Positions 1 to 64,000 are shown, counted from the first letter of the stretch. The stretch is 64,000 nt of DNA from Pedobacter sp. (GCA_050253415.1 JBFWJC010000002.1:640725-704724), one strand, 5' to 3'. A program made the numbers and translations. The notes: generated by a model not told the origin, from the letters alone.

Positions 1-1
1 G

Positions 2-607
2 ATTTTCGACCGGAACCGGAATGGGGCGGGGATACGAGTTGGTGAGTACCGCGTATACCTGCCGCAATCCCGATACCTTGGCCCGCACGTACCAGGAGGC
101 CCCTGGTCCGATGTGGCACCTTGTGCAGGCAACCCGGGCGTGAGGTGAGTTCAGGTAGGTCGTGTGGACAGGTTCCATGACCTGGTGACACAAAAGGCCG
201 CAGAAAGCGACCGATTCCGTCACCTGGTAGGCCCGATAACTGCCGAAGACAGAAAAAAGCAGAAACACGAATCCGATGCACACCGTCAGGATCACGTTGC
301 GTCGATGGCGGGGATTATTCAAGTCGATATATGGAAGTCCGGGTTTATATTCCGGTGCTCTCCGCAGTCGACGCTGATGCCAGGCGCCCGCCCCTATGAG
401 TAACAGACCTGCAAACACCGCACCGGGAAGAATGACGTAGACCAGCACCCCCAGATAGGGCCGATTGAAGCCCAGAAAAATATCGAAGGCGATCAGAATG
501 AGCAGGGCGAGCAGCGAACAGGCGGTCACGATGATGCCCGCCAGGCCAAGCCAGTTGCCGGCGTATGCCAGCAGTCCTTTTGGAGGCTTTGGGGAGGTTT
601 CGGTCAT
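2..607 (-). CDS. NapC/NirT-type membrane-anchored multiheme cytochrome c (N-terminal part; runs off window start)
   Basis: Not in the ORF track. My translation from ATG 607 (GGGG upstream) reads MTETSPKPPKGLL, three hydrophobic segments, then ESVAFCGLLCHQVMEP and SPHARVACTRCHIGPGASWYVRAKVSGLRQV, i.e. CX3CH and CXXCH heme motifs in NapC-like context. No stop before position 1. Confidence 0.85.
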   Translation of the reverse strand, partial: MTETSPKPPKGLLAYAGNWLGLAGIIVTACSLLALLILIAFDIFLGFNRPYLGVLVYVILPGAVFAGLLLIGAGAWHQRRLRRAPEYKPGLPYIDLNNPRHRRNVILTVCIGFVFLLFSVFGSYRAYQVTESVAFCGLLCHQVMEPVHTTYLNSPHARVACTRCHIGPGASWYVRAKVSGLRQVYAVLTNSYPRPIPVPVEN

Positions 608-662
608 AGTTTCCCCTGGTTACGAGATCCGTTGTCGGCCGTTCCTGCCGGAGGCGAGAAGT

Positions 663-974
663 CTATGGTTTAGGTGCTGAACGGAGATAATGGAGCATGG
701 TCTTCATCTCTTCATCTGTAAGTTTGTATGCGGGCATGCGGGTGTCGGCTCCTAGCGCTTCCTTGGGGCTGACGATGGACTGCTTCAGGAAATCGTCGGT
801 TTTTCCTTCGGCGATCCCGGCCAGAGGCTGGGCCATCCCCCCATCCTTGTGGCAGATGGTACAGCGATTTTTTTCGGCGAGGGCTTTGCCTGCAGCCGTC
901 ATTTCACAGTCCGCCGCTGCCGGTACGGTAAATCCGACGAGCACCAATGCGATGCATAGGGATTGGACTTTCAT
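663..974 (-). CDS. Periplasmic monoheme c-type cytochrome
   Basis: Signal peptide, CTICH heme motif, distal RMP Met ligand; GAGGAGG RBS upstream. Confidence 0.85.
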   Translation of the reverse strand: MKVQSLCIALVLVGFTVPAAADCEMTAAGKALAEKNRCTICHKDGGMAQPLAGIAEGKTDDFLKQSIVSPKEALGADTRMPAYKLTDEEMKTMLHYLRSAPKP

Positions 975-1127
975 GGTGACCTCCTCACACTTTCAATAAC
1001 TGTTTGTTTGGCCTGCCTTCAGGTGTCCGCTTGGCGTTCCATCTGCTGCACAAACCGTTGGCGGAATGAGCCGACCTGGTGGTTTTTACGGTCCTGCGAA
1101 CCTGTTTCTGTTCTTAGCGCGGGTCAC

Positions 1128-1145
1128 TGTAAAAAAGTGTTTACA
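1128..1145. promoter_or_regulatory. Palindromic candidate regulator site TGTAAA-N6-TTTACA
   Basis: Perfect 6-bp arms in the AT-rich divergent intergenic region; matches the TyrR-box geometry; regulator unknown. Confidence 0.35.
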
Positions 1146-1464
1146 AAATAAATACATACCTTGATATGCCACGATGTCAACCTGGATGCACCCGCGCTTT
1201 CGGGAGGATGCTGATATCCATTTTGGTCTTTTAGCCAAACTTATGGATATCGTTGATATTTATTCGCCATTATTTCAGGTCTGCGTGGATTGCAAAACAA
1301 CGGCACCATAGAAGCAAAATCGCATTGGTGCGCTGAATATCAAGGGGTGACCGTAATGCTTGACCGGAGATTCTGTGTCGCGCGCCATGTCCCGAGGTTC
1401 TTCGGGTATAATGACTCAAGCGGATCGTGCTCTTAATGTTGGCGTATGCTACAGGATATTTCCC

Positions 1465-2067
1465 ATGACTGACGTGCCTGTTTTGGAAGTGGTCTACGAT
1501 TACATCTGCCCGTGGTGCTATCTGGGTGCCGCCCACGCGGAACGTCTGCACACAGAGTTCGGTGTGAAGCTACGCTGGACCTTGTTCCCTCTGCATCCTG
1601 AGATCCCCACGGACGGCATGCTGTTGGCCGAATTGTTTCGCGGCCGGGCCTACGATGTCGAAGCCATGAACGATCGGTTGCAGGTGGCGGCGGACCAGGT
1701 CGGTCTGCCGATCGTCCGCCGGGCGCGTATCAGCAATAGTCGCCGGGCTCAGGAATTGCAAAAATGGGCCGAAAGTCTCGGTCGGGGAAATGCTTTTCGC
1801 CATGCGGTTTTCCATGCCTATTTCGTCGGAGGGAAGGACATCTTCGCCCTGGATGAACTGGAGGCTATAGCCGAGGCTGCTGGCTTGCCGAGGGCAGACG
1901 TTCAGACTGTTCTCCAGCAACGACGGTTCGCCGATGAGGTGGACGGCGACTGGCTGCGAACCCGGCAGTTGGCGATAACGGCGGTACCGTTTTATCTCTA
2001 CGGCGAAGAAGTGCTGGTGGGATTTCGCCCTTACGAGGATTTCGTCAAGTTGCTGGGCAAAACCTGA
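1465..2067 (+). CDS. DsbA/FrnE-family oxidoreductase
   Basis: YDYICPWCY thioredoxin-like motif, FPLHPEIP, ITAVP cis-Pro region; start placed at ATG 1465. Confidence 0.85.
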   Translation: MTDVPVLEVVYDYICPWCYLGAAHAERLHTEFGVKLRWTLFPLHPEIPTDGMLLAELFRGRAYDVEAMNDRLQVAADQVGLPIVRRARISNSRRAQELQKWAESLGRGNAFRHAVFHAYFVGGKDIFALDELEAIAEAAGLPRADVQTVLQQRRFADEVDGDWLRTRQLAITAVPFYLYGEEVLVGFRPYEDFVKLLGKT

Positions 2068-2106
2068 GGTTTTCCTAAACCTGTCTCTTTTAGCGTGGAG
2101 GAGCAG

Positions 2107-3102
2107 ATGGCCGGTGAATCGTGGACTGCGCGGACCTTGCTGGAAGTTTCCAACGGTTACTGGCAGACCTGCGCCCTGCACGCGGCAGTCAAGCTTGACC
2201 TGTTCAGTTGTCTGGATGAACAGGCTGCCGTGGCGGCCGACCTGGCCCAAAAGGTCGGGGCCGATCATGCAGCACTGGAAAGGCTCCTCAATGCCCTGAC
2301 CGCCATGCAGCTGCTGACCAAAAGCGGTGAGCGTTATGTTTGTACGCCCAGTGCCGCCGAGTTTTTGTCGCGGCAATCGCCCCGTTATCTGGGGCATATT
2401 ATTCTTCACCACAGGCACTTGATGGACTCCTGGTTGCATCTTGATGAGGCGGTAACCAGCGGCCAACCCGTGCGCAAGAAACCCTTTTACGTGGATAAGG
2501 AATCGCTGGAGAGCTTTCTGCTCGGGATGTCCGCTCTGGCCATGCTGCTGGCGCCAAAGGTGGTCGATAAAATCGACCTGTCCGGGCGTCGCCGGCTGCT
2601 TGATCTGGGAGGCGGGCCGGGAACCTGGGCTCTCCACTTCTGCCGGGAAAACCCCGGGCTGGAGGCCACTGTTTTCGATCTGCCAACGACACGCGACTTT
2701 GCCGAGGAAGCTATCGCCCGCTTCGGTCTTGGTGACCGTGTTGCCTTTGTCGCCGGCGACTTTCTGACCGAGGGCGTACCCGGCCGGTACGACGTCGCCT
2801 GGCTCTCGCATATCCTGCATGGCGAGGGGCCGCAGGAGGTGCGAACCATTCTGGATAAGGCAGTTTCTTCCCTTGAACCGGGAGGTCTGCTGCTGATTCA
2901 CGAATTCGTCCTCGACAACGACCTGGCCGGACCACTGTTCCCGGCGTTGTTTTCCCTCAATATGCTGCTGGGCACACCGGGCGGACGTACGTACTCCGCC
3001 CAGCAGCTGTTTGACGCCTTGCGAGCAGCGGGGTGTAAAGATCCACGCCTGCTATCCCTTGATCTGCCGGGGGGATCCTCCATTATCGCGGCTATTGTCT
3101 GA
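2107..3102 (+). CDS. SAM-dependent O-methyltransferase with N-terminal dimerisation domain
   Basis: LLDLGGGPG motif I, VFDLP, GDF, SHILH, LEPGG; GGAGGAG RBS. Confidence 0.9.
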   Translation: MAGESWTARTLLEVSNGYWQTCALHAAVKLDLFSCLDEQAAVAADLAQKVGADHAALERLLNALTAMQLLTKSGERYVCTPSAAEFLSRQSPRYLGHIILHHRHLMDSWLHLDEAVTSGQPVRKKPFYVDKESLESFLLGMSALAMLLAPKVVDKIDLSGRRRLLDLGGGPGTWALHFCRENPGLEATVFDLPTTRDFAEEAIARFGLGDRVAFVAGDFLTEGVPGRYDVAWLSHILHGEGPQEVRTILDKAVSSLEPGGLLLIHEFVLDNDLAGPLFPALFSLNMLLGTPGGRTYSAQQLFDALRAAGCKDPRLLSLDLPGGSSIIAAIV

Positions 3103-3237
3103 ATCGGTGTCGCTGATTTACGGCCGCTGCCTTCCCATGATGCCCATCCGCAGGTTGGGGCGTTTTGTATTCCCGGCTCGATGGCCTTGTCATCGGAATC
3201 GCGCCTGTTGGTCACCCCTTAACCACAGGAGAGCGCC

Positions 3238-3831
3238 GTGAGCCGAAGCATCGACGACCTGATCCGTAAAATGCACGCATTGGAAGAAGAACTGCAGGTG
3301 GAGTACCGCAAAAAGAGGGAAGAGTTCGACTTCATCATCCAGGAGAAGCGGGTTCGTTTCGCCGCGGAGATAGCCCTTCAGCAGCGCCGCTTCAAGTCCG
3401 GTATTTTCGGATATCTCCGGCACGCCCGGCTCCTCAACATCCTGACTGCGCCCATCATCTATGCCGGCTTAGCGCCAGTTATTCTGCTCGACCTGTTTTT
3501 GTGGGCCTACCAGGGGATCTGTTTTCCGATCTATGGAATCGCCAAGGTGAAACGTTCCGATTATCTCGTTTTTGACCGGACAGACCTGCCGTATCTCAAC
3601 ATCATCGAAAAGTGTAACTGCTTCTATTGTTCCTATGTCAACGGCCTGGCGGCATTCCTGCGGGAGATCGCTGCGCGTACCGAGCAGTACTGGTGCCCCA
3701 TCAAGCATGCCCGAAGGATTCGCGATGCGCACAGCCTTTATCCCCGCTTTTTTGAATTCGGCGACGCCGAAAGTTATGGGAAAGGGTTGGAGCGGCTCAG
3801 GGAGGAGTTGAACCAAGGCGAAGAGAAATGA
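3238..3831 (+). CDS. Hypothetical membrane protein with Cys/His-rich C-terminal region
   Basis: AGGAGAG RBS and GTG start; coiled N-terminus, hydrophobic segment, CNCFYCSY and YWCPIKH motifs. Confidence 0.7.
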   Translation: MSRSIDDLIRKMHALEEELQVEYRKKREEFDFIIQEKRVRFAAEIALQQRRFKSGIFGYLRHARLLNILTAPIIYAGLAPVILLDLFLWAYQGICFPIYGIAKVKRSDYLVFDRTDLPYLNIIEKCNCFYCSYVNGLAAFLREIAARTEQYWCPIKHARRIRDAHSLYPRFFEFGDAESYGKGLERLREELNQGEEK

Positions 3832-4219
3832 TGTGCCAGTCGGAAGAGCATACCTGCGTTTGGCATATGATCAGAAAGGAACAGCTTGCACTTTCCTTTT
3901 GTTTGGTACGGATGTTTATGGAACAAATGCTTTTTTATGAATTTTAGAACTCTGCAAGCTACTTGTAGCTAAAAATCCAAACCATATTGTGCTCGGGCTG
4001 ATGCTGCCAACAGCGTGCGGATGCTTGGGACGCTGCTGTTTATTCCCAGGACCTGAAACTGAAGTGTCCTCTGACGCTTTGGACGATTGCGTAATGTGTG
4101 CTATAAAAAATGATCTGCTGCGTTACATGCTGGATGTTCGCAATGCCGGGAGGGCTGCGGTCGGAGGTTGGTTGGCGTGGTGGACTACAGAAAATGAACG
4201 GTTCATAAGGAGGAAGATT

Positions 4220-4993
4220 CTGTCATTTTTCACGAAAAAGAAGCCAGCAAAGGCCATTAAAGCGGTCTTTTTTGATCTCGACGGAACCCTGCTTGATGTG
4301 GAGATGAACGGATTTATCGCTGCCTACATCGAAGGGCTGGGCCGTCATTTTTCCGATGTCGCTATGCGTTACAACTTCGGTTCCGCTTTAAGGGAAGCGA
4401 TGATGGCCTTGCTGGAGGGGAAAAATGGATTCGACAGTAACGAGCAGCTGTTCTTAGCTGTACTGCAGCAGCGCCTCGGTATCGATGCCGACCTTTTTTT
4501 CGCTCGTCTTGAAAATTATTGCGTAGATGGCCTGTCTCGTCTTCAGACTTTCGTCAATCCCCTGCCGCTGGCGCGACAAATTCTCGACCAGTGTCGTGCC
4601 CTGAACCTTACCGTGGTACTTGCCACCAACCCGGTTTTTCCTCGCGCCATCGTTGATGCCCGCCTTGCCTGGGGCGGTATGGGCGATTTCCCGTTCGATC
4701 TTGTAACCTCCATCGAAAATACCCGTTTTTGCAAACCCGATCCCCGTTATTTCTCTGATCTTCTCGACCGTTTCGGCCTCGCCCCCAAAGAAACCATCAT
4801 GGTGGGCAACGATACCGAGCACGATCTTGCCGCTCTCGATGTCGGTATGAAGACCTTTCTTGTCGATACCTGGCTCATTGACCGCGGCAGCAATTTCGAA
4901 CCCGATTATCGTGGAGGACACCAGGATCTTCTCATGTTTCTGGAAGGCCTCGGACCGTTTGGTGGTATAAAAATCATGGATCATCTCCGTTAA
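4220..4993 (+). CDS. HAD-superfamily hydrolase (start uncertain, possibly CTG 4220)
   Basis: FDLDGTLL motif I, LATN motif II, KP motif III, MVGND motif IV; TAAGGAGG at 4206-4213. Confidence 0.85.
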   Translation: MSFFTKKKPAKAIKAVFFDLDGTLLDVEMNGFIAAYIEGLGRHFSDVAMRYNFGSALREAMMALLEGKNGFDSNEQLFLAVLQQRLGIDADLFFARLENYCVDGLSRLQTFVNPLPLARQILDQCRALNLTVVLATNPVFPRAIVDARLAWGGMGDFPFDLVTSIENTRFCKPDPRYFSDLLDRFGLAPKETIMVGNDTEHDLAALDVGMKTFLVDTWLIDRGSNFEPDYRGGHQDLLMFLEGLGPFGGIKIMDHLR

Positions 4994-5058
4994 TCCCAAT
5001 GAATTCCAGCCCGGATAACCCTTACATGTGACACCGCAAAATTCCTGCAGACATAAAC

Positions 5059-5089
5059 AGCCCTCCCGTGATCCGGCGAGGGCTTTTTC
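5059..5089 (+). terminator. Probable rho-independent terminator
   Basis: AGCCCTC...GAGGGCT stem followed by a T run, downstream of the HAD gene. Confidence 0.55.
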
Positions 5090-5322
5090 ATACCTGAAAG
5101 GCTTTGTCTCCACGACAAAATCTTCTCCCCGTACAGAAAATTTCGTGAAACAGCAGGCTTATTTATTCAGGGAGTGATTGAAGAAGGTCAATAAAAGTCC
5201 GGAATAAAAAGAGTATGGATTGAAATATAGGAAGCTAAAGGTAGTCGTTAAATAGGTGAAACCGGCTGCGCAGTGTAACAAAACGTCACATCGGAAGAGT
5301 GCTTGTTTCAGGAGGAATGCGG

Positions 5323-6228
5323 ATGGCTGAACCGATGCTGAGGCAGTTGATAGCGAAAGTCGCCGGTCAATCGTGGTTGCGCAAGGCTGTGATGAGTACT
5401 CCCGGCATTCGCGACCTTGCCTGGCGGTTTGTGGCGGGGGAGAATCTGGATGCCGGAATTGCGGCGCTGAAGTCGCTTAACGCTCGCGGTATCAAGGGGA
5501 CGCTGAATTTCATAGGCACCCACGTCAAGAATGAAGCCGAGGCCGTGGCGGCCGCCGACGCGGCTATCGAGGCGCTGCGACGCATACACGCGGAGGAGCT
5601 TGACGGTAACCTGTCGGTCAAACTCACGCAGATCGGACTGGATATCGATAAGGCCCTCTGTCGCGCGCAATTGCGACGGATCCTGGAGTGCGCCGCGCAG
5701 GTGGGAAACTTTGTCCGCATCGACATGGAAGAATCTCGCTATGTGGAACCCACCCTGCAAATCTTTGAGGAGATGCTCGATGCCTATGGCGCCGATACGG
5801 TGGGGATCGTGTTGCAATCCTACCTGCTTCAACGCAAAGCCGACCTCGAACGCATGCTCGCCAGGGAGGCCAGGATTCGACTGGTGAAAGGCGGATACTG
5901 GGAAGCGGCCGAAATCGTGTATCGCAAGAAGTCCGACATCGATAATGCCTTTCGCCGGGATCTTGAGGTGCTCCTGCCGCGTGGGCGGTATCCGGCCATC
6001 GCTACGCACGATGCGCGGTTTCTGGCCCAGACACGGCATCTTGCCGGTGAGGCTGGTATCGAGCCGCAGGCGTTCGAGGTTCTGTTGCTCTACGGCGTAC
6101 GGACCGATCTCCAGAACGACTTGGTGCGAGATGGTTATAACGTGCATTGCTATGTTCCGTACGGGGGTAAATTGTATGCGTATCTGCTCGGTAGTGTCCG
6201 CCGCATTCCCTGGGGGGGCGCCGGGTGA
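5323..6228 (+). CDS. Monofunctional proline dehydrogenase-family flavoprotein
   Basis: RFVAGE, SVKLTQIG, RIDMEE, RLVKGGY, IATHD, LYGVR, YVPYG motifs; AGGAGG RBS. Confidence 0.85.
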   Translation: MAEPMLRQLIAKVAGQSWLRKAVMSTPGIRDLAWRFVAGENLDAGIAALKSLNARGIKGTLNFIGTHVKNEAEAVAAADAAIEALRRIHAEELDGNLSVKLTQIGLDIDKALCRAQLRRILECAAQVGNFVRIDMEESRYVEPTLQIFEEMLDAYGADTVGIVLQSYLLQRKADLERMLAREARIRLVKGGYWEAAEIVYRKKSDIDNAFRRDLEVLLPRGRYPAIATHDARFLAQTRHLAGEAGIEPQAFEVLLLYGVRTDLQNDLVRDGYNVHCYVPYGGKLYAYLLGSVRRIPWGGAG

Positions 6229-6377
6229 GCGAGTGGGTTCGACCCATGTCATGACGAGTACGCATACCAATCCCTGCTTGACGGCTGGTCTGCGTATTAT
6301 GGTGTGTCTCCTTCCCAGGGCGGATTTTTCCCGTCCTATCGATCGCTTCCTGACACGGATCCCCAGCCTCCGACTGA

Positions 6378-7256
6378 TCACAAATAATCAAGAATAGAAA
6401 GGCTCATCACCCGTGTGCTGACGCTCAGGGCGGCTTCCAGAGATTCCTCAGCCAGGGTCATATCACTTAAAACTTCCACCAGATCGGCATCTTCATAACT
6501 GGAAAGGGTGGACTGCATCTGCAGTTTGGCGTCCTCCATGAGGGACATGCTGTCCTCCATGCGGGCGTTGATGTTGCCCATTTTGCTGCGCTGCCGGGTG
6601 ACCTGGGTGGCCGCGTTTTCGAGGGTGTCCAGTTGCTCTCCCATAGCCGTGGTGTCTGCGCTGGACAGGGCTTCTTGAAGGGTGGACAGGGTGTCAAAAA
6701 TGTCCACCGGATCGCTGAAAAGTTCGTCGCCGGTGATATTGGTCTGTACCGTCTGGCCGGGCCCGATCTGCAGGAATTTGTGGTCGCTGGTGCCGCTGTA
6801 GGTGACCGGGTCGCCACTGAACGGCGCGGTGGTATCGCTGAAGCCGGCAAACAGGTACTTGCCATCGACCCGGGTGTTGGCGATGCTGAGCATCTGTTCC
6901 TGCAGGGCCGCCACTTCTTCTGCATACGATTGCAGGTCATGGTCGGTCAGCGATCCGTTAACGCCGGCGACGGCGATTTCCCGGGCTCGCGCCATGATGG
7001 TTTCGGCGGAATCGAGATAGCTGTCAACGGTGTCCATGCGATCCTGGGCAACTTCGATGTTTTCCATGTAGCGGTCCATGCCGGTAATGGCGCTGCGGGC
7101 GCTGCTCACTTTGGAAACGGTCGTCGGATCGTCGGAAGCGCGGGTCATTTTCTTTCCCGTGGAGGCCTGCAGATACAGACTGTCAACGCGACTGTTGCTT
7201 TGGCGGATGGCGAGCTGGATGCTGCGATAGGTTGAGCTGGCTGTGGTTCTCATCAT
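6378..7256 (-). CDS. flgL: Flagellar hook-associated protein 3
   Basis: STGKK..RASDDP N-terminus, ANT..GKYLFAG, C-terminal SILDYL; follows flgK. Confidence 0.9.
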   Translation of the reverse strand: MMRTTASSTYRSIQLAIRQSNSRVDSLYLQASTGKKMTRASDDPTTVSKVSSARSAITGMDRYMENIEVAQDRMDTVDSYLDSAETIMARAREIAVAGVNGSLTDHDLQSYAEEVAALQEQMLSIANTRVDGKYLFAGFSDTTAPFSGDPVTYSGTSDHKFLQIGPGQTVQTNITGDELFSDPVDIFDTLSTLQEALSSADTTAMGEQLDTLENAATQVTRQRSKMGNINARMEDSMSLMEDAKLQMQSTLSSYEDADLVEVLSDMTLAEESLEAALSVSTRVMSLSILDYL

Positions 7257-7262
7257 TGCTCC

Positions 7263-8666
7263 TTATAAAGCCATCAGGGTGTCGAGCATGTCCTGCACCA
7301 CCGAAAGGTATTTGGCCGCGGCCTCGTAGCCGCTCTGGTACTGGGTCAGCAGTACCATTTCCTCGTCAACCGATACCCCGGAGATGGAGTCCCGCAGGTT
7401 TTGAAGCTGCATCAGGGCGTCTTCGCTGGCTTCAGTGGCGGTGCTGTTGCGACTGACGGTTGTGCCGATTCCGGCGGCGATCTGGTCGTAGTAGTCTTGA
7501 AAGGTGGCGTTTCCATTCATGGTCGCCGTGCCCTGCAAGGCGGTCATGAGCAGGGTGTTGGTATTGTCGCCGGACAGGGTGTTGGAGCCGGTCAGGGTTC
7601 CTGCAGCTACCTGATCGGTGTCGGTAAGAGCCAGGGATATGGAGCCTGCCGCGCCGGCCCATGGCGCATCCGGGTCGGAGGAAGCGGCAAGACTGAAGAA
7701 AGCGCTGCCGCTGTTGCCGTCCAGGTCGACTCCAGAGCTATGCACGGTGTTGACACTTTCGGCGAACTGCCAGGCCAGCTGGTCCAGTTGCGCACGCGCC
7801 TCTTCGATGGTTTCATCCCGCACCGTCATCAGTCCCTTGAGCGTTCCCCCCAGATCGTCGTTGTCGATTTTGACCGCAGACGCTCCGGTAGCGACGCTGA
7901 GCTGGATTGTGCCGTCCGTCCGCTCCGTTGTAATGGCAAAGAAATTCCCTGCGATGACCAGCGGCACGCCGGATGCCAGGTTTACCGATACCGCGCCATT
8001 GTCCATTTCGTAGTATTGAATGCCGGCGGTCCCGGCGACTTCCTGCAACAGCAGGTCCCGTTCATCGCGCAATCCGTTGGCCGCTACGCCGCCGGATTCC
8101 ATGGAGACGATTTGCGTATTGAGGTCCGCGATCTGCGCCAGTTGGCTGTTGAGGGTGTCCACTTCCACTGTGATATTCTGGTTGATACCTTCCTGCAGGT
8201 CGGCAAGGTCCTGATCCATTTGCACAAAAGCGGCGGCGAGTTGCTCTCCCATTTGCAAGACTTCCTCGCGTTCGATGCTCTTGCCGGGGTCGCTGCTCAG
8301 CGCTTGCCAGGCATCGAAAAAATCATCAATGGCCGAACTCAGGTTCCCCTCGGAAATGCCAACGATACTTTCCAGGGTAGCGAGCGGCTCGGTCTGGGCT
8401 GCTGCTTCGCCGTAATCGGCATTTTTGTTTACCAGTTGGCTGGTGACCAGTGCGTTCTCTGTACGGCTGATGCCGCTGACCGATGCTCCCTGGCCGACAA
8501 AGGTGCCGTTAAACTCCAAAGCCGGTGCCGAAGCAACCTGCACCACCTGGCGGGAATAGCCTTCGGTGTTGGCGTTGGCGACATTGTTGCCCGTTACTTC
8601 GATGCCGATCTGGTTAACCGTCAGTCCGCTCTGCCCGGTATGGAGGGAGGAAATAAGTCCGCTCAT
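7263..8666 (-). CDS. flgK: Flagellar hook-associated protein 1
   Basis: GNNVANANTEGYSRQ N-terminus, SGVSVDEEM..L..YQ..YEAAAK C-terminus; start at ATG 8666. Confidence 0.92.
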   Translation of the reverse strand: MSGLISSLHTGQSGLTVNQIGIEVTGNNVANANTEGYSRQVVQVASAPALEFNGTFVGQGASVSGISRTENALVTSQLVNKNADYGEAAAQTEPLATLESIVGISEGNLSSAIDDFFDAWQALSSDPGKSIEREEVLQMGEQLAAAFVQMDQDLADLQEGINQNITVEVDTLNSQLAQIADLNTQIVSMESGGVAANGLRDERDLLLQEVAGTAGIQYYEMDNGAVSVNLASGVPLVIAGNFFAITTERTDGTIQLSVATGASAVKIDNDDLGGTLKGLMTVRDETIEEARAQLDQLAWQFAESVNTVHSSGVDLDGNSGSAFFSLAASSDPDAPWAGAAGSISLALTDTDQVAAGTLTGSNTLSGDNTNTLLMTALQGTATMNGNATFQDYYDQIAAGIGTTVSRNSTATEASEDALMQLQNLRDSISGVSVDEEMVLLTQYQSGYEAAAKYLSVVQDMLDTLMAL

Positions 8667-8668
8667 TG

Positions 8669-9025
8669 CTAGATTTTCCCCGAGATAAGATGTTGCGCCG
8701 GGGCGCCGGATGCCTTGTTGCCCGCCGGGCCGTAGCCCTGGTTGCCATAGTGGCGACAATGGGCGCTCCAGATACCCATAATCGTGTGCATGCAACAGTG
8801 GTACAGTCGCGTGTTGCGCCGGATTTCCAGCCGTATTTGGATTATCAGCTGCCGGGTTTCGTGGTCTAACGCATCAATGGCGTAGGGCTCCAGTCTGGAG
8901 ATAAGAGCCTGTTTGTCGCACAGGATGCTTTGCAGCCCCTGCATGTCCAGATCTCGGGCGCAACGCCGCTCGTAGATAAGAAGTTGCCTGAGGCTCAGCA
9001 ATTGTTCATGCAGGGTTTGGCTCAT
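8669..9025 (-). CDS. FlgN-like flagellar export chaperone
   Basis: Small helical protein directly upstream of flgK, ending YGPAG...ISGKI; the assignment rests mainly on position and size. Confidence 0.6.
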   Translation of the reverse strand: MSQTLHEQLLSLRQLLIYERRCARDLDMQGLQSILCDKQALISRLEPYAIDALDHETRQLIIQIRLEIRRNTRLYHCCMHTIMGIWSAHCRHYGNQGYGPAGNKASGAPAQHLISGKI

Positions 9026-9046
9026 GGTGGCCTTCTCCATGTAACT

Positions 9047-10312
9047 TTAACGTTTGAGATTGATCAGTTCCTGCAGCATTTCATCGACGCTTGTGATGAC
9101 TTTGGAGGCTGCCGAATAACCGTTTTGAATGGTAATCATGTCGACGAATTCCTGGGACAGATCGACGGTCGACAGCTCCAGCGCGTTGGTGAAGATGCTG
9201 CCCATGGATGATCCGGCGGTGCCGACCTGAGGCTGGCCCGAATTGCTGCTGACGGAGTAAAGACTATTGCCTTCCTTGACCAGCCCGCCGGGGTTGGAAA
9301 AGGAGGCCAGCGACAGCACTGCAACATCCTTGGTTTCGCCATTGGAATAGGTGACGCTGACTACCCCGTCGTTGTCGATATTCACATCAACCACATCGCC
9401 GGAGGCATAGCCATCCTGTGTTTGAGACAAGATGACCGAATCACTGCTGTACTGGGTGGTATTAAATTCGAAAGCAATTTGCTGACTGGCATTTGAGCCG
9501 TTGGTCCAGTCCAGGATGCCTGCAGTGCTGGAGCCCGTACCACCAGTGAGAAGATTGCCCGAATCGTCGAATTCCAGAATGCCGCTTGCGATAATGTTGA
9601 TTTCACCGGCTGTGCCGCCATCGAGTTCCGAACCATCTACCACGGTATTCCATGCCCATTGCTGGTCGTCGGTTTTGGTGAAATAGGTCGTCACCATGTG
9701 GGTGGCGCCCAAAGCATCGTAGATCGTGCTTGAGGTCGAGTAGTTGGATGTCGCGTCAGGGTCGGTGCTGTCAAAAGGTCCGCAGGCCTCTTCACTGGCA
9801 TCCAGGTTGGTCGACATGCTGATGCTTTCCGTGCCATGAGCGGCGATCTGTGTGCCGAGGTCGACCAGTATGTCGGTGGGATCGCCATTCAGGGGCTCGC
9901 CTTCGGCACTGTACCCTTGCCCTTGTACACGGTAGCCTTCGGCATTGACCAGGTAGCCGTCCGAATCGAAACTGAAGGAGCCGTTGCGGGTGTAATAGCA
10001 TTCCGACGAATCGGCAGGGCTGACCATGAAAAATCCATCCCCCTCGATGGCCAGGTCCGTGGCGCTGGAGGTGGTTTGGAACGAGCCCTGACTGAAATTG
10101 GTGCGCACGGTAGAAACGCTGGTGCCGCGACCGACCTGACCGGTGCCGCTGGCGGTGGCGACGCTTGCAGACAGCACATCCGAAAAAATGGTGCTGCTGC
10201 TTTTAAAGCCGACGGTATTGCTGTTGGAGATATTGTTGCCCGTAACGCTCATGGCCGTGGAGTTGGCCTGCAGGCCACTGACGCCGCTGTAAAGGGTACT
10301 TGACAGTCCCAT
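9047..10312 (-). CDS. flgE: Flagellar hook protein
   Basis: GNNISNSNTVGFKSS, TDLAIEGDGFF, YTRNGSF, LELSTVDLSQEFVDMI..Q..Y.A..KVI. Confidence 0.93.
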   Translation of the reverse strand: MGLSSTLYSGVSGLQANSTAMSVTGNNISNSNTVGFKSSSTIFSDVLSASVATASGTGQVGRGTSVSTVRTNFSQGSFQTTSSATDLAIEGDGFFMVSPADSSECYYTRNGSFSFDSDGYLVNAEGYRVQGQGYSAEGEPLNGDPTDILVDLGTQIAAHGTESISMSTNLDASEEACGPFDSTDPDATSNYSTSSTIYDALGATHMVTTYFTKTDDQQWAWNTVVDGSELDGGTAGEINIIASGILEFDDSGNLLTGGTGSSTAGILDWTNGSNASQQIAFEFNTTQYSSDSVILSQTQDGYASGDVVDVNIDNDGVVSVTYSNGETKDVAVLSLASFSNPGGLVKEGNSLYSVSSNSGQPQVGTAGSSMGSIFTNALELSTVDLSQEFVDMITIQNGYSAASKVITSVDEMLQELINLKR

Positions 10313-10350
10313 GGTGATCCTCCCGGAGCGTTGTGCTCCTGTTTGTAGGG

Positions 10351-10668
10351 TCAGGCGAGCATCGCGCTGTCGATGTTGGTGAAAATACTTTCCTGCATGG
10401 CCTGCCGGTCGACGATGGTGATGACCAGGCTATTTTTGAGGCTGACCACCAGCGCGGTATGGTCGAGCAGTATCAGCGAATGGCGTCCGCCTTTGGCACG
10501 CAGGGATAGGACCGCCTCGCCCAGGCGGGTCCATTGGCCGGCGGTGAGTTCTATGCCGCGGCTGGCCATCCGGCTTAACGCATGTCGGGAAAAACGCAGC
10601 GCATTGGCGGCAGGGTTGGTCGGTGCCGCTGCGATGATGGGAGCGTGTCCGGAAGATGCTTGTTGCAT
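10351..10668 (-). CDS. Flagellar operon protein (small conserved protein usually between flgD and flgE)
   Basis: LRFSRHA..RM..RGI, KGGRHSL, IFTNIDSA motifs and position. Confidence 0.8.
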   Translation of the reverse strand: MQQASSGHAPIIAAAPTNPAANALRFSRHALSRMASRGIELTAGQWTRLGEAVLSLRAKGGRHSLILLDHTALVVSLKNSLVITIVDRQAMQESIFTNIDSAMLA

Positions 10669-10685
10669 GGTGTGCCTCCTTATGT

Positions 10686-11345
10686 TCAGCTCTGGGAAAC
10701 GCTGGTAAGATCCGACAGACTGAATTCCCCGGCCCCGGTGACCAGCACGCTGCCAGTCGAATCCAGCGATACCTGTTTGACCACGGTCCTGACCAGTGGC
10801 GTTGCGTCGATCTCCGCCGCACTGTCGGCGGCATTGATGGCGAAAGAATACTCGCCGCTGGCGAGTTGCGCTCCTGTATCGGTGGTTCCGTCCCAGGTGA
10901 CGAAGTTGGTTCCCGCCGCGGCCTGAGCTACATTGAGGGCGGCAACCACCGTGTTGCTGGCATCGAGAATGGAGATTTCCACGTCGCTAGCCGCTTCATC
11001 CAGGCTGAAACCCAGATCCACGGAACTCCCCGTATAGGAAAAGCTGTCGCTGCTCGCCACCACTTCGGTTCCCAGTAACTGGAAGGCGGCGTAGCGTTCG
11101 GTGTTGCCTGCGGATTCAATAAGCGTGTCCAGATTTTCGTTGGTCTGGATCTGCTGCTCCAGTGAACTAAACTGGGCCATTTGCGAGATGAATTCACCCG
11201 AATCCTGCGGATCAAGGGGGTCCTGGTTCTCCAGCTGCGCCACCAGAATGGTCAAAAAATCTTCCTTACCCAAAGTCAGGTTGCTGGTAGATGAGCTGGT
11301 GTAGGCGGTTGTATCGGTCGCGGTGCTGACGCTGGTTACGGACAT
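10686..11345 (-). CDS. flgD: Flagellar hook capping protein
   Basis: LGKEDFLTILVAQLENQDPLDP, QMAQFSSLEQ, WDG Ig-like domain; AGGAG RBS. Confidence 0.93.
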   Translation of the reverse strand: MSVTSVSTATDTTAYTSSSTSNLTLGKEDFLTILVAQLENQDPLDPQDSGEFISQMAQFSSLEQQIQTNENLDTLIESAGNTERYAAFQLLGTEVVASSDSFSYTGSSVDLGFSLDEAASDVEISILDASNTVVAALNVAQAAAGTNFVTWDGTTDTGAQLASGEYSFAINAADSAAEIDATPLVRTVVKQVSLDSTGSVLVTGAGEFSLSDLTSVSQS

Positions 11346-11394
11346 GGGTGGCTCCTGCCTGGTTATGCTGCGATCCACGGGGATGCAGTTGTTT

Positions 11395-12693
11395 CTACGA
11401 AGAGAAAAATGCGGTCAGATAATCGGATGACGAGTTCAAGTCGGACATCAGCAGCTCAAGGGCGTTGTATTGGGCCGTGAGGGTTTCCTCGCGTTTTGCC
11501 AGGCGTGTTTCCATGCGCTCGATCGACTCTTCGATACGCGATATCTTGGCATCCAGGCTGTCTTCACGCGTGGCATAAAAGCCGGTTCTGGAGTCGGTCT
11601 GCTCGTCCAGATACTCGAACATTTTGGTGAAGATGCCGATACTGTTGTCGTCACCGGCGAACAGGGCCATCACGCTGTCGAAGTTGTCTTCCAGGGCCTC
11701 GCTTAAAGTCGTGCTGTCGATGGACAGTTCGCCGGTCTGAAAATCGGTCTCAAAACCGAGGCTGGACAGGGCGTTGAAAACACTGTCGCCCTCAAACTGG
11801 GTGTTAAGGAATCCACGCATGCTGCGGGCGATGCTGTTCAGGTCGCTGCTGGTCGAGCCGCCGCTTTCGGCCGCCTCGTCGATGAAGCTGATCATCTTGT
11901 TGTAGGCACTGATAAAGGAATTGATCTTGGACGTGATGGCATCGGTGTCGGTAGCCACGGTGACGTAAGTGGTCGAATCGTCGGAACTGCTGCTGAGCAG
12001 GTCGAGGGTCACTCCATAGATGCCATCGGAGATGGTGTTGTTTTCACTGTAAATATCGATGCCGTCGATCTGCACATGCGCCAGGGCGGCGGTGCGCGTG
12101 TGGCCGTTGGTGGCGGTATCGATGGTGATGCTGCCGGTAGCCAGGATGTCGGCGCTGGCGGCAGCTGTATCGCCGGTCAACACCAGCCGCCAACCGTCGT
12201 CCGTACCGTCGTTGATCATGCCGGCGGTGTATCCTGTGTCGGCCTCGTTGATCATGTCGATCAGCCCCGACAACGAGACATTTTCATAGCTTAACTCGGT
12301 GCCGTCGATGGTGATGGTGCCGGACAGACTTTCGTCGCTGACGTCCGAAAACCCTTCGCTGCTGACGTCTTTTTGTGTCTGGGCCAGGTTGATGATCTCG
12401 ACTTCGTACGAGCCGGCCACCGCATCGCTTGAGGTGGTAACCGAGACGACATCTTCGCCGGCAACGGTCCCTGCATATGATCGGAGTTCCGTCAAGGTGT
12501 CGATCTCATCAACGGCATCCATAAGCGAGCTTAAAATGTCATTGAAAGAGCTGTACGTATCCAGCTGGCTTTCAAAATATTCTTTATCGCTTTCCAGGTT
12601 GTCTAATGGCTCACTTTCCACGGACATGATAGCACTGATGATTTCATCAGTATCAAGTCCTGACGCCAATCCTCCAAATGTGATTGTCGACAT
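11395..12693 (-). CDS. fliD: Flagellar filament capping protein
   Basis: FGGLASGLDT..II, N.ISD.I.GVTL.L, F..AYN, C-terminal coiled coil with QYNALE. Confidence 0.92.
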   Translation of the reverse strand: MSTITFGGLASGLDTDEIISAIMSVESEPLDNLESDKEYFESQLDTYSSFNDILSSLMDAVDEIDTLTELRSYAGTVAGEDVVSVTTSSDAVAGSYEVEIINLAQTQKDVSSEGFSDVSDESLSGTITIDGTELSYENVSLSGLIDMINEADTGYTAGMINDGTDDGWRLVLTGDTAAASADILATGSITIDTATNGHTRTAALAHVQIDGIDIYSENNTISDGIYGVTLDLLSSSSDDSTTYVTVATDTDAITSKINSFISAYNKMISFIDEAAESGGSTSSDLNSIARSMRGFLNTQFEGDSVFNALSSLGFETDFQTGELSIDSTTLSEALEDNFDSVMALFAGDDNSIGIFTKMFEYLDEQTDSRTGFYATREDSLDAKISRIEESIERMETRLAKREETLTAQYNALELLMSDLNSSSDYLTAFFSS

Positions 12694-12763
12694 TGTTTTC
12701 TCCTGGAGTTAAAAGTTTAATCTATGGATTTTATGCAAAGTATTTTTTCTTTCTATATTGACC

Positions 12764-12791
12764 TTATCGAAATATTGAATTAAAAGTTTTA
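12764..12791 (-). promoter_or_regulatory. Candidate sigma28 (FliA) promoter
   Basis: Minus strand reads TAAA-N16-TTCGATAA about 70 nt upstream of fliD; resembles TAAA-N15/16-GCCGATAA. The region is AT-rich, so chance matches are possible. Confidence 0.5.
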
Positions 12792-13115
12792 TTGTATAAT
12801 TGAAACAATAAGTATCCATACTGTATCAAATGATTATTATTGGATTGACTATGAAACTTTTTAGTTACCCAAAACACTTGATTGTGCTGGCTATATTTAT
12901 ATTTTGTAACAGTATATTTCATGAAGAAAATTAAAATCAGGCATTATTTCAATGGTTTGTTCTGTCTTTTGTTTTTTAGAAAGTTAGAATCGGTCGGATA
13001 AAGTCTGTATGAATGAATGCGGTAGTTATGTAACGAACGGGCGGGGTGGGGCGCATGCTTGACAAACGCCGGCTATCGGCGTAAATCACTAAAAATCATT
13101 AACAAAGGAGAACGC

Positions 13116-14459
13116 GTGTCGGATTATTATTGTTTACCCTTTTCAAGCCATCCGCAGCGTGAACAGCTTTATGACGAGTTGCATGCCAGGCCGTTTCATC
13201 CCATCATTACGCCTCAGCAAATCTCCCATCTTGCTTTTACCGCTACGCCCCAGGATTTGGACAAAGCCTTTGTTCTGATTTGCGAACTCTGTCGTCGGTA
13301 CGGCGTTGCCCCGCCCGGTCATGGCAGTGTCTCGTTTTTACATGATTTCGGCGCGTTTTTTGTGCGGTGGGAACGCCACCTGGAGTTTTACACTCTGACG
13401 GTGATGCGCCCGGCCCCATGCCATGAGCGACCTTTTGAAAGCCGGGTTCTGGATGTTATGCCGGAAGACTGGCTTGCGGTGTTGCCGGGGCAGGCGGTAG
13501 CGGCCTTGCACCTGGCCGTTGGTGGCGAGGACCTGGACGTGACCCAGGAGGAGCTGACACGCATGTTTGATGGAGAGCGATTGGTGGTCAGTCGCCCCAA
13601 AGAAGGCAGAACCCTGCTGTGTACGGCTTTCAAGCTGCACGGTGACGGTTTCGGCCGGATACTTATTCAAAACAACGGTATTTCCGAATATCAGATGGGG
13701 CGCCTGGTGCAGCGGGTCTATGAAATCGAGACCTACCGCCTGCTCGCCCAACTGCCCATCCCTACCGCCAAGCGTCTGGCTCCCGAGTTGCACGAGATGG
13801 ATAGGCATCTGGCCGACATGTTGGCGCGCTTGCCGGGTTTAGACGGCAGCGATGCCGAGCGCGAACTGTTGGAGCGTTTATCGCTGCTGTCGACGCGGCT
13901 GGAAACCTGGCGAGCCGAGACCAACTATCGTTTTTCGGCCACCCGGGCCTATCAGGATCTGGTCATGTCCCGTCTTACCAATATCCGTGAAGTTGAAGTC
14001 GAAGGCCACATGACCGTGGCGGAATTCATCGCACGGCGATTTAATCCCGGATTGCGTACCATCGAATGGGCACAGACCTGGATGGAGGATCTTTCCCGGC
14101 GCATCGAACGGGCCGGAGATATGCTGCGCACACGGGTCAATCTTGCTATGCAGGAACAGAACAAGTGTCTGCTGGCCGCCATGAACCGGCGCAGCTACCT
14201 GCAACTGCGCATGCAGGAAACTGTGGAAGGTTTGTCGGTGGCCGCCATCAGTTATTATCTGGTGGGGTTGATCGGTTACGTGCTCGGGGTGTTGCCGCTG
14301 GAAAGTCTGCATCTGGATAAAAAGACCGCCATGGCATTGGTGGTGCCGGTAGTGCTGGTGTCGGTGTGGTGGACGGTCCGCCGGATCAAACACCGACTGA
14401 TCGGCGCACCTGACGGGGCACAGGAAGTCTGTGTTGAATCGGAAACCGGGAAGACTTAA
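13116..14459 (+). CDS. DUF3422-family membrane-anchored protein
   Basis: HP.R..L..ELHARPF, WERHLEF, GRLVQR..EIETYR, QETVEGLSVAAISYY, two C-terminal TM helices; AAGGAG RBS and GTG. Confidence 0.85.
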   Translation: MSDYYCLPFSSHPQREQLYDELHARPFHPIITPQQISHLAFTATPQDLDKAFVLICELCRRYGVAPPGHGSVSFLHDFGAFFVRWERHLEFYTLTVMRPAPCHERPFESRVLDVMPEDWLAVLPGQAVAALHLAVGGEDLDVTQEELTRMFDGERLVVSRPKEGRTLLCTAFKLHGDGFGRILIQNNGISEYQMGRLVQRVYEIETYRLLAQLPIPTAKRLAPELHEMDRHLADMLARLPGLDGSDAERELLERLSLLSTRLETWRAETNYRFSATRAYQDLVMSRLTNIREVEVEGHMTVAEFIARRFNPGLRTIEWAQTWMEDLSRRIERAGDMLRTRVNLAMQEQNKCLLAAMNRRSYLQLRMQETVEGLSVAAISYYLVGLIGYVLGVLPLESLHLDKKTAMALVVPVVLVSVWWTVRRIKHRLIGAPDGAQEVCVESETGKT

Positions 14460-14526
14460 ACATACCTTGGTGGGGATTTCCCCGGTAGCTTTTTGGGATG
14501 CAGGTCGTCTCAACCATGCTGTTGAT

Positions 14527-15573
14527 TCATAGCTGCGGCATGGTTTGCCATGACTGCTGAGTAGCAAAAAGTTGCTCGTCATCCTGCAGGCGTTTTTCTA
14601 TCTCTACAAAGGCGTCGATGTTTTCCATGAAAAGGTCGATCAGCGTCGGATCGAACTGGATACCGCGTCTTTCAAGCATATAGTTTTGCACCTCTTCAAT
14701 GCTCCAGGCTTTTTTGTAGGATCTTTTCTGTAACAGGGCATCGAAAACATCGGCGATGATGGCGATTCTGCCTCGGATATCGATCTCTTCGGCCCGCAAC
14801 CCCCGTGGATAACCGCTGCCGTCCCAGTGCTCATGATGTTCAAGGGCGATGACGGCTGCCGAACGAAGCAGTTTGCGGGTGGAGTGCTGCAGGATTTTGA
14901 AGCCGGCCAAACTGTGTTGTTTGACGATAGCGAACTCCTCAGGGGTCAAGCGACCGGGTTTTTGTAAAATGGCGTCCGGGATGGCAACCTTGCCAATGTC
15001 ATGCATGGCTGAGGACCAGCGGATCTCTGTGCAGGTCTGTTGGTCGAGGCCGCTAATTTGGGCGAGCAGGCTGCAGATTTCGGCGACTCGGTGGATATGC
15101 TTGCCCATTTCAATGCATTTAAATTCACAGGCGTTGCCCATCATCAGAATGATCTCTTTTTGTGTCTCTTCGATTTCCAGATCGTGGTAACGCTTTAACT
15201 GCAGATGGGTTTTTACTCTGGAGTTCAATTCGTAGGAATTGAACGGTTTGGTGATATAGTCCACCCCGCCCGTTTCGAAGCCTTGTACCAGGCTGTCTGC
15301 ATCGGTTTTGGCTGTCAGGAAGATGATCGGGATATCCCGGGTTTGAGGGTCGTTTTTTAAGCGATTACACACCTCGAAACCGTCCATTGGCTGCATGATG
15401 ATGTCCAGCAGGATCAGGTCGAAGTCATGTTCTTTTACCCGTTCGAGAGCTTGTTTTCCGCTTGTGGCAAAGATCATGTGATAGTTTTTGTGTTCCTTGA
15501 GAATGTTGATCCCGACCTGGATGCTTTTCAGGTCGTCGTCCACAACCAGTATCGTGTGTGCCGGTTCAGACAT
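14527..15573 (-). CDS. Response regulator with HD-GYP cyclic-dinucleotide phosphodiesterase domain
   Basis: Receiver domain (VVDDD, LLDIIM, KPF) plus HDIGK and HHEHWDGSGYP. Confidence 0.93.
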   Translation of the reverse strand: MSEPAHTILVVDDDLKSIQVGINILKEHKNYHMIFATSGKQALERVKEHDFDLILLDIIMQPMDGFEVCNRLKNDPQTRDIPIIFLTAKTDADSLVQGFETGGVDYITKPFNSYELNSRVKTHLQLKRYHDLEIEETQKEIILMMGNACEFKCIEMGKHIHRVAEICSLLAQISGLDQQTCTEIRWSSAMHDIGKVAIPDAILQKPGRLTPEEFAIVKQHSLAGFKILQHSTRKLLRSAAVIALEHHEHWDGSGYPRGLRAEEIDIRGRIAIIADVFDALLQKRSYKKAWSIEEVQNYMLERRGIQFDPTLIDLFMENIDAFVEIEKRLQDDEQLFATQQSWQTMPQL

Positions 15574-18500
15574 TTGTTTGCGCCTCCGTTTGCTTGATTC
15601 TTTGGATAAGGTCAGGGTATTGAAACATCAGCTCATATATTTCGCCGATATCGAAATTTTCGACGCATGTGGATAATTTGTCGGTGTACTGCTTCAAAAA
15701 GGTGCTGTTATGGGCATCAGCAAGTTGTGTCAGTTCATGGCAGAACCCTTGGATGAGCTGGATGTCCCCTTTGTCTCGAACTGCCTGCCACAGCCTGAAC
15801 AGGTCATTTTCCATCCTGGCGGCAATGGCAGCGCGGACTTCCTCGGTTTCAGTCAGTGACATCGATTTAAGATCGTTATCGTCGGGCGCTTTCTGGGTGC
15901 ATGGCAGGAACTCGGACAACGTCCTCAATAACTGTTTTTTCTCTACCGGTTTTTGGATGTAGCCGTTAAACCCGAAATTCTCGATTTTGCTAAGGTCGTC
16001 TACCAGTACCGAGGCGGTCAGAGCTACGATCGGAAGATGCCGGAACGCTTCGTCTTGGCGGATTTCCCTGGTTGCCTCGTAACCGTTCATGACCGGCATG
16101 CGCAGATCCATCAAGAGTAGATCGACCGGTGTTGTTTGCAACTGTGCGATGGCATCCCGTCCGTGTGCCGCTTCTATGACCGTTACGGCGGTGCTGGAAA
16201 AGGCCGCTTTAACCAGGGTTCGGTTGTCGGGGATGTCATCCACCACCATAACCGTTGCAGGTTCGAAAATGATGTCTGTTTCCGGCGTAGCATCCTGGTT
16301 ATGGGTGGCAACGGAACTGACGGCAATATCGTGCAGCGTGACGGAAAATACCGACCCCTCGCCAACCTTGCTGGTGACCGTGATTTCGCCGTTCATCATA
16401 TCGACCAGCTTTTTGCAGATGGCAAGACCCAGGCCGGTGCCGCCGTACTTACGGACATCCTGGCCTTCCTGTTGTTCGAATACCTGGAATATTCTGTCCA
16501 GATTCTTCTGGGGGATGCCCATGCCGGTATCGGCGATCTGCAAGACCAGATCGAGCTTACTTTGTTCGGCGTCCTTATACACTTTTTTTACACCAAGGGT
16601 GATGCTTCCTTTTTCGGTGAATTTGATAGCGTTGCCGATCAGATTGAACAGAATCTGCCGTAGGCGGATGCCATCGAGGATAAGGTAATCGGGTATTTTT
16701 GAGTCGATCTCTATAATGAAGCGCAGGTTTTTCTGCCGGATTTTAGCTTGAAAGAGTTGTTCCATTTCACCGAATAAAAGATGCGGGTTGATGCTTTCGT
16801 ATTCCAGCTTGAGCTGGCCGGCTTCAATTTTGGAAAGGTCGAGGATGTCATTGATAATGCCGAGCAAGGCCTTGCCACCGACCTTGATGGAACGCAGATA
16901 GCTTTTTTGCAGCGGGTCTTCGATCAGGTCGTCCAGCAGGTCGGTAAAGCCGATCACCGAGTTCATAGGGGTACGGATTTCATGGCTCATGTTGGCCAGA
17001 AATTCACTTTTGGCCCGGGTTGCCTGCTCGGCCGCATTTTTGGCCAGCAGCAGTTCCTGTTCGGCGGCCTTACGCCGGGAAATGTCTTCGCAAACCCAGA
17101 TAAAGCCAGTGGCAGTTGCATCGTCGTTTAAGACCGGTGTGACGACCATGCTTATCCAGAACAACTTGCGGCATTTTTTTTCAAACTGAAGCTCTGCCTG
17201 CCAGGTTTTTCCACGCAGGATATCCTGCCACATATTGGTGTATAGATTTTCATCGTTGGCACTACAGGCAAACATGTTGATGTTTCGACCGATAATCTCA
17301 TCCTGAGCAAAGCCCGTAATCTCATAAAACGCATTATTGGCATATTCGATCCGTCCCTTGTCGTCGGTCATGACCACTGAGACGGGAGTGAATTCCAGGG
17401 ATAGGTGCAGTCTTTTAAGCTCTTTTTCAATCCGGATTCTTTTCCTGATTTCCTGGGAGAGGCGTCGATTCCAGTAGAGGGTCCCAACGATAATCAACAG
17501 CAGAACGCCGGCGATTTGCCACAGCAGCGTGTAGTCCACGGTCGCTTCGTACTCAAATTTTACCCAACGCCGATAAATCTCTCTGCGTTCGGTCAGATCG
17601 ATGCTTGCCAGGGCCTTGTTGATGATCGATCTCAGCACCGGTTGGTTTTTCCTGAAACCGAAATGCAGAGGAAAGGAGTAGGGGGTGCCTCCGGATACCT
17701 TCAGGTTGCTTAACCCAAGCTTTTCGCTGACAAAATCCAAGGTCGGAAGATCTACGATAAAAGCGTCGAGTTTCCCCATTGATAGCGCCTTTAAACCGGA
17801 TTCCGCATTGGCAAAGGCGCGTAGCCTGATGTCAGGGACATCGCGTTGCAACAATGTCTCAGTGATGTCTCCTTGGACAACACCGACTGTTTTTTCCGAA
17901 AGTTCGGTAACGCGGCTTATAACGGGGCTTTTATCCGACCCTACAATGACATTGTCGATACGGATGTGCTGCTGGGAAAAGTCCATGAAATTCCGGCGTT
18001 CAAAGGAATATCCAGTGGCATCGAGCATATCGATCTTTTGTTGTGTGAGCGCCTCTATGGCATCGACATAGGAACTCAGATGTTGGGCTGAAAAACGTAA
18101 TCCAGTGCGTTCGTGGATCAAACGCAGATAATCCGAAATGATGCCGGCATATTCTTCATCTTTTGTGAAAAACGACACCGGTTCCCTATTCGGGTCTCCA
18201 GCAATGGTTATTTCCGGATGGGCTTTGATCCATGCTTTTTCAGTTTCGGTCAGCAATACCTGTTTGTGCTTGCTGTCTGGACTGTTGCCCAGCCATTTAC
18301 GGTCGATCGCATCTTTTTCTTCTTGTGTTATGGCTTTGAGTGCTTTTTGCAGCATGGCGAGAAGCACCCTGTTGTCTGCGTTTGTCGCCATGCGCAATCC
18401 CGTGGCGACCAGCTTTACCGGAAAGGCTGCTTTGATCCCAGCCAGCCCCGACTGGTTGGAAACGTGACCCACGGCGCCAAAAGTGTCGATATAAAAATCG

Positions 18501-19783
18501 GCCTGGCCATCCTGAAGCATGTGCAAGGCCTCCCGAATTGTTTCGACTTCACGAATACGGACCGATGGGAAAAGGTTCCGGATCGCAGGTATGGTATTGC
18601 TACCGGTTACGAATACCGCCGTTTTGTCTTCGATATCGGCGAGGTTTTGAATGCCGTGTTCATCTTCGCGGATGAACATGAATTCCTTGGCCTGGGTATA
18701 GATGTCGGTAAAAAGGAATCGCTGCTCGTTTGTTTGATCCAAATAGATGGCTGGCAGCAGTTCGATTTTTCCTGCGGCCAACTGGTGTTGTAGTTCGGCC
18801 CAGGTTCCGTTGGCGTTGTAGTCAAAGCGCAGACCGGTTTTCTTTGCGATAAGTTGCAGATAGTCGTTGGCAATCCCTTGATATATGCCGTTTTTCTTGA
18901 AATCGTAGGGAGGCCAGTCGGACCCCGTGCCGACTTTGACGACGGGGTGCCGGCGAAGCCATTCTTTTTCCTGGAAGGTCAGGGGTACGGCCGGGGATAG
19001 GTCTTCGGAAAAGTAGGCAACCCATTGTTTTCGAATCCGTCGGTGGGTATCTTCATCAATGCTCCGCAGAGCTTTTTGCACCAGTCGATACAGGATCGGA
19101 TTGTTCTTGTTTACCGCAAAACCAAATCCCGGTTTTTCATCCGGAATCTTGAAAGCGATTTTGGCATTGGTGATGATGTTCTTTTCCAGAAAGTAATTGC
19201 CAACCGCCATGTTCCCCAGGTAGGCATCGACTTGTCCCATTGCCAGCAGATCAATGGCTTCTTCGTTGGAGCGGGTTAAATGGAGGCGGATCGCGGGGTA
19301 ATTGTTTTGCAGGTAATCTTGCAGGAAATTGCCTTGCGGTAATGCGACGGTTTTCCCATAGAGATCCGACAGGGTTCGTGTGGATGTGTCATTCTTGGCA
19401 ACAAAAACCGCCACATCGATATAAATATACGGATCGGAAAAGAAAAGGTAGGTTTCCCGCTGGGGAGTTCTGGCCGCGCAGGCCAGCATGGCGATGGCAT
19501 CGGTTTTTGACAACTCCAGGACGGTATTCCAGTCGTCGGGATAAATCTTTACCGACAGGCCCAGTCGTTTGCTTATCTCGTCAAGGTAGTTCGACGCGAT
19601 CCCCTGGTGTCCCTTGCTCGGATCAAAGTAATCAAAGGGCGGCCAATTTCGGTCTATCCCTACATGTACTATAGGATTTTTTTGTAGGTAGGTCTGCTCT
19701 TCCGGGGTGAGTTGAAGCGGTGGGGCACTGTAGGCATAAGAAAATACCAAGGTCAAAAGTAACGCTATAAAGAGCGGTTTCAT
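15566..19783 (-). CDS. Hybrid sensor histidine kinase: three periplasmic solute-binding domains, TM, PAS, HisKA/HATPase, receiver
   Basis: Three LT.EE..(W/Y) / PP(F/Y)D-type repeats, FLANMSHEIRTPMN, NLIGNAIKFT, GGTGLGLAI, MDLRMPVMNG. Confidence 0.93.
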   Translation of the reverse strand: MKPLFIALLLTLVFSYAYSAPPLQLTPEEQTYLQKNPIVHVGIDRNWPPFDYFDPSKGHQGIASNYLDEISKRLGLSVKIYPDDWNTVLELSKTDAIAMLACAARTPQRETYLFFSDPYIYIDVAVFVAKNDTSTRTLSDLYGKTVALPQGNFLQDYLQNNYPAIRLHLTRSNEEAIDLLAMGQVDAYLGNMAVGNYFLEKNIITNAKIAFKIPDEKPGFGFAVNKNNPILYRLVQKALRSIDEDTHRRIRKQWVAYFSEDLSPAVPLTFQEKEWLRRHPVVKVGTGSDWPPYDFKKNGIYQGIANDYLQLIAKKTGLRFDYNANGTWAELQHQLAAGKIELLPAIYLDQTNEQRFLFTDIYTQAKEFMFIREDEHGIQNLADIEDKTAVFVTGSNTIPAIRNLFPSVRIREVETIREALHMLQDGQADFYIDTFGAVGHVSNQSGLAGIKAAFPVKLVATGLRMATNADNRVLLAMLQKALKAITQEEKDAIDRKWLGNSPDSKHKQVLLTETEKAWIKAHPEITIAGDPNREPVSFFTKDEEYAGIISDYLRLIHERTGLRFSAQHLSSYVDAIEALTQQKIDMLDATGYSFERRNFMDFSQQHIRIDNVIVGSDKSPVISRVTELSEKTVGVVQGDITETLLQRDVPDIRLRAFANAESGLKALSMGKLDAFIVDLPTLDFVSEKLGLSNLKVSGGTPYSFPLHFGFRKNQPVLRSIINKALASIDLTERREIYRRWVKFEYEATVDYTLLWQIAGVLLLIIVGTLYWNRRLSQEIRKRIRIEKELKRLHLSLEFTPVSVVMTDDKGRIEYANNAFYEITGFAQDEIIGRNINMFACSANDENLYTNMWQDILRGKTWQAELQFEKKCRKLFWISMVVTPVLNDDATATGFIWVCEDISRRKAAEQELLLAKNAAEQATRAKSEFLANMSHEIRTPMNSVIGFTDLLDDLIEDPLQKSYLRSIKVGGKALLGIINDILDLSKIEAGQLKLEYESINPHLLFGEMEQLFQAKIRQKNLRFIIEIDSKIPDYLILDGIRLRQILFNLIGNAIKFTEKGSITLGVKKVYKDAEQSKLDLVLQIADTGMGIPQKNLDRIFQVFEQQEGQDVRKYGGTGLGLAICKKLVDMMNGEITVTSKVGEGSVFSVTLHDIAVSSVATHNQDATPETDIIFEPATVMVVDDIPDNRTLVKAAFSSTAVTVIEAAHGRDAIAQLQTTPVDLLLMDLRMPVMNGYEATREIRQDEAFRHLPIVALTASVLVDDLSKIENFGFNGYIQKPVEKKQLLRTLSEFLPCTQKAPDDNDLKSMSLTETEEVRAAIAARMENDLFRLWQAVRDKGDIQLIQGFCHELTQLADAHNSTFLKQYTDKLSTCVENFDIGEIYELMFQYPDLIQRIKQTEAQTNV

Positions 19784-20139
19784 ATACTTTCATTCCCCGG
19801 TTTCAGTGTGCCTGTTATTGCAAAGACAATCTGCCGCTTCTGACCACCCATCTATCGAATTTTTTTAAAATCTTCCTACCGGCTTGGCTCCAATCGGTCG
19901 GTTCGGTTTTTTTGATGCGGAATGGTTACGTTGCTGAAATGGCTACGGACAATAAAAAGATAGTAATTTTAATAAAATACCTAGAATGAACGGGCCCTGT
20001 CAATGTTAACTTTTGTAAATGCGGCCTGCATTTGCTCATAGTATAGCGATCAAGAATGCAAGGTCGAGGCGGGGAATAAGAGATTAATTGTATTCAACGG
20101 GGAAAGGATCTCTTGTTTTTGCCTGATCCGTTTTCAGAA

Positions 20140-20170
20140 GCCGGCCCCGGAAACAATATCCGGGGCCGGC
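20140..20170 (-). terminator. GC-rich hairpin downstream of the autotransporter
   Basis: GCCGGCCCCGGA...TCCGGGGCCGGC 12-bp stem; weak U-tract. Confidence 0.6.
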
Positions 20171-20197
20171 GGGTTGAATGCGAGGTAGAGTAGTCTA

Positions 20198-23100
20198 TCA
20201 GAACAGGTAACGGAACCTGATCCAGCTGCTATGCATAGTTGTGTCGTCGCCGAATTCACCGCCATACGCCAGCTCGGTAGCCAGCTGTTCTTTGCGGAAT
20301 CGTACCGAGGCGGAGATTGTGCCGGTTACGTCGTCCTGCTCCGACTTCACCGTCACCGGACCACTGCCCGCCACCGACTGGTTTACATCAAGCTCGTCGT
20401 CGGTCACCAGGTAGCGTATTCCAGCCGCCAACGACGGCGTTACTTCCACATTGCCGGCTTGCAGACGGGTCAGCCAGCGCAGCGATGCCAGAAAGTTAAC
20501 CTGATGCTCATCCATCGAGTCGCTGTGCAGATCCCAGTTGGAATCATCGGCGTCGGTGGTGAAGCTGTCGCGGTGCAACCACAGGTACTCCACACCGACT
20601 TCCGGCAGCAAAATCTGTCCGTTGTGTTCGAACAGGTGCCCGCCCAGCAAGGAGGTGCGGACCCCGTAGCTGTCGTAATCGGCGCTCTCTTGCTGCTCCA
20701 GGCTTACACCGGTCAAGCCTTCGTAGTCGTGCCAGCCGTAAAAGCCGGTAACTTGGGCGCGCCAGGTCCAGTCGTTTTGTCCGCCCATCAGGTGAACCCC
20801 GGCCGAAAGCACTTCCTGGTCTTCCCGGTTTTCGCTGTAGCCGGTACCGGTATAGTCGATGCCGGCATGTCCGAAGCCGAGATGGAAACCGTACAGGTTG
20901 CCGCGTGACTCCCGCTCGATGCCGGTCATGAAACCGACCAGATCGGCATCATACCCTGCCGGAGCGGCGTCTTTTTCGATGTTGGTATAATACGGCGTGA
21001 AGAAGAATCCCCCGCTCTCCACCTTGCCGGGTTGCGCTCCTGCATCGCTGGCTACCGTCTGGGCTGCAGCGTAGTGGCGGGGCGCATGGGCGGCCAGTCG
21101 GGACTGCAAGAAGCCGGTTGCCAAGCGCTGGCCGACCAGATTGGCGGATATGTTTACGGTGTTGCCTAACAGTCCGACACCTTCGAGTTGCGGCGAAGCG
21201 CCAGGCCGATAGGCCAGGGAGACCGTATCGTCGGCGCTGTCGTCGTTGCCCTGATCGTGGTACAGAGCCACCACGTCGGGGTTGATCGGGGAAGCGAGTC
21301 CGCTGAAAGTGCCGCTGACAAGCCCGCCGTCGCTGGTATCGAAAATCTGGTATGGGGTGTTTACCTGGGTGGTGCCGTTTATCATGGTCACACTGAGCAG
21401 AGCACCGTTCAGATTGAGTTCGGCATCTTCGCCCACATACAGGGAACCGACCGTCGGATCGCCGTCCAGGGTGAGATTGTAGTTGTTCAGCAGAGTCACG
21501 GTGCCGGCGTTGATATAGACTTCATAAACTGCGCTATCGGCAAAGGCCCGGATGATGCCGGTATTGGTCAGACTGCCGCTTTCAGCAAAATAAATGCCGG
21601 CGGCCGAAGACTCGTAAGCTTCGCCGGCCGTGGCGTTAACGGTGATGTCGGCACTGTTGGTGATAAAGGCTGTTCCCTTATTTACATAGATGCCGGCTGC
21701 ATCGGCATCGGCCGTCGATCCTTCGGCTGTTGCGGTGCCGCCATTGGCGGTGACGACAATGGCACCGCTGTTCATCAGATCGCCGGCGGTAACGATTCCG
21801 GCCGCATTCGCTTTAGCCGAGGAATTGGGACCGTTGGCCGTCCCCCCCGTGGCTGTTACGGTAATGGCGCCGCTGTTGGTCAGATCAGTGGTAGTTAGAA
21901 TGCCGATCGCTTCACCATATACCGAAGAGTTCGCACCTTCGGCAGTGCCCCCGATGGCCGTTATGCTGATGGCGCCGCTGTTGGTCATCTCATCGCTGGT
22001 TCGGATACCGTAAGCCCTTGCATTGACGACACTGCTTCCCGTTCCGTCGGTTGTCCCTCCCTCCGCCGTTACCGTAATCGCGGCTCTGTTGAGACCACCG
22101 CCATCCGACCATAGGCCGTAGGCGACGGCGATTGCATTCAATTCCGCGTCCGAATCGGAGGTGCCGTGGCCTCCTTCAGCCAGCACCGTAATCGTACCAT
22201 CGTTGGTCGCGGATAAATAGGTATGGACACCATAGGCATAAGCCTCGGCAACGGCATAGCTGCTGTCGGAGGAAGACGCCCCGCCCTCGGCGATCACCGA
22301 GATGGCGCCGCTGTTAACCATGCCTTCCGCCTCGATGCCAACTGCGCGGGCACTTGCATACGCATATTCGCTGGCGATGGCATCGCCGCCATGGGAGGTT
22401 ACGATGATAGCTCCGCTGTTGGTTACATCACCCCTGGAAGAAATGCCTGTTGCATTGCTGTGGGCTCGCGCCTCGGGATCCTCGAACCCCTCTCCGCCTA
22501 GACTGTCGGTGACAGCGTTGCCACCTGTGGCATTCACCCTGAGCTCACCGCTGTTGGTCACCGCTGTTTCCGATCTAATCGCCACAGCTTTGGCACTGGC
22601 ATCCGCGATATCAAACATTTGGTCATCAAGCGGGTTAGTGGCGCTGGCGGTTCCGCCTTCTGCAATTGTCTGGACTTGTCCGTCGTTGACAATCGCACCC
22701 TCGGCCAGCATGCCAGCTGCCTCGGCAGCGGCAAACGCGTAGGTGCCGTCTGTAAATTCTCCGTCGGTTATGGCCTCACCGCCAAGAGCGCCAACCAAAA
22801 GGGTGCTGTTGTTGTCGATCGCGCTACCGGTTTCGATGCCGACCGCTTTGGCACCGGCCAAGACCGTAGAAGCTCCCCCAGCGGATTTGGCCATTGCCAC
22901 ACTCATAATTGTCGCGGTATTGGTCACGTCTCCTTCGGCACCGATCCCCAGGCTATGGACCGATGCGTCGCTGGTCCCGGTAATGAATACACCCTCCTCG
23001 GATGTAACCAAGGCTCCGCCATCCGGGGTCTCATTTATGATGCTTTCCATTGTGCCCCCTAAGGCGAGGACCCTAAGCGCCGCGCTATTGTCGACCGTAT

Positions 23101-23611
23101 CACCGGAATCGATTCCAACCGCACTCACCGTGCTGATGGCGGAGGCCTCCGTGTCGGCTTCGGCTGTAACCGACGCAGTCCCGCCGAAGGCAAAAACCAC
23201 GACCTCTTTGCTATTGTCCACGGCGCCTTCGGTAGCGATGCCGGCCGCCTCGATCGCGGCTGTGGTTTCTTCGGTGCTGGTGGCCTTACCACCGTTGGCA
23301 TTCAGCACGATACTGCCCTGGTTTTGGATGTCGACTGCGTTAAGTGAATAAAAGCCGTAAGTTGAAAAGGAGACATTGGCATACGCTTCGGAATCATCAC
23401 CTCTACTAATGACTGAATAGTTGTCCGTATTGATAAACGGAGACGTAAAATCGGATACATCCAGCCCGTAAACAAAAGCACCGTCGTGCAATTCCGTCTC
23501 TTCAATAGTAATTGCGGCTGCAAAAGACACGCACATGGTGCACGCCAAAGCCCCGATCAGACAGCTAGTAAGCCATATAACCCTCGTATTGACGCCCATA
23601 TAAATCATCAT
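20198..23611 (-). CDS. Autotransporter (type Va) with repetitive Ala/Gly/Thr-rich passenger
   Basis: Signal peptide; about 15 xTNSGAIxVxAxGG-type repeats; C-terminal alternating beta-barrel pattern ending IRFRYLF; AAGGAGG RBS. Confidence 0.88.
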   Translation of the reverse strand: MMIYMGVNTRVIWLTSCLIGALACTMCVSFAAAITIEETELHDGAFVYGLDVSDFTSPFINTDNYSVISRGDDSEAYANVSFSTYGFYSLNAVDIQNQGSIVLNANGGKATSTEETTAAIEAAGIATEGAVDNSKEVVVFAFGGTASVTAEADTEASAISTVSAVGIDSGDTVDNSAALRVLALGGTMESIINETPDGGALVTSEEGVFITGTSDASVHSLGIGAEGDVTNTATIMSVAMAKSAGGASTVLAGAKAVGIETGSAIDNNSTLLVGALGGEAITDGEFTDGTYAFAAAEAAGMLAEGAIVNDGQVQTIAEGGTASATNPLDDQMFDIADASAKAVAIRSETAVTNSGELRVNATGGNAVTDSLGGEGFEDPEARAHSNATGISSRGDVTNSGAIIVTSHGGDAIASEYAYASARAVGIEAEGMVNSGAISVIAEGGASSSDSSYAVAEAYAYGVHTYLSATNDGTITVLAEGGHGTSDSDAELNAIAVAYGLWSDGGGLNRAAITVTAEGGTTDGTGSSVVNARAYGIRTSDEMTNSGAISITAIGGTAEGANSSVYGEAIGILTTTDLTNSGAITVTATGGTANGPNSSAKANAAGIVTAGDLMNSGAIVVTANGGTATAEGSTADADAAGIYVNKGTAFITNSADITVNATAGEAYESSAAGIYFAESGSLTNTGIIRAFADSAVYEVYINAGTVTLLNNYNLTLDGDPTVGSLYVGEDAELNLNGALLSVTMINGTTQVNTPYQIFDTSDGGLVSGTFSGLASPINPDVVALYHDQGNDDSADDTVSLAYRPGASPQLEGVGLLGNTVNISANLVGQRLATGFLQSRLAAHAPRHYAAAQTVASDAGAQPGKVESGGFFFTPYYTNIEKDAAPAGYDADLVGFMTGIERESRGNLYGFHLGFGHAGIDYTGTGYSENREDQEVLSAGVHLMGGQNDWTWRAQVTGFYGWHDYEGLTGVSLEQQESADYDSYGVRTSLLGGHLFEHNGQILLPEVGVEYLWLHRDSFTTDADDSNWDLHSDSMDEHQVNFLASLRWLTRLQAGNVEVTPSLAAGIRYLVTDDELDVNQSVAGSGPVTVKSEQDDVTGTISASVRFRKEQLATELAYGGEFGDDTTMHSSWIRFRYLF

Positions 23612-24304
23612 ACCTCCTTGTGGTGGTTAATCTTGCCGTGCCTGGAAGGTTGTTTTGGGTTCCCTTGTCGCCCGGAATTTTAAAGATATGCGGCTGCTGT
23701 GTTCCGGACATTGTCCGCTATTTATAGACTCGCGTTGGCAAATTGACAGCATTCGTTGCCAAATATTTTTAAAATATATGAAAAATTTCATTGGATAATT
23801 TAGTATACAGAAAATTACTTAAATATCTATAAGCTCTTAGCGTTGTAGGTCGACTAGCAAATCGTTTGAAATTTTACGGCCTATCAGATCCAAACCTCTG
23901 GTTGGTTTCGTTCGCTGGAATCAACAAGATTATGAAAAAAACCCGAATGGTTATACGCAAAAAGGAGATCTTTGTAATTGGTGTCAAAAACCATCAGCAT
24001 CAGAGGCAGGCGAATTGTTAGGTGTATTGCAGGTGTGCAGAACGAGCGTCTGCCTGTTGCGTTATCAGTTATGGTCTGGTCGGTTTGGTCGGAAAGGCAC
24101 TGGGGATTTTTCCCTGGAAACGTGGCGTCTGGATATAAATATCGCCCTGGCTTTAGTGCTGCTGGTTCTGATGTGGTTATAGTGGCCGATTCGAAGGGGC
24201 ACACCCGTCTCCTTTGCTTGGTAACGCGGGGGCAACCTGCTTTGTGCATCAAGATGGGGGCTGGCGGCGGATACGACAGGGCATCCGCTGTTGCTGCATA
24301 AAGT

Positions 24305-26182
24305 TCAGGAACAATCAGGTTTAAGCCTGGAGAGAGCCTTGGCATGAAACGGTGACTCGGGGAAGGTGTCGATAAACTTCCGGTAGTAATGCGTGGCAAT
24401 GTCGAGCTTGCCGATCAATTCCATCTGTCGGGCACACTGAATCATGGCTTTTTCCCGGATATCGGGCGGGGTACCCGGGTCGTCCGCCAAAAGCTCCAGG
24501 CAGCGCGCGGCCCATTCGTAATCTTTCTGCTGGTGATAATAGGCGGCAATACGGAACTGGGTTTCCGGGTTGCCGCCTTTGAGGTAACGCGCATAATATT
24601 CCTTGAACGTGGACGCCACCTCTTTCATCCGCGTCTTGCTTAAAAGATCCATGCCTTTTCGATACAGGCCCTCCCCTTCTGCATTGGCTTCGGATTTGGA
24701 TAGCAGCCGCGCCAGCAGGATCATGGTGTCGCCGTTGTCGGGATTCTTGTTCAAGGCGAGTCGAAGCGACTCTTCCGCTTGATAAAGATCACCCCCCTTG
24801 CTCAGCGCCTGACTGCCGATCTCCTGATGGCGTTCTTCAACCGCCTCTTCCCCCAATTTGAACAACATGCCGAGAAGAATGCCGCAGACCATGCCGCCGA
24901 TATGCGCCCAGTGGCCGATGTTGGATGTGTCCGTTCCGGTTACCTGACCTATGCCCCCGGAGAGATCCGCCAGAAAGAACAAGCCGATTATGACCAGCGA
25001 GTTGAGCCGGATCTTGAGGCTGATCGGCAGGATCAGGGAGAAAATTCCCAGGATCGGCAACGGGAAGACCATGCTTTTGAAATAACAGCGCACGGCGAAC
25101 AAACCCATGACTCCGGAGATGGCTCCGGATGCTCCCAGGCCATGCACTGGGGTATGGAAGAAAGCCCAGTATACGGTCGCGGACAAAAGGCTGGCGGCAA
25201 TTCCGGCAACCAGGTAAAAGGCCAGGAACTTTTTCCCTCCGATGCGCTTCTCCACGACGGTGCCGATGGCCCAGAGGAACAGCATGTTGCCCCACAGGTG
25301 CATGCCGCCGGCATGCAGGAACATCGACGTGAAAAGGCTTAGTGGTACATTCACGAGATTCGGCGCATGGGGCAAAAACAGCAGGTTGTTTAAAATGAAA
25401 TCCTCATTCACATTCAGCTCGAATCCGTAGAAAATCAGCACGTTGATGAAAATAAGGCTGTAAGTTATCTTGGCGACACCTTCTTTCTGGCGTTCTCCCT
25501 CTGTGTACATGACAGGCATGAAAGTAATGTGTTGGGCCAGGACTTCGGTGGGCGGTCGATCGGTTGCCGCTGCCTCCATGCGGACATAGATGAGAAACAG
25601 CACCGGGAACAGCAGGATGAACAGTGCAAGCAAACCGCTTAAATATTTTGTGATGAAAATGATGCATCCAATGACGACGAAGGCTTTGAGAATGAAGGCC
25701 TGTTCCTGGTGGCTCGTAAAGTAAGCTCCCATCCGTTCCATGAATCCGGATTCGGTTTCCGCAGCAGAAGACGAAGGGCAGGGGATTTCTCCTCTTTCGA
25801 TGGCGGCTTTGCGCTCCTGCGCCTGGTGGAACTTGGCAAACACAATCCCGCAATGCATGCACGTCAACCCGGTGGGTTGTTGTTGGCCGCATTTGGGGCA
25901 AGCCAATACGTCGGGCGACGTTTCGTCTTCCGGTTCAATTGTTGCGATCGAAATATCCTCGATTACGCAAACGGCTCCGGTCTGATCCAGCGCCGCTTTG
26001 TATCGTTGGGCTGATTCATGGGAGAGATTATTTTTGAGAATGGCAGGCGTTCCAGAGAAAAGATGGTCAAGGGTCCTGTCGTCATATTTGCACAGACGTT
26101 TGAGGTTGGCGCGGGTTTCCGCTCTGTTGAATCCATAGGCGATGTCCCCACTAAAGACGATACGATATGTCTTTTCTTCCAT
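24305..26182 (-). CDS. Rhomboid intramembrane serine protease with N-terminal zinc-ribbon region and C-terminal TPR-like domain
   Basis: SMFLHAG..HLWGNM, GASG catalytic Ser, HWAHIGG catalytic His; CPKC...CMHC; helical C-terminus; GGAGGAG RBS. Confidence 0.88.
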   Translation of the reverse strand: MEEKTYRIVFSGDIAYGFNRAETRANLKRLCKYDDRTLDHLFSGTPAILKNNLSHESAQRYKAALDQTGAVCVIEDISIATIEPEDETSPDVLACPKCGQQQPTGLTCMHCGIVFAKFHQAQERKAAIERGEIPCPSSSAAETESGFMERMGAYFTSHQEQAFILKAFVVIGCIIFITKYLSGLLALFILLFPVLFLIYVRMEAAATDRPPTEVLAQHITFMPVMYTEGERQKEGVAKITYSLIFINVLIFYGFELNVNEDFILNNLLFLPHAPNLVNVPLSLFTSMFLHAGGMHLWGNMLFLWAIGTVVEKRIGGKKFLAFYLVAGIAASLLSATVYWAFFHTPVHGLGASGAISGVMGLFAVRCYFKSMVFPLPILGIFSLILPISLKIRLNSLVIIGLFFLADLSGGIGQVTGTDTSNIGHWAHIGGMVCGILLGMLFKLGEEAVEERHQEIGSQALSKGGDLYQAEESLRLALNKNPDNGDTMILLARLLSKSEANAEGEGLYRKGMDLLSKTRMKEVASTFKEYYARYLKGGNPETQFRIAAYYHQQKDYEWAARCLELLADDPGTPPDIREKAMIQCARQMELIGKLDIATHYYRKFIDTFPESPFHAKALSRLKPDCS

Positions 26183-26800
26183 GAGCTCTCCTCCCATATA
26201 GGTCAAGTGGTCACCCCTTGAACCGTGTAAATCCTCAATTAAAAATGTAACAATTGGTAGATAGTACAAAACAAATTAAAATATAACAACGTAAAATAGA
26301 GGTTTAGCGAAATCATACTTTGAAAATTGGAGTGGACTGGTGAAGCTTGAGGGCATTTATGTTTGTGTTGATGGTCAGATGGGTATCAGGTGTCGCCTGG
26401 GATGTGCTGCAGGTTGCGTTGTGAGGTAGTTGTATTTAAAGCGATGGTGGGAGAGAGCACAGGGGCAAGGCAACTTGGTGTTATGCCCTTGAATCTGCGC
26501 TTGAAAATCAATGGATATCTTCAGTCGTGGCCAGATGGATGTCGGTTCGCTTACGCTGATGTGGCGCTGTCGCTTGGTCCTCGGGTGAAGTACCGCCCGG
26601 ATCATGGCATTATCCTGCGAGGGGTCCGCATCCCAGCCCGGGCTTCCTGAAGATGCTGCCCGCAGTTTGCGAACGAGGCTCGTTCGGTGTTTTCGATAAT
26701 GCTCTGATTTTCAAAGTACCGATGTCTCCTTCCCTCTCCCCATGGATATGATTTCACTTACTTAGATGGTTTAGAGTGCTTTAGCTGTAATTTCAAATGG

Positions 26801-27697
26801 TTATCTCGGTACGACTGCAGGTTCCCCTAATGGAAAGGGTTGGCTACCTTGGTCGATCCGCCCTTGCCGCAACGGGTAGTCGGCCAGCCGGACGAAGCGG
26901 AACCCTCTTTTGCGCAACTCAGGCACGGCGGCCATGACCCCATTTGCCGTGCCGCTTTCCGGATGGTTCATGTGCAGGATGACGATGGATCCGGGAACTG
27001 AGGCCATGAGCGCTGCATTGACCTGTTGCTCGGTATAGGTGGCGCCTGCATCGCCGAGCACCGAGAAGCCGATCACCTGGTGCCCGAGCCGTTCGGCTAT
27101 CTGTACGGCCATCTCGTCGTAATAGGCGGTTCCGGAGCGGTAGTAAGTGGGCCTCTTACCCGTTAGTCGTTTGATTTTATCCGCATTTAAACCAATCTCG
27201 TCGATAAGGTCATCCAGGTTCCCGGTGCCCTTTATTCCGTAGATCGATCTGCCGTTGATCGAGGCCGGTTTGTGAAGGAAGCCGTGATTGGCGATGGTGA
27301 ACAGCGGGTTTTTAGCCAGCGCCATAAAATGTTTCGGATTACCATCTATCCAGCGAGCATTGATGAACAGCGTGGCCGGAATCTCTTCTTTTTCAAGATA
27401 GCGGATAAGCTCGCTATCAAAGCCCATCCCATGCAAGCTGCCGCAGGCGTCCAGAGTCAGGGCCACGACCTTTTCATCGGTATCCATACAGGTCTTTACC
27501 CCGGCTACCGTCTCGCTCCATGCCAGGGGGGATTGCTCGGCATAGGTGGCATTCAGTTTCCCCTTCAGGGCGCCGGATGACAAATAACGGGTATTGGGAA
27601 CGCAACCTCCCATGACAGCTATAGCCAGCGACAGGGCAAGGGCGCACCATCCATGGATGAACGGGTTTCTTAGAGCATGCGGTTTCATGGGGCTCAT
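26801..27697 (-). CDS. Polysaccharide deacetylase-family lipoprotein
   Basis: Lipobox-like MGGC, VALTLDAC, PATLF, NHG..H, GSIVILHMNHP. Confidence 0.8.
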   Translation of the reverse strand: MSPMKPHALRNPFIHGWCALALSLAIAVMGGCVPNTRYLSSGALKGKLNATYAEQSPLAWSETVAGVKTCMDTDEKVVALTLDACGSLHGMGFDSELIRYLEKEEIPATLFINARWIDGNPKHFMALAKNPLFTIANHGFLHKPASINGRSIYGIKGTGNLDDLIDEIGLNADKIKRLTGKRPTYYRSGTAYYDEMAVQIAERLGHQVIGFSVLGDAGATYTEQQVNAALMASVPGSIVILHMNHPESGTANGVMAAVPELRKRGFRFVRLADYPLRQGRIDQGSQPFPLGEPAVVPR

Positions 27698-27940
27698 TTA
27701 TCTGGAAAGTGAGTGTTTGGATAATAATTTTTGTACCCAGAGCCTGCCGCAATCGGGAACAGGTAAGGCTCGGTGGCAGCAAGTGCCAGGGTCAAGATTT
27801 TTTCCGGCGGTGCTCACCGGTATGGGCAGGTCCGACTGTAAGAGAAAACGGTTTGATGTGCAACGGGTGTTTAGTTCGGGAGGGCAGTCACGAATTTAAT
27901 CGGTTTTGCCATGCGCCACACGCGACCGGAAACTTACCGC

Positions 27941-29053
27941 TCAAAATCGACAGGCAGGTTGGGCGCGGCCGCTACCTTGCCTGGTCATGACAATTTGCCA
28001 TACCTGGAGATCTCTGGCGCGAAACGCCCCTGCGGATGACAGCAGGTAATACTCCCACATGCGCTTGAATCGATCATCGAAGCGGCCCCTCAGCGATGGC
28101 CAGGCCTGCTGAAAATTACGATTCCAGGCCATCAGGGTCTTGTCATAGTGGGGACCCAGATTGTGCCAGTCCTCGATTACGAACAGCCCCTCGGCCGCCT
28201 TGCTGATCTGCGCCGGACCGGGAAGCATGCCGTTGGGGAAGATGTATTTGGTCACCCAGGGGTCGCAGCCCTTGCTGGAGATATTGCTGCCGATGGTATG
28301 TAGCAGAAAGATCCCTTCGTCCTTCAGGCTACGATGCACCACTTTCATATAGGTGGGATAGTTTTTATGCCCGACATGTTCGAACATGCCGACCGACACG
28401 ATCTTGTCGAAGCGTCCGGCAATGGATCGATAATCGCACTCGTGAAAATCTACGGATAGCCCCTTGCAGCGATCACGCGCGTAACGCAGTTGGTGTTTGG
28501 AAATATTGACGGCTGTCACCCGGCAACCGTGGTGCGTCGCCACATAGCGGGCCAAACCACCCCATCCGCAGCCGATATCCAGCACATGGTCCGCCGCCGA
28601 CAGCTGCAATTTCCTGGCGATAAGAGCGAGCTTGTTTTGCTGGGCCTGATCCAGATCGTCTGTTTGTTCGAAGTAACCGCAACTGTATTGCTGGTAATCA
28701 TCCAGAAAGGAAAGAAACAGGTCGTTGCCGACGTTATAGTGGCGTTTTGCGACCATGCGACTGCGCATGCGGGATTGCAGGTTGAACAGCAGACCTGGCA
28801 AAAAACTTAGCAGGTAGCGTAAATTCCCCCTGACTTTGCTGTCCAGGCCGCAGCGCAGCAACCGGTAGAACATTTCGTCCAGCTGTGCACAATCCCACCA
28901 GCCATCCATGTAGGATTCACCCAGCCCCAGATTTTTTTCCCGCCATACCCGTCCAAACCATCGAGAGTCATTGATCTGGATATCCCAAGGATGGGGGCCG
29001 TTAAGCCTGATGCCGGCGGATGCAAGCAGTTCCTGAAGTATTTCGGGTACCAT
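27941..29053 (-). CDS. cfa: Cyclopropane-fatty-acyl-phospholipid synthase
   Basis: LGLGESYMDGWW, HYNVGNDLF, QYSCGY, LDIGCGWGG, SVGMFEHVG, YIFPNG, RMWEYYL. Confidence 0.95.
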   Translation of the reverse strand: MVPEILQELLASAGIRLNGPHPWDIQINDSRWFGRVWREKNLGLGESYMDGWWDCAQLDEMFYRLLRCGLDSKVRGNLRYLLSFLPGLLFNLQSRMRSRMVAKRHYNVGNDLFLSFLDDYQQYSCGYFEQTDDLDQAQQNKLALIARKLQLSAADHVLDIGCGWGGLARYVATHHGCRVTAVNISKHQLRYARDRCKGLSVDFHECDYRSIAGRFDKIVSVGMFEHVGHKNYPTYMKVVHRSLKDEGIFLLHTIGSNISSKGCDPWVTKYIFPNGMLPGPAQISKAAEGLFVIEDWHNLGPHYDKTLMAWNRNFQQAWPSLRGRFDDRFKRMWEYYLLSSAGAFRARDLQVWQIVMTRQGSGRAQPACRF

Positions 29054-29469
29054 GATCTCTCACTTCATGCGTGGTTGCGGCTGTCCTTTCTAAAGCGACT
29101 TCCACCTTTCCTGTCTGACGTCGTCTTGCACAGACAGTATCTATAAAAGTTATTGAGCCGGTTCGTTTTTGAAGTTTACCACCAAAGCTGGGCCGCATCG
29201 TCCGGATGTTTGTTTTCCGGTCAATGGCAAGGAAGAGATATGCAAATTCCCCAGCACGATTATAGGGCTTTGGATGCATGGAAAAATGAGAATTACGGTA
29301 ATTTTGCCGTCTTTATGTAGCTATTGCTTTTGATTTGTAACAAGATGGGCGGCGTAGTGTTGTAGGAGAACCTTGTGTTCCCCTGAAGTAGAAAACCTGC
29401 CAATCGTGGTTATACTAGCCAAAATAGGCGAAGACAGCGTCGCACATCGATCAACTTACAGGAGGAATC

Positions 29470-30669
29470 ATGCACTTTCCCATTACCGATATCGTAACCT
29501 TTGTAGGGAAAACGGATTGGGAGCTACGCAAGTTCCATGGAGAGGAATATTCCACTCATCGGGGTTCTACCTATAACTCATATTTGGTGCAGGATGAAAA
29601 AACTGCCCTTATCGATACCGTTTGGGCACCCTTCGCCAAGCACTATGTGGAAGAGTTGTTCCAAAAAATCTCTCCAGAAGATATCGACTTTGTCGTAGCC
29701 AATCATGCGGAGAGTGATCACAGCGGTGGTTTGCCGGAATTGATGCGGCATCTTCCCGGCAAACCAATCTACTGCACTGCAAATGCCGTTAAATCCTTAA
29801 AAGGTCATTACCATGCCGACTGGAACTTCCAGGTCGTCAAGACCGGAGACCGTCTGAGTCTCGGGCAACGAGAACTGATTTTCATTGAGGCGCCGATGCT
29901 GCATTGGCCCGATAGCATGTTCTGCTATCTGACCGGAGAGGATATTCTTTTTTCCAACGATGCCTTCGGGCAGCACCTGGCATCCGAGGATCTCTACAAC
30001 GATCGGGTCGATCCCTGTGAGCTGTGGGCGGAATGCATCAAATATTACGCCAACATCCTCACGCCTTTCAGTCCCCTGGTTTTGAAGAAGATACAACAAT
30101 TCGCCGGTCTTGATTTGCCGCTGAAGATGATCTGTCCCAGCCACGGAGTGATTTGGCGGGATAACCCCATGCAGATTGTCGAAAAATATCTGCAATGGGC
30201 CGACAATTATCAAGAGGATCAGATAACCCTTCTTTACGACACCATGTGGAACGGTACCCGTACCATGGCCGAGGCGATGGCGGCAGGAATCCACCAGGCT
30301 TCTCCGGATACGACAGTCAAGATTTTTAATTGTGCCCGGTCTGACAAAAACGATGTCATCACCGAAGTGTTTAAATCAAAGGCGATTCTGGTCGGATCTC
30401 CTACCATCAACCAGGGCATCCTTTCTGCGATGGCGGCTATTTTGGAAGAAATCCGCGGTCTGAAGTTTCGCGGCAAAAAGGCGGCAGCCTTTGGCGCCTA
30501 TGGATGGAGCGGCGAGGGTATCGGAATGATCGGCGACAAACTCAGTGAGGCCGGATTTGAACTGGTCAACAGTGGCTTGCGCCAGTTATGGGCTCCAGAC
30601 AGCGAAGCACTGCAACAATGTGCAGCGTTTGGCAAGGAATTCGTCGATCAAATCGGCCAGGTTCAGTAA
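29470..30669 (+). CDS. fprA: Flavodiiron protein (FprA/NorV-like, NO/O2 reductase; no rubredoxin domain)
   Basis: GSTYNSY, NHAESDH, HWPDSM, SNDAFGQH, PSHG, flavodoxin domain YDTMWNGT and GAYGWSG. Confidence 0.92.
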   Translation: MHFPITDIVTFVGKTDWELRKFHGEEYSTHRGSTYNSYLVQDEKTALIDTVWAPFAKHYVEELFQKISPEDIDFVVANHAESDHSGGLPELMRHLPGKPIYCTANAVKSLKGHYHADWNFQVVKTGDRLSLGQRELIFIEAPMLHWPDSMFCYLTGEDILFSNDAFGQHLASEDLYNDRVDPCELWAECIKYYANILTPFSPLVLKKIQQFAGLDLPLKMICPSHGVIWRDNPMQIVEKYLQWADNYQEDQITLLYDTMWNGTRTMAEAMAAGIHQASPDTTVKIFNCARSDKNDVITEVFKSKAILVGSPTINQGILSAMAAILEEIRGLKFRGKKAAAFGAYGWSGEGIGMIGDKLSEAGFELVNSGLRQLWAPDSEALQQCAAFGKEFVDQIGQVQ

Positions 30670-30843
30670 TGGACCGCACCGTGCTCTCAACCAGATGACA
30701 CTTGCAGCGTATATCCGTCGGCAGGTGTAAAGCCGTCGCCATGGGTCTGTCGGATTGTATGGGCCGAATTTGCAGCCGGCTCATGGATAGTCCGACAGAC
30801 TCCTGGTAGTCGTGAATTATGGGCAGGTTGAATCAAGCGGATA

Positions 30844-31125
30844 TCAGGGATGTTGTATTTTACCGATGGCGGGTTCGCCAAATGGTGAGTGGGGCTGCCG
30901 GGAGTTTTCCAGAAAGTACGTCAGCAGATTTTTAGCCGTCTTGCGGGCGCCGGGAAATGATCCGAGTATCATTCCGGTAGCAAAAGCGGCAAACAGACAG
31001 GCTTTGGGCGATTGACGTGAAATCTCCAGAGCGGAAGTCAGCCACAACGGTTCTCCCGCGGCCGTCAACCGGAGCTTTGCTTTGGCCTCGCGGACGTTTA
31101 GCGAAGCATTCTGCGTGCGTGGCAT
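30844..31125 (-). CDS. Small hypothetical membrane protein (third gene of the DUF883 cluster)
   Basis: Overlaps the upstream gene end; one hydrophobic segment; YqjK-like position. Confidence 0.5.
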   Translation of the reverse strand: MPRTQNASLNVREAKAKLRLTAAGEPLWLTSALEISRQSPKACLFAAFATGMILGSFPGARKTAKNLLTYFLENSRQPHSPFGEPAIGKIQHP

Positions 31126-31376
31126 AAAAATGCTCCTGCAGTGAGAATGAGGGTCAACGCGCAGAGCGAAAGGGCTCCCGGCTGTTCCATAACCCTTATC
31201 AGAATGAGGTAAAACGCCCACATCAAAAGCCCCAGCGCACTGAGAGTTATCAACATGGCGGCGAGTCCGATCATAAGCACCGCGCCAAGTACCACGATGC
31301 CCCGCCGTGCCGATATAGCCTCAGCCTCAACCAGATCCATAAAAGCAATTAAAAAATCGGCGATGGATTTTAGCAT
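31098..31376 (-). CDS. Small two-TM protein (YqjE/holin-like position)
   Basis: DLVEAEA followed by two hydrophobic helices; directly after the DUF883 gene. Confidence 0.6.
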   Translation of the reverse strand: MLKSIADFLIAFMDLVEAEAISARRGIVVLGAVLMIGLAAMLITLSALGLLMWAFYLILIRVMEQPGALSLCALTLILTAGAFLCHARRMLR

Positions 31377-31380
31377 GAGC

Positions 31381-31701
31381 CTACTTGCGCGATACCAGCC
31401 AGCCAACAATAAAACCAATGCCGCCTGCAGTCAGAATAGATGTCAGAGGATTTTCTTCGATCTTTTTTTCGACCTTGCCGATGGTTTCCTGTCCGTGCTG
31501 TTTGATCCCGGTGGCAGAGTCCTGAAGACGGGAAAGAAGTTTCTGGGTTTCCGCTTCAAGCTTTTGTCGGGCTGCATTAACCATCTCACTGGTAAGATCC
31601 TTGCTGTCGTCTTTAAGTTTGATCGTATCCGCCTGCAATTGTTTTAAGTCCTTGCGGATGGCTTCAAGTTCCTTTTGAACAGCGCTCTCATTCATGGTCA
31701 T
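31381..31701 (-). CDS. DUF883 / ElaB-YqjD family membrane-anchored protein
   Basis: Coiled N-terminus and C-terminal IEENPLTSILTAGGIGFIVGWL. Confidence 0.85.
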   Translation of the reverse strand: MTMNESAVQKELEAIRKDLKQLQADTIKLKDDSKDLTSEMVNAARQKLEAETQKLLSRLQDSATGIKQHGQETIGKVEKKIEENPLTSILTAGGIGFIVGWLVSRK

Positions 31702-32105
31702 GCCTCGTTTTTGTTGGGTTATCTTCAAATATTTTGTTTCGGGATTAATCCATAGACGCTAATTATAAGCTCGGGAAAGAGCATTTAAGGTGCCTTTCCT
31801 TAACTGTAGCAAAAGAAAGAGGCTTGGCAACTCGATGAGCAGGTCCATACTTGGCAGATCTTATTTTGCCTGCAAAAATCGACGAGTAATCTGTTTCATT
31901 GGGTTGGCTTGGCCCGATCTCAGATGCTCAAATATATCTCCATGATCACCTGCATACATAATGGGAGTTGAGTGGATTGACATCCCCTTCTCATATGTTT
32001 CAGTGAATGGAAAATACAGACTTTTGACAATGTGGAGCGGTGCGGTCAGTCAATCCGCGAGGGTTGGGCCGCTTTGTCTGTCTTACTCACTAAAGGAGCA
32101 GGGAT

Positions 32106-32360
32106 ATGAACTGGATCATCTCGTTGATTATTGGCGGAATTGTTGGCTGGCTGGCAAGTATCCTGATGAAAATCAATTCCCAGATGGGTTTGGTCGCCAA
32201 CGTGCTGGTGGGCGTGGGGGGCTCGATGCTGGGCTTCTGGATCGCCGGAGGTTTGGGTCTGTCGCCCACCGGCGGTATCCTGCGCTTCGTAGTCGCAATC
32301 GCAGGTGCGGTCCTGCTGATCTTCATCCTGCGCAAGCTCGGTGTCTTTCGCAAGGCATAA
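32106..32360 (+). CDS. GlsB/YeaQ/YmgE-family stress membrane protein
   Basis: IIGGIVGWLAS, N..VGVGGS.LG, A..GAVLL; AAGGAG RBS. Confidence 0.88.
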   Translation: MNWIISLIIGGIVGWLASILMKINSQMGLVANVLVGVGGSMLGFWIAGGLGLSPTGGILRFVVAIAGAVLLIFILRKLGVFRKA

Positions 32361-32609
32361 CACGGGTTCCATCAGAGATGGCCAGTGTCCAGCCTAATGT
32401 GGACAGGCTGGTTCGCGACATGGAAAGCGCTTATTGCGCAGGCCGATGCGTTTATTGCGTCACTGCAGGCGGAATAAGTCATCGATCGGTTTCTTGACGG
32501 AGACCGCCGGAAGGTTGTCGAATCCTTTTCGGTAGACTGAAATATAATGGTGCCCGTGAATGTCCCTGTGCGACGCGGCCGTAAGAAGTAATATTGAGAG
32601 ACATCGCAA

Positions 32610-33089
32610 ATGACTATTTTTTTGTGGATTCTGGCCGGGCTGCTGGTGGCGTCAGGCCTTGCTGGCTTGCTGCTGCCGGCCCTGCCGGGGCCGCCGCTGA
32701 TTTTCGCAGGGTTGCTGTGCGCCGCCTGGGCGGAGGATTTTGTTTATGTGGGGTGGCGTACTTTGACGCTGTTGGGCGGCTTGGCTCTGTTGGCCGTTGC
32801 GGCAGACTTTGTTGCCGGAGCGTTTGGTGCAAAGCATTTCGGAGCTTCCTCCAAGGCCATGGTCGGTGCGGCCATAGGGGCGTTAATCGGCCTATTTTTA
32901 GGGCCGCTGGGTCTGCTTCTTGGACCTTTTCTCGGTGCCATGGCGGGTGAATTGAGCGCGCGCGCCGATCTGCAAGCTGCCAGTCGCGCCGGAGTCGGAG
33001 CGGTCATCGGCCTGGCAGTGGGCACCGCTGCCAAAATGGCCCTGACTATCGCGATGATAGGTCTTTTTCTGGTCGTGCGCCTATTTTGA
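32610..33089 (+). CDS. DUF456-family membrane protein
   Basis: LPALPGPPL, GAKHFGAS, GPFLGAMAGE. Confidence 0.85.
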   Translation: MTIFLWILAGLLVASGLAGLLLPALPGPPLIFAGLLCAAWAEDFVYVGWRTLTLLGGLALLAVAADFVAGAFGAKHFGASSKAMVGAAIGALIGLFLGPLGLLLGPFLGAMAGELSARADLQAASRAGVGAVIGLAVGTAAKMALTIAMIGLFLVVRLF

Positions 33090-33253
33090 ATTAAGGTTAG
33101 ATGAGGGAACTATCCTGACACCGTGGGCGAAAGTCCGATTCTTTCGAGCCCCCTCTACGAGAAACCCCACCGAGTTCGTTCTACGGTTTTTTTAATGGGT
33201 AATTTTTTTTGGATGAAAGCTACGCTATCTGTTAAACTTGGCTCAATTCATGT

Positions 33254-33327
33254 GCGTCCGTAGCTCAACTGGATAGAGCACCAGACTTCGGATCTGGGGG
33301 TTGTAGGTTCGACTCCTACCGGGCGCG
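33254..33327 (+). tRNA. tRNA-Arg, anticodon TCG; CCA not encoded
   Basis: Acceptor GCGTCCG/CGGGCGC, D arm GCTC..GAGC, anticodon arm CCAGA-CTTCGGA-TCTGG, T arm GTAGG-TTCGACT-CCTAC. Confidence 0.95.
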
Positions 33328-33351
33328 TATTCCAAATAATTGTGATATTTG

Positions 33352-33385
33352 AAAAGCCCACCGGCGGTGCCGGGTGGGCTTTTTT
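33352..33385 (+). terminator. Rho-independent terminator after tRNA-Arg
   Basis: AAAAGCCCACC...GGTGGGCTTTTTT. Confidence 0.85.
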
Positions 33386-33570
33386 GTGTTTTTTGTCCCG
33401 TCCTGAAATAAGTTTACACCTAGGAGCCTTATTTCAGGCCGGGACATATGGATGGGTGATCTATGGAAAAGTGAGGCGATTGATCTTGCCCTCTTGACGT
33501 TCCGAGCCTTTTGCCTTTGTTAGGTGTCTTGGTCGTCGTCATATTTGTTACAATATGGATTATGGAAAAC

Positions 33571-34689
33571 ATGGGACTGAACAACAAGACCATTCCACGC
33601 GAGCAGCAGGATCGCGCCGAGGCAGCGCTCGCCTCCTTGTTTGTCGGCGATGCTCTGGCGATGCCGGTGCACTGGTTCTATAACCCCGACGATATCGAGC
33701 GTGCATTCCCTGGCGGCATCCGGCAGTTTGAAGCTGCTCCGGAATTTCATCCGTCGTCGATTATGTCGCTCCACTCGACCCGCCAAGGAGGTCGATCAGG
33801 TCGAGATCAACAACAAGATAGCGAGTCCCCGGAGATTGTCGGTCAGGTAATTCTAAAGGGGCGTCGGCACCTGTGGGGGCAGCCCAACCGGCACTACCAT
33901 CATGGCATGAAGGCCGGCGACAATACCCTCAACGCGCACTGCGCCCGGGTGTTAATGCGGTCCATCATCGCCAATAACGGTTGCTATAACCCAGATCGCT
34001 TTCTGGAAGCCTATATCGAGTTCATGACAGCAGACCCTCCACGTCACCGAGACACCTACGCCGAATCTTACCATCGGGGTTTCTTTGCCAACCTCATGGC
34101 AGGGAAGCCGCCACATCAATGCGGTGCCCGCACCCACGACACCCCGTCCATGGGTGGTCTGGTTACCATCGGTCCGCTGGCCATTCACGAATTTCTGCAG
34201 GGTTACGAGGTAGAGCGTGTCCAGGCGACCTGTCGAACGCATCTGTCTCTGACTCACCCCGATGAGGACCTCGGTAAGATATGCGATGGATATGTGGCGC
34301 TTATCGCTGGCCTGCTGATGCGAAAACCGGAGGACCCTCCCCAACCGTACCTTCTGACGGCGGCTCAAACTACGCTGGGCATCGATCTGAAAGCAATGGC
34401 GGCCAGTACCCGATCCGATCGCCAAGTGGTCGGAGGTACATATTCAACCGCCTGCTACATCCAGGACTCCTGGCCCAGCCTGCTTTACTTGGCCTTCAAG
34501 TACATGGACAACCCAAGAGCCGCCCTGCTGGCCAATACCAACCTGGGCGGTGAAAACGCGCACCGTGGAGCAGTGCTGGGGGGTGTTGTCAGCCTGGCTT
34601 GCGGGCAAACGGTCGATGAGTGGTTTAAGCAACTGTTGGATTACCGGACTATCAAGGCAGAAATAGGTGCGCTGCTGACCCTTGGATGA
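33571..34689 (+). CDS. ADP-ribosylglycohydrolase-family protein
   Basis: GDALAMPVHW, GDNT, LTHP, NTNLGGENAHRGAVLG; start uncertain (33562 or 33571). Confidence 0.8.
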   Translation: MGLNNKTIPREQQDRAEAALASLFVGDALAMPVHWFYNPDDIERAFPGGIRQFEAAPEFHPSSIMSLHSTRQGGRSGRDQQQDSESPEIVGQVILKGRRHLWGQPNRHYHHGMKAGDNTLNAHCARVLMRSIIANNGCYNPDRFLEAYIEFMTADPPRHRDTYAESYHRGFFANLMAGKPPHQCGARTHDTPSMGGLVTIGPLAIHEFLQGYEVERVQATCRTHLSLTHPDEDLGKICDGYVALIAGLLMRKPEDPPQPYLLTAAQTTLGIDLKAMAASTRSDRQVVGGTYSTACYIQDSWPSLLYLAFKYMDNPRAALLANTNLGGENAHRGAVLGGVVSLACGQTVDEWFKQLLDYRTIKAEIGALLTLG

Positions 34690-34708
34690 TAAGTCCCAGA
34701 CAGACCCT

Positions 34709-35794
34709 CTATGGGATCTCTTTTTCGGCTCCGCAGTGCGAACAGTGCGGCAGCATGACGTGCCTTATCTTGTGGCAGGCCGGACATTCCTCAAAAAGGC
34801 TGCTGCCGCAAGAAGGGCACGAATAGACCTCTTCCTGATCGCCGCAATCGTTGGGCACAACGATTTTGTTGACGGTGCGGCGCGTCCAGAAAAGAAAACG
34901 GCGGGGGCCGGTGCGGATGGGGTATTCGCACACCGGGCACAGAAACCGCTCGTAGGCTTCCCGGTACTGCTTGACCAGCCACTGGGTTTTTGGGAAGGCG
35001 ATGGTGCGGATGAAATGAATCAACAGTCGCGCTACTACGATCAGCAGGCCACCGATGAGGATGTATTTAAAGTACTTGGACGGGAAGTACTCGTGAACCA
35101 CCAGGGTGACCTTGAGCAGGGTTGCCGCGCCAAAGGCCAGGTACATCGAAAAATAGATGCTGTGGCGCTTCTTGATAATAAGAAACGCGGCCGCCGCCAG
35201 AATCGGCAATAAGATCGCCAGTTGAAACAACGCCAGTTTCAGCCGATGCCTCTGGTGAAGGGCGTTGTACTCCGCCCTTGCCGGCTTGCGCTGTTTTTCA
35301 ATCTCTTGTTCTTGTTGATCCCGCTCCCGCACCAGCTCCTGCTTGCGTTCGAGCATGTCCGATACGGTCTGACTCAGTTCCTGGTATTTCCTCTGATTAT
35401 CCAAAAAGAGATTCAGGCTGCTGGTGAAGTTGGCCTGTTCCGTGTCGGAGAAGGCGATATTTTTTTGCATACCGAGTTTTTGCAGCTCGATAAGTTGGTT
35501 GATGGTCTGCTGGAGGTTGCGGGAACTGTCCCCAACGACACGTTGTTTTTCCTCCTGGTTGTCGATCTGGCGCGACAGATCGGCGATTTGATCCTCAAGA
35601 TCGCGGCGTTTATTGACGAGATCCTTGTCCAGGTGTTTTTGTTCGATATCGCTGTAGTTGGGGCCTGGAATGGACCGGATGTCATCGACAAAGAACCCAA
35701 GAGTCCAGAAAATGAGGACAGCAAGGATCACGGTGAAGAGTTTGATGGCAAAACGATGAATCCATGTTCCCTTTGATTTTGATTCGGTCTTCAT
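34709..35794 (-). CDS. Membrane protein with coiled coil and C-terminal double zinc ribbon
   Basis: N-terminal TM, long Q/E/K-rich coiled coil, three TMs, then CPVC, CPSC, CPAC and CSHC. Confidence 0.75.
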   Translation of the reverse strand: MKTESKSKGTWIHRFAIKLFTVILAVLIFWTLGFFVDDIRSIPGPNYSDIEQKHLDKDLVNKRRDLEDQIADLSRQIDNQEEKQRVVGDSSRNLQQTINQLIELQKLGMQKNIAFSDTEQANFTSSLNLFLDNQRKYQELSQTVSDMLERKQELVRERDQQEQEIEKQRKPARAEYNALHQRHRLKLALFQLAILLPILAAAAFLIIKKRHSIYFSMYLAFGAATLLKVTLVVHEYFPSKYFKYILIGGLLIVVARLLIHFIRTIAFPKTQWLVKQYREAYERFLCPVCEYPIRTGPRRFLFWTRRTVNKIVVPNDCGDQEEVYSCPSCGSSLFEECPACHKIRHVMLPHCSHCGAEKEIP

Positions 35795-35935
35795 TCTTTA
35801 CGCCCCCTTTGTGATTCAAATAACATTGCAGCTGGTTGTTGGCCGGTACAGCAGAGTCGATGCTGGGTTAAATCATGTGCAGTATGAACTATGAAAAAAT
35901 TAATCCGGTATCTCAGCTTAGCGTTGTGGATAGCA

Positions 35936-36565
35936 TTAACCATTGTAGAGATACAAAATCATCTTTCTTGCAGGACTTACAATGATTACGCCAATTCGGC
36001 CGTACGCATAGTAGCTACCAGGGCTGTTGATGATCCAATTCGCTTCTTCGGCTATCTCGGGTTTAATGTCGATACAAAAACCGTAAGCGCAGATGTAATC
36101 ATAGATGTTAAATGTTTTCGTTTTTTCGTTTGGCCCCCAGTGGTGCCCCGGTTTTATAGGAGTTTCTGACCAGTTGGAATAATCCCCTTGCCAACGTCTG
36201 TTGCGCTGATGTTGGTTTGGCGGCATGTTATGTAAGAACGCGATACCATGCTCTGTTATTTGCGAGGCTATTTCCTTCGATAGAGGATAGACCCTGATGC
36301 CGGCCTCGTTGCCACCCGGTCCAAACCCCCATGATTCTTCTTCCCGGTACGATATCGAATGTACACCCAGGGCATCCGGGATAAAACTAAGTAGAAAATT
36401 TCGTTCATAAATTTTGAAGGCTGCGAATGGGGCAGCCACAAGCAAAAGCATTACCAGCAAAAGCAGCAAAAAGTTGGATCGCGAGAGCTTTTTGTACGCA
36501 TAAATAAGCGCTGCAACGGTTGCTATGGGTGTCAGTAGAAAAGGTATGAGGAATATGTATATCAT
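35936..36565 (-). CDS. Hypothetical membrane-anchored protein (AT-richer than flanks)
   Basis: 209-aa ORF with two N-terminal hydrophobic helices. Confidence 0.65.
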   Translation of the reverse strand: MIYIFLIPFLLTPIATVAALIYAYKKLSRSNFLLLLLVMLLLVAAPFAAFKIYERNFLLSFIPDALGVHSISYREEESWGFGPGGNEAGIRVYPLSKEIASQITEHGIAFLHNMPPNQHQRNRRWQGDYSNWSETPIKPGHHWGPNEKTKTFNIYDYICAYGFCIDIKPEIAEEANWIINSPGSYYAYGRIGVIIVSPARKMILYLYNG

Positions 36566-36778
36566 TTGTACTTCATGGCTGAGAGACTTTGCGGCACGAA
36601 GCTGCCGTAAAAAACCAGCTGAATCGAAGCGCCTGGCAGGAACCCCGCCTCTGTGAAAGATAAATATTTGTTCATTGGTAAGTTGAGAGAAATATTAATG
36701 CTTTTTCGGTCTTTTGGCAATGGGTGAGTAGCAGCGCATGGCCTTTTTTTCCATTGATGGTGCGCCTGTGAAAGGGAT

Positions 36779-37924
36779 TTAGGGGGCAACCCGCTTGCGC
36801 TCTTGGAACACGTAGTGGCACAGATGCCTGACCTTGTCTCCATGCATGCGGATCCTATCCTCGTCGAGATCCTGGGCCAGCCACTGGAGGATGATCCTGT
36901 CTTCGCCGTCGTGGATGTGGGGCATGAGTCCTGCGAAGAAGAACCCCATGTGCTCACATTCCTCCACCAGTGATGGCGCGTCGGGCGTTCCTGTCGGAAT
37001 AAATACGTACACCGCATTCATCGCCAGCCTTTGGCAGCAGCGGCGAGCGTCGTCGATGGCCGTGGCGACACCCCGGCCGATGGCATTCACGAGGATGAAG
37101 GCAACATTCAGGTCCGATCCCAGACGGAGTACGCTTAACTTTGGTGATGAGTCGGAGAATGTCCCGCCGGATCCCTGTGCGACGGTGCGTGGCAGGTCCA
37201 TCCAGCCGTAGATGTCGGTCGCGATGCCATGGTGCCAGGCCGGGAGGTAAATGGTACGGTGCGCCTTATTGATGGGGATATACTGGTTTACCGTGGAGCC
37301 TTTTTCCTGAACCGTTGAATCGGGTACGTTGGACTGCATGCCCGTGGCCGCGATGCCCATCATCAATCCGCACGGGAAGGCCCCGATCTCCTCCATGCCC
37401 TTCTGGGATGCTGTGTGTGTGGTCACCGAGCAGGCAAATACTCCCTCCGCGCCATGCGCTTTGGCGTATTCGAGCGCTGTCAGGCCCACTTGTTTGGACA
37501 ACCCGGCGCAGCGGTAAGCCAGGTCCATGAAGGCGAAGCCCATCTCGGGGACCTCAGGAGTATGGTACTTGAGTGCCAGATGGTAGAAGATGTTCCCCTT
37601 CGGCTCGGTGATTACGAAGAACACCAATTCTCCCGTGTTCAGCGATTGCTGGAAGGAGTCCACGTCATAGAGCAACCGTTCCTGGGTGTATCCGTAGCAT
37701 CTCACCGCCAACTGGCGGATGAGCGGGACGTCTTCCGCCGAGGCCAGGCGGATTATCGGTTCGCTCACGCGGATGCGGCGCTGTCGCTCGGTCCTCGGGT
37801 GTAGTACCTCTCGGGCCATGACTTTATTCTGCACAGGGCTCTCGTCATTGGCCTCCTGCAAACGATGCTCAGCAGCTTGCGGACGATGTTCGTTCGATTT
37901 TATCGGTAAGGTTTTGTTTTCCAA
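36779..37924 (-). CDS. Putative GNAT-fold protein
   Basis: IRLAS.ED, EMG.AFMD..YRCAGL acetyl-CoA-loop-like segment, H.ASQK, GFFFAG; TTG start with GGAGG upstream. Confidence 0.55.
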   Translation of the reverse strand: MENKTLPIKSNEHRPQAAEHRLQEANDESPVQNKVMAREVLHPRTERQRRIRVSEPIIRLASAEDVPLIRQLAVRCYGYTQERLLYDVDSFQQSLNTGELVFFVITEPKGNIFYHLALKYHTPEVPEMGFAFMDLAYRCAGLSKQVGLTALEYAKAHGAEGVFACSVTTHTASQKGMEEIGAFPCGLMMGIAATGMQSNVPDSTVQEKGSTVNQYIPINKAHRTIYLPAWHHGIATDIYGWMDLPRTVAQGSGGTFSDSSPKLSVLRLGSDLNVAFILVNAIGRGVATAIDDARRCCQRLAMNAVYVFIPTGTPDAPSLVEECEHMGFFFAGLMPHIHDGEDRIILQWLAQDLDEDRIRMHGDKVRHLCHYVFQERKRVAP

Positions 37925-38098
37925 GGTACGGATGTTTCCTCCCCGAAAGTTTAAATGATAATTGAAGGGCTACCACGGTCGATATCAGTCCAAGTATTAC
38001 CATAGATCGTGGTTGCAACGTGTGGATTCATGCCCCGGTTTGCTGACGAAGTGGTTTTTACTATTGTTTTTCATGGGACTCTGATCCCAGTGGCTTGC

Positions 38099-38938
38099 TC
38101 ACCCCAGTTCGAAACTGGTGATGCCGTAGATTTGTTCAAGCGGCAATACAGGTGGGGTGCCCCGGTAGATGCGGGCGGTTTCGAACACCATCTTCATGGC
38201 GTGACGTTCGACCAGTTGCTGTGCGGCCTGGTTGCAGACCGGGATGTCGAGAAACATCGGTTCGTCTTTCGCGAAGGAGGAGAGGGAACCGAACAGTTCT
38301 TCGGCGATGTCCGGAGTATCGGCAAACAGGGGGGCGATCTTGAAGCCCCGACGGCAGGGACGAATCACCCCATAACCATGCAGACGGCCGCCGGCCATAA
38401 CCGCCTGGCCATGGCTGCCGGGCTGGTTGATCCAGCTTTTCAGGAAGGCGGTGCGCGGCGCAGGGAAAAAACGACGGTCGTAGGAAACCAGTTCCGCGAA
38501 CGGCACATCCGCCAGAGCAACCAGATGCGACCCCGAGGCCCTGCCGATCCCCTCGTAGCGGGCGTTGCGGTGCGCGATTCGAAAACCGCTCAGGGCGTAT
38601 TTGTTCAACATGTCCACCACGCCGTCACCCCCGATGACCCGCTCTCCCATATGCTCCATCGCTGCATGCCATAGCGCCATGCCGATGCCTTCGTGACGCA
38701 GTTCGGGGCGCACGATGTAAAAGCCCATAAATCCGAAAGATTCATCGTAGGCAACCGCCGAGATGCACCCGGCCGCTTCGCCATTCACCTCCGCCATGAA
38801 GAAACCGCTGGGGTCGGCACAGTAAAAACTTTCCGCGTCATGCAGACCCGGATTCCATCCCTCCAATGCGGCCCAGTCTATGGCAAGGTCGACATCGGCA
38901 CGATTCATTCTGCGGACGGTAATGGTTGCTTTTTTCAT
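38099..38938 (-). CDS. GNAT-family N-acetyltransferase (tandem GNAT/YitH-like)
   Basis: AALEGWNPG, GFYIVRPELRHEGIG, KIAPLFAD, FETARIY. Confidence 0.88.
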   Translation of the reverse strand: MKKATITVRRMNRADVDLAIDWAALEGWNPGLHDAESFYCADPSGFFMAEVNGEAAGCISAVAYDESFGFMGFYIVRPELRHEGIGMALWHAAMEHMGERVIGGDGVVDMLNKYALSGFRIAHRNARYEGIGRASGSHLVALADVPFAELVSYDRRFFPAPRTAFLKSWINQPGSHGQAVMAGGRLHGYGVIRPCRRGFKIAPLFADTPDIAEELFGSLSSFAKDEPMFLDIPVCNQAAQQLVERHAMKMVFETARIYRGTPPVLPLEQIYGITSFELG

Positions 38939-39110
38939 CGTGAACTCTCCTGTTGTTGTGTGTCTTATTCAAGGAGATTCATAAGCACGGAGTGAGCTGG
39001 AAGGGAACGAGGGGGCTTGCCCCATTCAACACGTCCCCACATGTACATAGGTTTACTGTATTCGGGTTTATCCTTATTGATGTCGTAGACCATGAGAATT
39101 GGTATTGTCC

Positions 39111-39167
39111 GGGGACGTTGTTTATTAGTCAACTAGATAGTGTAATAGACAAATAAACAACGTCCCC
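39111..39167. repeat. 57-bp palindromic element, copy 1
   Basis: GGGGACGTTGTTTATT-AGTC...GACA-AATAAACAACGTCCCC with perfect 16-bp inverted arms. Confidence 0.9.
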
Positions 39168-39197
39168 AAGGACCCCAAATGGGATAAAAACAGCCCT

Positions 39198-39809
39198 TTA
39201 TTTTAATGATTCAGATAGTTGTCTTGGCCCGTCCCCATCCACGACGGCTTCTCCTTTTGTCAGAGCTTTCTTGAAATCAGAATCCTCAACCAGAGCATTG
39301 ATGAATTCTCTGACAATAAACGGATAGTTATCGCGAGCTCGCGGGATGGCAATAGCCCCGACAAAATTGGATTCCCATTCATGGGTCGCGGTCAGGACCT
39401 TATCGTAGACGATTTCCCCCTTCTCCTTGATGACGAGATTGGCAGAGATATGTCCGCTGGCAGTTACGAACGCTGTGTCGATGTCATTTTCCATGAGTAC
39501 ACCGGAAATGATGCATGTTGCATCGTCGGCAAGCAACCCGGCCTTGTAAAGTTCTTCTTCAAGTGCAAACTTCAGGTACGATCCGAAAGAATCATTAACG
39601 GATGACTTGAGTGGGTTGCCGCGGACACTGATCAGGTTCAGGTTACTGCCTGAGACAGAAAAATCACCAAGGGCCACTTTTTTGTAATGACCCTTTTGCA
39701 GAGGCTCGTAATTATTGATAGACGCTTCATAGGGGGGAGTCCGCATTGTCATACATCCGGTCGCCAGCAAGGAAAACAACAGAGCCATAAAGAGCTTAAA
39801 AAGTTTCAC
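39198..39809 (-). CDS. Hypothetical lipoprotein
   Basis: Lipobox LATGC after a basic and hydrophobic leader; GAGGA RBS; AT-rich codons. Confidence 0.8.
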   Translation of the reverse strand: MKLFKLFMALLFSLLATGCMTMRTPPYEASINNYEPLQKGHYKKVALGDFSVSGSNLNLISVRGNPLKSSVNDSFGSYLKFALEEELYKAGLLADDATCIISGVLMENDIDTAFVTASGHISANLVIKEKGEIVYDKVLTATHEWESNFVGAIAIPRARDNYPFIVREFINALVEDSDFKKALTKGEAVVDGDGPRQLSESLK

Positions 39810-39861
39810 AAGAGATCCTCAAGTGTATAGTTAATGATTAGCTACTGGATTACAAACCATC

Positions 39862-40833
39862 TTACAAATATAAGGCTGCAACCTCGATCGTATATTTATC
39901 GTTGGAATCATTACTTCCTTTTTGTAGCTTGCGCATAGTCTCCTTGATAAACTCCAGAGCTTCCGGTGTCCCTAAATCACCAATGGATTTCAACGCCATA
40001 TTTTTTTCCTGCCAAGGGGACGTTTGGTAAACCCCCTTGAGATAATCGAACTGCTCGATCGCGCCAATGGTGCCCAGGGAGGACAATGCCGCAATCCTAA
40101 CAACATCCTTCTCATGCTTAGTTAATTCGATCAGGTAAGGTATGGCGTGCTGGTTATTGCTGTATCCAAGTTTATAAACCTCAAGGTAACTCAACTCCGT
40201 AAAGTTATTTTTGATCCCATTCGCGATAGCATCAACATCAGCGTCGGAAATGTGGTAGTTCACAGTAAGCCGATTAATTTTGCTGGCAAATTCTTTAATG
40301 GCAAGGTCGATCGGGATGTTGTAACAGGGCTCGATAACTTCATTGAAACTCCAGACTGGAACTTTCCCGTTCTTGAAATAGGCGGTCACTCGGCTGATTC
40401 TCCCTTCCGCTACAACATCGGCGCTGATGGTCGTGAAGGTGAAGTAGGGCGAAAATCCGGAAGTCCGGTGGTTCCTGATCTGAAATTTATGCAGCTTTAC
40501 CATAACGCCTTCGCCAGTTTGACCGGCAAAGCTCACATTGGCCCCCCTCGCCTTAAGTTCTTTTGCAACATTTTTTTCAAGAAATGCTACCGGATCAATC
40601 GGTTGGCCCTCGTTTGCGAGAGTTGCCGGCAAAACGCCGACATGAAAATTCTGGTCGGCGGCCCGGCGTTCGTCAATGACATGGATTGATAGCTGATCGC
40701 TTTTGGCGTCAGTAAAACCTAAGGTAGAGGGGGTCGGCGTGGCCACTTTATAGTTAGCAGGTGCACAACCAATAGTCAGAGCAAGGGCGAAAATAATTCC
40801 TGCAAAAATAAGCGTTCGCAAGGTTCTGTACAT
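39862..40833 (-). CDS. Lipoprotein with C-terminal HEAT-like repeats
   Basis: Lipobox LTIGC; VRIAALSSLGTIG and MALKSIGDLG repeats; AAGGAGG RBS. Confidence 0.8.
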   Translation of the reverse strand: MYRTLRTLIFAGIIFALALTIGCAPANYKVATPTPSTLGFTDAKSDQLSIHVIDERRAADQNFHVGVLPATLANEGQPIDPVAFLEKNVAKELKARGANVSFAGQTGEGVMVKLHKFQIRNHRTSGFSPYFTFTTISADVVAEGRISRVTAYFKNGKVPVWSFNEVIEPCYNIPIDLAIKEFASKINRLTVNYHISDADVDAIANGIKNNFTELSYLEVYKLGYSNNQHAIPYLIELTKHEKDVVRIAALSSLGTIGAIEQFDYLKGVYQTSPWQEKNMALKSIGDLGTPEALEFIKETMRKLQKGSNDSNDKYTIEVAALYL

Positions 40834-40898
40834 TTAATCCTCCTTAAATGATGCATTGATCCCAGCAGGGATATTTAAAAAAAGATAAGGGGTTGTCT

Positions 40899-40954
40899 GG
40901 GGATGTTGTTTGTTAGTCAATAGATAGTGTAATGGACAAATAAATGACGTTCCT
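40899..40954. repeat. Palindromic element, copy 2 (diverged direct repeat of 39111-39167)
   Basis: GGGGATGTTGTTTGTTAGTCAATAGATAGTGTAATGGACAAATAAATGACGTTCCT; seven substitutions and a 1-nt deletion relative to copy 1. Confidence 0.88.
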
Positions 40955-41309
40955 GGGCACTTTCTCAACCCAGAACAAAGAAAAGCCGCCCACCGGACTA
41001 TCTCCGGTCAAGCGACTCCAACCCATTAACCCTGAGCGACCCACCAACAGCATGTTCCCTCCAGCATTCAAAACAAACAGGGCTTTAATAAATACCCTCA
41101 AACATTAGTGTTTGTCAAACTTTCTAATGTGAAATATCCCCATGACCTATCGATAGAGCTACTGTCTTCAACGCCGTTCACTGAGAAACATCAGCCAATT
41201 AAATAGAACCTCGCCGATCTCGATACCTCGTTGCCCAAACCTTCCACGCTGCTAAACTAATAAGAAATCACACGGAGTCTGTAACGTCTTGTTGATATTG
41301 GAGGGAAAT

Positions 41310-42671
41310 GTGATCCAACCTCAAAACGTCAAGCAGGTTTTATCCCGCCATTTGCTGACCGAGGGTTTCGACATCATCCTTGATCTGGACCGTTCGCAGG
41401 GCAGTTGGTTCGTGGATGAGCGCACCGGCGAGCGTTATCTCGATTTTTTCTCCATGTACGCGTCGATGGCGGTGGGCTACAACCATCCGCGCTTGTTGCA
41501 GGTGCGTGACCAACTGGGACAACTGGCGGTTAACAAGCCTTCCAATTCCGATGTCTATACCACCGCCATGGCGGAATTCGTCGATACCTTTGAGCGTATC
41601 GCCATGCCGCCGGAGATGCCGCATGTGTTCTTTATCGAAGGCGGTGCGCTGGCGGTGGAGAACGCCCTGAAGACCGCTTTTGACTGGAAGGTGCGCAAAA
41701 ACCTGGCCGCGCAACCGGGCAACGATGCCGGCAGTCAGGTGATCCACTTCCGTCAGGCGTTTCACGGTCGCTCCGGTTATACCCTGTCGCTGACCAACAC
41801 CTTCGATCCGCGCAAGACGAGGTTTTTCCCGAAATTCGACTGGCCGCGCATTATCAATCCCAAGCTTACTTTTCCCCTCGATGCCGAGAATCTGGTGCAG
41901 GTCCGTATTCTTGAAAACGAGGCCCTCGGGTCCATCAACCAGGTCCTCGAGGAGCAGGGCGAGGATATTGCGGCGCTGATTATCGAACCGATCCAGGGGG
42001 AGGGGGGCGACAACCATTTCCGCGCGGAATTTCTGCAGGGGTTGCGGCAGCTGTGCGATCGGCATGACATCCTGCTGATCTTCGACGAGGTGCAGACCGG
42101 CGTGGGGCTGACCGGCAAGTTCTGGGCGTTTGAGCATTTCGGCGTGCAACCCGACCTGTTGGCGTTCGGCAAAAAGACCCAGGTGTGCGGTATGCTGGCG
42201 TCGCGGCGAATCGACGAGATCTGCTGCCACGTGTTTCAGGAGCGTAGCCGCATCAACTCGACTTTTGGCGGCAACCTGATCGACATGGTGCGCTGCACCC
42301 ATATCCTGCGCATCATCGAGGAAGAGCAGTTGGTGGACAATGCCCAAGTGCAGGGAGAGCTGCTGCTGTCCGGGCTGCAGAAGCTGGCCGCCGAGTTTCC
42401 GCACCTTGTCACCAACCCTCGAGGGCGGGGCTTGATGTGCGCGTTCGATGCGCCCGACAGCCATACGCGGGACCAGTTGGTGAAGGCGTTTTTCCAACGG
42501 AAGCTGCTGCTGGTCGGCTGCGGTTCGCGCAGTATCCGGTTTCGTCCGCATCTGATCGTGACGGCCGCCGAGATCGCGCAAGCCATGGATATTATCCGCG
42601 ATGTGATGCGCAAGGGGGATTACGTGCATCTGGAAATAACCAAGGATCCCTGTCTGGGGATTGGAACATGA
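41310..42671 (+). CDS. lat: L-lysine 6-transaminase (class III PLP aminotransferase)
   Basis: NKPSNSDVYT, GALAVENALKTAFDWK, FHGRSGYTLSLTNT, EPIQGEGGD, DEVQTG, FGKKTQVCG, SRINSTFGG; GTG start. Confidence 0.9.
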   Translation: MIQPQNVKQVLSRHLLTEGFDIILDLDRSQGSWFVDERTGERYLDFFSMYASMAVGYNHPRLLQVRDQLGQLAVNKPSNSDVYTTAMAEFVDTFERIAMPPEMPHVFFIEGGALAVENALKTAFDWKVRKNLAAQPGNDAGSQVIHFRQAFHGRSGYTLSLTNTFDPRKTRFFPKFDWPRIINPKLTFPLDAENLVQVRILENEALGSINQVLEEQGEDIAALIIEPIQGEGGDNHFRAEFLQGLRQLCDRHDILLIFDEVQTGVGLTGKFWAFEHFGVQPDLLAFGKKTQVCGMLASRRIDEICCHVFQERSRINSTFGGNLIDMVRCTHILRIIEEEQLVDNAQVQGELLLSGLQKLAAEFPHLVTNPRGRGLMCAFDAPDSHTRDQLVKAFFQRKLLLVGCGSRSIRFRPHLIVTAAEIAQAMDIIRDVMRKGDYVHLEITKDPCLGIGT

Positions 42672-44266
42672 TGGGCGATTACCGGACACTGCTGGCGGAG
42701 AAACTGCGCGCCCGCATCGCCGGGCGGGTGCTGGCCGATGGCGAAGGTCTGCGGCCTTACACCCGCGATCAGAGCATCTACCACATCGAACCGTTAGTGG
42801 CGGCGTTGCCCGAGCATTTGGATGACGTATTGGAATTGGTGCGTTTTGCCGCCGAAGAGGGTGTGCCGCTTACCGCCCGGGGCGGCGGGTCGGGTACGGC
42901 GGGCAGCGCGCTGGGGGAGGGGATCGTTATGGCCCTGTCGCACAATGCATTCTGGGGGCGGCTTGAAGGGTTTGACGCCGGCGGCGGGCAGGCCAGGGTC
43001 GATTGCGCGGCGGGGGTGCTGCATAACGATCTGCAGAACTATCTGAAGCAGCGGGGCTATTTCCTGCCGGCGGATGTGTCGAGTGCCGATATCAGCCGCA
43101 TCGGCGGCAATATCGCCACCAAGGCCAGCGGTCCCCATGCCCTCAAGTACGGCTCCATCGACCGCTTCCTGGAGCGGGTGGTATTCGTCAGCGACCGGGG
43201 CGAGCTGGTCGACACCGGCGATGCCTCGAGCATCCCGATGCGTATTATGCGGCAACTGGTCGATCTGCAAAGCCGCATCCGCAGCGATGCCGGGGCGGTG
43301 AAGATCCTGCGGCAGCGCCAGGGGCGCAAAATCGCGAGCGGCTATAACCTGTTCGCATTTTTGGAGCCGTTGTCGCCGGGACAGTTGATCGCTCAACTGC
43401 TGGCCGGCAGTGTGGGCAGTCTCGGTCTGCTGATCGGTGCCACCTTGCGGGGCGAGATTTATGAGCGTCAGCGAGCGGCGGTGCTGGGGTATTTTTCCAG
43501 CATGGTCGAAGCGGGGCGGGCGGTGAATGCGTTACGCAATCTGCCTGTGGCCGCCATCGAAATCATCAGCCGAAAAACCGTGGCGGTACTGCAGCAGCAT
43601 ACCGACGTGCCGGCCAACATGGCCATGAATGCCCATCTGCTGTTGGTGGAATTGAACGGCCCCGGCTGCATGGAACAGGTCGAACGGGTTAAGCATGTAT
43701 TGGAGGGCAACGGCTTTCGCATGAGCGCGCCATGCCAGGTGGCCCTTGACGAGCCCGGCATCGAACAGCTATGGGCGCTGCGCAAGCAGATCCTGTGGCT
43801 GATTCGCCATCCCGAGCCGCATCTGCGCGCCCTGTCGGTGGTTAACGATGTAGGGGTGCCGCCCGAGCATCTGGCCGAATTCATTCATGAAGTGCAGAAG
43901 GTATTTGACCGGCACCAGATGGTGGTCCTTATTTACGGGCACGCCGGCAGTGGCAACCTCCATCTGCGGCCTTTGTTCGATGTAACCTTGCCGGATCTGC
44001 CGGGGCGGATCCAAAAAGTGGCCGATGCTGTGTACGAGGTGGTGTTTCGCTATGGCGGCACTATTTCCGCAGAGCACGGCATGGGGCGTTTGCGGGCGCC
44101 TTACCTGCAGCGCGAATGGGGCCCGGCACTGTATGGTTATATGCGCGAGCTCAAGGATATCTTTGATCCGCGGGGGATGTTCAATCCCGGGGTGGTGTTC
44201 AGTGATCGTCCTATCACCGAACACCTGCGCGATGATCTGGCTGACAAGGGAGGTGCGGCATGGTAG
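42668..44266 (+). CDS. FAD-binding oxidoreductase (GlcD/Dld/YdiJ-like 2-hydroxyacid dehydrogenase, no Fe-S domain)
   Basis: RGGGSGTAG, IGGNIAT.ASG, GS.G.LG, GHAGSGNLHLRP, SAEHGMG, FDPRGMFNPG; ATGA overlap with lat. Confidence 0.88.
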   Translation: MMGDYRTLLAEKLRARIAGRVLADGEGLRPYTRDQSIYHIEPLVAALPEHLDDVLELVRFAAEEGVPLTARGGGSGTAGSALGEGIVMALSHNAFWGRLEGFDAGGGQARVDCAAGVLHNDLQNYLKQRGYFLPADVSSADISRIGGNIATKASGPHALKYGSIDRFLERVVFVSDRGELVDTGDASSIPMRIMRQLVDLQSRIRSDAGAVKILRQRQGRKIASGYNLFAFLEPLSPGQLIAQLLAGSVGSLGLLIGATLRGEIYERQRAAVLGYFSSMVEAGRAVNALRNLPVAAIEIISRKTVAVLQQHTDVPANMAMNAHLLLVELNGPGCMEQVERVKHVLEGNGFRMSAPCQVALDEPGIEQLWALRKQILWLIRHPEPHLRALSVVNDVGVPPEHLAEFIHEVQKVFDRHQMVVLIYGHAGSGNLHLRPLFDVTLPDLPGRIQKVADAVYEVVFRYGGTISAEHGMGRLRAPYLQREWGPALYGYMRELKDIFDPRGMFNPGVVFSDRPITEHLRDDLADKGGAAW

Positions 44267-45609
44267 AGGAACAGGGATTTTTCTGGCAGCGGCACGCAGC
44301 GGCGGAGCAATTGGTTCTGGATGCCCTCGACGACCTCACCCGCAAGAACACCGCCCTTGCGAAATTGCGCCAGCGCCTGGCCGAGCAGGCAAGCTGCCGT
44401 TTATTCGATTGGGTCGATCACCTGCAACTGCCCGATACGCCAGAGCTGCGGGAACGTCTGGACGCCCTGCTTTTCATCCGACAACCCTATGGGGGACATG
44501 CGGCTTATTATCATCCGGGGGCCTTGCTGCCGGCAATGGTTTTGGTTCCCAATGTCATGAACGTCCATGGTGCAGTGGCCCTGCGCGTCGATAGTATCGC
44601 GGATTTTTTGCAGGCCAATAATTTTGTCGCCGCTATCGAGGGCAGCCCTTTCAGTCCCCTGCGGCGTGCCATGTGCCATTGCGAGGCCGGGGTAGAGTTG
44701 TTGGTGGTGGAGAGGCGCGGCAACCTGGGGTTCGATCCCGCCACCCGGCCCGCACATTGGTTGCAGGACTATCTGGCGGCCCTGGAATTGTGGCAGACCC
44801 GGCCGCGACTGGGCGCCGACGAAGATCGGTTATGGTTGGAGACCTTCCGCCGCACCGAACAGTTGGTGGCGCGGTTGGGCATGGATCTGGCCGCGCATGT
44901 CGTGTGCCGGGGCGAGCGGCGTTATTGGGAGGCACGCAATGCCGCCGGTCGCTTGCAGAAAAGCCGCCAGGATGTGCTGGGTCTGGGCTGGGGCAACCAC
45001 GACCATCATACCTTTCGCAGTTCGCGACGGCACTTTGCCCGCTTGGTCAAGCTGTTCTCCCGCCTCGGGTTTGTGGCGCGGGAGCGATTCTATGCCGGTG
45101 AACAGGCTGGCTGGGGGGCACAGGTCATGGAGAATCGCATCGCCGGCTTGAGCCTGTTTCTCGATGTTGATCTGGCACCGGAGGAAGTGGAGACCGATTT
45201 TTCCCGCGAGGAGTTGCCGGAGCGGGAAACCCTCGGCACCGTGGGGTTGTGGTGCGCCTTGCACGGCGACTCGATCTTCGCCGGGGGGATGCACCATCTT
45301 GCAGCGCGCTGCGATTTCGAGCGCCTTGTCTCCGACCTGGCCCGGTTTGGTGTTAAGTTCATGGCACCTTTCAGCGATTTTCCCTGGCTCAAACAGGCTT
45401 TCAGCGTTGGCGAGCGGTGGCCGGTTGATGCGGGTCGGTTGGAGATGCTGGTTATGAAAAAGCTGCTGAGTCGTGAACAGGCGGATAAATTTCTGGCTGA
45501 GGGCGCTATCGGCAGTCATCTTGAAAATATCCAGCGCGATGAAGGCTATAAAGGCTTCAACAAAAACAACGTCAGCGCTATTATCCGCAAGACCGACCCG
45601 CGCCTGTGA
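44260..45609 (+). CDS. Uncharacterised protein with DUF1338/HglS-like (VOC-fold) metal-binding motifs
   Basis: NHDHHTFRS, GMHHLAAR and GSHLENIQR...GYKGFN..N...I; overlaps the upstream gene; GGGAGG RBS. The coding call is firm; the family call is by eye. Confidence 0.6.
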   Translation: MVEEQGFFWQRHAAAEQLVLDALDDLTRKNTALAKLRQRLAEQASCRLFDWVDHLQLPDTPELRERLDALLFIRQPYGGHAAYYHPGALLPAMVLVPNVMNVHGAVALRVDSIADFLQANNFVAAIEGSPFSPLRRAMCHCEAGVELLVVERRGNLGFDPATRPAHWLQDYLAALELWQTRPRLGADEDRLWLETFRRTEQLVARLGMDLAAHVVCRGERRYWEARNAAGRLQKSRQDVLGLGWGNHDHHTFRSSRRHFARLVKLFSRLGFVARERFYAGEQAGWGAQVMENRIAGLSLFLDVDLAPEEVETDFSREELPERETLGTVGLWCALHGDSIFAGGMHHLAARCDFERLVSDLARFGVKFMAPFSDFPWLKQAFSVGERWPVDAGRLEMLVMKKLLSREQADKFLAEGAIGSHLENIQRDEGYKGFNKNNVSAIIRKTDPRL

Positions 45610-45752
45610 CCGGGCGGGTGGGATGTTTTTCGGCAAGACCAAACCCGTGGGTTATGCTATGGTTTGGCTTGGTCAAGCCTTTGAATTTGTTGTTATTAAA
45701 ATCACAAGTGATCGTTATTGCAAAATTCTAAACCACATTCTCAAAGGCTTAT

Positions 45753-45846
45753 TTAGCCGCAGATACACGCAGATGAACACCGATAAAAGCTTTCAGACCT
45801 TGCAAGCAAAAAAAGTTTGTATTTATCTGCGTCAATCTGCGGCCAA
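45753..45846. repeat. Intergenic inverted-repeat element built from CGCAGAT units
   Basis: GCCGCAGATACACGCAGATGAA ... TTTATCTGCGTCAATCTGCGGC. Confidence 0.75.
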
Positions 45847-45937
45847 GTGAAGGTTTTTATTGCAGGATCTAAGTGCAATCCAGGTATCCTGATTAATAAC
45901 TTCTACCCCACCCCTAACCAAAGATAATCGTCCCGCC

Positions 45938-46726
45938 ATGCAAGAAATCATCAAAATCGCTGAAGATGCGGCCCGCCAAGCCGGGGCCTATATTATCGAA
46001 GCCATGTCCGGTTTGCGCCAGGTTGATTACAAGGGGCGCGTTGACATGGTGACCAACGTTGATCGCGGCTCGGAAGCCATCATCCTCGAGTGCATCCGAC
46101 GGACTTACCCTGAACATGCTATTCTGGCCGAGGAAACCGGCGACAATCAGCTGAGCAGCGATTGGCGCTGGGTGATCGATCCTATCGACGGCACCACCAA
46201 CTTCGTACACGGCTACCCGTTCTTTTGTGTGTCCATTGCTGTGCAGTTCCGGCAGCAGACGGTCGCTGCGGTGGTGTTTGATCCGATGCATGATGAAATG
46301 TTTTCCGCTTTGCTCGGCCAGGGCGCGTTTCTCAACGGCGCGCCTTTGCGGGTTTCCCAGACCACGGAACTGTCCAAATCGTTGCTGGCGACAGGTTTTC
46401 CCTACGATCTGGGTGACCGCTGGCATCGCTCCATGGATTATTTCAAACTGTTTTATTATCAGACCCACGGGGTGCGGCGCGATGGCGCGGCGGCGCTGGA
46501 TCTGTGTTACGTTGCGGCGGGCCGTTTTGATGGTTTTTGGGAATACGACCTGAAACCCTGGGATGTGGCTGCCGGTCTGTTGCTGGTGACCGAAGCCGGC
46601 GGCAAAGTCACCGATTTTAAGGGCAACCCCAGTGCTCTTGGCGATGGCCAGTTGGTGGCCAGCAACGGTGGCCTGCACGATCGCATGCTCGAAGTGCTTG
46701 GCTCTTTACCTGCTGTGCAGGTTTGA
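45938..46726 (+). CDS. suhB: Inositol monophosphatase family protein
   Basis: ILAEE, WVIDPIDGTTNFVHG, RRDGAAALDL, WDVAAG. Confidence 0.92.
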   Translation: MQEIIKIAEDAARQAGAYIIEAMSGLRQVDYKGRVDMVTNVDRGSEAIILECIRRTYPEHAILAEETGDNQLSSDWRWVIDPIDGTTNFVHGYPFFCVSIAVQFRQQTVAAVVFDPMHDEMFSALLGQGAFLNGAPLRVSQTTELSKSLLATGFPYDLGDRWHRSMDYFKLFYYQTHGVRRDGAAALDLCYVAAGRFDGFWEYDLKPWDVAAGLLLVTEAGGKVTDFKGNPSALGDGQLVASNGGLHDRMLEVLGSLPAVQV

Positions 46727-46750
46727 ATTTAGAAACTTATCGGAGGATTT

Positions 46751-47557
46751 ATGACCAGCCCGCAAATGATTTACCTGCTTTCCGATGCGACCGGCGAGAC
46801 TGCTGAGAAGATCGTGAACGCGGTTTTGACCCAGTTCCGGGATAAGCCGGTACGTATGCGGCGCATCAGCAACGTGCGTAACGAGACTACCGTGAAGCAA
46901 GGCCTCGAAGAGATCATGAAGAACCCGGGGATGGTGGTCTATACCATCGTCAACCGGGATCTTGCGCAATATATTCAGAACGAATGCGAGGAGAGGGGAC
47001 TGATGGCCTTTGACCTGGTGACGCCGCTGCTTTCCCAGTTCTCCAAATTTTTCGGGCGCTTGCCTGGGCAAACTCCGGGATTGTTACACGAGATGGATGA
47101 GGAATACTTTCGTCGCATCGAAGCTGTGGAGTTTACCGTCAAGCATGACGACGGCCAGGAAGTGCGTCACCTGACGCATGCGGATATTGTGCTGGTCGGG
47201 GTTTCCCGTACAAGCAAGACCCCCCTGTCCACTTACCTGGCCCATCTTGGCTGGAAGGTCGCCAACGTGCCGCTGGTGCTTGGGATCGATCCCCCCAAGG
47301 AACTGTTTCAGGTCGATCCCAGGCGGGTTGCGGCGCTGTATATCGATCCGCAGCGTCTGGTGGAGTTACGTTCGGCACGGCTCAAAAATCTCGGTCAGGA
47401 CCCGCGAGGAGCCTACGCCGGGATCGAAGAGATCGAGGAAGAACTGCGCTATGCCAAGGTGCTTTATCGTCGCAATGGTTGGACGACGATCAATGTTTCG
47501 GGCAAGGCGGTAGAGGAAACGGCCCATGAGGTGCTGGTCAAATTGAAAATGAAATGA
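46751..47557 (+). CDS. ppsR: PEP synthase / pyruvate,water dikinase regulatory kinase-pyrophosphorylase
   Basis: [43 protein letters not shown]. Confidence 0.93.
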
Positions 47558-47586
47558 GGTGGTTTGTCCGCGACAAACCACCTCAT
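47554..47586. terminator. Perfect 15-bp hairpin between convergent genes
   Basis: ATGAGGTGGTTTGTC-CGC-GACAAACCACCTCAT; no clear U-tract. Confidence 0.6.
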
Positions 47587-47597
47587 CGTCATGCCTC

Positions 47598-48665
47598 TCA
47601 GTGAGTTTTGGATAGCTGGTCCTCGGCTGTTATGAGCGCGTCGGCCTCTTTTTTTAACCGGTCGGCCAAGGTTCCAACCGCCAGGGCGAAAGATGTCGAT
47701 CGGTTCCAGCGCATCAACGTGCGGAAGTTGCCGGTAACCAGAAACGCCTGTCCATCGGGACCGTCGGGCAGGATCAGCGAGGCGTTCAGGTCATCCGCTC
47801 CGCCGGATACCGGTATTCCCAACTCGCGCCAGTCCCGCAAGGTTTTTTTGATTTTTGAATCGGCCAGGGACCGGTCGAAGCCTTCGGGGAGCACGACCAG
47901 CCAGCCCCATTTCTGATCTTTTGTCCATCCTGCACGGGCCAGGTAGCTGGCGGCCGAGGCCACCGCGTCTTCCACATCCGTCCAGATATTGCGATGTCCG
48001 TCACCGTTGAAATCGACGGCATAGTCACGGTAGGTGGTCGGGATGAACTGAAAGTGACCCATGGCTCCGGCCCAGGACCCGCGCAGATCTTCACTGCGCA
48101 TCTGTTCCTGGTCCAGGATCGTCAGGGCGGCCAGCAACTGTTTGCGGAAAAATGCCTGACGCTCCCCCTGATAGGCCTGGGTAGCCAGCGCGCCGATGAC
48201 CGCATGGCGGCGGCCGCCTTTGCCGAAATCGCTCTCGATGGCCCACAGGGCGACCAGGTATTCAGGCTGTACGCCATAGGTTTCCGATACCTTTTGCAGC
48301 AGTACCCGGTGTTGGGCTATCTGCCGTAAACCTTCATGAAGACGCTGGTCCGAGGCGAGTCGTCGCACATATTCGAGCTTGGTCAGGGAGAATTCGGCTT
48401 GCTTTTGGCGGGGCGTAACGACGGCCGGTATCGGCTGCAGTCCATCAAGGGCTTCTTGTAAAACCTCCGGGCGTATCCCCTGTGCCAGGGCTTCCTGTCG
48501 CAGTTCCTCCAGCCAAATTTCAAAATTCTGTTGTTCTGTGTTTTGCACTTTTTCAACGATGGGCGGTAACACCTGCTCCACTTTGCGGGGAGTTGGAGCA
48601 CACGCCGTTATCAGGAGTAAAAGTGCGCTGGCCGTTAGTGCTGCGGAATAATGTAACTTGATCAT
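47598..48665 (-). CDS. Lytic murein transglycosylase (MltB family) lipoprotein
   Basis: Lipobox ITAC, ALWAIESDFG, GSWAGAMGHFQFIPT, NF..L.RWNRS. Confidence 0.92.
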   Translation of the reverse strand: MIKLHYSAALTASALLLLITACAPTPRKVEQVLPPIVEKVQNTEQQNFEIWLEELRQEALAQGIRPEVLQEALDGLQPIPAVVTPRQKQAEFSLTKLEYVRRLASDQRLHEGLRQIAQHRVLLQKVSETYGVQPEYLVALWAIESDFGKGGRRHAVIGALATQAYQGERQAFFRKQLLAALTILDQEQMRSEDLRGSWAGAMGHFQFIPTTYRDYAVDFNGDGHRNIWTDVEDAVASAASYLARAGWTKDQKWGWLVVLPEGFDRSLADSKIKKTLRDWRELGIPVSGGADDLNASLILPDGPDGQAFLVTGNFRTLMRWNRSTSFALAVGTLADRLKKEADALITAEDQLSKTH

Positions 48666-48866
48666 GGCATCCTCTTAGACACACCTTGTCGAATGTAAGT
48701 CTCCTGCGCGGACTTTAAAATATTTCCCCTTTGGGTTCTACATAAATCGTCGGCAGGGGGTGGCAGCGCCTCCTTACGCGCGGATATCTGGTAAAATTTC
48801 ATAAAACACCGATCATGGTGGGGCGTCTTGAACTTTTAACCGTACGGCTGTAACGGGGAGGCACCG

Positions 48867-51275
48867 ATGACAGAGTTCACGCATATCATGTGGTTTGAGG
48901 ATATCGGTCTTTACGATTTGCCACTGGTGGGGGGGAAAAATGCCTCGCTGGGCGAGATGATCGGCAATCTGTCCGATCTGGGCATCAGGGTGCCCGGAGG
49001 GTTTGCCGTAACGGCCGAGGCGTATCGGTACTTTTTGCGTGAAACGGGGTTGGAAAAGCAAATCACAAACCTGTTGACCGATCTCGACACGGACAACATG
49101 GACAGTCTGGCGACGATCGGGCACCAGGTACGCCGGGCCATCCGCCATGCTGAATTGCCCGATGGTCTGGAACAGGCCATCCGTACCGCCTATGCCCAGA
49201 TGGAGCAGCAATATGGTACGGATTGCGATGTGGCGGTGCGTTCCAGTGCCACCGCAGAGGATCTGCCCGACGCTTCGTTTGCCGGTCAACAGGAAACCTA
49301 TCTCAATATTCGCGGCGCCGACGAACTGCTCAGCGCCTGCCGCAACTGTTTTGCCTCTCTGTTCACCAACCGGGCGCTGTCCTACCGGGTCCATCATGGA
49401 TTCGATCACATGGCCGTGGCGCTGTCCATCGGGGTGCAGAAGATGGTGCGTTCGGATCTGGCCAGCGCCGGAGTCATGTTCACCATCTCGACGGAGACCG
49501 GTTTTCGCGATGTGGTGTTGATCAACGGCGCATGGGGACTGGGTGAAAACGTGGTGCGTGGTGCGGTCAATCCCGATGAATTTTTTGTTTTCAAGCCGAC
49601 CCTCAAGCAGGGCTATCGCCCGATCATCAGCAAGCATGTCGGCAGCAAAAAGAAGAAAATTATTTACAGCATCAATAACGGTCCGCAACCGACCCGCGAG
49701 ATCACGGTACCGATTGAGGATCGCGAACGTCTTTGCCTGGACGACGACGAGGTGCTGGCCCTGGCGCGCATGGCGTGCGTGATCGAAGACCATTACAAGC
49801 GGCCTATGGACATCGAATGGGCCAAGGACGGTGAAACAGGCGAGCTGTTTATCGTACAGGCCCGACCGGAAACCGTGCAATCTTCCCTGCAGGGCAACGT
49901 ACTCGAGGAATACCATCTGCGGCAGCGCGGTGACGTCATCACCCAGGGGCGCGCGGTTGGCAGCAAGATCGGCGTCGGCAAGGCCATTGTCATCAAGGAC
50001 GCCTCCGAAATCGCACGGTTTCAGGCCGGTGCCGTGCTGGTGACCGATATGACCGACCCCGACTGGGAACCGGTCATGAAAAAAGCCGCGGCCATCGTCA
50101 CAAACCGTGGCGGTCGTACCTGCCATGCGGCTATTGTCAGCCGTGAACTCGGTATCCCCTGCGTTATCGGTACCGCCGATGGCACGACGACCATTGCCGA
50201 CGGCGATGCGGTGACCGTATGCTGTGCCGAGGGGGAAACCGGCTTCGTTTATCGGGGTGAGCTGGCTTTTGAAATTAAGAAAACCGACCTCGAAGAGCTT
50301 AAACGGCCGCGCACAAAAATCATGATGAATATCGGTAATCCCGAACAAGCCTTCGGATTGCGGCGCATACCGAACGACGGTGTCGGTTTGGCGCGTCTCG
50401 AATTCATTATCAATACCGTCATCCAGGCCCATCCTATAGCCCTGTTGCATCCGGACCGGATTGCGGATGCGGATGAGCGCGAAAAGATCGCGCAACTGAT
50501 TACCGGGTATCCCGATGGCGGCGAATATTTCGTGGATAAGCTCGCCCAGGGTGTGGCCACGTTGGCGGCGGCGTTTTATCCCAACGACGTGATTGTGCGC
50601 ATGAGCGATTTCAAGAGTAACGAATACGCCAACCTGCTTGGCGGACGGGCTTTCGAGCCGGAAGAATCGAACCCCATGATTGGTTTTCGCGGGGCCTCGC
50701 GCTATTATGACGATCGCTATCGCGAGGGCTTTATGCTGGAGTGCCGAGCCATGAAGCGGGTACGCGAGGAAATGGGGCTCACCAACGTCAAACTGATGAT
50801 TCCCTTCTGTCGTACCGTTGAAGAAGGGCGGCGGGTGGTCGAGGTCATGGCCGGGGCAGGACTGGAAAGGGGCAAGGATGGTCTCGAGCTGTATGTGATG
50901 TGCGAAATTCCGTCCAACGTGGTGCTGGCCGAAGAGTTCGCCGAGGTGTTCGACGGTTTTTCCATCGGTTCCAACGACCTGACCCAGCTGTTGTTGGGGC
51001 TGGATCGCGACTCCGAGATCGTCGCCCATCTCTACGATGAGCGCAACGAGGCAGTCACGCGCATGATCGCCGACGTCATCCGGCGAGTCAAGGCGGTAGG
51101 GTGTAAAATCGGTATCTGCGGACAGGCACCGAGCGATTATCCGGAGTTCGCCGCGTTTCTGGTCGAGTGCGGCATTGACAGTATCTCGCTCAATCCGGAT
51201 ACGGTGCTGGCCACCACCTTGAGTATTCTGGAACTGGAAGCGAAGTTGAATAAGCATCGCGAGGCTGGAGGTTAA
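48867..51275 (+). CDS. ppsA: Phosphoenolpyruvate synthase
   Basis: VGGKNASLGEM, AVRSSATAED, QARPETV, GGRTCHAAI phospho-His, SIGSNDLTQ, ICGQAPSD. Confidence 0.97.
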   Translation: MTEFTHIMWFEDIGLYDLPLVGGKNASLGEMIGNLSDLGIRVPGGFAVTAEAYRYFLRETGLEKQITNLLTDLDTDNMDSLATIGHQVRRAIRHAELPDGLEQAIRTAYAQMEQQYGTDCDVAVRSSATAEDLPDASFAGQQETYLNIRGADELLSACRNCFASLFTNRALSYRVHHGFDHMAVALSIGVQKMVRSDLASAGVMFTISTETGFRDVVLINGAWGLGENVVRGAVNPDEFFVFKPTLKQGYRPIISKHVGSKKKKIIYSINNGPQPTREITVPIEDRERLCLDDDEVLALARMACVIEDHYKRPMDIEWAKDGETGELFIVQARPETVQSSLQGNVLEEYHLRQRGDVITQGRAVGSKIGVGKAIVIKDASEIARFQAGAVLVTDMTDPDWEPVMKKAAAIVTNRGGRTCHAAIVSRELGIPCVIGTADGTTTIADGDAVTVCCAEGETGFVYRGELAFEIKKTDLEELKRPRTKIMMNIGNPEQAFGLRRIPNDGVGLARLEFIINTVIQAHPIALLHPDRIADADEREKIAQLITGYPDGGEYFVDKLAQGVATLAAAFYPNDVIVRMSDFKSNEYANLLGGRAFEPEESNPMIGFRGASRYYDDRYREGFMLECRAMKRVREEMGLTNVKLMIPFCRTVEEGRRVVEVMAGAGLERGKDGLELYVMCEIPSNVVLAEEFAEVFDGFSIGSNDLTQLLLGLDRDSEIVAHLYDERNEAVTRMIADVIRRVKAVGCKIGICGQAPSDYPEFAAFLVECGIDSISLNPDTVLATTLSILELEAKLNKHREAGG

Positions 51276-51294
51276 ATAGGAAAATCCAAATCGT

Positions 51295-51441
51295 TCTCAC
51301 GCCCGTTCGCTGTACTCACTAAAGCCGCAAAGACGCAAAGGAGAAATGCGGAGAAATCATAAAAACGATTATAAAGGTGGGGGATTTTAGATTTTCTTTG
51401 AGGCTTTGCGTCTTGAGAGACTGAAAGGAGCGGGCGTGAGA
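51295..51441. repeat. Nested inverted-repeat intergenic element
   Basis: Outer arms TCTCACGCCCGTTC / GAGCGGGCGTGAGA; inner arms AAGACGCAAAG (51330-51340) / CTTTGCGTCTT (51404-51414). Confidence 0.75.
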
Positions 51442-51522
51442 TAGTTTTTGTGTTTTTCGATTTTTATGAGCCAGGGGTATAAACAAGGCATTTCATTTTT
51501 TTGATGTAAGGGAGTCTATTTC

Positions 51523-52110
51523 GTGAATTTAGCTTTGCCCGATAGCGGGACTTTGAGCCTTCTGTTATTACCGCTACTGGTGTTCTTTGCCCGCATTATC
51601 GACGTAAGTATCGGTACCCTGAGGATTATCTTCGTGTCCCGGTCCCTCAAGGGCTGGGCGGCGTTGCTGGGCTTTTTCGAGTCGCTGATCTGGGTGGTGG
51701 CCATTAGTCAGGTGATGCAGAACCTGACCAATGTTTTGACCTACATAGCCTTTGCCCTTGGATTTGCCACCGGCAATTATGTCGGCGTATTGCTTGAGGA
51801 ACGTATCGCTTTTGGCAGCCTGATTGTGCGCATTATCACCCGCAAGGATGCCTCCGAGCTGACCGAACATCTCTGGAAAGCCGGTTACGGGGTGACCAAC
51901 CTGCATGCGCATGGCGAAACCGGGCCGGTGCAACTGATCTTTACGGTGTGCCGTCGGCGCGACGTTCAGGATGTGTTGCGACTGGTGAAACGCTTTAATC
52001 CCCGCGCCTTCTACACTATCGAGGATGTTCGGTACGTGCAGGACAATATCCCCCCCTCCCTGCGCCGCCGGGGAATCATGTCGCGTATGGCACTGCGCAA
52101 TCGGAAATGA
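51523..52110 (+). CDS. DUF2179/UPF0316-family membrane protein
   Basis: ARIIDVSIGTLR, GFFESLIW, GFATGNYVG, GYGVT, P.AFYTIEDVR. Confidence 0.85.
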   Translation: MNLALPDSGTLSLLLLPLLVFFARIIDVSIGTLRIIFVSRSLKGWAALLGFFESLIWVVAISQVMQNLTNVLTYIAFALGFATGNYVGVLLEERIAFGSLIVRIITRKDASELTEHLWKAGYGVTNLHAHGETGPVQLIFTVCRRRDVQDVLRLVKRFNPRAFYTIEDVRYVQDNIPPSLRRRGIMSRMALRNRK

Positions 52111-52119
52111 GGAAAGCTA

Positions 52120-52171
52120 GCTGTAAGCTGTAAGGTGTAAGCCAAGGACAAAGGACAAAGGACAAAGGACA
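52120..52171. repeat. Heptamer tandem repeats
   Basis: G(C/G)TGTAA x3 (52120-52140) then AAGGACA x4 (52144-52171), between convergent genes. Confidence 0.85.
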
Positions 52172-52184
52172 GGCTAGTCACCAG

Positions 52185-52700
52185 TCACGGTTTTGCCCAC
52201 ATGCCTCGTCTGTTGCATCGCGCCTCTGCCTCCAGCTGTAAAAATTCCTTTTTCAGAGAAAAGTCAAAGCGCCGATAGACCACGGCGTAGCCTTGTTGGA
52301 GCAGGATCCTATTAAGCATGTGTCCATCGGGGAGGGTAACGTAGGCGAGCAATCGGCCGTAGGTATCATGTGTGGGATGCTCGGTGGTGAGGGTGACGGT
52401 CTGTCCGTAACTCTGTTCAATGACCAAATCCCGGGCCATGGCGTGGATGTTGCGCAGGGTGGAGGGGGTGGCGCCCTGCCGTGTGAAGTAGCGGTCGCGG
52501 GGCGACGTTTTTCTTTCGGGGACGTCGATGCCGAGCAGTCGCACCTTGCCGATACCTGCAACCTCGATGGTGTCGCCGTCATGGACCCATGTGACCTTGC
52601 CGCGCTGATCTGGGGCGGCCGTGGCAAGTACGGCTGAGAACAGCAGACATAGAAAGTTGACGAGGATGATGGCCGTTTGTCTGCGGGCCCCCCTTGTCAA
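52185..52700 (-). CDS. Thermonuclease (SNase) family secreted nuclease
   Basis: DGDTI, VRLLGIDVPE, DTYGRLLAYV, EAEAR..RRGMW. Confidence 0.9.
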   Translation of the reverse strand: MTRGARRQTAIILVNFLCLLFSAVLATAAPDQRGKVTWVHDGDTIEVAGIGKVRLLGIDVPERKTSPRDRYFTRQGATPSTLRNIHAMARDLVIEQSYGQTVTLTTEHPTHDTYGRLLAYVTLPDGHMLNRILLQQGYAVVYRRFDFSLKKEFLQLEAEARCNRRGMWAKP

Positions 52701-53125
52701 CGGCTACGACCCCACAAGGCGCGGGCAAAGATCCCGGTGACGGCGCCCCACACCAGATTGTAGAAAACCACAAAAACCGGCGTGAGGGTTCCGAGGCCAA
52801 GGCCCATAATCCCGAAAGATGTCTGGCTGGGGTAAGTGTAAAACAGCTGCCAGGCACTGGGCAGCAAACTGACCCATAGCCCTTTGCGCATCCACCGGGT
52901 GCGCGTGCGGGGGGTGCTGACGGTTATACTGTAAACCAGGCCCCAGAGGCCTCCGAAGATCAGACGCGGATAGATCCAGTCCGCGGTCCATTCGGGTACC
53001 AGGTTGACACCGCACCATTGGGGCAGGCCGGCTGCTGCAGCCATCCAGGCAACGTCGCTGCTTGCAAACGCGCCGAGCAGTCCGGCGCAGAAGCAGATAC
53101 ATAACAGACTTCGGTAGTTGTTCAT
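52697..53125 (-). CDS. Hypothetical four-TM membrane protein
   Basis: Hydrophobic ORF with GAGGG RBS; overlaps the thermonuclease start. Confidence 0.7.
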   Translation of the reverse strand: MNNYRSLLCICFCAGLLGAFASSDVAWMAAAAGLPQWCGVNLVPEWTADWIYPRLIFGGLWGLVYSITVSTPRTRTRWMRKGLWVSLLPSAWQLFYTYPSQTSFGIMGLGLGTLTPVFVVFYNLVWGAVTGIFARALWGRSR

Positions 53126-53210
53126 CGCGCCCTCGTCAAAGACAAAAAATTACAGGGGAAAAGTCCGGTTAAGGTTGCTGTTAAGGGCATCTCCCCACTG
53201 AGGACGAGAT

Positions 53211-54032
53211 TTATAGATTTAGTGGTTCCAGTGTCTCGTTGAGGCTTCCGGTACGATAGCCTTCCAGGTCAAGGGATACGTAAATAAATCCCGCGGCCTT
53301 AGAGCCTTCAATAACAGCGCGGCGGGTGGGTTCCTCCACCAGCTTCGGAAACAGGTCGGGGGTAATCTCAATACGTACGGTTTGGCCGTGGTGACGTGCG
53401 CGCGCCCCGTTGAAGCCCAAAGATCGCAGCACCGCTTCGCATCGTTCGACCTGCTCGAGTTGTTTTGTGTCGATGGCCGTGTCGTAAGGTATTCGCGATG
53501 CCAGGCAGGCAAACGCCGGGCGATCCCAGGTTGGCAGACCGCGTTGCCGACTGAGGTCTCGAATGTCGTGCTTGGTCAGGCCGGCTTCAGCCAGGGGAGA
53601 ACGTACTCCCAACTCAAGGGCTGCTCGGTGGCCGGGACGATAATCGGAGTCGTCATCGCGGTTGGTTCCGTCCAGCAGCGTGCTGAATCCTTGATCGCGC
53701 GCCGTTGCCAGACACAAGCCGAAAAGAGCTTTTTTGCAGTGATAACAACGCAGCGCATCGTTACGGACGACTTCCGGCAGGGACAGCAGGTCGCATTGGA
53801 TGAGAATATGGCGGGCGCCGAGTTGCCGGGCGAGGGTTCGACTGTCCTGCAGCTCCCACTCGGGAAAGAAAGGCGAGGCGGCAGTGATGGCCAGTACCTT
53901 GTCAGTGCCGAGGGCGTCGAGGGCAGCGCGCAACAGCAGGGTAGAGTCCACTCCGCCGGAAAAGGCCACGGTGGCCCGGTCGAAACGTCTCAGAAGTTGC
54001 AGAAGCGTTTTATATTTGTCTTCACAGCTCAT
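53211..54032 (-). CDS. larE: LarE-family ATP-dependent sulfur transferase
   Basis: PP-loop AFSGGVDS, RCYHCK, DGTN.DD..DYRPG, ACLASRIPY, DLEGYRTGSLN. Confidence 0.9.
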   Translation of the reverse strand: MSCEDKYKTLLQLLRRFDRATVAFSGGVDSTLLLRAALDALGTDKVLAITAASPFFPEWELQDSRTLARQLGARHILIQCDLLSLPEVVRNDALRCYHCKKALFGLCLATARDQGFSTLLDGTNRDDDSDYRPGHRAALELGVRSPLAEAGLTKHDIRDLSRQRGLPTWDRPAFACLASRIPYDTAIDTKQLEQVERCEAVLRSLGFNGARARHHGQTVRIEITPDLFPKLVEEPTRRAVIEGSKAAGFIYVSLDLEGYRTGSLNETLEPLNL

Positions 54033-54060
54033 GGTATGCCGGGTAGATCGGATCGCAGGG

Positions 54061-54981
54061 TCAGTCGAATACCCCGACAGACAGGTAGCGTTCACCTGTG
54101 TCGCACAAAATGGTCACCACGTTTTTACCGGGACCGAGGCGTTCTGCCAGTTGCAGAGCGGCAAAGACATTGGCACCGGCGGAGATGCCGACGAACAATC
54201 CTTCCTCTCGGGCCAGACGGCGGGTGGTGCTGTAGGCTTCCTCGTCGCTGACGGTCATGATTTCCTGGTAGACCGAGGTGTCGAGGACATCGGGGATGAA
54301 GCCGGCACCGATTCCCTGGATTTTATGCAGACCGGGCGAACCTCCGGACAGAATCGGCGAGGCTGCCGGTTCCACTGCGGCGATGTGCACCTGGGGATTA
54401 TGGTTGCGCAGGGCATGGCCGACACCGGTGATGGTGCCACCGGTGCCGACGCCGGCGACAAATGCATCGACCGGGGCATCGAGGGCGGCAATGATTTCCG
54501 GTCCGGTGGTCTGTTCATGGACCAGGGGGTTGGCCGGGTTGCTGAACTGCATGGGGATGTAATACCCGTGTTTGGCGGACATTTCCTCCGCCAGGGCAAC
54601 GGCGCCGCGCATCCCGTGAGAGCCCGGCGTAAGAACCAGCTCTGCACCGTAGGCGGTCAGAAGACGCTGGCGTTCGATGCTCATGGTTTCAGGCATGGTT
54701 AAAACCAGCTTGTAGCCCTTTACCGCGCACACCAGTGCCAGGCCGATGCCGGTGTTGCCGCTGGTTGGTTCAACCAGTGTGGCGCCTGGTTTGAGCAAAC
54801 CACGTTTTTCAGCATCCTCGACCATTGCCAGGGCAATACGGTCTTTGACGCTGCCTCCGGGGTTGGAAGCTTCCATTTTACCCCATACGGCAGCACTGTT
54901 CGAACCGGTCAGGCGGGTGATGCGTACCAGGGGGGTGTTGTGAATTTGTCCAAGGGGGTTCTGGCTGATAACGGCCGGCAT
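54061..54981 (-). CDS. cysK: Cysteine synthase A
   Basis: NPGGSVKDRI, EPTSGNTGIG, GVGTGGT, HKIQGIG, DTGERYLS. Confidence 0.95.
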   Translation of the reverse strand: MPAVISQNPLGQIHNTPLVRITRLTGSNSAAVWGKMEASNPGGSVKDRIALAMVEDAEKRGLLKPGATLVEPTSGNTGIGLALVCAVKGYKLVLTMPETMSIERQRLLTAYGAELVLTPGSHGMRGAVALAEEMSAKHGYYIPMQFSNPANPLVHEQTTGPEIIAALDAPVDAFVAGVGTGGTITGVGHALRNHNPQVHIAAVEPAASPILSGGSPGLHKIQGIGAGFIPDVLDTSVYQEIMTVSDEEAYSTTRRLAREEGLFVGISAGANVFAALQLAERLGPGKNVVTILCDTGERYLSVGVFD

Positions 54982-55213
54982 GGTATCCTCCGGGGATCCA
55001 AGGTGGTCATAGATATGGATTGACTGTGCAGTCGGTGCCCGGAACCGTTTTTATTTTCGGACAGGCGGAGGACCGCTTCTAATAGGCTCAAGTCACTAGC
55101 ATATCAGCCATTTGAGTCGATTAAAAGGTTTCTTTTTTGTTTGAATATCAGAAGGGGGTGGCTTGCATCGCCGCACGGCAATGGTTTACTTAGAACAGTG
55201 CATAGGAGGGGCG

Positions 55214-55624
55214 ATGACTCTGCAAGGTGATCTTATATTGCGACCCAAGACTCTTGCCTGGATAGAGCAGGCCGGAGGGGAAGTGGTTTTGCCGGTGGTC
55301 TGGTTTGGCTGCGTGCATGGTTTTCCGGCGCGGTTGGTTGTCGGGCTGCGGGATGAACCGGGTCTTGTTGGGGGCGAGGACCGGGTACGTCGTTTTTGCC
55401 TGTGCTGGATGCGGGACAGGTCGGCGATGGGCCCGTCTGAGGAAAAGGCTACATATGGAGAGATTGTGCGTCTTGGCTGCCACGATGGCCAGATTGCCGA
55501 TGCCTATGGTACTTTGATTTTGAGTGGACGATTGGAAAAATTGACCATCGGTCAGTGTACTTTTTCTGCTGGGCAGGTAGATTTTGCCCGGTTTCTAGGG
55601 AGTTCAAGCCGGGCGGATGCCTGA
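55214..55624 (+). CDS. Hypothetical protein
   Basis: AGGAGG RBS and ATG; 136-aa ORF with no recognised motif. Confidence 0.5.
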   Translation: MTLQGDLILRPKTLAWIEQAGGEVVLPVVWFGCVHGFPARLVVGLRDEPGLVGGEDRVRRFCLCWMRDRSAMGPSEEKATYGEIVRLGCHDGQIADAYGTLILSGRLEKLTIGQCTFSAGQVDFARFLGSSSRADA

Positions 55625-55644
55625 ACTCCACCCGGCTGAATGGC

Positions 55645-55923
55645 TTATATGATCCTATTAAACAGGTAGCCCACCACCAAAATTCCCGGACCTGCAACAC
55701 CGATAAATAGGGCGGTAACACGCATCGTGAAGGCAAGTACGGTGCCGAGTTTCACCCCCTTGCCCACGATGCCGACCATGAAGTTTTCTGGAATAAAGCC
55801 GTGAATGGCCACCCCGACAAGAATTTCCAGAACCACAAGTTTTAACACCCTGCCAACGATATTCTGCACCGCATCGACGCTGAATTGGTAGTGTTTCTTC
55901 CCGGTCATGCTGGTATCAGGCAT
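55645..55923 (-). pseudogene. Remnant of an ArsP/DUF318-type permease
   Basis: AIHGFIPENFM, GKGVKLGTVLAF and FIGV.G.GILVVGYLFN.II match separated C-terminal blocks of this permease family; only 92 aa; downstream of acr3. Confidence 0.7.
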
Positions 55924-56036
55924 AGCTATTTACTGTGTCTGTATGTCCCGCCCAAATCCTCGACGCAATTTTCAAGTTTCATACGACCGATGGACTAACC
56001 GGTTTTAATCGGGGAATTTATTGTGGGGTGGCGTCG

Positions 56037-57119
56037 TTACTTCAGAACATCCACCGTTTCTATGCGGCATGCTGTGCGGCCTTTGAAATACTTGCGCTGG
56101 AAATAGAAGGACAGGTTCACAAGGCTGATGAGTACCGGTACTTCGACCAACGGGCCGATGACAGCGGCAAAGGCTTCGCCGGAATTGATACCGAATACCG
56201 AGATGGCGACAGCAATGGCCAGTTCAAAGTTGTTGCTGGCGGCGGTAAAGGACAGGGTGGCACTACGCTCGTAATCCGCTCCGGCTTTCCAGCTCATGAA
56301 GAAAGACACGACAAACATGATGACAAAATAGATCAGCAGCGGAATCGCGATGCGTACCACATCCAGCGGCAATCGGACGATGTAATCCCCCTTGAGGGCG
56401 AACATCACCACAATGGTGAACAGCAGGAAGATCAACGTCAGCGGGCTGATCTTCGGGACGAAAACATTCTCGTACCAGCTTTTGCCCTTGAGTCGGATGA
56501 GGCCGATGCGCGTCAGGATCCCTGCGGCAAACGGAATGCCCAGGTAAATGAGCACGCTCTGGGCAATCTGGCCCATGGTAAAACTGACCGTAGCTCCGGC
56601 CAGTCCGAACCAGGATGGCATCACGGTGATAAACACATAGGCATACAGAGAAAAGAACAGCACCTGGAACACCGAGTTGAATGCCACCAGGCCGGCCGCA
56701 TATTCACGGTCGCCGCAGGCCAGGTCGTTCCAGACGATGACCATGGCGATGCAGCGGGCCAGGCCGATAAGGATCAATCCGACCATGTAGGCCGGCAGGT
56801 CGTGCAGCAGAATGATGGCCAGAAAGAACATCAACAGCGGGCCGACCACCCAGTTCTGCACCAGGGACAGCAACAGAATTCTTTTGTCGCTGAACACGCG
56901 GGGCATCTCTTCGTAGCGCACCTTGGCCAACGGTGGGTACATCATCAAAATCAGTCCGATAGCGATGGGGATGTTGGTGGTGCCGACCTGGGAACTGAAG
57001 ATCAGTTGCTTGACCTGCGGCAGGAAGAAACCCGCGGCGATCCCTGCAACCATCGCCGCGAAAATCCAGAGTGTCAGGTAGCGATCAAGGAATGAGAGTT
57101 TTTTCTGGGTGGGGGGCAT
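56037..57119 (-). CDS. acr3: ACR3-family arsenite efflux transporter
   Basis: [51 protein letters not shown]. Confidence 0.96.
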
Positions 57120-57200
57120 CGCACGGATCTCCTTTTTCAGGTTGCTGTAGGGTCAGACGGGACACACTCGAGCGTGTGCCTGTGTCCGATACACTTATGA

Positions 57201-57218
57201 CATCCGAAATAGCGGATG
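57201..57218. promoter_or_regulatory. Candidate ArsR operator upstream of acr3
   Basis: CATCCG-N6-CGGATG; same core as the site upstream of arsR. Confidence 0.6.
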
Positions 57219-57236
57219 CATTGGGTGTAAAAAAAA

Positions 57237-57578
57237 TCAGCCGCAAACTTTCTGTTGCAGGCCGGGCTTTGCAAGGCGTGCCTGATCGCTCTGGCATTGT
57301 TTGATGGTCGGCAGGTGTTTGCCCAGTACGGTCATGACCTGCAACGCCAAAGACCATTGTTCGCTGGCCAAAGAGTAATGCACCCAGATGCCGTCGCGGC
57401 GGTCTTCCACCAGACCGGCATTTTTCAGGATGCTCAGATGCCGCGAAGCGGTCGACTGCGGTAACTGCAGAATTTCCATGATGCGGCAAACGCATACCTC
57501 CCCCCCGAGGAGCAGATTCAGGATGCGCAGGCGGGTATCGTGAGCCAGAGCTTTAAATAGAGCGGTAGTTGGGTTCAT
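57237..57578 (-). CDS. arsR: ArsR/SmtB-family metalloregulator
   Basis: FKALAHDTRLRIL, EVCVC, QSTASRHL..LK.AGLV, R.G.WVHYSL. Confidence 0.92.
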   Translation of the reverse strand: MNPTTALFKALAHDTRLRILNLLLGGEVCVCRIMEILQLPQSTASRHLSILKNAGLVEDRRDGIWVHYSLASEQWSLALQVMTVLGKHLPTIKQCQSDQARLAKPGLQQKVCG

Positions 57579-57585
57579 GTCAATT

Positions 57586-57614
57586 AAGCTAATCCGGTTT
57601 TTCGGATATGTCAA
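57586..57614 (-). promoter_or_regulatory. Sigma70 promoter of arsR with an operator in the spacer
   Basis: TTGACA-N17-TAGCTT on the minus strand; ATCCG-N6-CGGAT at 57592-57607. Confidence 0.7.
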
Positions 57615-57741
57615 GCGGGAATTTCCTGAACCCACCAGACCCTCCGGATAAACGGGCCCCTTGGGCCGCTGGTCCCATGACAGAACCTTCATCTGGTGTA
57701 GAATGTTTTAGAGAAGGCATGCAATTCACAGGAGGAACGGT

Positions 57742-58221
57742 ATGGAAAAACAGGCCTTTCAGGATTTGATACCCGATAATTTTTGCTATGGCTGCGGTCC
57801 CGGCAACTCCCAGGGGCTGCGGCTCAAAAGTTACTGGGAAGGCGAATTGTCGGTAGCAACCTTTAGTCCGCAACCGTTTCACGCCGCCGGTCCCAGGCAC
57901 GTTCTGAACGGAGGCATCATCGCTACCATCATCGATTGTCACTGCATCTGCACCGCCATTGCCGATGCCTATCGTCGCCAGCAGCGGGCCATCGGTTCCG
58001 AGCCTGGGATCTGGTATGCGACGGCCTCCCTGCATATCGACTATCTGCGACCGGCTCCTATCCGCCAGGCGGTAACCATGCACGCGCGCATTCTTGATGC
58101 GGGGCCGAAAAAAACCCGACTCAGCTGCGTTTTGTCGGACGGCTCGGAGGAGTACGCCAAGGCCGAGGTGCTGGCGGTACGGGTTTCCGATGCCTGGCGG
58201 CAAGGAGACGCCAGGATGTAA
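57742..58221 (+). CDS. PaaI/hotdog-fold thioesterase
   Basis: CYGCGP.N..GL, NGGIIATIIDCH, TASLHIDYLRP; AGGAGG RBS. Confidence 0.85.
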   Translation: MEKQAFQDLIPDNFCYGCGPGNSQGLRLKSYWEGELSVATFSPQPFHAAGPRHVLNGGIIATIIDCHCICTAIADAYRRQQRAIGSEPGIWYATASLHIDYLRPAPIRQAVTMHARILDAGPKKTRLSCVLSDGSEEYAKAEVLAVRVSDAWRQGDARM

Positions 58222-58319
58222 CTATTTTGGACGTAAAGGTTTTTTTTTCGCGGCTGCGCGTGAAAAGAAGGGCGATTTTTTCCCTTAGCGAAGTGGCGAA
58301 ACCAAGGAAGGAGCGATCC

Positions 58320-59495
58320 ATGTCCGAAAAAATCGTCCTTCTCAGCGCGGTACGTACTGCAATTGGCAGGTTTGGCGGTACCCTGAGAGAAATCCCGGCT
58401 CCCCGGCTCGGCGCCGCGGTGATCGAACAGGCCGTGGCACGGTCCGGCCTTCTCAGCAGCCAGGTGGACGAGGTCATTATGGGTAACGTGCTGTCCGCGG
58501 GGCTGGGACAGAATCCGGCCAGGCAAGCGGCCATGGTTGCCGGTATCCCGGTGGCGGTTGGAGCGGTTACCGTGAACATGGTCTGCGGTTCCGGGCTCAA
58601 GGCGGTTCTGCTGGCGGCTCAGGCGATAAAGGCCGGCGATGCCAGTGTGATCGTGGCTGGCGGGATGGAGAATATGAGCGCGGCTCCGCATCTGCTGGAT
58701 GGAATGCGCTGGGGGCTCAGAGCCGGGGATGCGCAGTTGGTCGATTCCTTGCTGCACGATGGTTTGCTCGACGCTTTTCATAAAATCCGCATGGGGCAGA
58801 CCGGGGAGCGCATTGCCCGCAAATATGGTCTGACCCGGCAGGAGGCGGATGCTTTCAGCCTGAGAAGCCAGCAACTCGCGGCCAAGGCGCAACGAGAAGG
58901 GGCCTTCGATCGGGAGATTGTGCCGGTGTCGGTGGCCGGCGTGGATTTTGCCACGGACGAATGCGTGAGGGAGGATATGACTCTGGCACGGTTGGCGAAG
59001 CTGGCGCCCGCTTTTGCCGAAAACGGCGTGCTGACGGCCGGCAACAGCTCCCAGATCAGCGATGGCGCCGCAGCGCTGGTTGTGGCATCAGCGGGCCGAA
59101 GCGCGGAACTGAATCTGCTTCCGCTGGCCGAAATCGTCCATTATGCGGAGGCCGGAACCGCACCGGACGATGTGATGGAAGCACCGATCCCCGCAGTCAG
59201 GAAACTGCTGGCTGAAACCGGTCTCAGCATGGCCGATATCGATCTGGTGGAGCACAATGAGGCGTTTTCCGTCGCCTCGTTGGCGGTGGCGGGAGAACTG
59301 GGAATCGAAATGCAAAAATTCAACGTGCGCGGTGGGGCTGTGGCCTTGGGACACCCCATCGGGGCCAGCGGCGCCAGGATAGTGGTCACCTTGCTGCATG
59401 CCCTGCAGGCGCAGGGGCTGAAAAGAGGTCTGGCAACTCTGTGTATGGGTGGCGGTAACGGCCTGGCGATACTTATCGAGCGAACCGGAGGGTAA
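58320..59495 (+). CDS. Acetyl-CoA C-acyltransferase (classical thiolase)
   Basis: NMVCGSG nucleophile, NEAF, GHPIGASG, LCMGGG. Confidence 0.95.
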   Translation: MSEKIVLLSAVRTAIGRFGGTLREIPAPRLGAAVIEQAVARSGLLSSQVDEVIMGNVLSAGLGQNPARQAAMVAGIPVAVGAVTVNMVCGSGLKAVLLAAQAIKAGDASVIVAGGMENMSAAPHLLDGMRWGLRAGDAQLVDSLLHDGLLDAFHKIRMGQTGERIARKYGLTRQEADAFSLRSQQLAAKAQREGAFDREIVPVSVAGVDFATDECVREDMTLARLAKLAPAFAENGVLTAGNSSQISDGAAALVVASAGRSAELNLLPLAEIVHYAEAGTAPDDVMEAPIPAVRKLLAETGLSMADIDLVEHNEAFSVASLAVAGELGIEMQKFNVRGGAVALGHPIGASGARIVVTLLHALQAQGLKRGLATLCMGGGNGLAILIERTGG

Positions 59496-59497
59496 AC

Positions 59498-60346
59498 ATG
59501 ACGATCAGAAACATCACGGTCATCGGGGCCGGTACCATGGGTACCGGTATTGCCCGGGCCGCTGCCACCAGCGGCTTTGCCGTGGCTCTGGTGGACCGCA
59601 GCGAAGCCAAAGCCACCAGCGGCTTGAATCGGATCCGCAGCGGTCTGGAAAAACAGGTTGCGAAGAACATCATGGATGGCGCAGAAAAAGATGCTGTGCT
59701 CGCCCGGATCGGGATCTGCTGCAGCCTGGATGACTGCCGGGAGACGGATCTGGTGATTGAAGCGGTGGCCGAAAAAGAAGGGGTTAAAAAAGAAATATTC
59801 CAGGCCCTGGATGCACTTTGTCCCAAGCATACCATCTTCGCCAGCAATACTTCCTCCATCTCTATCACGCGTCTTGCCGGAGCCACCGGTCGCCCGGACC
59901 GTTTTGTCGGCATGCATTTCATGAATCCGGCCCACGTCATGAAGCTGGTAGAGGTGGTTACCGGGCTGCTCACCTCGGCGGAAACCGTCAGCGCCATCCG
60001 TACGGTGGCTGAGACGATGCACAAGACCGCGTTGGTGGTGGCCGATTCGCCCGGTTTTGTCGTCAATCGAGTATTGATGCCGATGATCAACGAGGCTATC
60101 GCCTGCCTGCAGGAAGACATAGCCTCCCGCGATGACATCGATGCGGTCATGAAGCTCGGCGCCCATCACCCCATGGGGCCTCTGGAACTGGCGGATTTCA
60201 TCGGACTCGATGTCTGCTTGGAAATCCTCAAGGTCCTGCATGCCGAACTGGGCGAAAAATACCGGCCCGGAACCCTGCTGCGCAACATGGTTGCCGCCGG
60301 CAAGCTGGGCCGCAAAAGCGGCACAGGCTTTTATGATTACGATTGA
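59498..60346 (+). CDS. 3-hydroxybutyryl/3-hydroxyacyl-CoA dehydrogenase
   Basis: GAGTMG, ASNTSS, GMHFMNP, PGFVVNR, PMGPL.LAD.IGLD. Confidence 0.95.
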   Translation: MTIRNITVIGAGTMGTGIARAAATSGFAVALVDRSEAKATSGLNRIRSGLEKQVAKNIMDGAEKDAVLARIGICCSLDDCRETDLVIEAVAEKEGVKKEIFQALDALCPKHTIFASNTSSISITRLAGATGRPDRFVGMHFMNPAHVMKLVEVVTGLLTSAETVSAIRTVAETMHKTALVVADSPGFVVNRVLMPMINEAIACLQEDIASRDDIDAVMKLGAHHPMGPLELADFIGLDVCLEILKVLHAELGEKYRPGTLLRNMVAAGKLGRKSGTGFYDYD

Positions 60347-60405
60347 GAGGCGGATAAATCGGAATCGTAAGCTGCTCCCGATGAATGGATAAAACAGTGG
60401 GAACA

Positions 60406-61440
60406 ATGTCCAGACGGTTGTTTCTCTGGCTGACGGCGGCCGCCGTGTTTCTACTGACCTTTCGGAGTTCCGTGGCCGGCGACCTGCTGTTTTTTCGACC
60501 CTCGCGCCGGGAGAAACCCCGGGTTCCGGAGGATCGGTTTGTTTCGGAGGGAAAGGCTCTGGTGGGGGTGGCCGGCGGCAGCGAGCCGTTTGAGGATCGT
60601 ATCCGCCGGGCTGTCGATCTTATCGGCGGTTTCGAACGGCTGAACATCCGCGGCAGGACCGTGCTGGTCAAGCCGAATGTGGTCTCCGGAAATCCCAGTC
60701 CGACCACCACCAGCCCTGAGGTCGTGGCGGCGGTGGTGCGTCTGCTGTACGCCCAGGGAGCTCGTCAGGTGGTGGTGGGTGACATGTCGGCTCTGTTATC
60801 CCGGGCCACGCTGGAAAATATGCAACGTTGCGGTATCAGACAGGCGGCGGAACAAGCCGGCGCCAAGGTGGTGGCCTTCGAGGATTTCGACTGGGTCGAG
60901 GTGCCGTTGCCCGATGGCCGTTACCTGAAAAAAGCCTTGGTCTCCGAATGGCTTTATCGGGTAGATATTATCGTCAACCTGCCGGTGGTCAAGACTCACC
61001 GTTCCGCATCCTATACCATCTGCCTGAAGAACTTTATCGGATGTACCCATTTTCGTCAGCGCCCTTATCTGGTCGACCGCCGTCATTGGGAGGAACTGGT
61101 GGCCGAATTCAACCTGGCCTGTCGCCCGGACCTGAATATTGTCGATGCCACCACGACCATGATCGAAGGCGGACCCTGGGAGGGAACCTCCGCTCCCACC
61201 GGGCTTATCATCGCCAGCGGGGATCGGGTGGCTGCCGACATTGTCGGGCTTGGCCTGATCCGTTCCTTCGGCCGCTGGCAGCCGGTAACCGAAAAGGGGG
61301 TCTGGGAGCAGCGGCAGGTTCAACATGCCCTGATCCTTGGCCTGGGACGGGGCAGGGATGGAATCACGCTGCGCAGCACGGACGGAGATGCGAAATTTCA
61401 GGAACTGATGTCCGCCGTGCGGAGGGAAACCGGACTTTGA
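60406..61440 (+). CDS. DUF362-domain protein with a possible Tat signal
   Basis: SRRLFL leader; VLVKPN, NLPVVKTH, LKNFIG, D.VAAD; start could be 60385. Confidence 0.8.
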   Translation: MSRRLFLWLTAAAVFLLTFRSSVAGDLLFFRPSRREKPRVPEDRFVSEGKALVGVAGGSEPFEDRIRRAVDLIGGFERLNIRGRTVLVKPNVVSGNPSPTTTSPEVVAAVVRLLYAQGARQVVVGDMSALLSRATLENMQRCGIRQAAEQAGAKVVAFEDFDWVEVPLPDGRYLKKALVSEWLYRVDIIVNLPVVKTHRSASYTICLKNFIGCTHFRQRPYLVDRRHWEELVAEFNLACRPDLNIVDATTTMIEGGPWEGTSAPTGLIIASGDRVAADIVGLGLIRSFGRWQPVTEKGVWEQRQVQHALILGLGRGRDGITLRSTDGDAKFQELMSAVRRETGL

Positions 61441-61482
61441 CGGTACTTTCAAGACCTCCCGCGCCTACCGGGTAATGCCCTT

Positions 61483-61530
61483 TTGACAGGGCAACAAAGC
61501 TCTTTATACTTGTAAATACAGCAGTATTTA
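61483..61530 (+). promoter_or_regulatory. Sigma70 promoter with downstream palindrome
   Basis: TTGACA (61483)-N16-TATACT (61505), then TAAATAC-N4-GTATTTA at 61513-61530. Confidence 0.6.
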
Positions 61531-61625
61531 ATTAATTGACAACGCCGGGATAATCAGTGCGGGGATGCCCCGTCAGTTCCTCCTCTTTGTGGATGCTTAC
61601 ATCGGACGTGATTGGAGGTTATGCC

Positions 61626-62771
61626 GTGGAATTCGGGTTGACGGACGAGCAGACGGCTTTGCAGCGCAAGGCCAGGGAATTTGCCGAAAAAGAGCTCTTG
61701 CCGGGGGTTGAACGACGTGACCGGGAGGGGGAGTTCCCCGGCGATGCCCTAAAAAAGCTGGGACAGCTGGGATTGATGGGGCTGGTTTTTCCATCGGAAT
61801 ACGGCGGCTGCGGCCGGGACTTTTTGAGCTATACCCTCGTCGTGGAGGAATTGGCACGTGTCGATGCCAGTGTGGCCATCACTCTGCTGGCCCATACCCT
61901 GTGCGCATCCCATATCCTGACTTTCGGCACGGAGCAACAGAAACGGCAATTTGTCACGCCCCTGGCCCGGGGAGAAGTAATCGGTGCCTGGGCTCTGACC
62001 GAACCTGAGGGGGGCAGTGACGCTGCGGCGCTCAAAACCCGAGCCGTTAAAGTGGCCGACGGGTGGCGACTGAGCGGCAACAAATATTTCATCACCAACG
62101 GCTCCCGCGCCGACATCATGGTGGTGATGGCTTCCTCCGATCCCTCGCAGGGCGCCAGGGCCATTTCCGCGTATGTCGTCGAGGGCAACCCCGCCGGGCT
62201 CAGGCGGGGCAATAACCTTCTCAAGCTTGGCTTTCAGTCCAGCGACACGACGGCCCTTCTCTTCAAGGAGGTATCGGTGCCGGGTGACCGGCGCCTGGGC
62301 GAAGACGGCCAGGGTTTCGCCCAGGCCATGACGGTGCTCGATGCCGGTCGCATCGGTCTGGCGGCGATGGCAGTGGGGATCGCTCGCGGTTGTCTTGAAC
62401 AGAGTCTGCGTTACGCCAAAAAACGTCAGGCGTTTGGCAAGCCGATCGCCGATTTCCAGGCCATTCAGGGCATGCTGGCCGATATGGCTACCGAGATCGA
62501 CGCGGCCCGCCTGCTGTTGCGGCGCGCGGCAGAACTCAAGGAAGCTGGGCGGCCGTACACCCGGGAGGCGGGCATGGCCAAGCTGTTTGCCTCGGAAACG
62601 GTCATGCGCGCGGGGATCAAGGCGGTACAGATTCACGGGGGACATGGCTATACCCGAGCCCATCCGGTGGAACGGTTCTTTCGGGAAGCCAAACTTTGTG
62701 AAATCGGCGAGGGGACATCGGAGATCCAGCGCATGGTCATCGCGCGGGAGTTGTTGAAAAAAGCAGAGTGA
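61626..62771 (+). CDS. Acyl-CoA dehydrogenase
   Basis: [59 protein letters not shown] and GTG. Confidence 0.95.
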
Positions 62772-62838
62772 GGGGGCAAGGTCAGTTCCAGAGTCCAAAG
62801 TCCAAGGGACCAGAGACGACATAAAGGAGGGTAGCCAA

Positions 62839-64000
62839 ATGCGGCCAGTTTATATGATCTCGGGGGGGATTACCCGCTTTGCCAAAGCCCATCCGGAGAA
62901 GGATTTCCGGGTGATGGTGAAAGAGGCCTTCGATTATGCCATGGCGGATGTTCCCGCCCTGACCAGGGCGGATATCGACGGCAGTGTCTGTTCCTATTTT
63001 TCCGATCACTTCACTCGCCAGCTCAAGGCCGGGGCCATGGTGCAGGATTATCTCGGCTTGTGCCCCAAGCCGTCCCGCCGTATCGAGGGCGGTGGCGCCA
63101 CCGGCGGTCTGTGTCTGCAAAGTGCCTGGGAGGCGATAGCCTCGGGACGCATGGAGGTCTGCCTGGCCATGGGTTTCGAAACCATGAGCCGGGTCAATAC
63201 CTGGAAAGGCAACGAGTTCATCGCCCTGGCCTCGGACACCAATTTCGATTTTCCGGTGGGCGGGTTTTATACCGGCTATTACGCCATGATGGTGCGGCGC
63301 CATATGCACGAATTCGGCACCACCGTCGAGCAGATGGCCAAAGTGGCGGTGAAGAACCACATCAACGCCCTGCATAATCCTTACGCCCAGAGCCCGGCGC
63401 GGCTGACAGTGGAACAGGTGCGTTCCTCGCCCATGGTCGCCAGCCCCCTGACCATTCTCGATTGCTGCCAGATGTCCGATGGTGCGGCGGTGGCGCTGCT
63501 GGCTTCCGAAGCGCAGGTGGAGAAACTGGGCGTGCCGGCGGTACGCATCAGCGGGGTGGGTTGCGGTACCGACGCCATGCGCATGGCCGATCGCCCGCAT
63601 GGCAAAGTGCCCCTGCTGCCCCACGAGAATGCCGAGGACTACCTTGGTCTCAAATATCCCGGCGTCCATTCCTTTCGCGGCGGCCGTAACGCAGCCGCGC
63701 TGGCTTACCGCATGGCCGGCATCACCGACCCCGGCCGGCAGCTCGATTTTGTGGAGCTGCACGACGCCTATACCTCCTCGGAAATCCAGACCTACGAGGA
63801 TCTGGGGTTATGCCGTTACGGGGAAGGCGGCAGCTACGTCGACGCCGGAGCGCCGTTTTTGCCGGACATCGACTACGGGCTGGAGTTTCCCGGCGATCAC
63901 CGCTGGCCGCGCCTGCCGGTCAATCCCTCCGGCGGTCTGCTGGCCTGCGGCCACCCGGTAGGGGCCACCGGTCTGATGCAGGCGGTGCTGGCATTCTGGC
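62839..64000 (+). CDS. Thiolase-domain protein of archaeal/SCP2 type lacking the usual nucleophilic Cys (runs off window end)
   Basis: Not in the ORF track. AAGGAGG then ATG 62839 gives MRPVYMISGG...RIEGGGATGG...KNH.NA..NPYAQ...SDGAA...ELHDAY...NPSGGLLACGHPVGATG, open to the window end. Confidence 0.88.
   Translation, partial: MRPVYMISGGITRFAKAHPEKDFRVMVKEAFDYAMADVPALTRADIDGSVCSYFSDHFTRQLKAGAMVQDYLGLCPKPSRRIEGGGATGGLCLQSAWEAIASGRMEVCLAMGFETMSRVNTWKGNEFIALASDTNFDFPVGGFYTGYYAMMVRRHMHEFGTTVEQMAKVAVKNHINALHNPYAQSPARLTVEQVRSSPMVASPLTILDCCQMSDGAAVALLASEAQVEKLGVPAVRISGVGCGTDAMRMADRPHGKVPLLPHENAEDYLGLKYPGVHSFRGGRNAAALAYRMAGITDPGRQLDFVELHDAYTSSEIQTYEDLGLCRYGEGGSYVDAGAPFLPDIDYGLEFPGDHRWPRLPVNPSGGLLACGHPVGATGLMQAVLAFW

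Follow-up and report, generated by a model that had tools for sequence, protein, structure and literature searches.

The HglS route and its fold neighbourhood

In the D-lysine branch of P. putida, as described in 10.1101/450254 and PMC7286885, 2-aminoadipate is converted to 2-oxoadipate, then to D-2-hydroxyglutarate (D-2-HG) and finally to 2-oxoglutarate. When given a panel of 2-oxoacids, HglS proved strictly specific for 2-oxoadipate. Its Arg74 binds the distal carboxylate of the substrate and sets this specificity, and the R74A mutant is inactive (PMC7286885). The characterised members of the fold neighbourhood of DUF1338, hydroxymandelate synthase (HMS) and 4-hydroxyphenylpyruvate dioxygenase (HPPD) are all O2-dependent 2-oxoacid decarboxylating hydroxylases (PMC7286885). 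DUF1338 genes are also described in operons with lat in Rhodococcus and M. tuberculosis (10.1101/450254, a 2019 preprint). The HglS/DUF1338 references (Pfam PF07063, 'HGLS') were P. putida PP_5260 (6w1g, 6w1h) and rice FLO7 (6w1k), along with YdcJ (2rjb), 3iuz and 3lho. The locus described here belongs to a presumed anaerobe, and the last of its three genes encodes a protein that probably fills the HglS step of lysine breakdown, because the family of this protein folds like HglS and the gene stands in a lysine operon.

Gene organization

The window (the whole stretch of 64,000 nucleotides that was analysed) carries three overlapping genes on the plus strand, according to ORF calls and translations. 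The first is lat (41310–42671), for L-lysine 6-transaminase, a PLP-dependent class III aminotransferase (TIGR03251 LAT_fam, PF00202). It is followed by a gene for an FAD-linked 2-hydroxyacid dehydrogenase of 532 aa (42668–44266; PF01565 and PF02913) and by a 449-aa ORF (44260–45609) for a two-domain VOC protein of an unnamed family, a candidate HglS-like 2-oxoadipate dioxygenase/decarboxylase judging by its AlphaFold (AF2) model and structure matches. The coupling of the three genes, proposed in a preliminary description of this DNA, can be read directly from the junctions. In the first, ATGA, the lat stop TGA (42669–42671) shares bases with the start codon of the FAD gene, whose ATG is at 42668 and not at 42665; in the second, ATGGTAG, the FAD gene runs past the start of the third gene (ATG at 44260) to its stop TAG (44264–44266), with AAGGGAGG standing 6 nt 5' of that ATG. 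The lat gene itself starts with a GTG at 41310, preceded by GGAGGG; the match to the LAT model sets in 3 residues after it. Directly 3' of the third stop codon is a terminator-like hairpin with a T-run (45601–45630, plus strand), found by consensus scan only, which is likely to be the operon end; the next gene starts at 45938. As part of the best explanation, to which we give somewhat better than an even chance, the three genes would be transcribed and translated together as one unit of lysine breakdown.

The lat product scores 766.9 bits against TIGR03251 over its full length (curated equivalog cut-off 520.8), confirming it as a genuine L-lysine 6-transaminase. The second protein was correctly recognised as an FAD 2-hydroxyacid dehydrogenase, and is of the GlcD/D-2-HG-dehydrogenase type by its domains, its PDB relatives (glycolate oxidase, D-LDH and D-2-HGDH) and its alignment with YdiJ. 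Its best NCBIfam match is YdiJ (NF049975, 209.5 bits, under the cut-off of 1350), covering only positions 41–541 of the 1018 in the model. It resembles the N-terminal catalytic half of YdiJ, without the Fe-S/CCG half, and shares YGHxxxGxxHxRP with E. coli YdiJ in the alignment. In human D-2-HGDH the Zn/substrate residues are Arg386, His434, His441, Glu475 and His476, and the C5-carboxylate is bound by Thr390, Lys401, Tyr432 and Asn443 (PMC7801405). In a phmmer alignment to 6lpn, the FAD enzyme keeps all of the former; at the C5-carboxylate positions Tyr432 is kept, while Leu, Val and Arg replace Thr390, Lys401 and Asn443, respectively. The altered C5-carboxylate residues, tallied as two of four absent, count against a scheme in which this enzyme oxidises 2-hydroxyglutarate.

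Family and fold of the third protein

The third protein has no match in Pfam or NCBIfam and none by sequence among PDB chains (phmmer, hmmsearch); its best Pfam Glyoxalase match, at E 0.19, is below the cut-off. Against PF07063 it gives no match at E≤10, and 0 of 67 family members match at E≤1, while hhalign comparisons of the family returned probabilities of 0.7% with YdcJ and 0.2% with a 16-sequence DUF1338 alignment (long forms only). Placement as a divergent clade within DUF1338 was rejected, as every sequence test run shows no relation. The protein is a member of a separate, large, unnamed family with an added N-terminal VOC-like domain, some members of which are called 'HPPD-like putative hemolysin' by JGI. 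Of the earlier proposal of a divergent HglS clade, the kinship in fold stands and the membership by sequence does not.

The AF2 model (pLDDT 94.9, pTM 0.93) is that of a two-domain VOC protein, with an N-terminal VOC-like domain at residues ~40–155 and a DUF1338-like catalytic unit at ~166–449, and so agrees with the VOC fold anticipated for 44260–45609. When the model was searched with VIA against 48,161 chains, the top three were all DUF1338: 6w1k (rice HglS with 2-oxoadipate; Z 16.8, rmsd 3.0 over 209 aligned residues), 3iuz (Z 16.6) and 3lho (Z 15.5), making DUF1338/HglS the nearest solved structures by this method. These were followed by HMS (Z 12.8), YdcJ (Z 12.0) and HPPD (Z 9.7). A further VIA comparison gave Z 12.3–12.4 for P. 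putida HglS (6w1g/6w1h) and 12.0–12.3 for YdcJ (2rjb), both long forms of DUF1338, and 12.4–13.8 for HMS/HPPD, with an rmsd of 2.5–2.8 and 16–20% identity over the catalytic domain. The DUF1338 matches span model residues ~166/200–449, in keeping with the partly closed central VOC beta-barrel and flanking helices of those proteins, and the N-terminal residues ~41–155 match small glyoxalase-like proteins (Z 6.4–6.8). With Foldseek the top matches are HMS/HPPD (E 2.4e-9 and below); whole-chain TM-scores are only 0.24–0.40, which indicates that the domain arrangement of the third protein differs from theirs.

The closeness of HMS and HPPD, only 3–4 Z units below the best DUF1338 chains, would suit an Fe(II)/O2 intramolecular 2-oxoacid dioxygenase that uses some other 2-oxoacid, with the lysine link holding in some clades only or with a product that enters a CoA route. 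This reading is unlikely, though the best placed of the alternatives. At Z 8–9 the fold lists also include glyoxalase I and methylmalonyl-CoA epimerases, as would be expected if the third protein were a VOC isomerase, epimerase or lyase of that kind, working without O2 on a lysine-derived acid. We consider this quite improbable; every one of the best structure matches, which lead by 4–8 Z units, is an O2-dependent decarboxylating hydroxylase, and a product of the 2-hydroxy acid type would need just such an FAD enzyme as the adjoining one.

Candidate metal site

Three motifs were found in the third gene at the nucleotides first given for them: NHDHHTFRS (residues 246–254, nt 44995), MHHLAAR (344–350, nt 45289) and GSHLENIQR..GYKGFN (418–434, nt 45511). 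The first block, HDHHTFRS (H247–S254, 44998–45021, plus strand), lies on the beta-strand 247–253 and holds H249 as a candidate ligand and R253 as a candidate binder of a distal carboxylate. HHLAAR (H345–R350, 45292–45309, plus strand; beta-strand 346–350) contributes the candidate ligand H346, and HLENIQR..GYKGF (H420–N434, 45517–45561, plus strand; beta-strand 416–426) contributes E422, with R426 at +4. Conservation was counted in the 67-sequence alignment of the family: H249 in 62 and R253 in 63 sequences; H345 in 60 and H346 in 59; E422 in 59, R426 in 64 and F433 in 63. Because of this conservation the three motifs are not due to chance. Motif residues are lost in the most divergent members, as might be the case if the third protein were no enzyme but an inert or regulatory protein of VOC fold, simply co-transcribed with its neighbours. 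That is very improbable: about 50 positions in the family are conserved at 85% or more, every candidate ligand among them, and the gene is translationally coupled and has a conserved operon position.

In the AF2 model H249, H346 and E422 occupy the first strand of each beta-alpha-beta-beta-beta module and the last strand. These are the strands expected of a VOC metal site, and from the strand positions the three residues would be predicted to cluster. The line-up with DUF1338 also holds, in that the His..Arg(+4), xHLxxR and ExxxR blocks are readable in HglS/YdcJ. R253 stands at H249+4, the same spacing as His70/Arg74 of HglS, a correspondence by motif and strand and not by superposition; as the counterpart of the residue that sets 2-oxoadipate specificity, it argues against another substrate. 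Further invariant residues of the family are D304 (67/67), H335 and H420, for which no counterpart was found when one was looked for in DUF1338. The scheme favoured here leaves D304 without explanation, a point in favour of a different 2-oxoacid. In the model, strand four of the first VOC module carries D302 and D304; four-ligand VOC isomerases have one of their ligands there, and to that extent the two residues speak for O2-independent chemistry.

Gene neighbourhoods and distribution

Eighty loci of the family, all from other genomes, were surveyed for the linkage to lysine genes; lat, P6C (piperideine-6-carboxylate) dehydrogenase and YdiJ-like genes do occur nearby. A lat gene is a neighbour in 18/80 loci, a P6C dehydrogenase-type ALDH likewise in 18/80, and GlcD/YdiJ-like FAD enzymes in 24/80. 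The ALDHs sampled (L057, L007 and L013) all exceed the cut-off for L-piperidine-6-carboxylate dehydrogenase (774–786 bits vs 730). At least one of lat, ALDH and FAD oxidase is present in 39/80 loci; the other 41, many on short contigs, have none of the three, which favours a different 2-oxoacid substrate. Against this, a P6C dehydrogenase above the cut-off lies directly upstream in three phyla. When the family tree is divided at its deepest split, both halves contain loci with the lysine-gene linkage. The gene order is P6CDH-lat-FAD-X in Nitrospirota and Desulfuromonadales, and lat-P6CDH-X in Verrucomicrobiota, where X is the homologue of the third protein. A 2-aminoadipate transaminase was found within none of the operons seen.

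Two groups bear further on the substrate. In Chlamydiota the neighbour is a YdiJ-like protein of 950–970 aa, and the loci also adjoin heptose-kinase and heptose-epimerase genes. The latter would fit another substrate, but the linkage looks like inherited synteny and not shared function, since the block is conserved and holds ribosomal-protein genes. Verrucomicrobiota operons lack an FAD oxidase or 2-HG dehydrogenase and instead hold genes for acyl-CoA dehydrogenase, a FadJ-like protein and thiolase, so a CoA route fits them equally well; in a 151-genome sample of this phylum, LAT at E≤1e-80 is missing from 3/4 genomes that carry the family.

Searches for canonical PF07063 found none in the genome to which the window belongs, none in 5/5 other genomes carrying the family and none in a sample of 201 genomes from the phylum, a complementarity that favours the HglS-like role. 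In the window's genome there is also no ALDH above the P6C-dehydrogenase cut-off (best 385.6 vs 730, a generic protein), which counts against the proposed scheme, and the P6C dehydrogenase and aminotransferase for a 2-oxoadipate route were not found within the three-gene operon.

Oxygen and host

The host is usually regarded as an anaerobe. Its genome nevertheless encodes cytochrome bd (598 bits) and the heme-copper oxidase COX1 (510 bits), which makes micro-oxic use plausible, and a flavodiiron protein is encoded within the window. The paradox of an O2-consuming enzyme in an anaerobe is therefore softer than first claimed, and the two terminal oxidases tell against an O2-independent enzyme. 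Such an enzyme would suit the strictly anaerobic carriers of the family, among them Desulfogranum marinum, Geoalkalibacter, Brocadiales, Aminicenantes and Nitrospirota MAGs. The family is, however, frequent too in lineages that include aerobes (Verrucomicrobium, Chthoniobacterales, Solibacter), and canonical DUF1338 proteins are themselves named from a Desulfuromusa MAG. Strict anaerobes are frequent among the hosts, which was counted against an O2-using role.

Proposed scheme

By family membership, Lat transfers the epsilon-amino group of L-lysine to 2-oxoglutarate, yielding 2-aminoadipate semialdehyde/piperideine-6-carboxylate, which an ALDH and an aminotransferase encoded elsewhere may convert to 2-oxoadipate. 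The third protein would hold Fe(II) by H249, H346 and E422 and chelate the 2-oxo-carboxylate end of 2-oxoadipate, with R253 gripping the distal carboxylate. Its fold, motifs and gene context suggest that, with O2, it would decarboxylate and hydroxylate 2-oxoadipate to 2-hydroxyglutarate, and the FAD enzyme, like the catalytic half of YdiJ, might then oxidise this 2-hydroxy acid to 2-oxoglutarate. The O2 would come from micro-oxic exposure, for which the genome is equipped. We lean slightly towards this scheme as a whole.

A wider view, to which only a small probability can be given, is that intramolecular 2-oxoacid dioxygenases have a fourth lineage, so far unnamed, in this family, which would bridge two-domain HPPD/HMS and single-barrel DUF1338 and would have taken the place of HglS in the lysine catabolism of Chlamydiota, Verrucomicrobiota, Nitrospirota and Desulfuromonadales. 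In its strictly anaerobic carriers it might tie lysine breakdown to the scavenging of trace O2, or its metal site (with the invariant D304, H335 and H420) might have been altered for chemistry without O2.

Comparison with known systems

The operon follows the same logic as the lat-amaB(pcd)-aminotransferase-hglS-ydiJ route of P. putida, with lat and a YdiJ-like enzyme flanking the candidate HglS step. It differs in that this step is assigned to another family and the FAD enzyme corresponds to no more than YdiJ's N-terminal half; the P6C dehydrogenase and transaminase are outside the operon or unrecognisable in this genome.

HglS/DUF1338 is the nearest fold for residues ~166–449, and shares the His-x3-Arg of the first strand, the xHLxxR of the second ligand strand and the E-x3-R of the last strand. 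HHLAAR resembles NHLTPR around His226 of HglS, and the HLENIQR block resembles GEIEQR around Glu294, the ligand spacing being 249/346/422 vs 70/226/294. The lat operon setting and the YdiJ-type FAD partner are likewise common to both. Relative to HglS/DUF1338, the third protein has an extra N-terminal VOC-like domain of ~150 residues and the additional invariants D304, H335 and H420, and none of the genomes checked was found to hold both families. Owing to its N-terminal domain, the architecture is more like that of HPPD/HMS, with which it would share the plan of a non-catalytic N-terminal VOC domain and a C-terminal 2-His-1-Glu domain (the site being predicted in the third protein). It differs from HPPD/HMS in a helical insert at residues 166–238 and in gene context, which is lysine for the third protein and tyrosine for HPPD/HMS.

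Operon organization and surroundings

Three long open reading frames occupy 41310–45609 on the forward strand: lat (41310–42671), a gene for an FAD enzyme (42668–44266) and a third gene encoding a protein of 449 amino acids (44260–45609). The first starts with a GTG at 41310, preceded by GGAGGG, and each of the others begins within the end of its predecessor. The lat stop codon (TGA, 42669–42671) overlaps the ATG at 42668 as ATGA, while the stop of the FAD gene (TAG, 44264–44266) overlaps the ATG at 44260 as ATGGTAG, with AAGGGAGG lying six bases 5' of this last start. The stop/start overlaps read at both junctions agree with the coupling of three genes claimed in the preliminary description, and the three motifs it quoted from the third protein were found in place. 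The trio is a compact, translationally coupled operon that stands alone, since it has a gap of 476 bp upstream, a terminator-like hairpin and T-run 3' of the third-gene stop (~45601–45620, consensus scan), and flanking genes among which no evident tie to lysine was seen. The upstream neighbour encodes a HEAT-repeat protein; downstream, where the first gene starts at 45938, there are genes for an inositol monophosphatase, a PEP-synthase regulator and PEP synthase. A simple scan of the 476-bp gap revealed no sigma-70-like promoter, and no Rfam family, such as the lysine riboswitch, was detected upstream of lat, the sole match in the window being a tRNA.

The PEP synthase regulatory kinase/pyrophosphorylase (46751–47557) is separated from PEP synthase (48867–51275) by a lytic transglycosylase gene on the opposite strand, and a long antisense reading frame at 48813–51257 merely shadows PEP synthase. 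Further away, the reverse strand carries a flagellar block (5308–12693; flagellin-like protein, FlgK, FlgE, FlgD and FliD) and, at 14527–19783, a hybrid sensor kinase of 1405 amino acids with three periplasmic solute-binding (SBP_bac_3) stretches, PAS, HisKA/HATPase and receiver domains, next to which lies the gene for a response regulator whose HD domain is of the HD-GYP type. Also on this strand is a reading frame of 1137 amino acids (20198–23611) and then one of 171 amino acids, both lacking a Pfam match at E≤1e-5.

Lysine aminotransferase and FAD enzyme

The identity of the first gene product as L-lysine 6-transaminase is borne out by a curated equivalog model (766.9 bits vs a cut-off of 520.8). 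The second protein, composed of FAD_binding_4 and FAD-oxidase_C domains, has as its top NCBIfam match the N-terminal half of D-2-hydroxyglutarate dehydrogenase YdiJ (209.5 bits, positions 41–541 of 1018), and, lacking the Fe-S/CCG half, falls far short of the full-length cut-off. Its solved relatives, glycolate oxidase, D-lactate dehydrogenases and human D-2-hydroxyglutarate dehydrogenase (D-2-HGDH), score alike. In alignments, the motif YGHxxxGxxHxRP is common to this protein, E. coli YdiJ and a chlamydial YdiJ-like protein. When compared with human D-2-HGDH, for which residue roles are taken from an extract of PMC7801405, the metal and C1/C2 binders are retained, as is Tyr432, while Thr390 is replaced by Leu, Lys401 by Val and Asn443 by Arg. 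From its sequence the second protein is predicted to be a D-2-hydroxyacid dehydrogenase, for which a dicarboxylate substrate is plausible.

The third protein represents a large unnamed family

The third protein has no match in Pfam or NCBIfam, the best being Glyoxalase at E 0.19, and neither single-sequence nor profile searches of PDB sequences gave a relative (the sole row, E 0.42, is a chance match to MsrA/B). The family to which it belongs is nevertheless large: among 8,000 scored candidates, each representing a 90%-identity cluster, 6,178 proteins match at E≤0.001, and at 50% identity there are 708 clusters at this threshold, 199 of them at E≤1e-30. Most are named hypothetical, with a few 'HPPD-like putative hemolysin' entries, and the closest named relative among the matches listed is 'hypothetical protein Pcar_2440' of Syntrophotalea carbinolica (87% identity), on which no literature was found. 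The ESM Atlas returned the family's own unnamed clusters and nothing else. By title and abstract, none of the papers listed on hydroxyglutarate synthase describes a second family, and related literature searches turned up the two HglS papers and otherwise unrelated work.

It had been proposed that the protein belongs to a divergent clade of HglS/DUF1338, and here the preliminary description needs correction. None of 67 diverse family members matches PF07063 (DUF1338), even at E≤1, and hhalign gives the family profile a probability of 0.7% against YdcJ and of 0.2% against a 16-row DUF1338 alignment, the latter built from long forms only, whereas the structures that match best are of short forms. 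By the evidence so far, the protein represents a distinct family that shares a structural neighbourhood with DUF1338 and is no clade of PF07063.

Predicted fold and candidate active site

The structural neighbourhood emerges from an AlphaFold model built on an alignment of 67 sequences (pLDDT 94.9, pTM 0.93). Foldseek ranks hydroxymandelate synthase (HMS) and 4-hydroxyphenylpyruvate dioxygenase (HPPD) at the top, with E-values of 2.4e-9 and below and TM-scores of 0.24–0.40, low values that are expected since the two domains are differently arranged. A second search, independent of Foldseek and covering 48,161 chains, places three DUF1338 chains first, these being rice HglS/FLO7 with 2-oxoadipate (6w1k; Z 16.8, rmsd 3.0 over 209 residues), 3iuz (Z 16.6) and 3lho (Z 15.5), followed by HMS (Z 12.8), YdcJ (Z 12.0) and HPPD (Z 9.7); further comparison gave Z 12.3–12.4 for Pseudomonas putida HglS and 12.4–13.8 for HMS/HPPD. 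The VOC fold that had been proposed for this protein is upheld by these results. Matches to DUF1338, HMS and HPPD span model residues ~166/200–449, while residues ~41–155 resemble small glyoxalase-like proteins (Z 6.4–6.8). The predicted architecture that follows from these ranges has three parts: a VOC module at the N terminus that looks non-catalytic, then a helical segment, then a catalytic barrel like that of DUF1338.

In HglS, the metal ligands are His70, His226 and Glu294, and Arg74 holds the distal carboxylate of 2-oxoadipate, the R74A variant being inactive (from an extract of PMC7286885). By the YdcJ–HglS alignment these key residues lie in HGAIR, NHLTPR and GEIEQR, to which HHTFR (H249..R253), HHLAAR (H346) and LENIQR (E422..R426) correspond in the third protein, with the same spacing from His to Arg (+4) and from Glu to Arg (+4). 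The line-up of motifs with DUF1338 that had been made by eye stands as far as these spacings are concerned, but homology at the level of sequence or profile was not detected. The candidate residues lie on model strands 247–253, 346–350 and 416–426, that is, on the first strand of each module and on the last strand, positions at which the ligands of VOC enzymes are found. In the ranges aligned with 6w1k (model 203–449 vs chain 15–311), H249 and R253 fall near chain residues 61 and 65, an approximate correspondence that is close to Arg64, the arginine reported for FLO7 (PMC7286885, extract). Of the 67 aligned sequences, 62 conserve H249, 63 R253, 59 H346, 59 E422 and 64 R426, and the rows that lack candidate-site residues are the most divergent (≤35% identity). 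Judged from these strand positions, H249, H346 and E422 may converge on a single metal site. D304, on the fourth strand of the first module, is invariant (67/67), and H335 (63/67) and H420 (57/67) are also conserved; no counterpart of these three was found in the DUF1338 motifs, and D302/D304, H335 and H420 might make up a metal site that is modified or has four ligands.

Gene neighbourhoods and distribution

With one genome scanned per species, at least 581 stretches were found to encode the family, and the best 80 of these were used for neighbourhood analysis (tblastn plus ORF clustering). They span Thermodesulfobacteriota, Nitrospirota, Chlamydiota, Verrucomicrobiota, Planctomycetota, Chloroflexota, Acidobacteriota and others. 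Among these best 80, lat is nearby in 18, an aldehyde dehydrogenase (ALDH) in 18, a GlcD/YdiJ-type FAD enzyme in 24, and any of the three in 39; the other 41 have none of them, and many of these loci are on short contigs or come from Chlamydiota. The three ALDHs scanned, from loci L057 (Verrucomicrobiota), L007 (Nitrospirota) and L013 (Desulfogranum marinum), all pass the cut-off for L-piperidine-6-carboxylate dehydrogenase (P6CDH; 774–786 bits vs 730). Gene order varies: P6CDH, lat, FAD enzyme and family gene in L007, L014 and L035; P6CDH, lat and family gene in L013; and lat, P6CDH and family gene in Verrucomicrobiota, often with genes for acyl-CoA dehydrogenase, a FadJ-like protein and thiolase. 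In Chlamydiota the family gene adjoins a YdiJ-like gene of 950–970 codons (570 bits, under the cut-off). Since L007, L014 and L035 carry both enzymes, the idea that the FAD enzyme stands in for a missing P6CDH was rejected.

The linkage to lat and P6CDH occurs on either side of the midpoint split of a FastTree phylogeny of 76 family members, and is not due to chance, because LAT is itself rare, being found in 2 of 151 sampled Verrucomicrobiota genomes. Three of the four family-carrying genomes in this sample have no LAT match. The linkage to lysine genes that had been anticipated is real, yet not universal. In seven chlamydial loci (L015, L023, L027, L031, L040, L043 and L047), the family gene ends a conserved block (Pth, S6, S18, L9, GHMP kinase, ADP-heptose epimerase, heptose-7-phosphate kinase), an arrangement more suggestive of inherited synteny than of a functional link.

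The family occurs in 2 of 201 sampled genomes of the window's own phylum and in 4 of the 151 Verrucomicrobiota. Among relatives it is found in 8 of 26 genomes, including that of the window, and in three of six other genomes of the genus, so that the distribution of the operon is patchy. PF07063 was not found in the window's genome (100% complete by markers), in five other carriers of the family or in the 201 genomes of the phylum, and occurs in one of the 151 Verrucomicrobiota. These figures fit a replacement of HglS by the new family, in samples that are small and in which both families are sparse; the rarity of both families and of LAT limited what the co-occurrence sampling could show.

Completeness of the route and the requirement for oxygen

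No ALDH of the window's genome exceeds the P6CDH cut-off (the best, at 385.6 bits, is a generic protein), and 2-aminoadipate transaminase is absent from every operon seen. This means that less specific enzymes must supply these two steps, or that the route differs. A cluster at 58227–62771 on the forward strand, 12.6 kb from the operon, encodes thiolase, 3-hydroxybutyryl-CoA dehydrogenase, a DUF362 protein and acyl-CoA dehydrogenase, four proteins that receive only generic NCBIfam assignments; comparable beta-oxidation genes border the family gene in Verrucomicrobiota. The cluster was considered as a glutaryl-CoA route and not linked, its acyl-CoA dehydrogenase being generic (best match acryloyl-CoA-reductase-like, 423 bits, under the cut-off).

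An oxygen-using enzyme had been viewed as a paradox in this anaerobic setting. The setting is unusual, but the paradox is weaker than stated, because cytochrome bd (598 bits) and subunit I of a heme-copper oxidase (510 bits) are encoded in the genome together with a flavodiiron protein, and a DUF1338 protein is named from a Desulfuromusa MAG. The flavodiiron protein (29470–30669, forward strand; metallo-beta-lactamase-like ODP and flavodoxin domains) scores 723.5 bits vs a cut-off of 635 for PRK11921, 'anaerobic nitric oxide reductase flavorubredoxin'; such proteins detoxify O2 or NO and are typical of anaerobes. Micro-oxic operation is the simplest reading, while an O2-independent reaction of the third protein is a possible alternative.

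Relation to known systems

The functional interpretation of the preliminary description appears largely right, corrected as to family membership and the strength of the oxygen paradox, and conversion of 2-oxoadipate to 2-hydroxyglutarate by the third protein is a well-supported prediction. Lysine catabolism in bacteria and plants had one last missing piece, the conversion of 2-oxoadipate, until the description of HglS in 2019–2020. If the prediction is true, a second family, seemingly unrelated in sequence, does the job of HglS and would supply this piece for entire phyla whose sampled genomes have few or no HglS genes, and a family of more than 6,000 matches would gain a name. Lysine use could then be better predicted for environmental chlamydiae, Verrucomicrobiota and metal- or sulfate-reducing bacteria, and a clear question would be raised by the presence, in bacteria cultivated as strict anaerobes, of a catabolic enzyme that needs O2. 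The layout of the third protein recalls the two-domain plan of HPPD and HMS, and it may serve as a structural intermediate for tracing how these enzymes are related to DUF1338.
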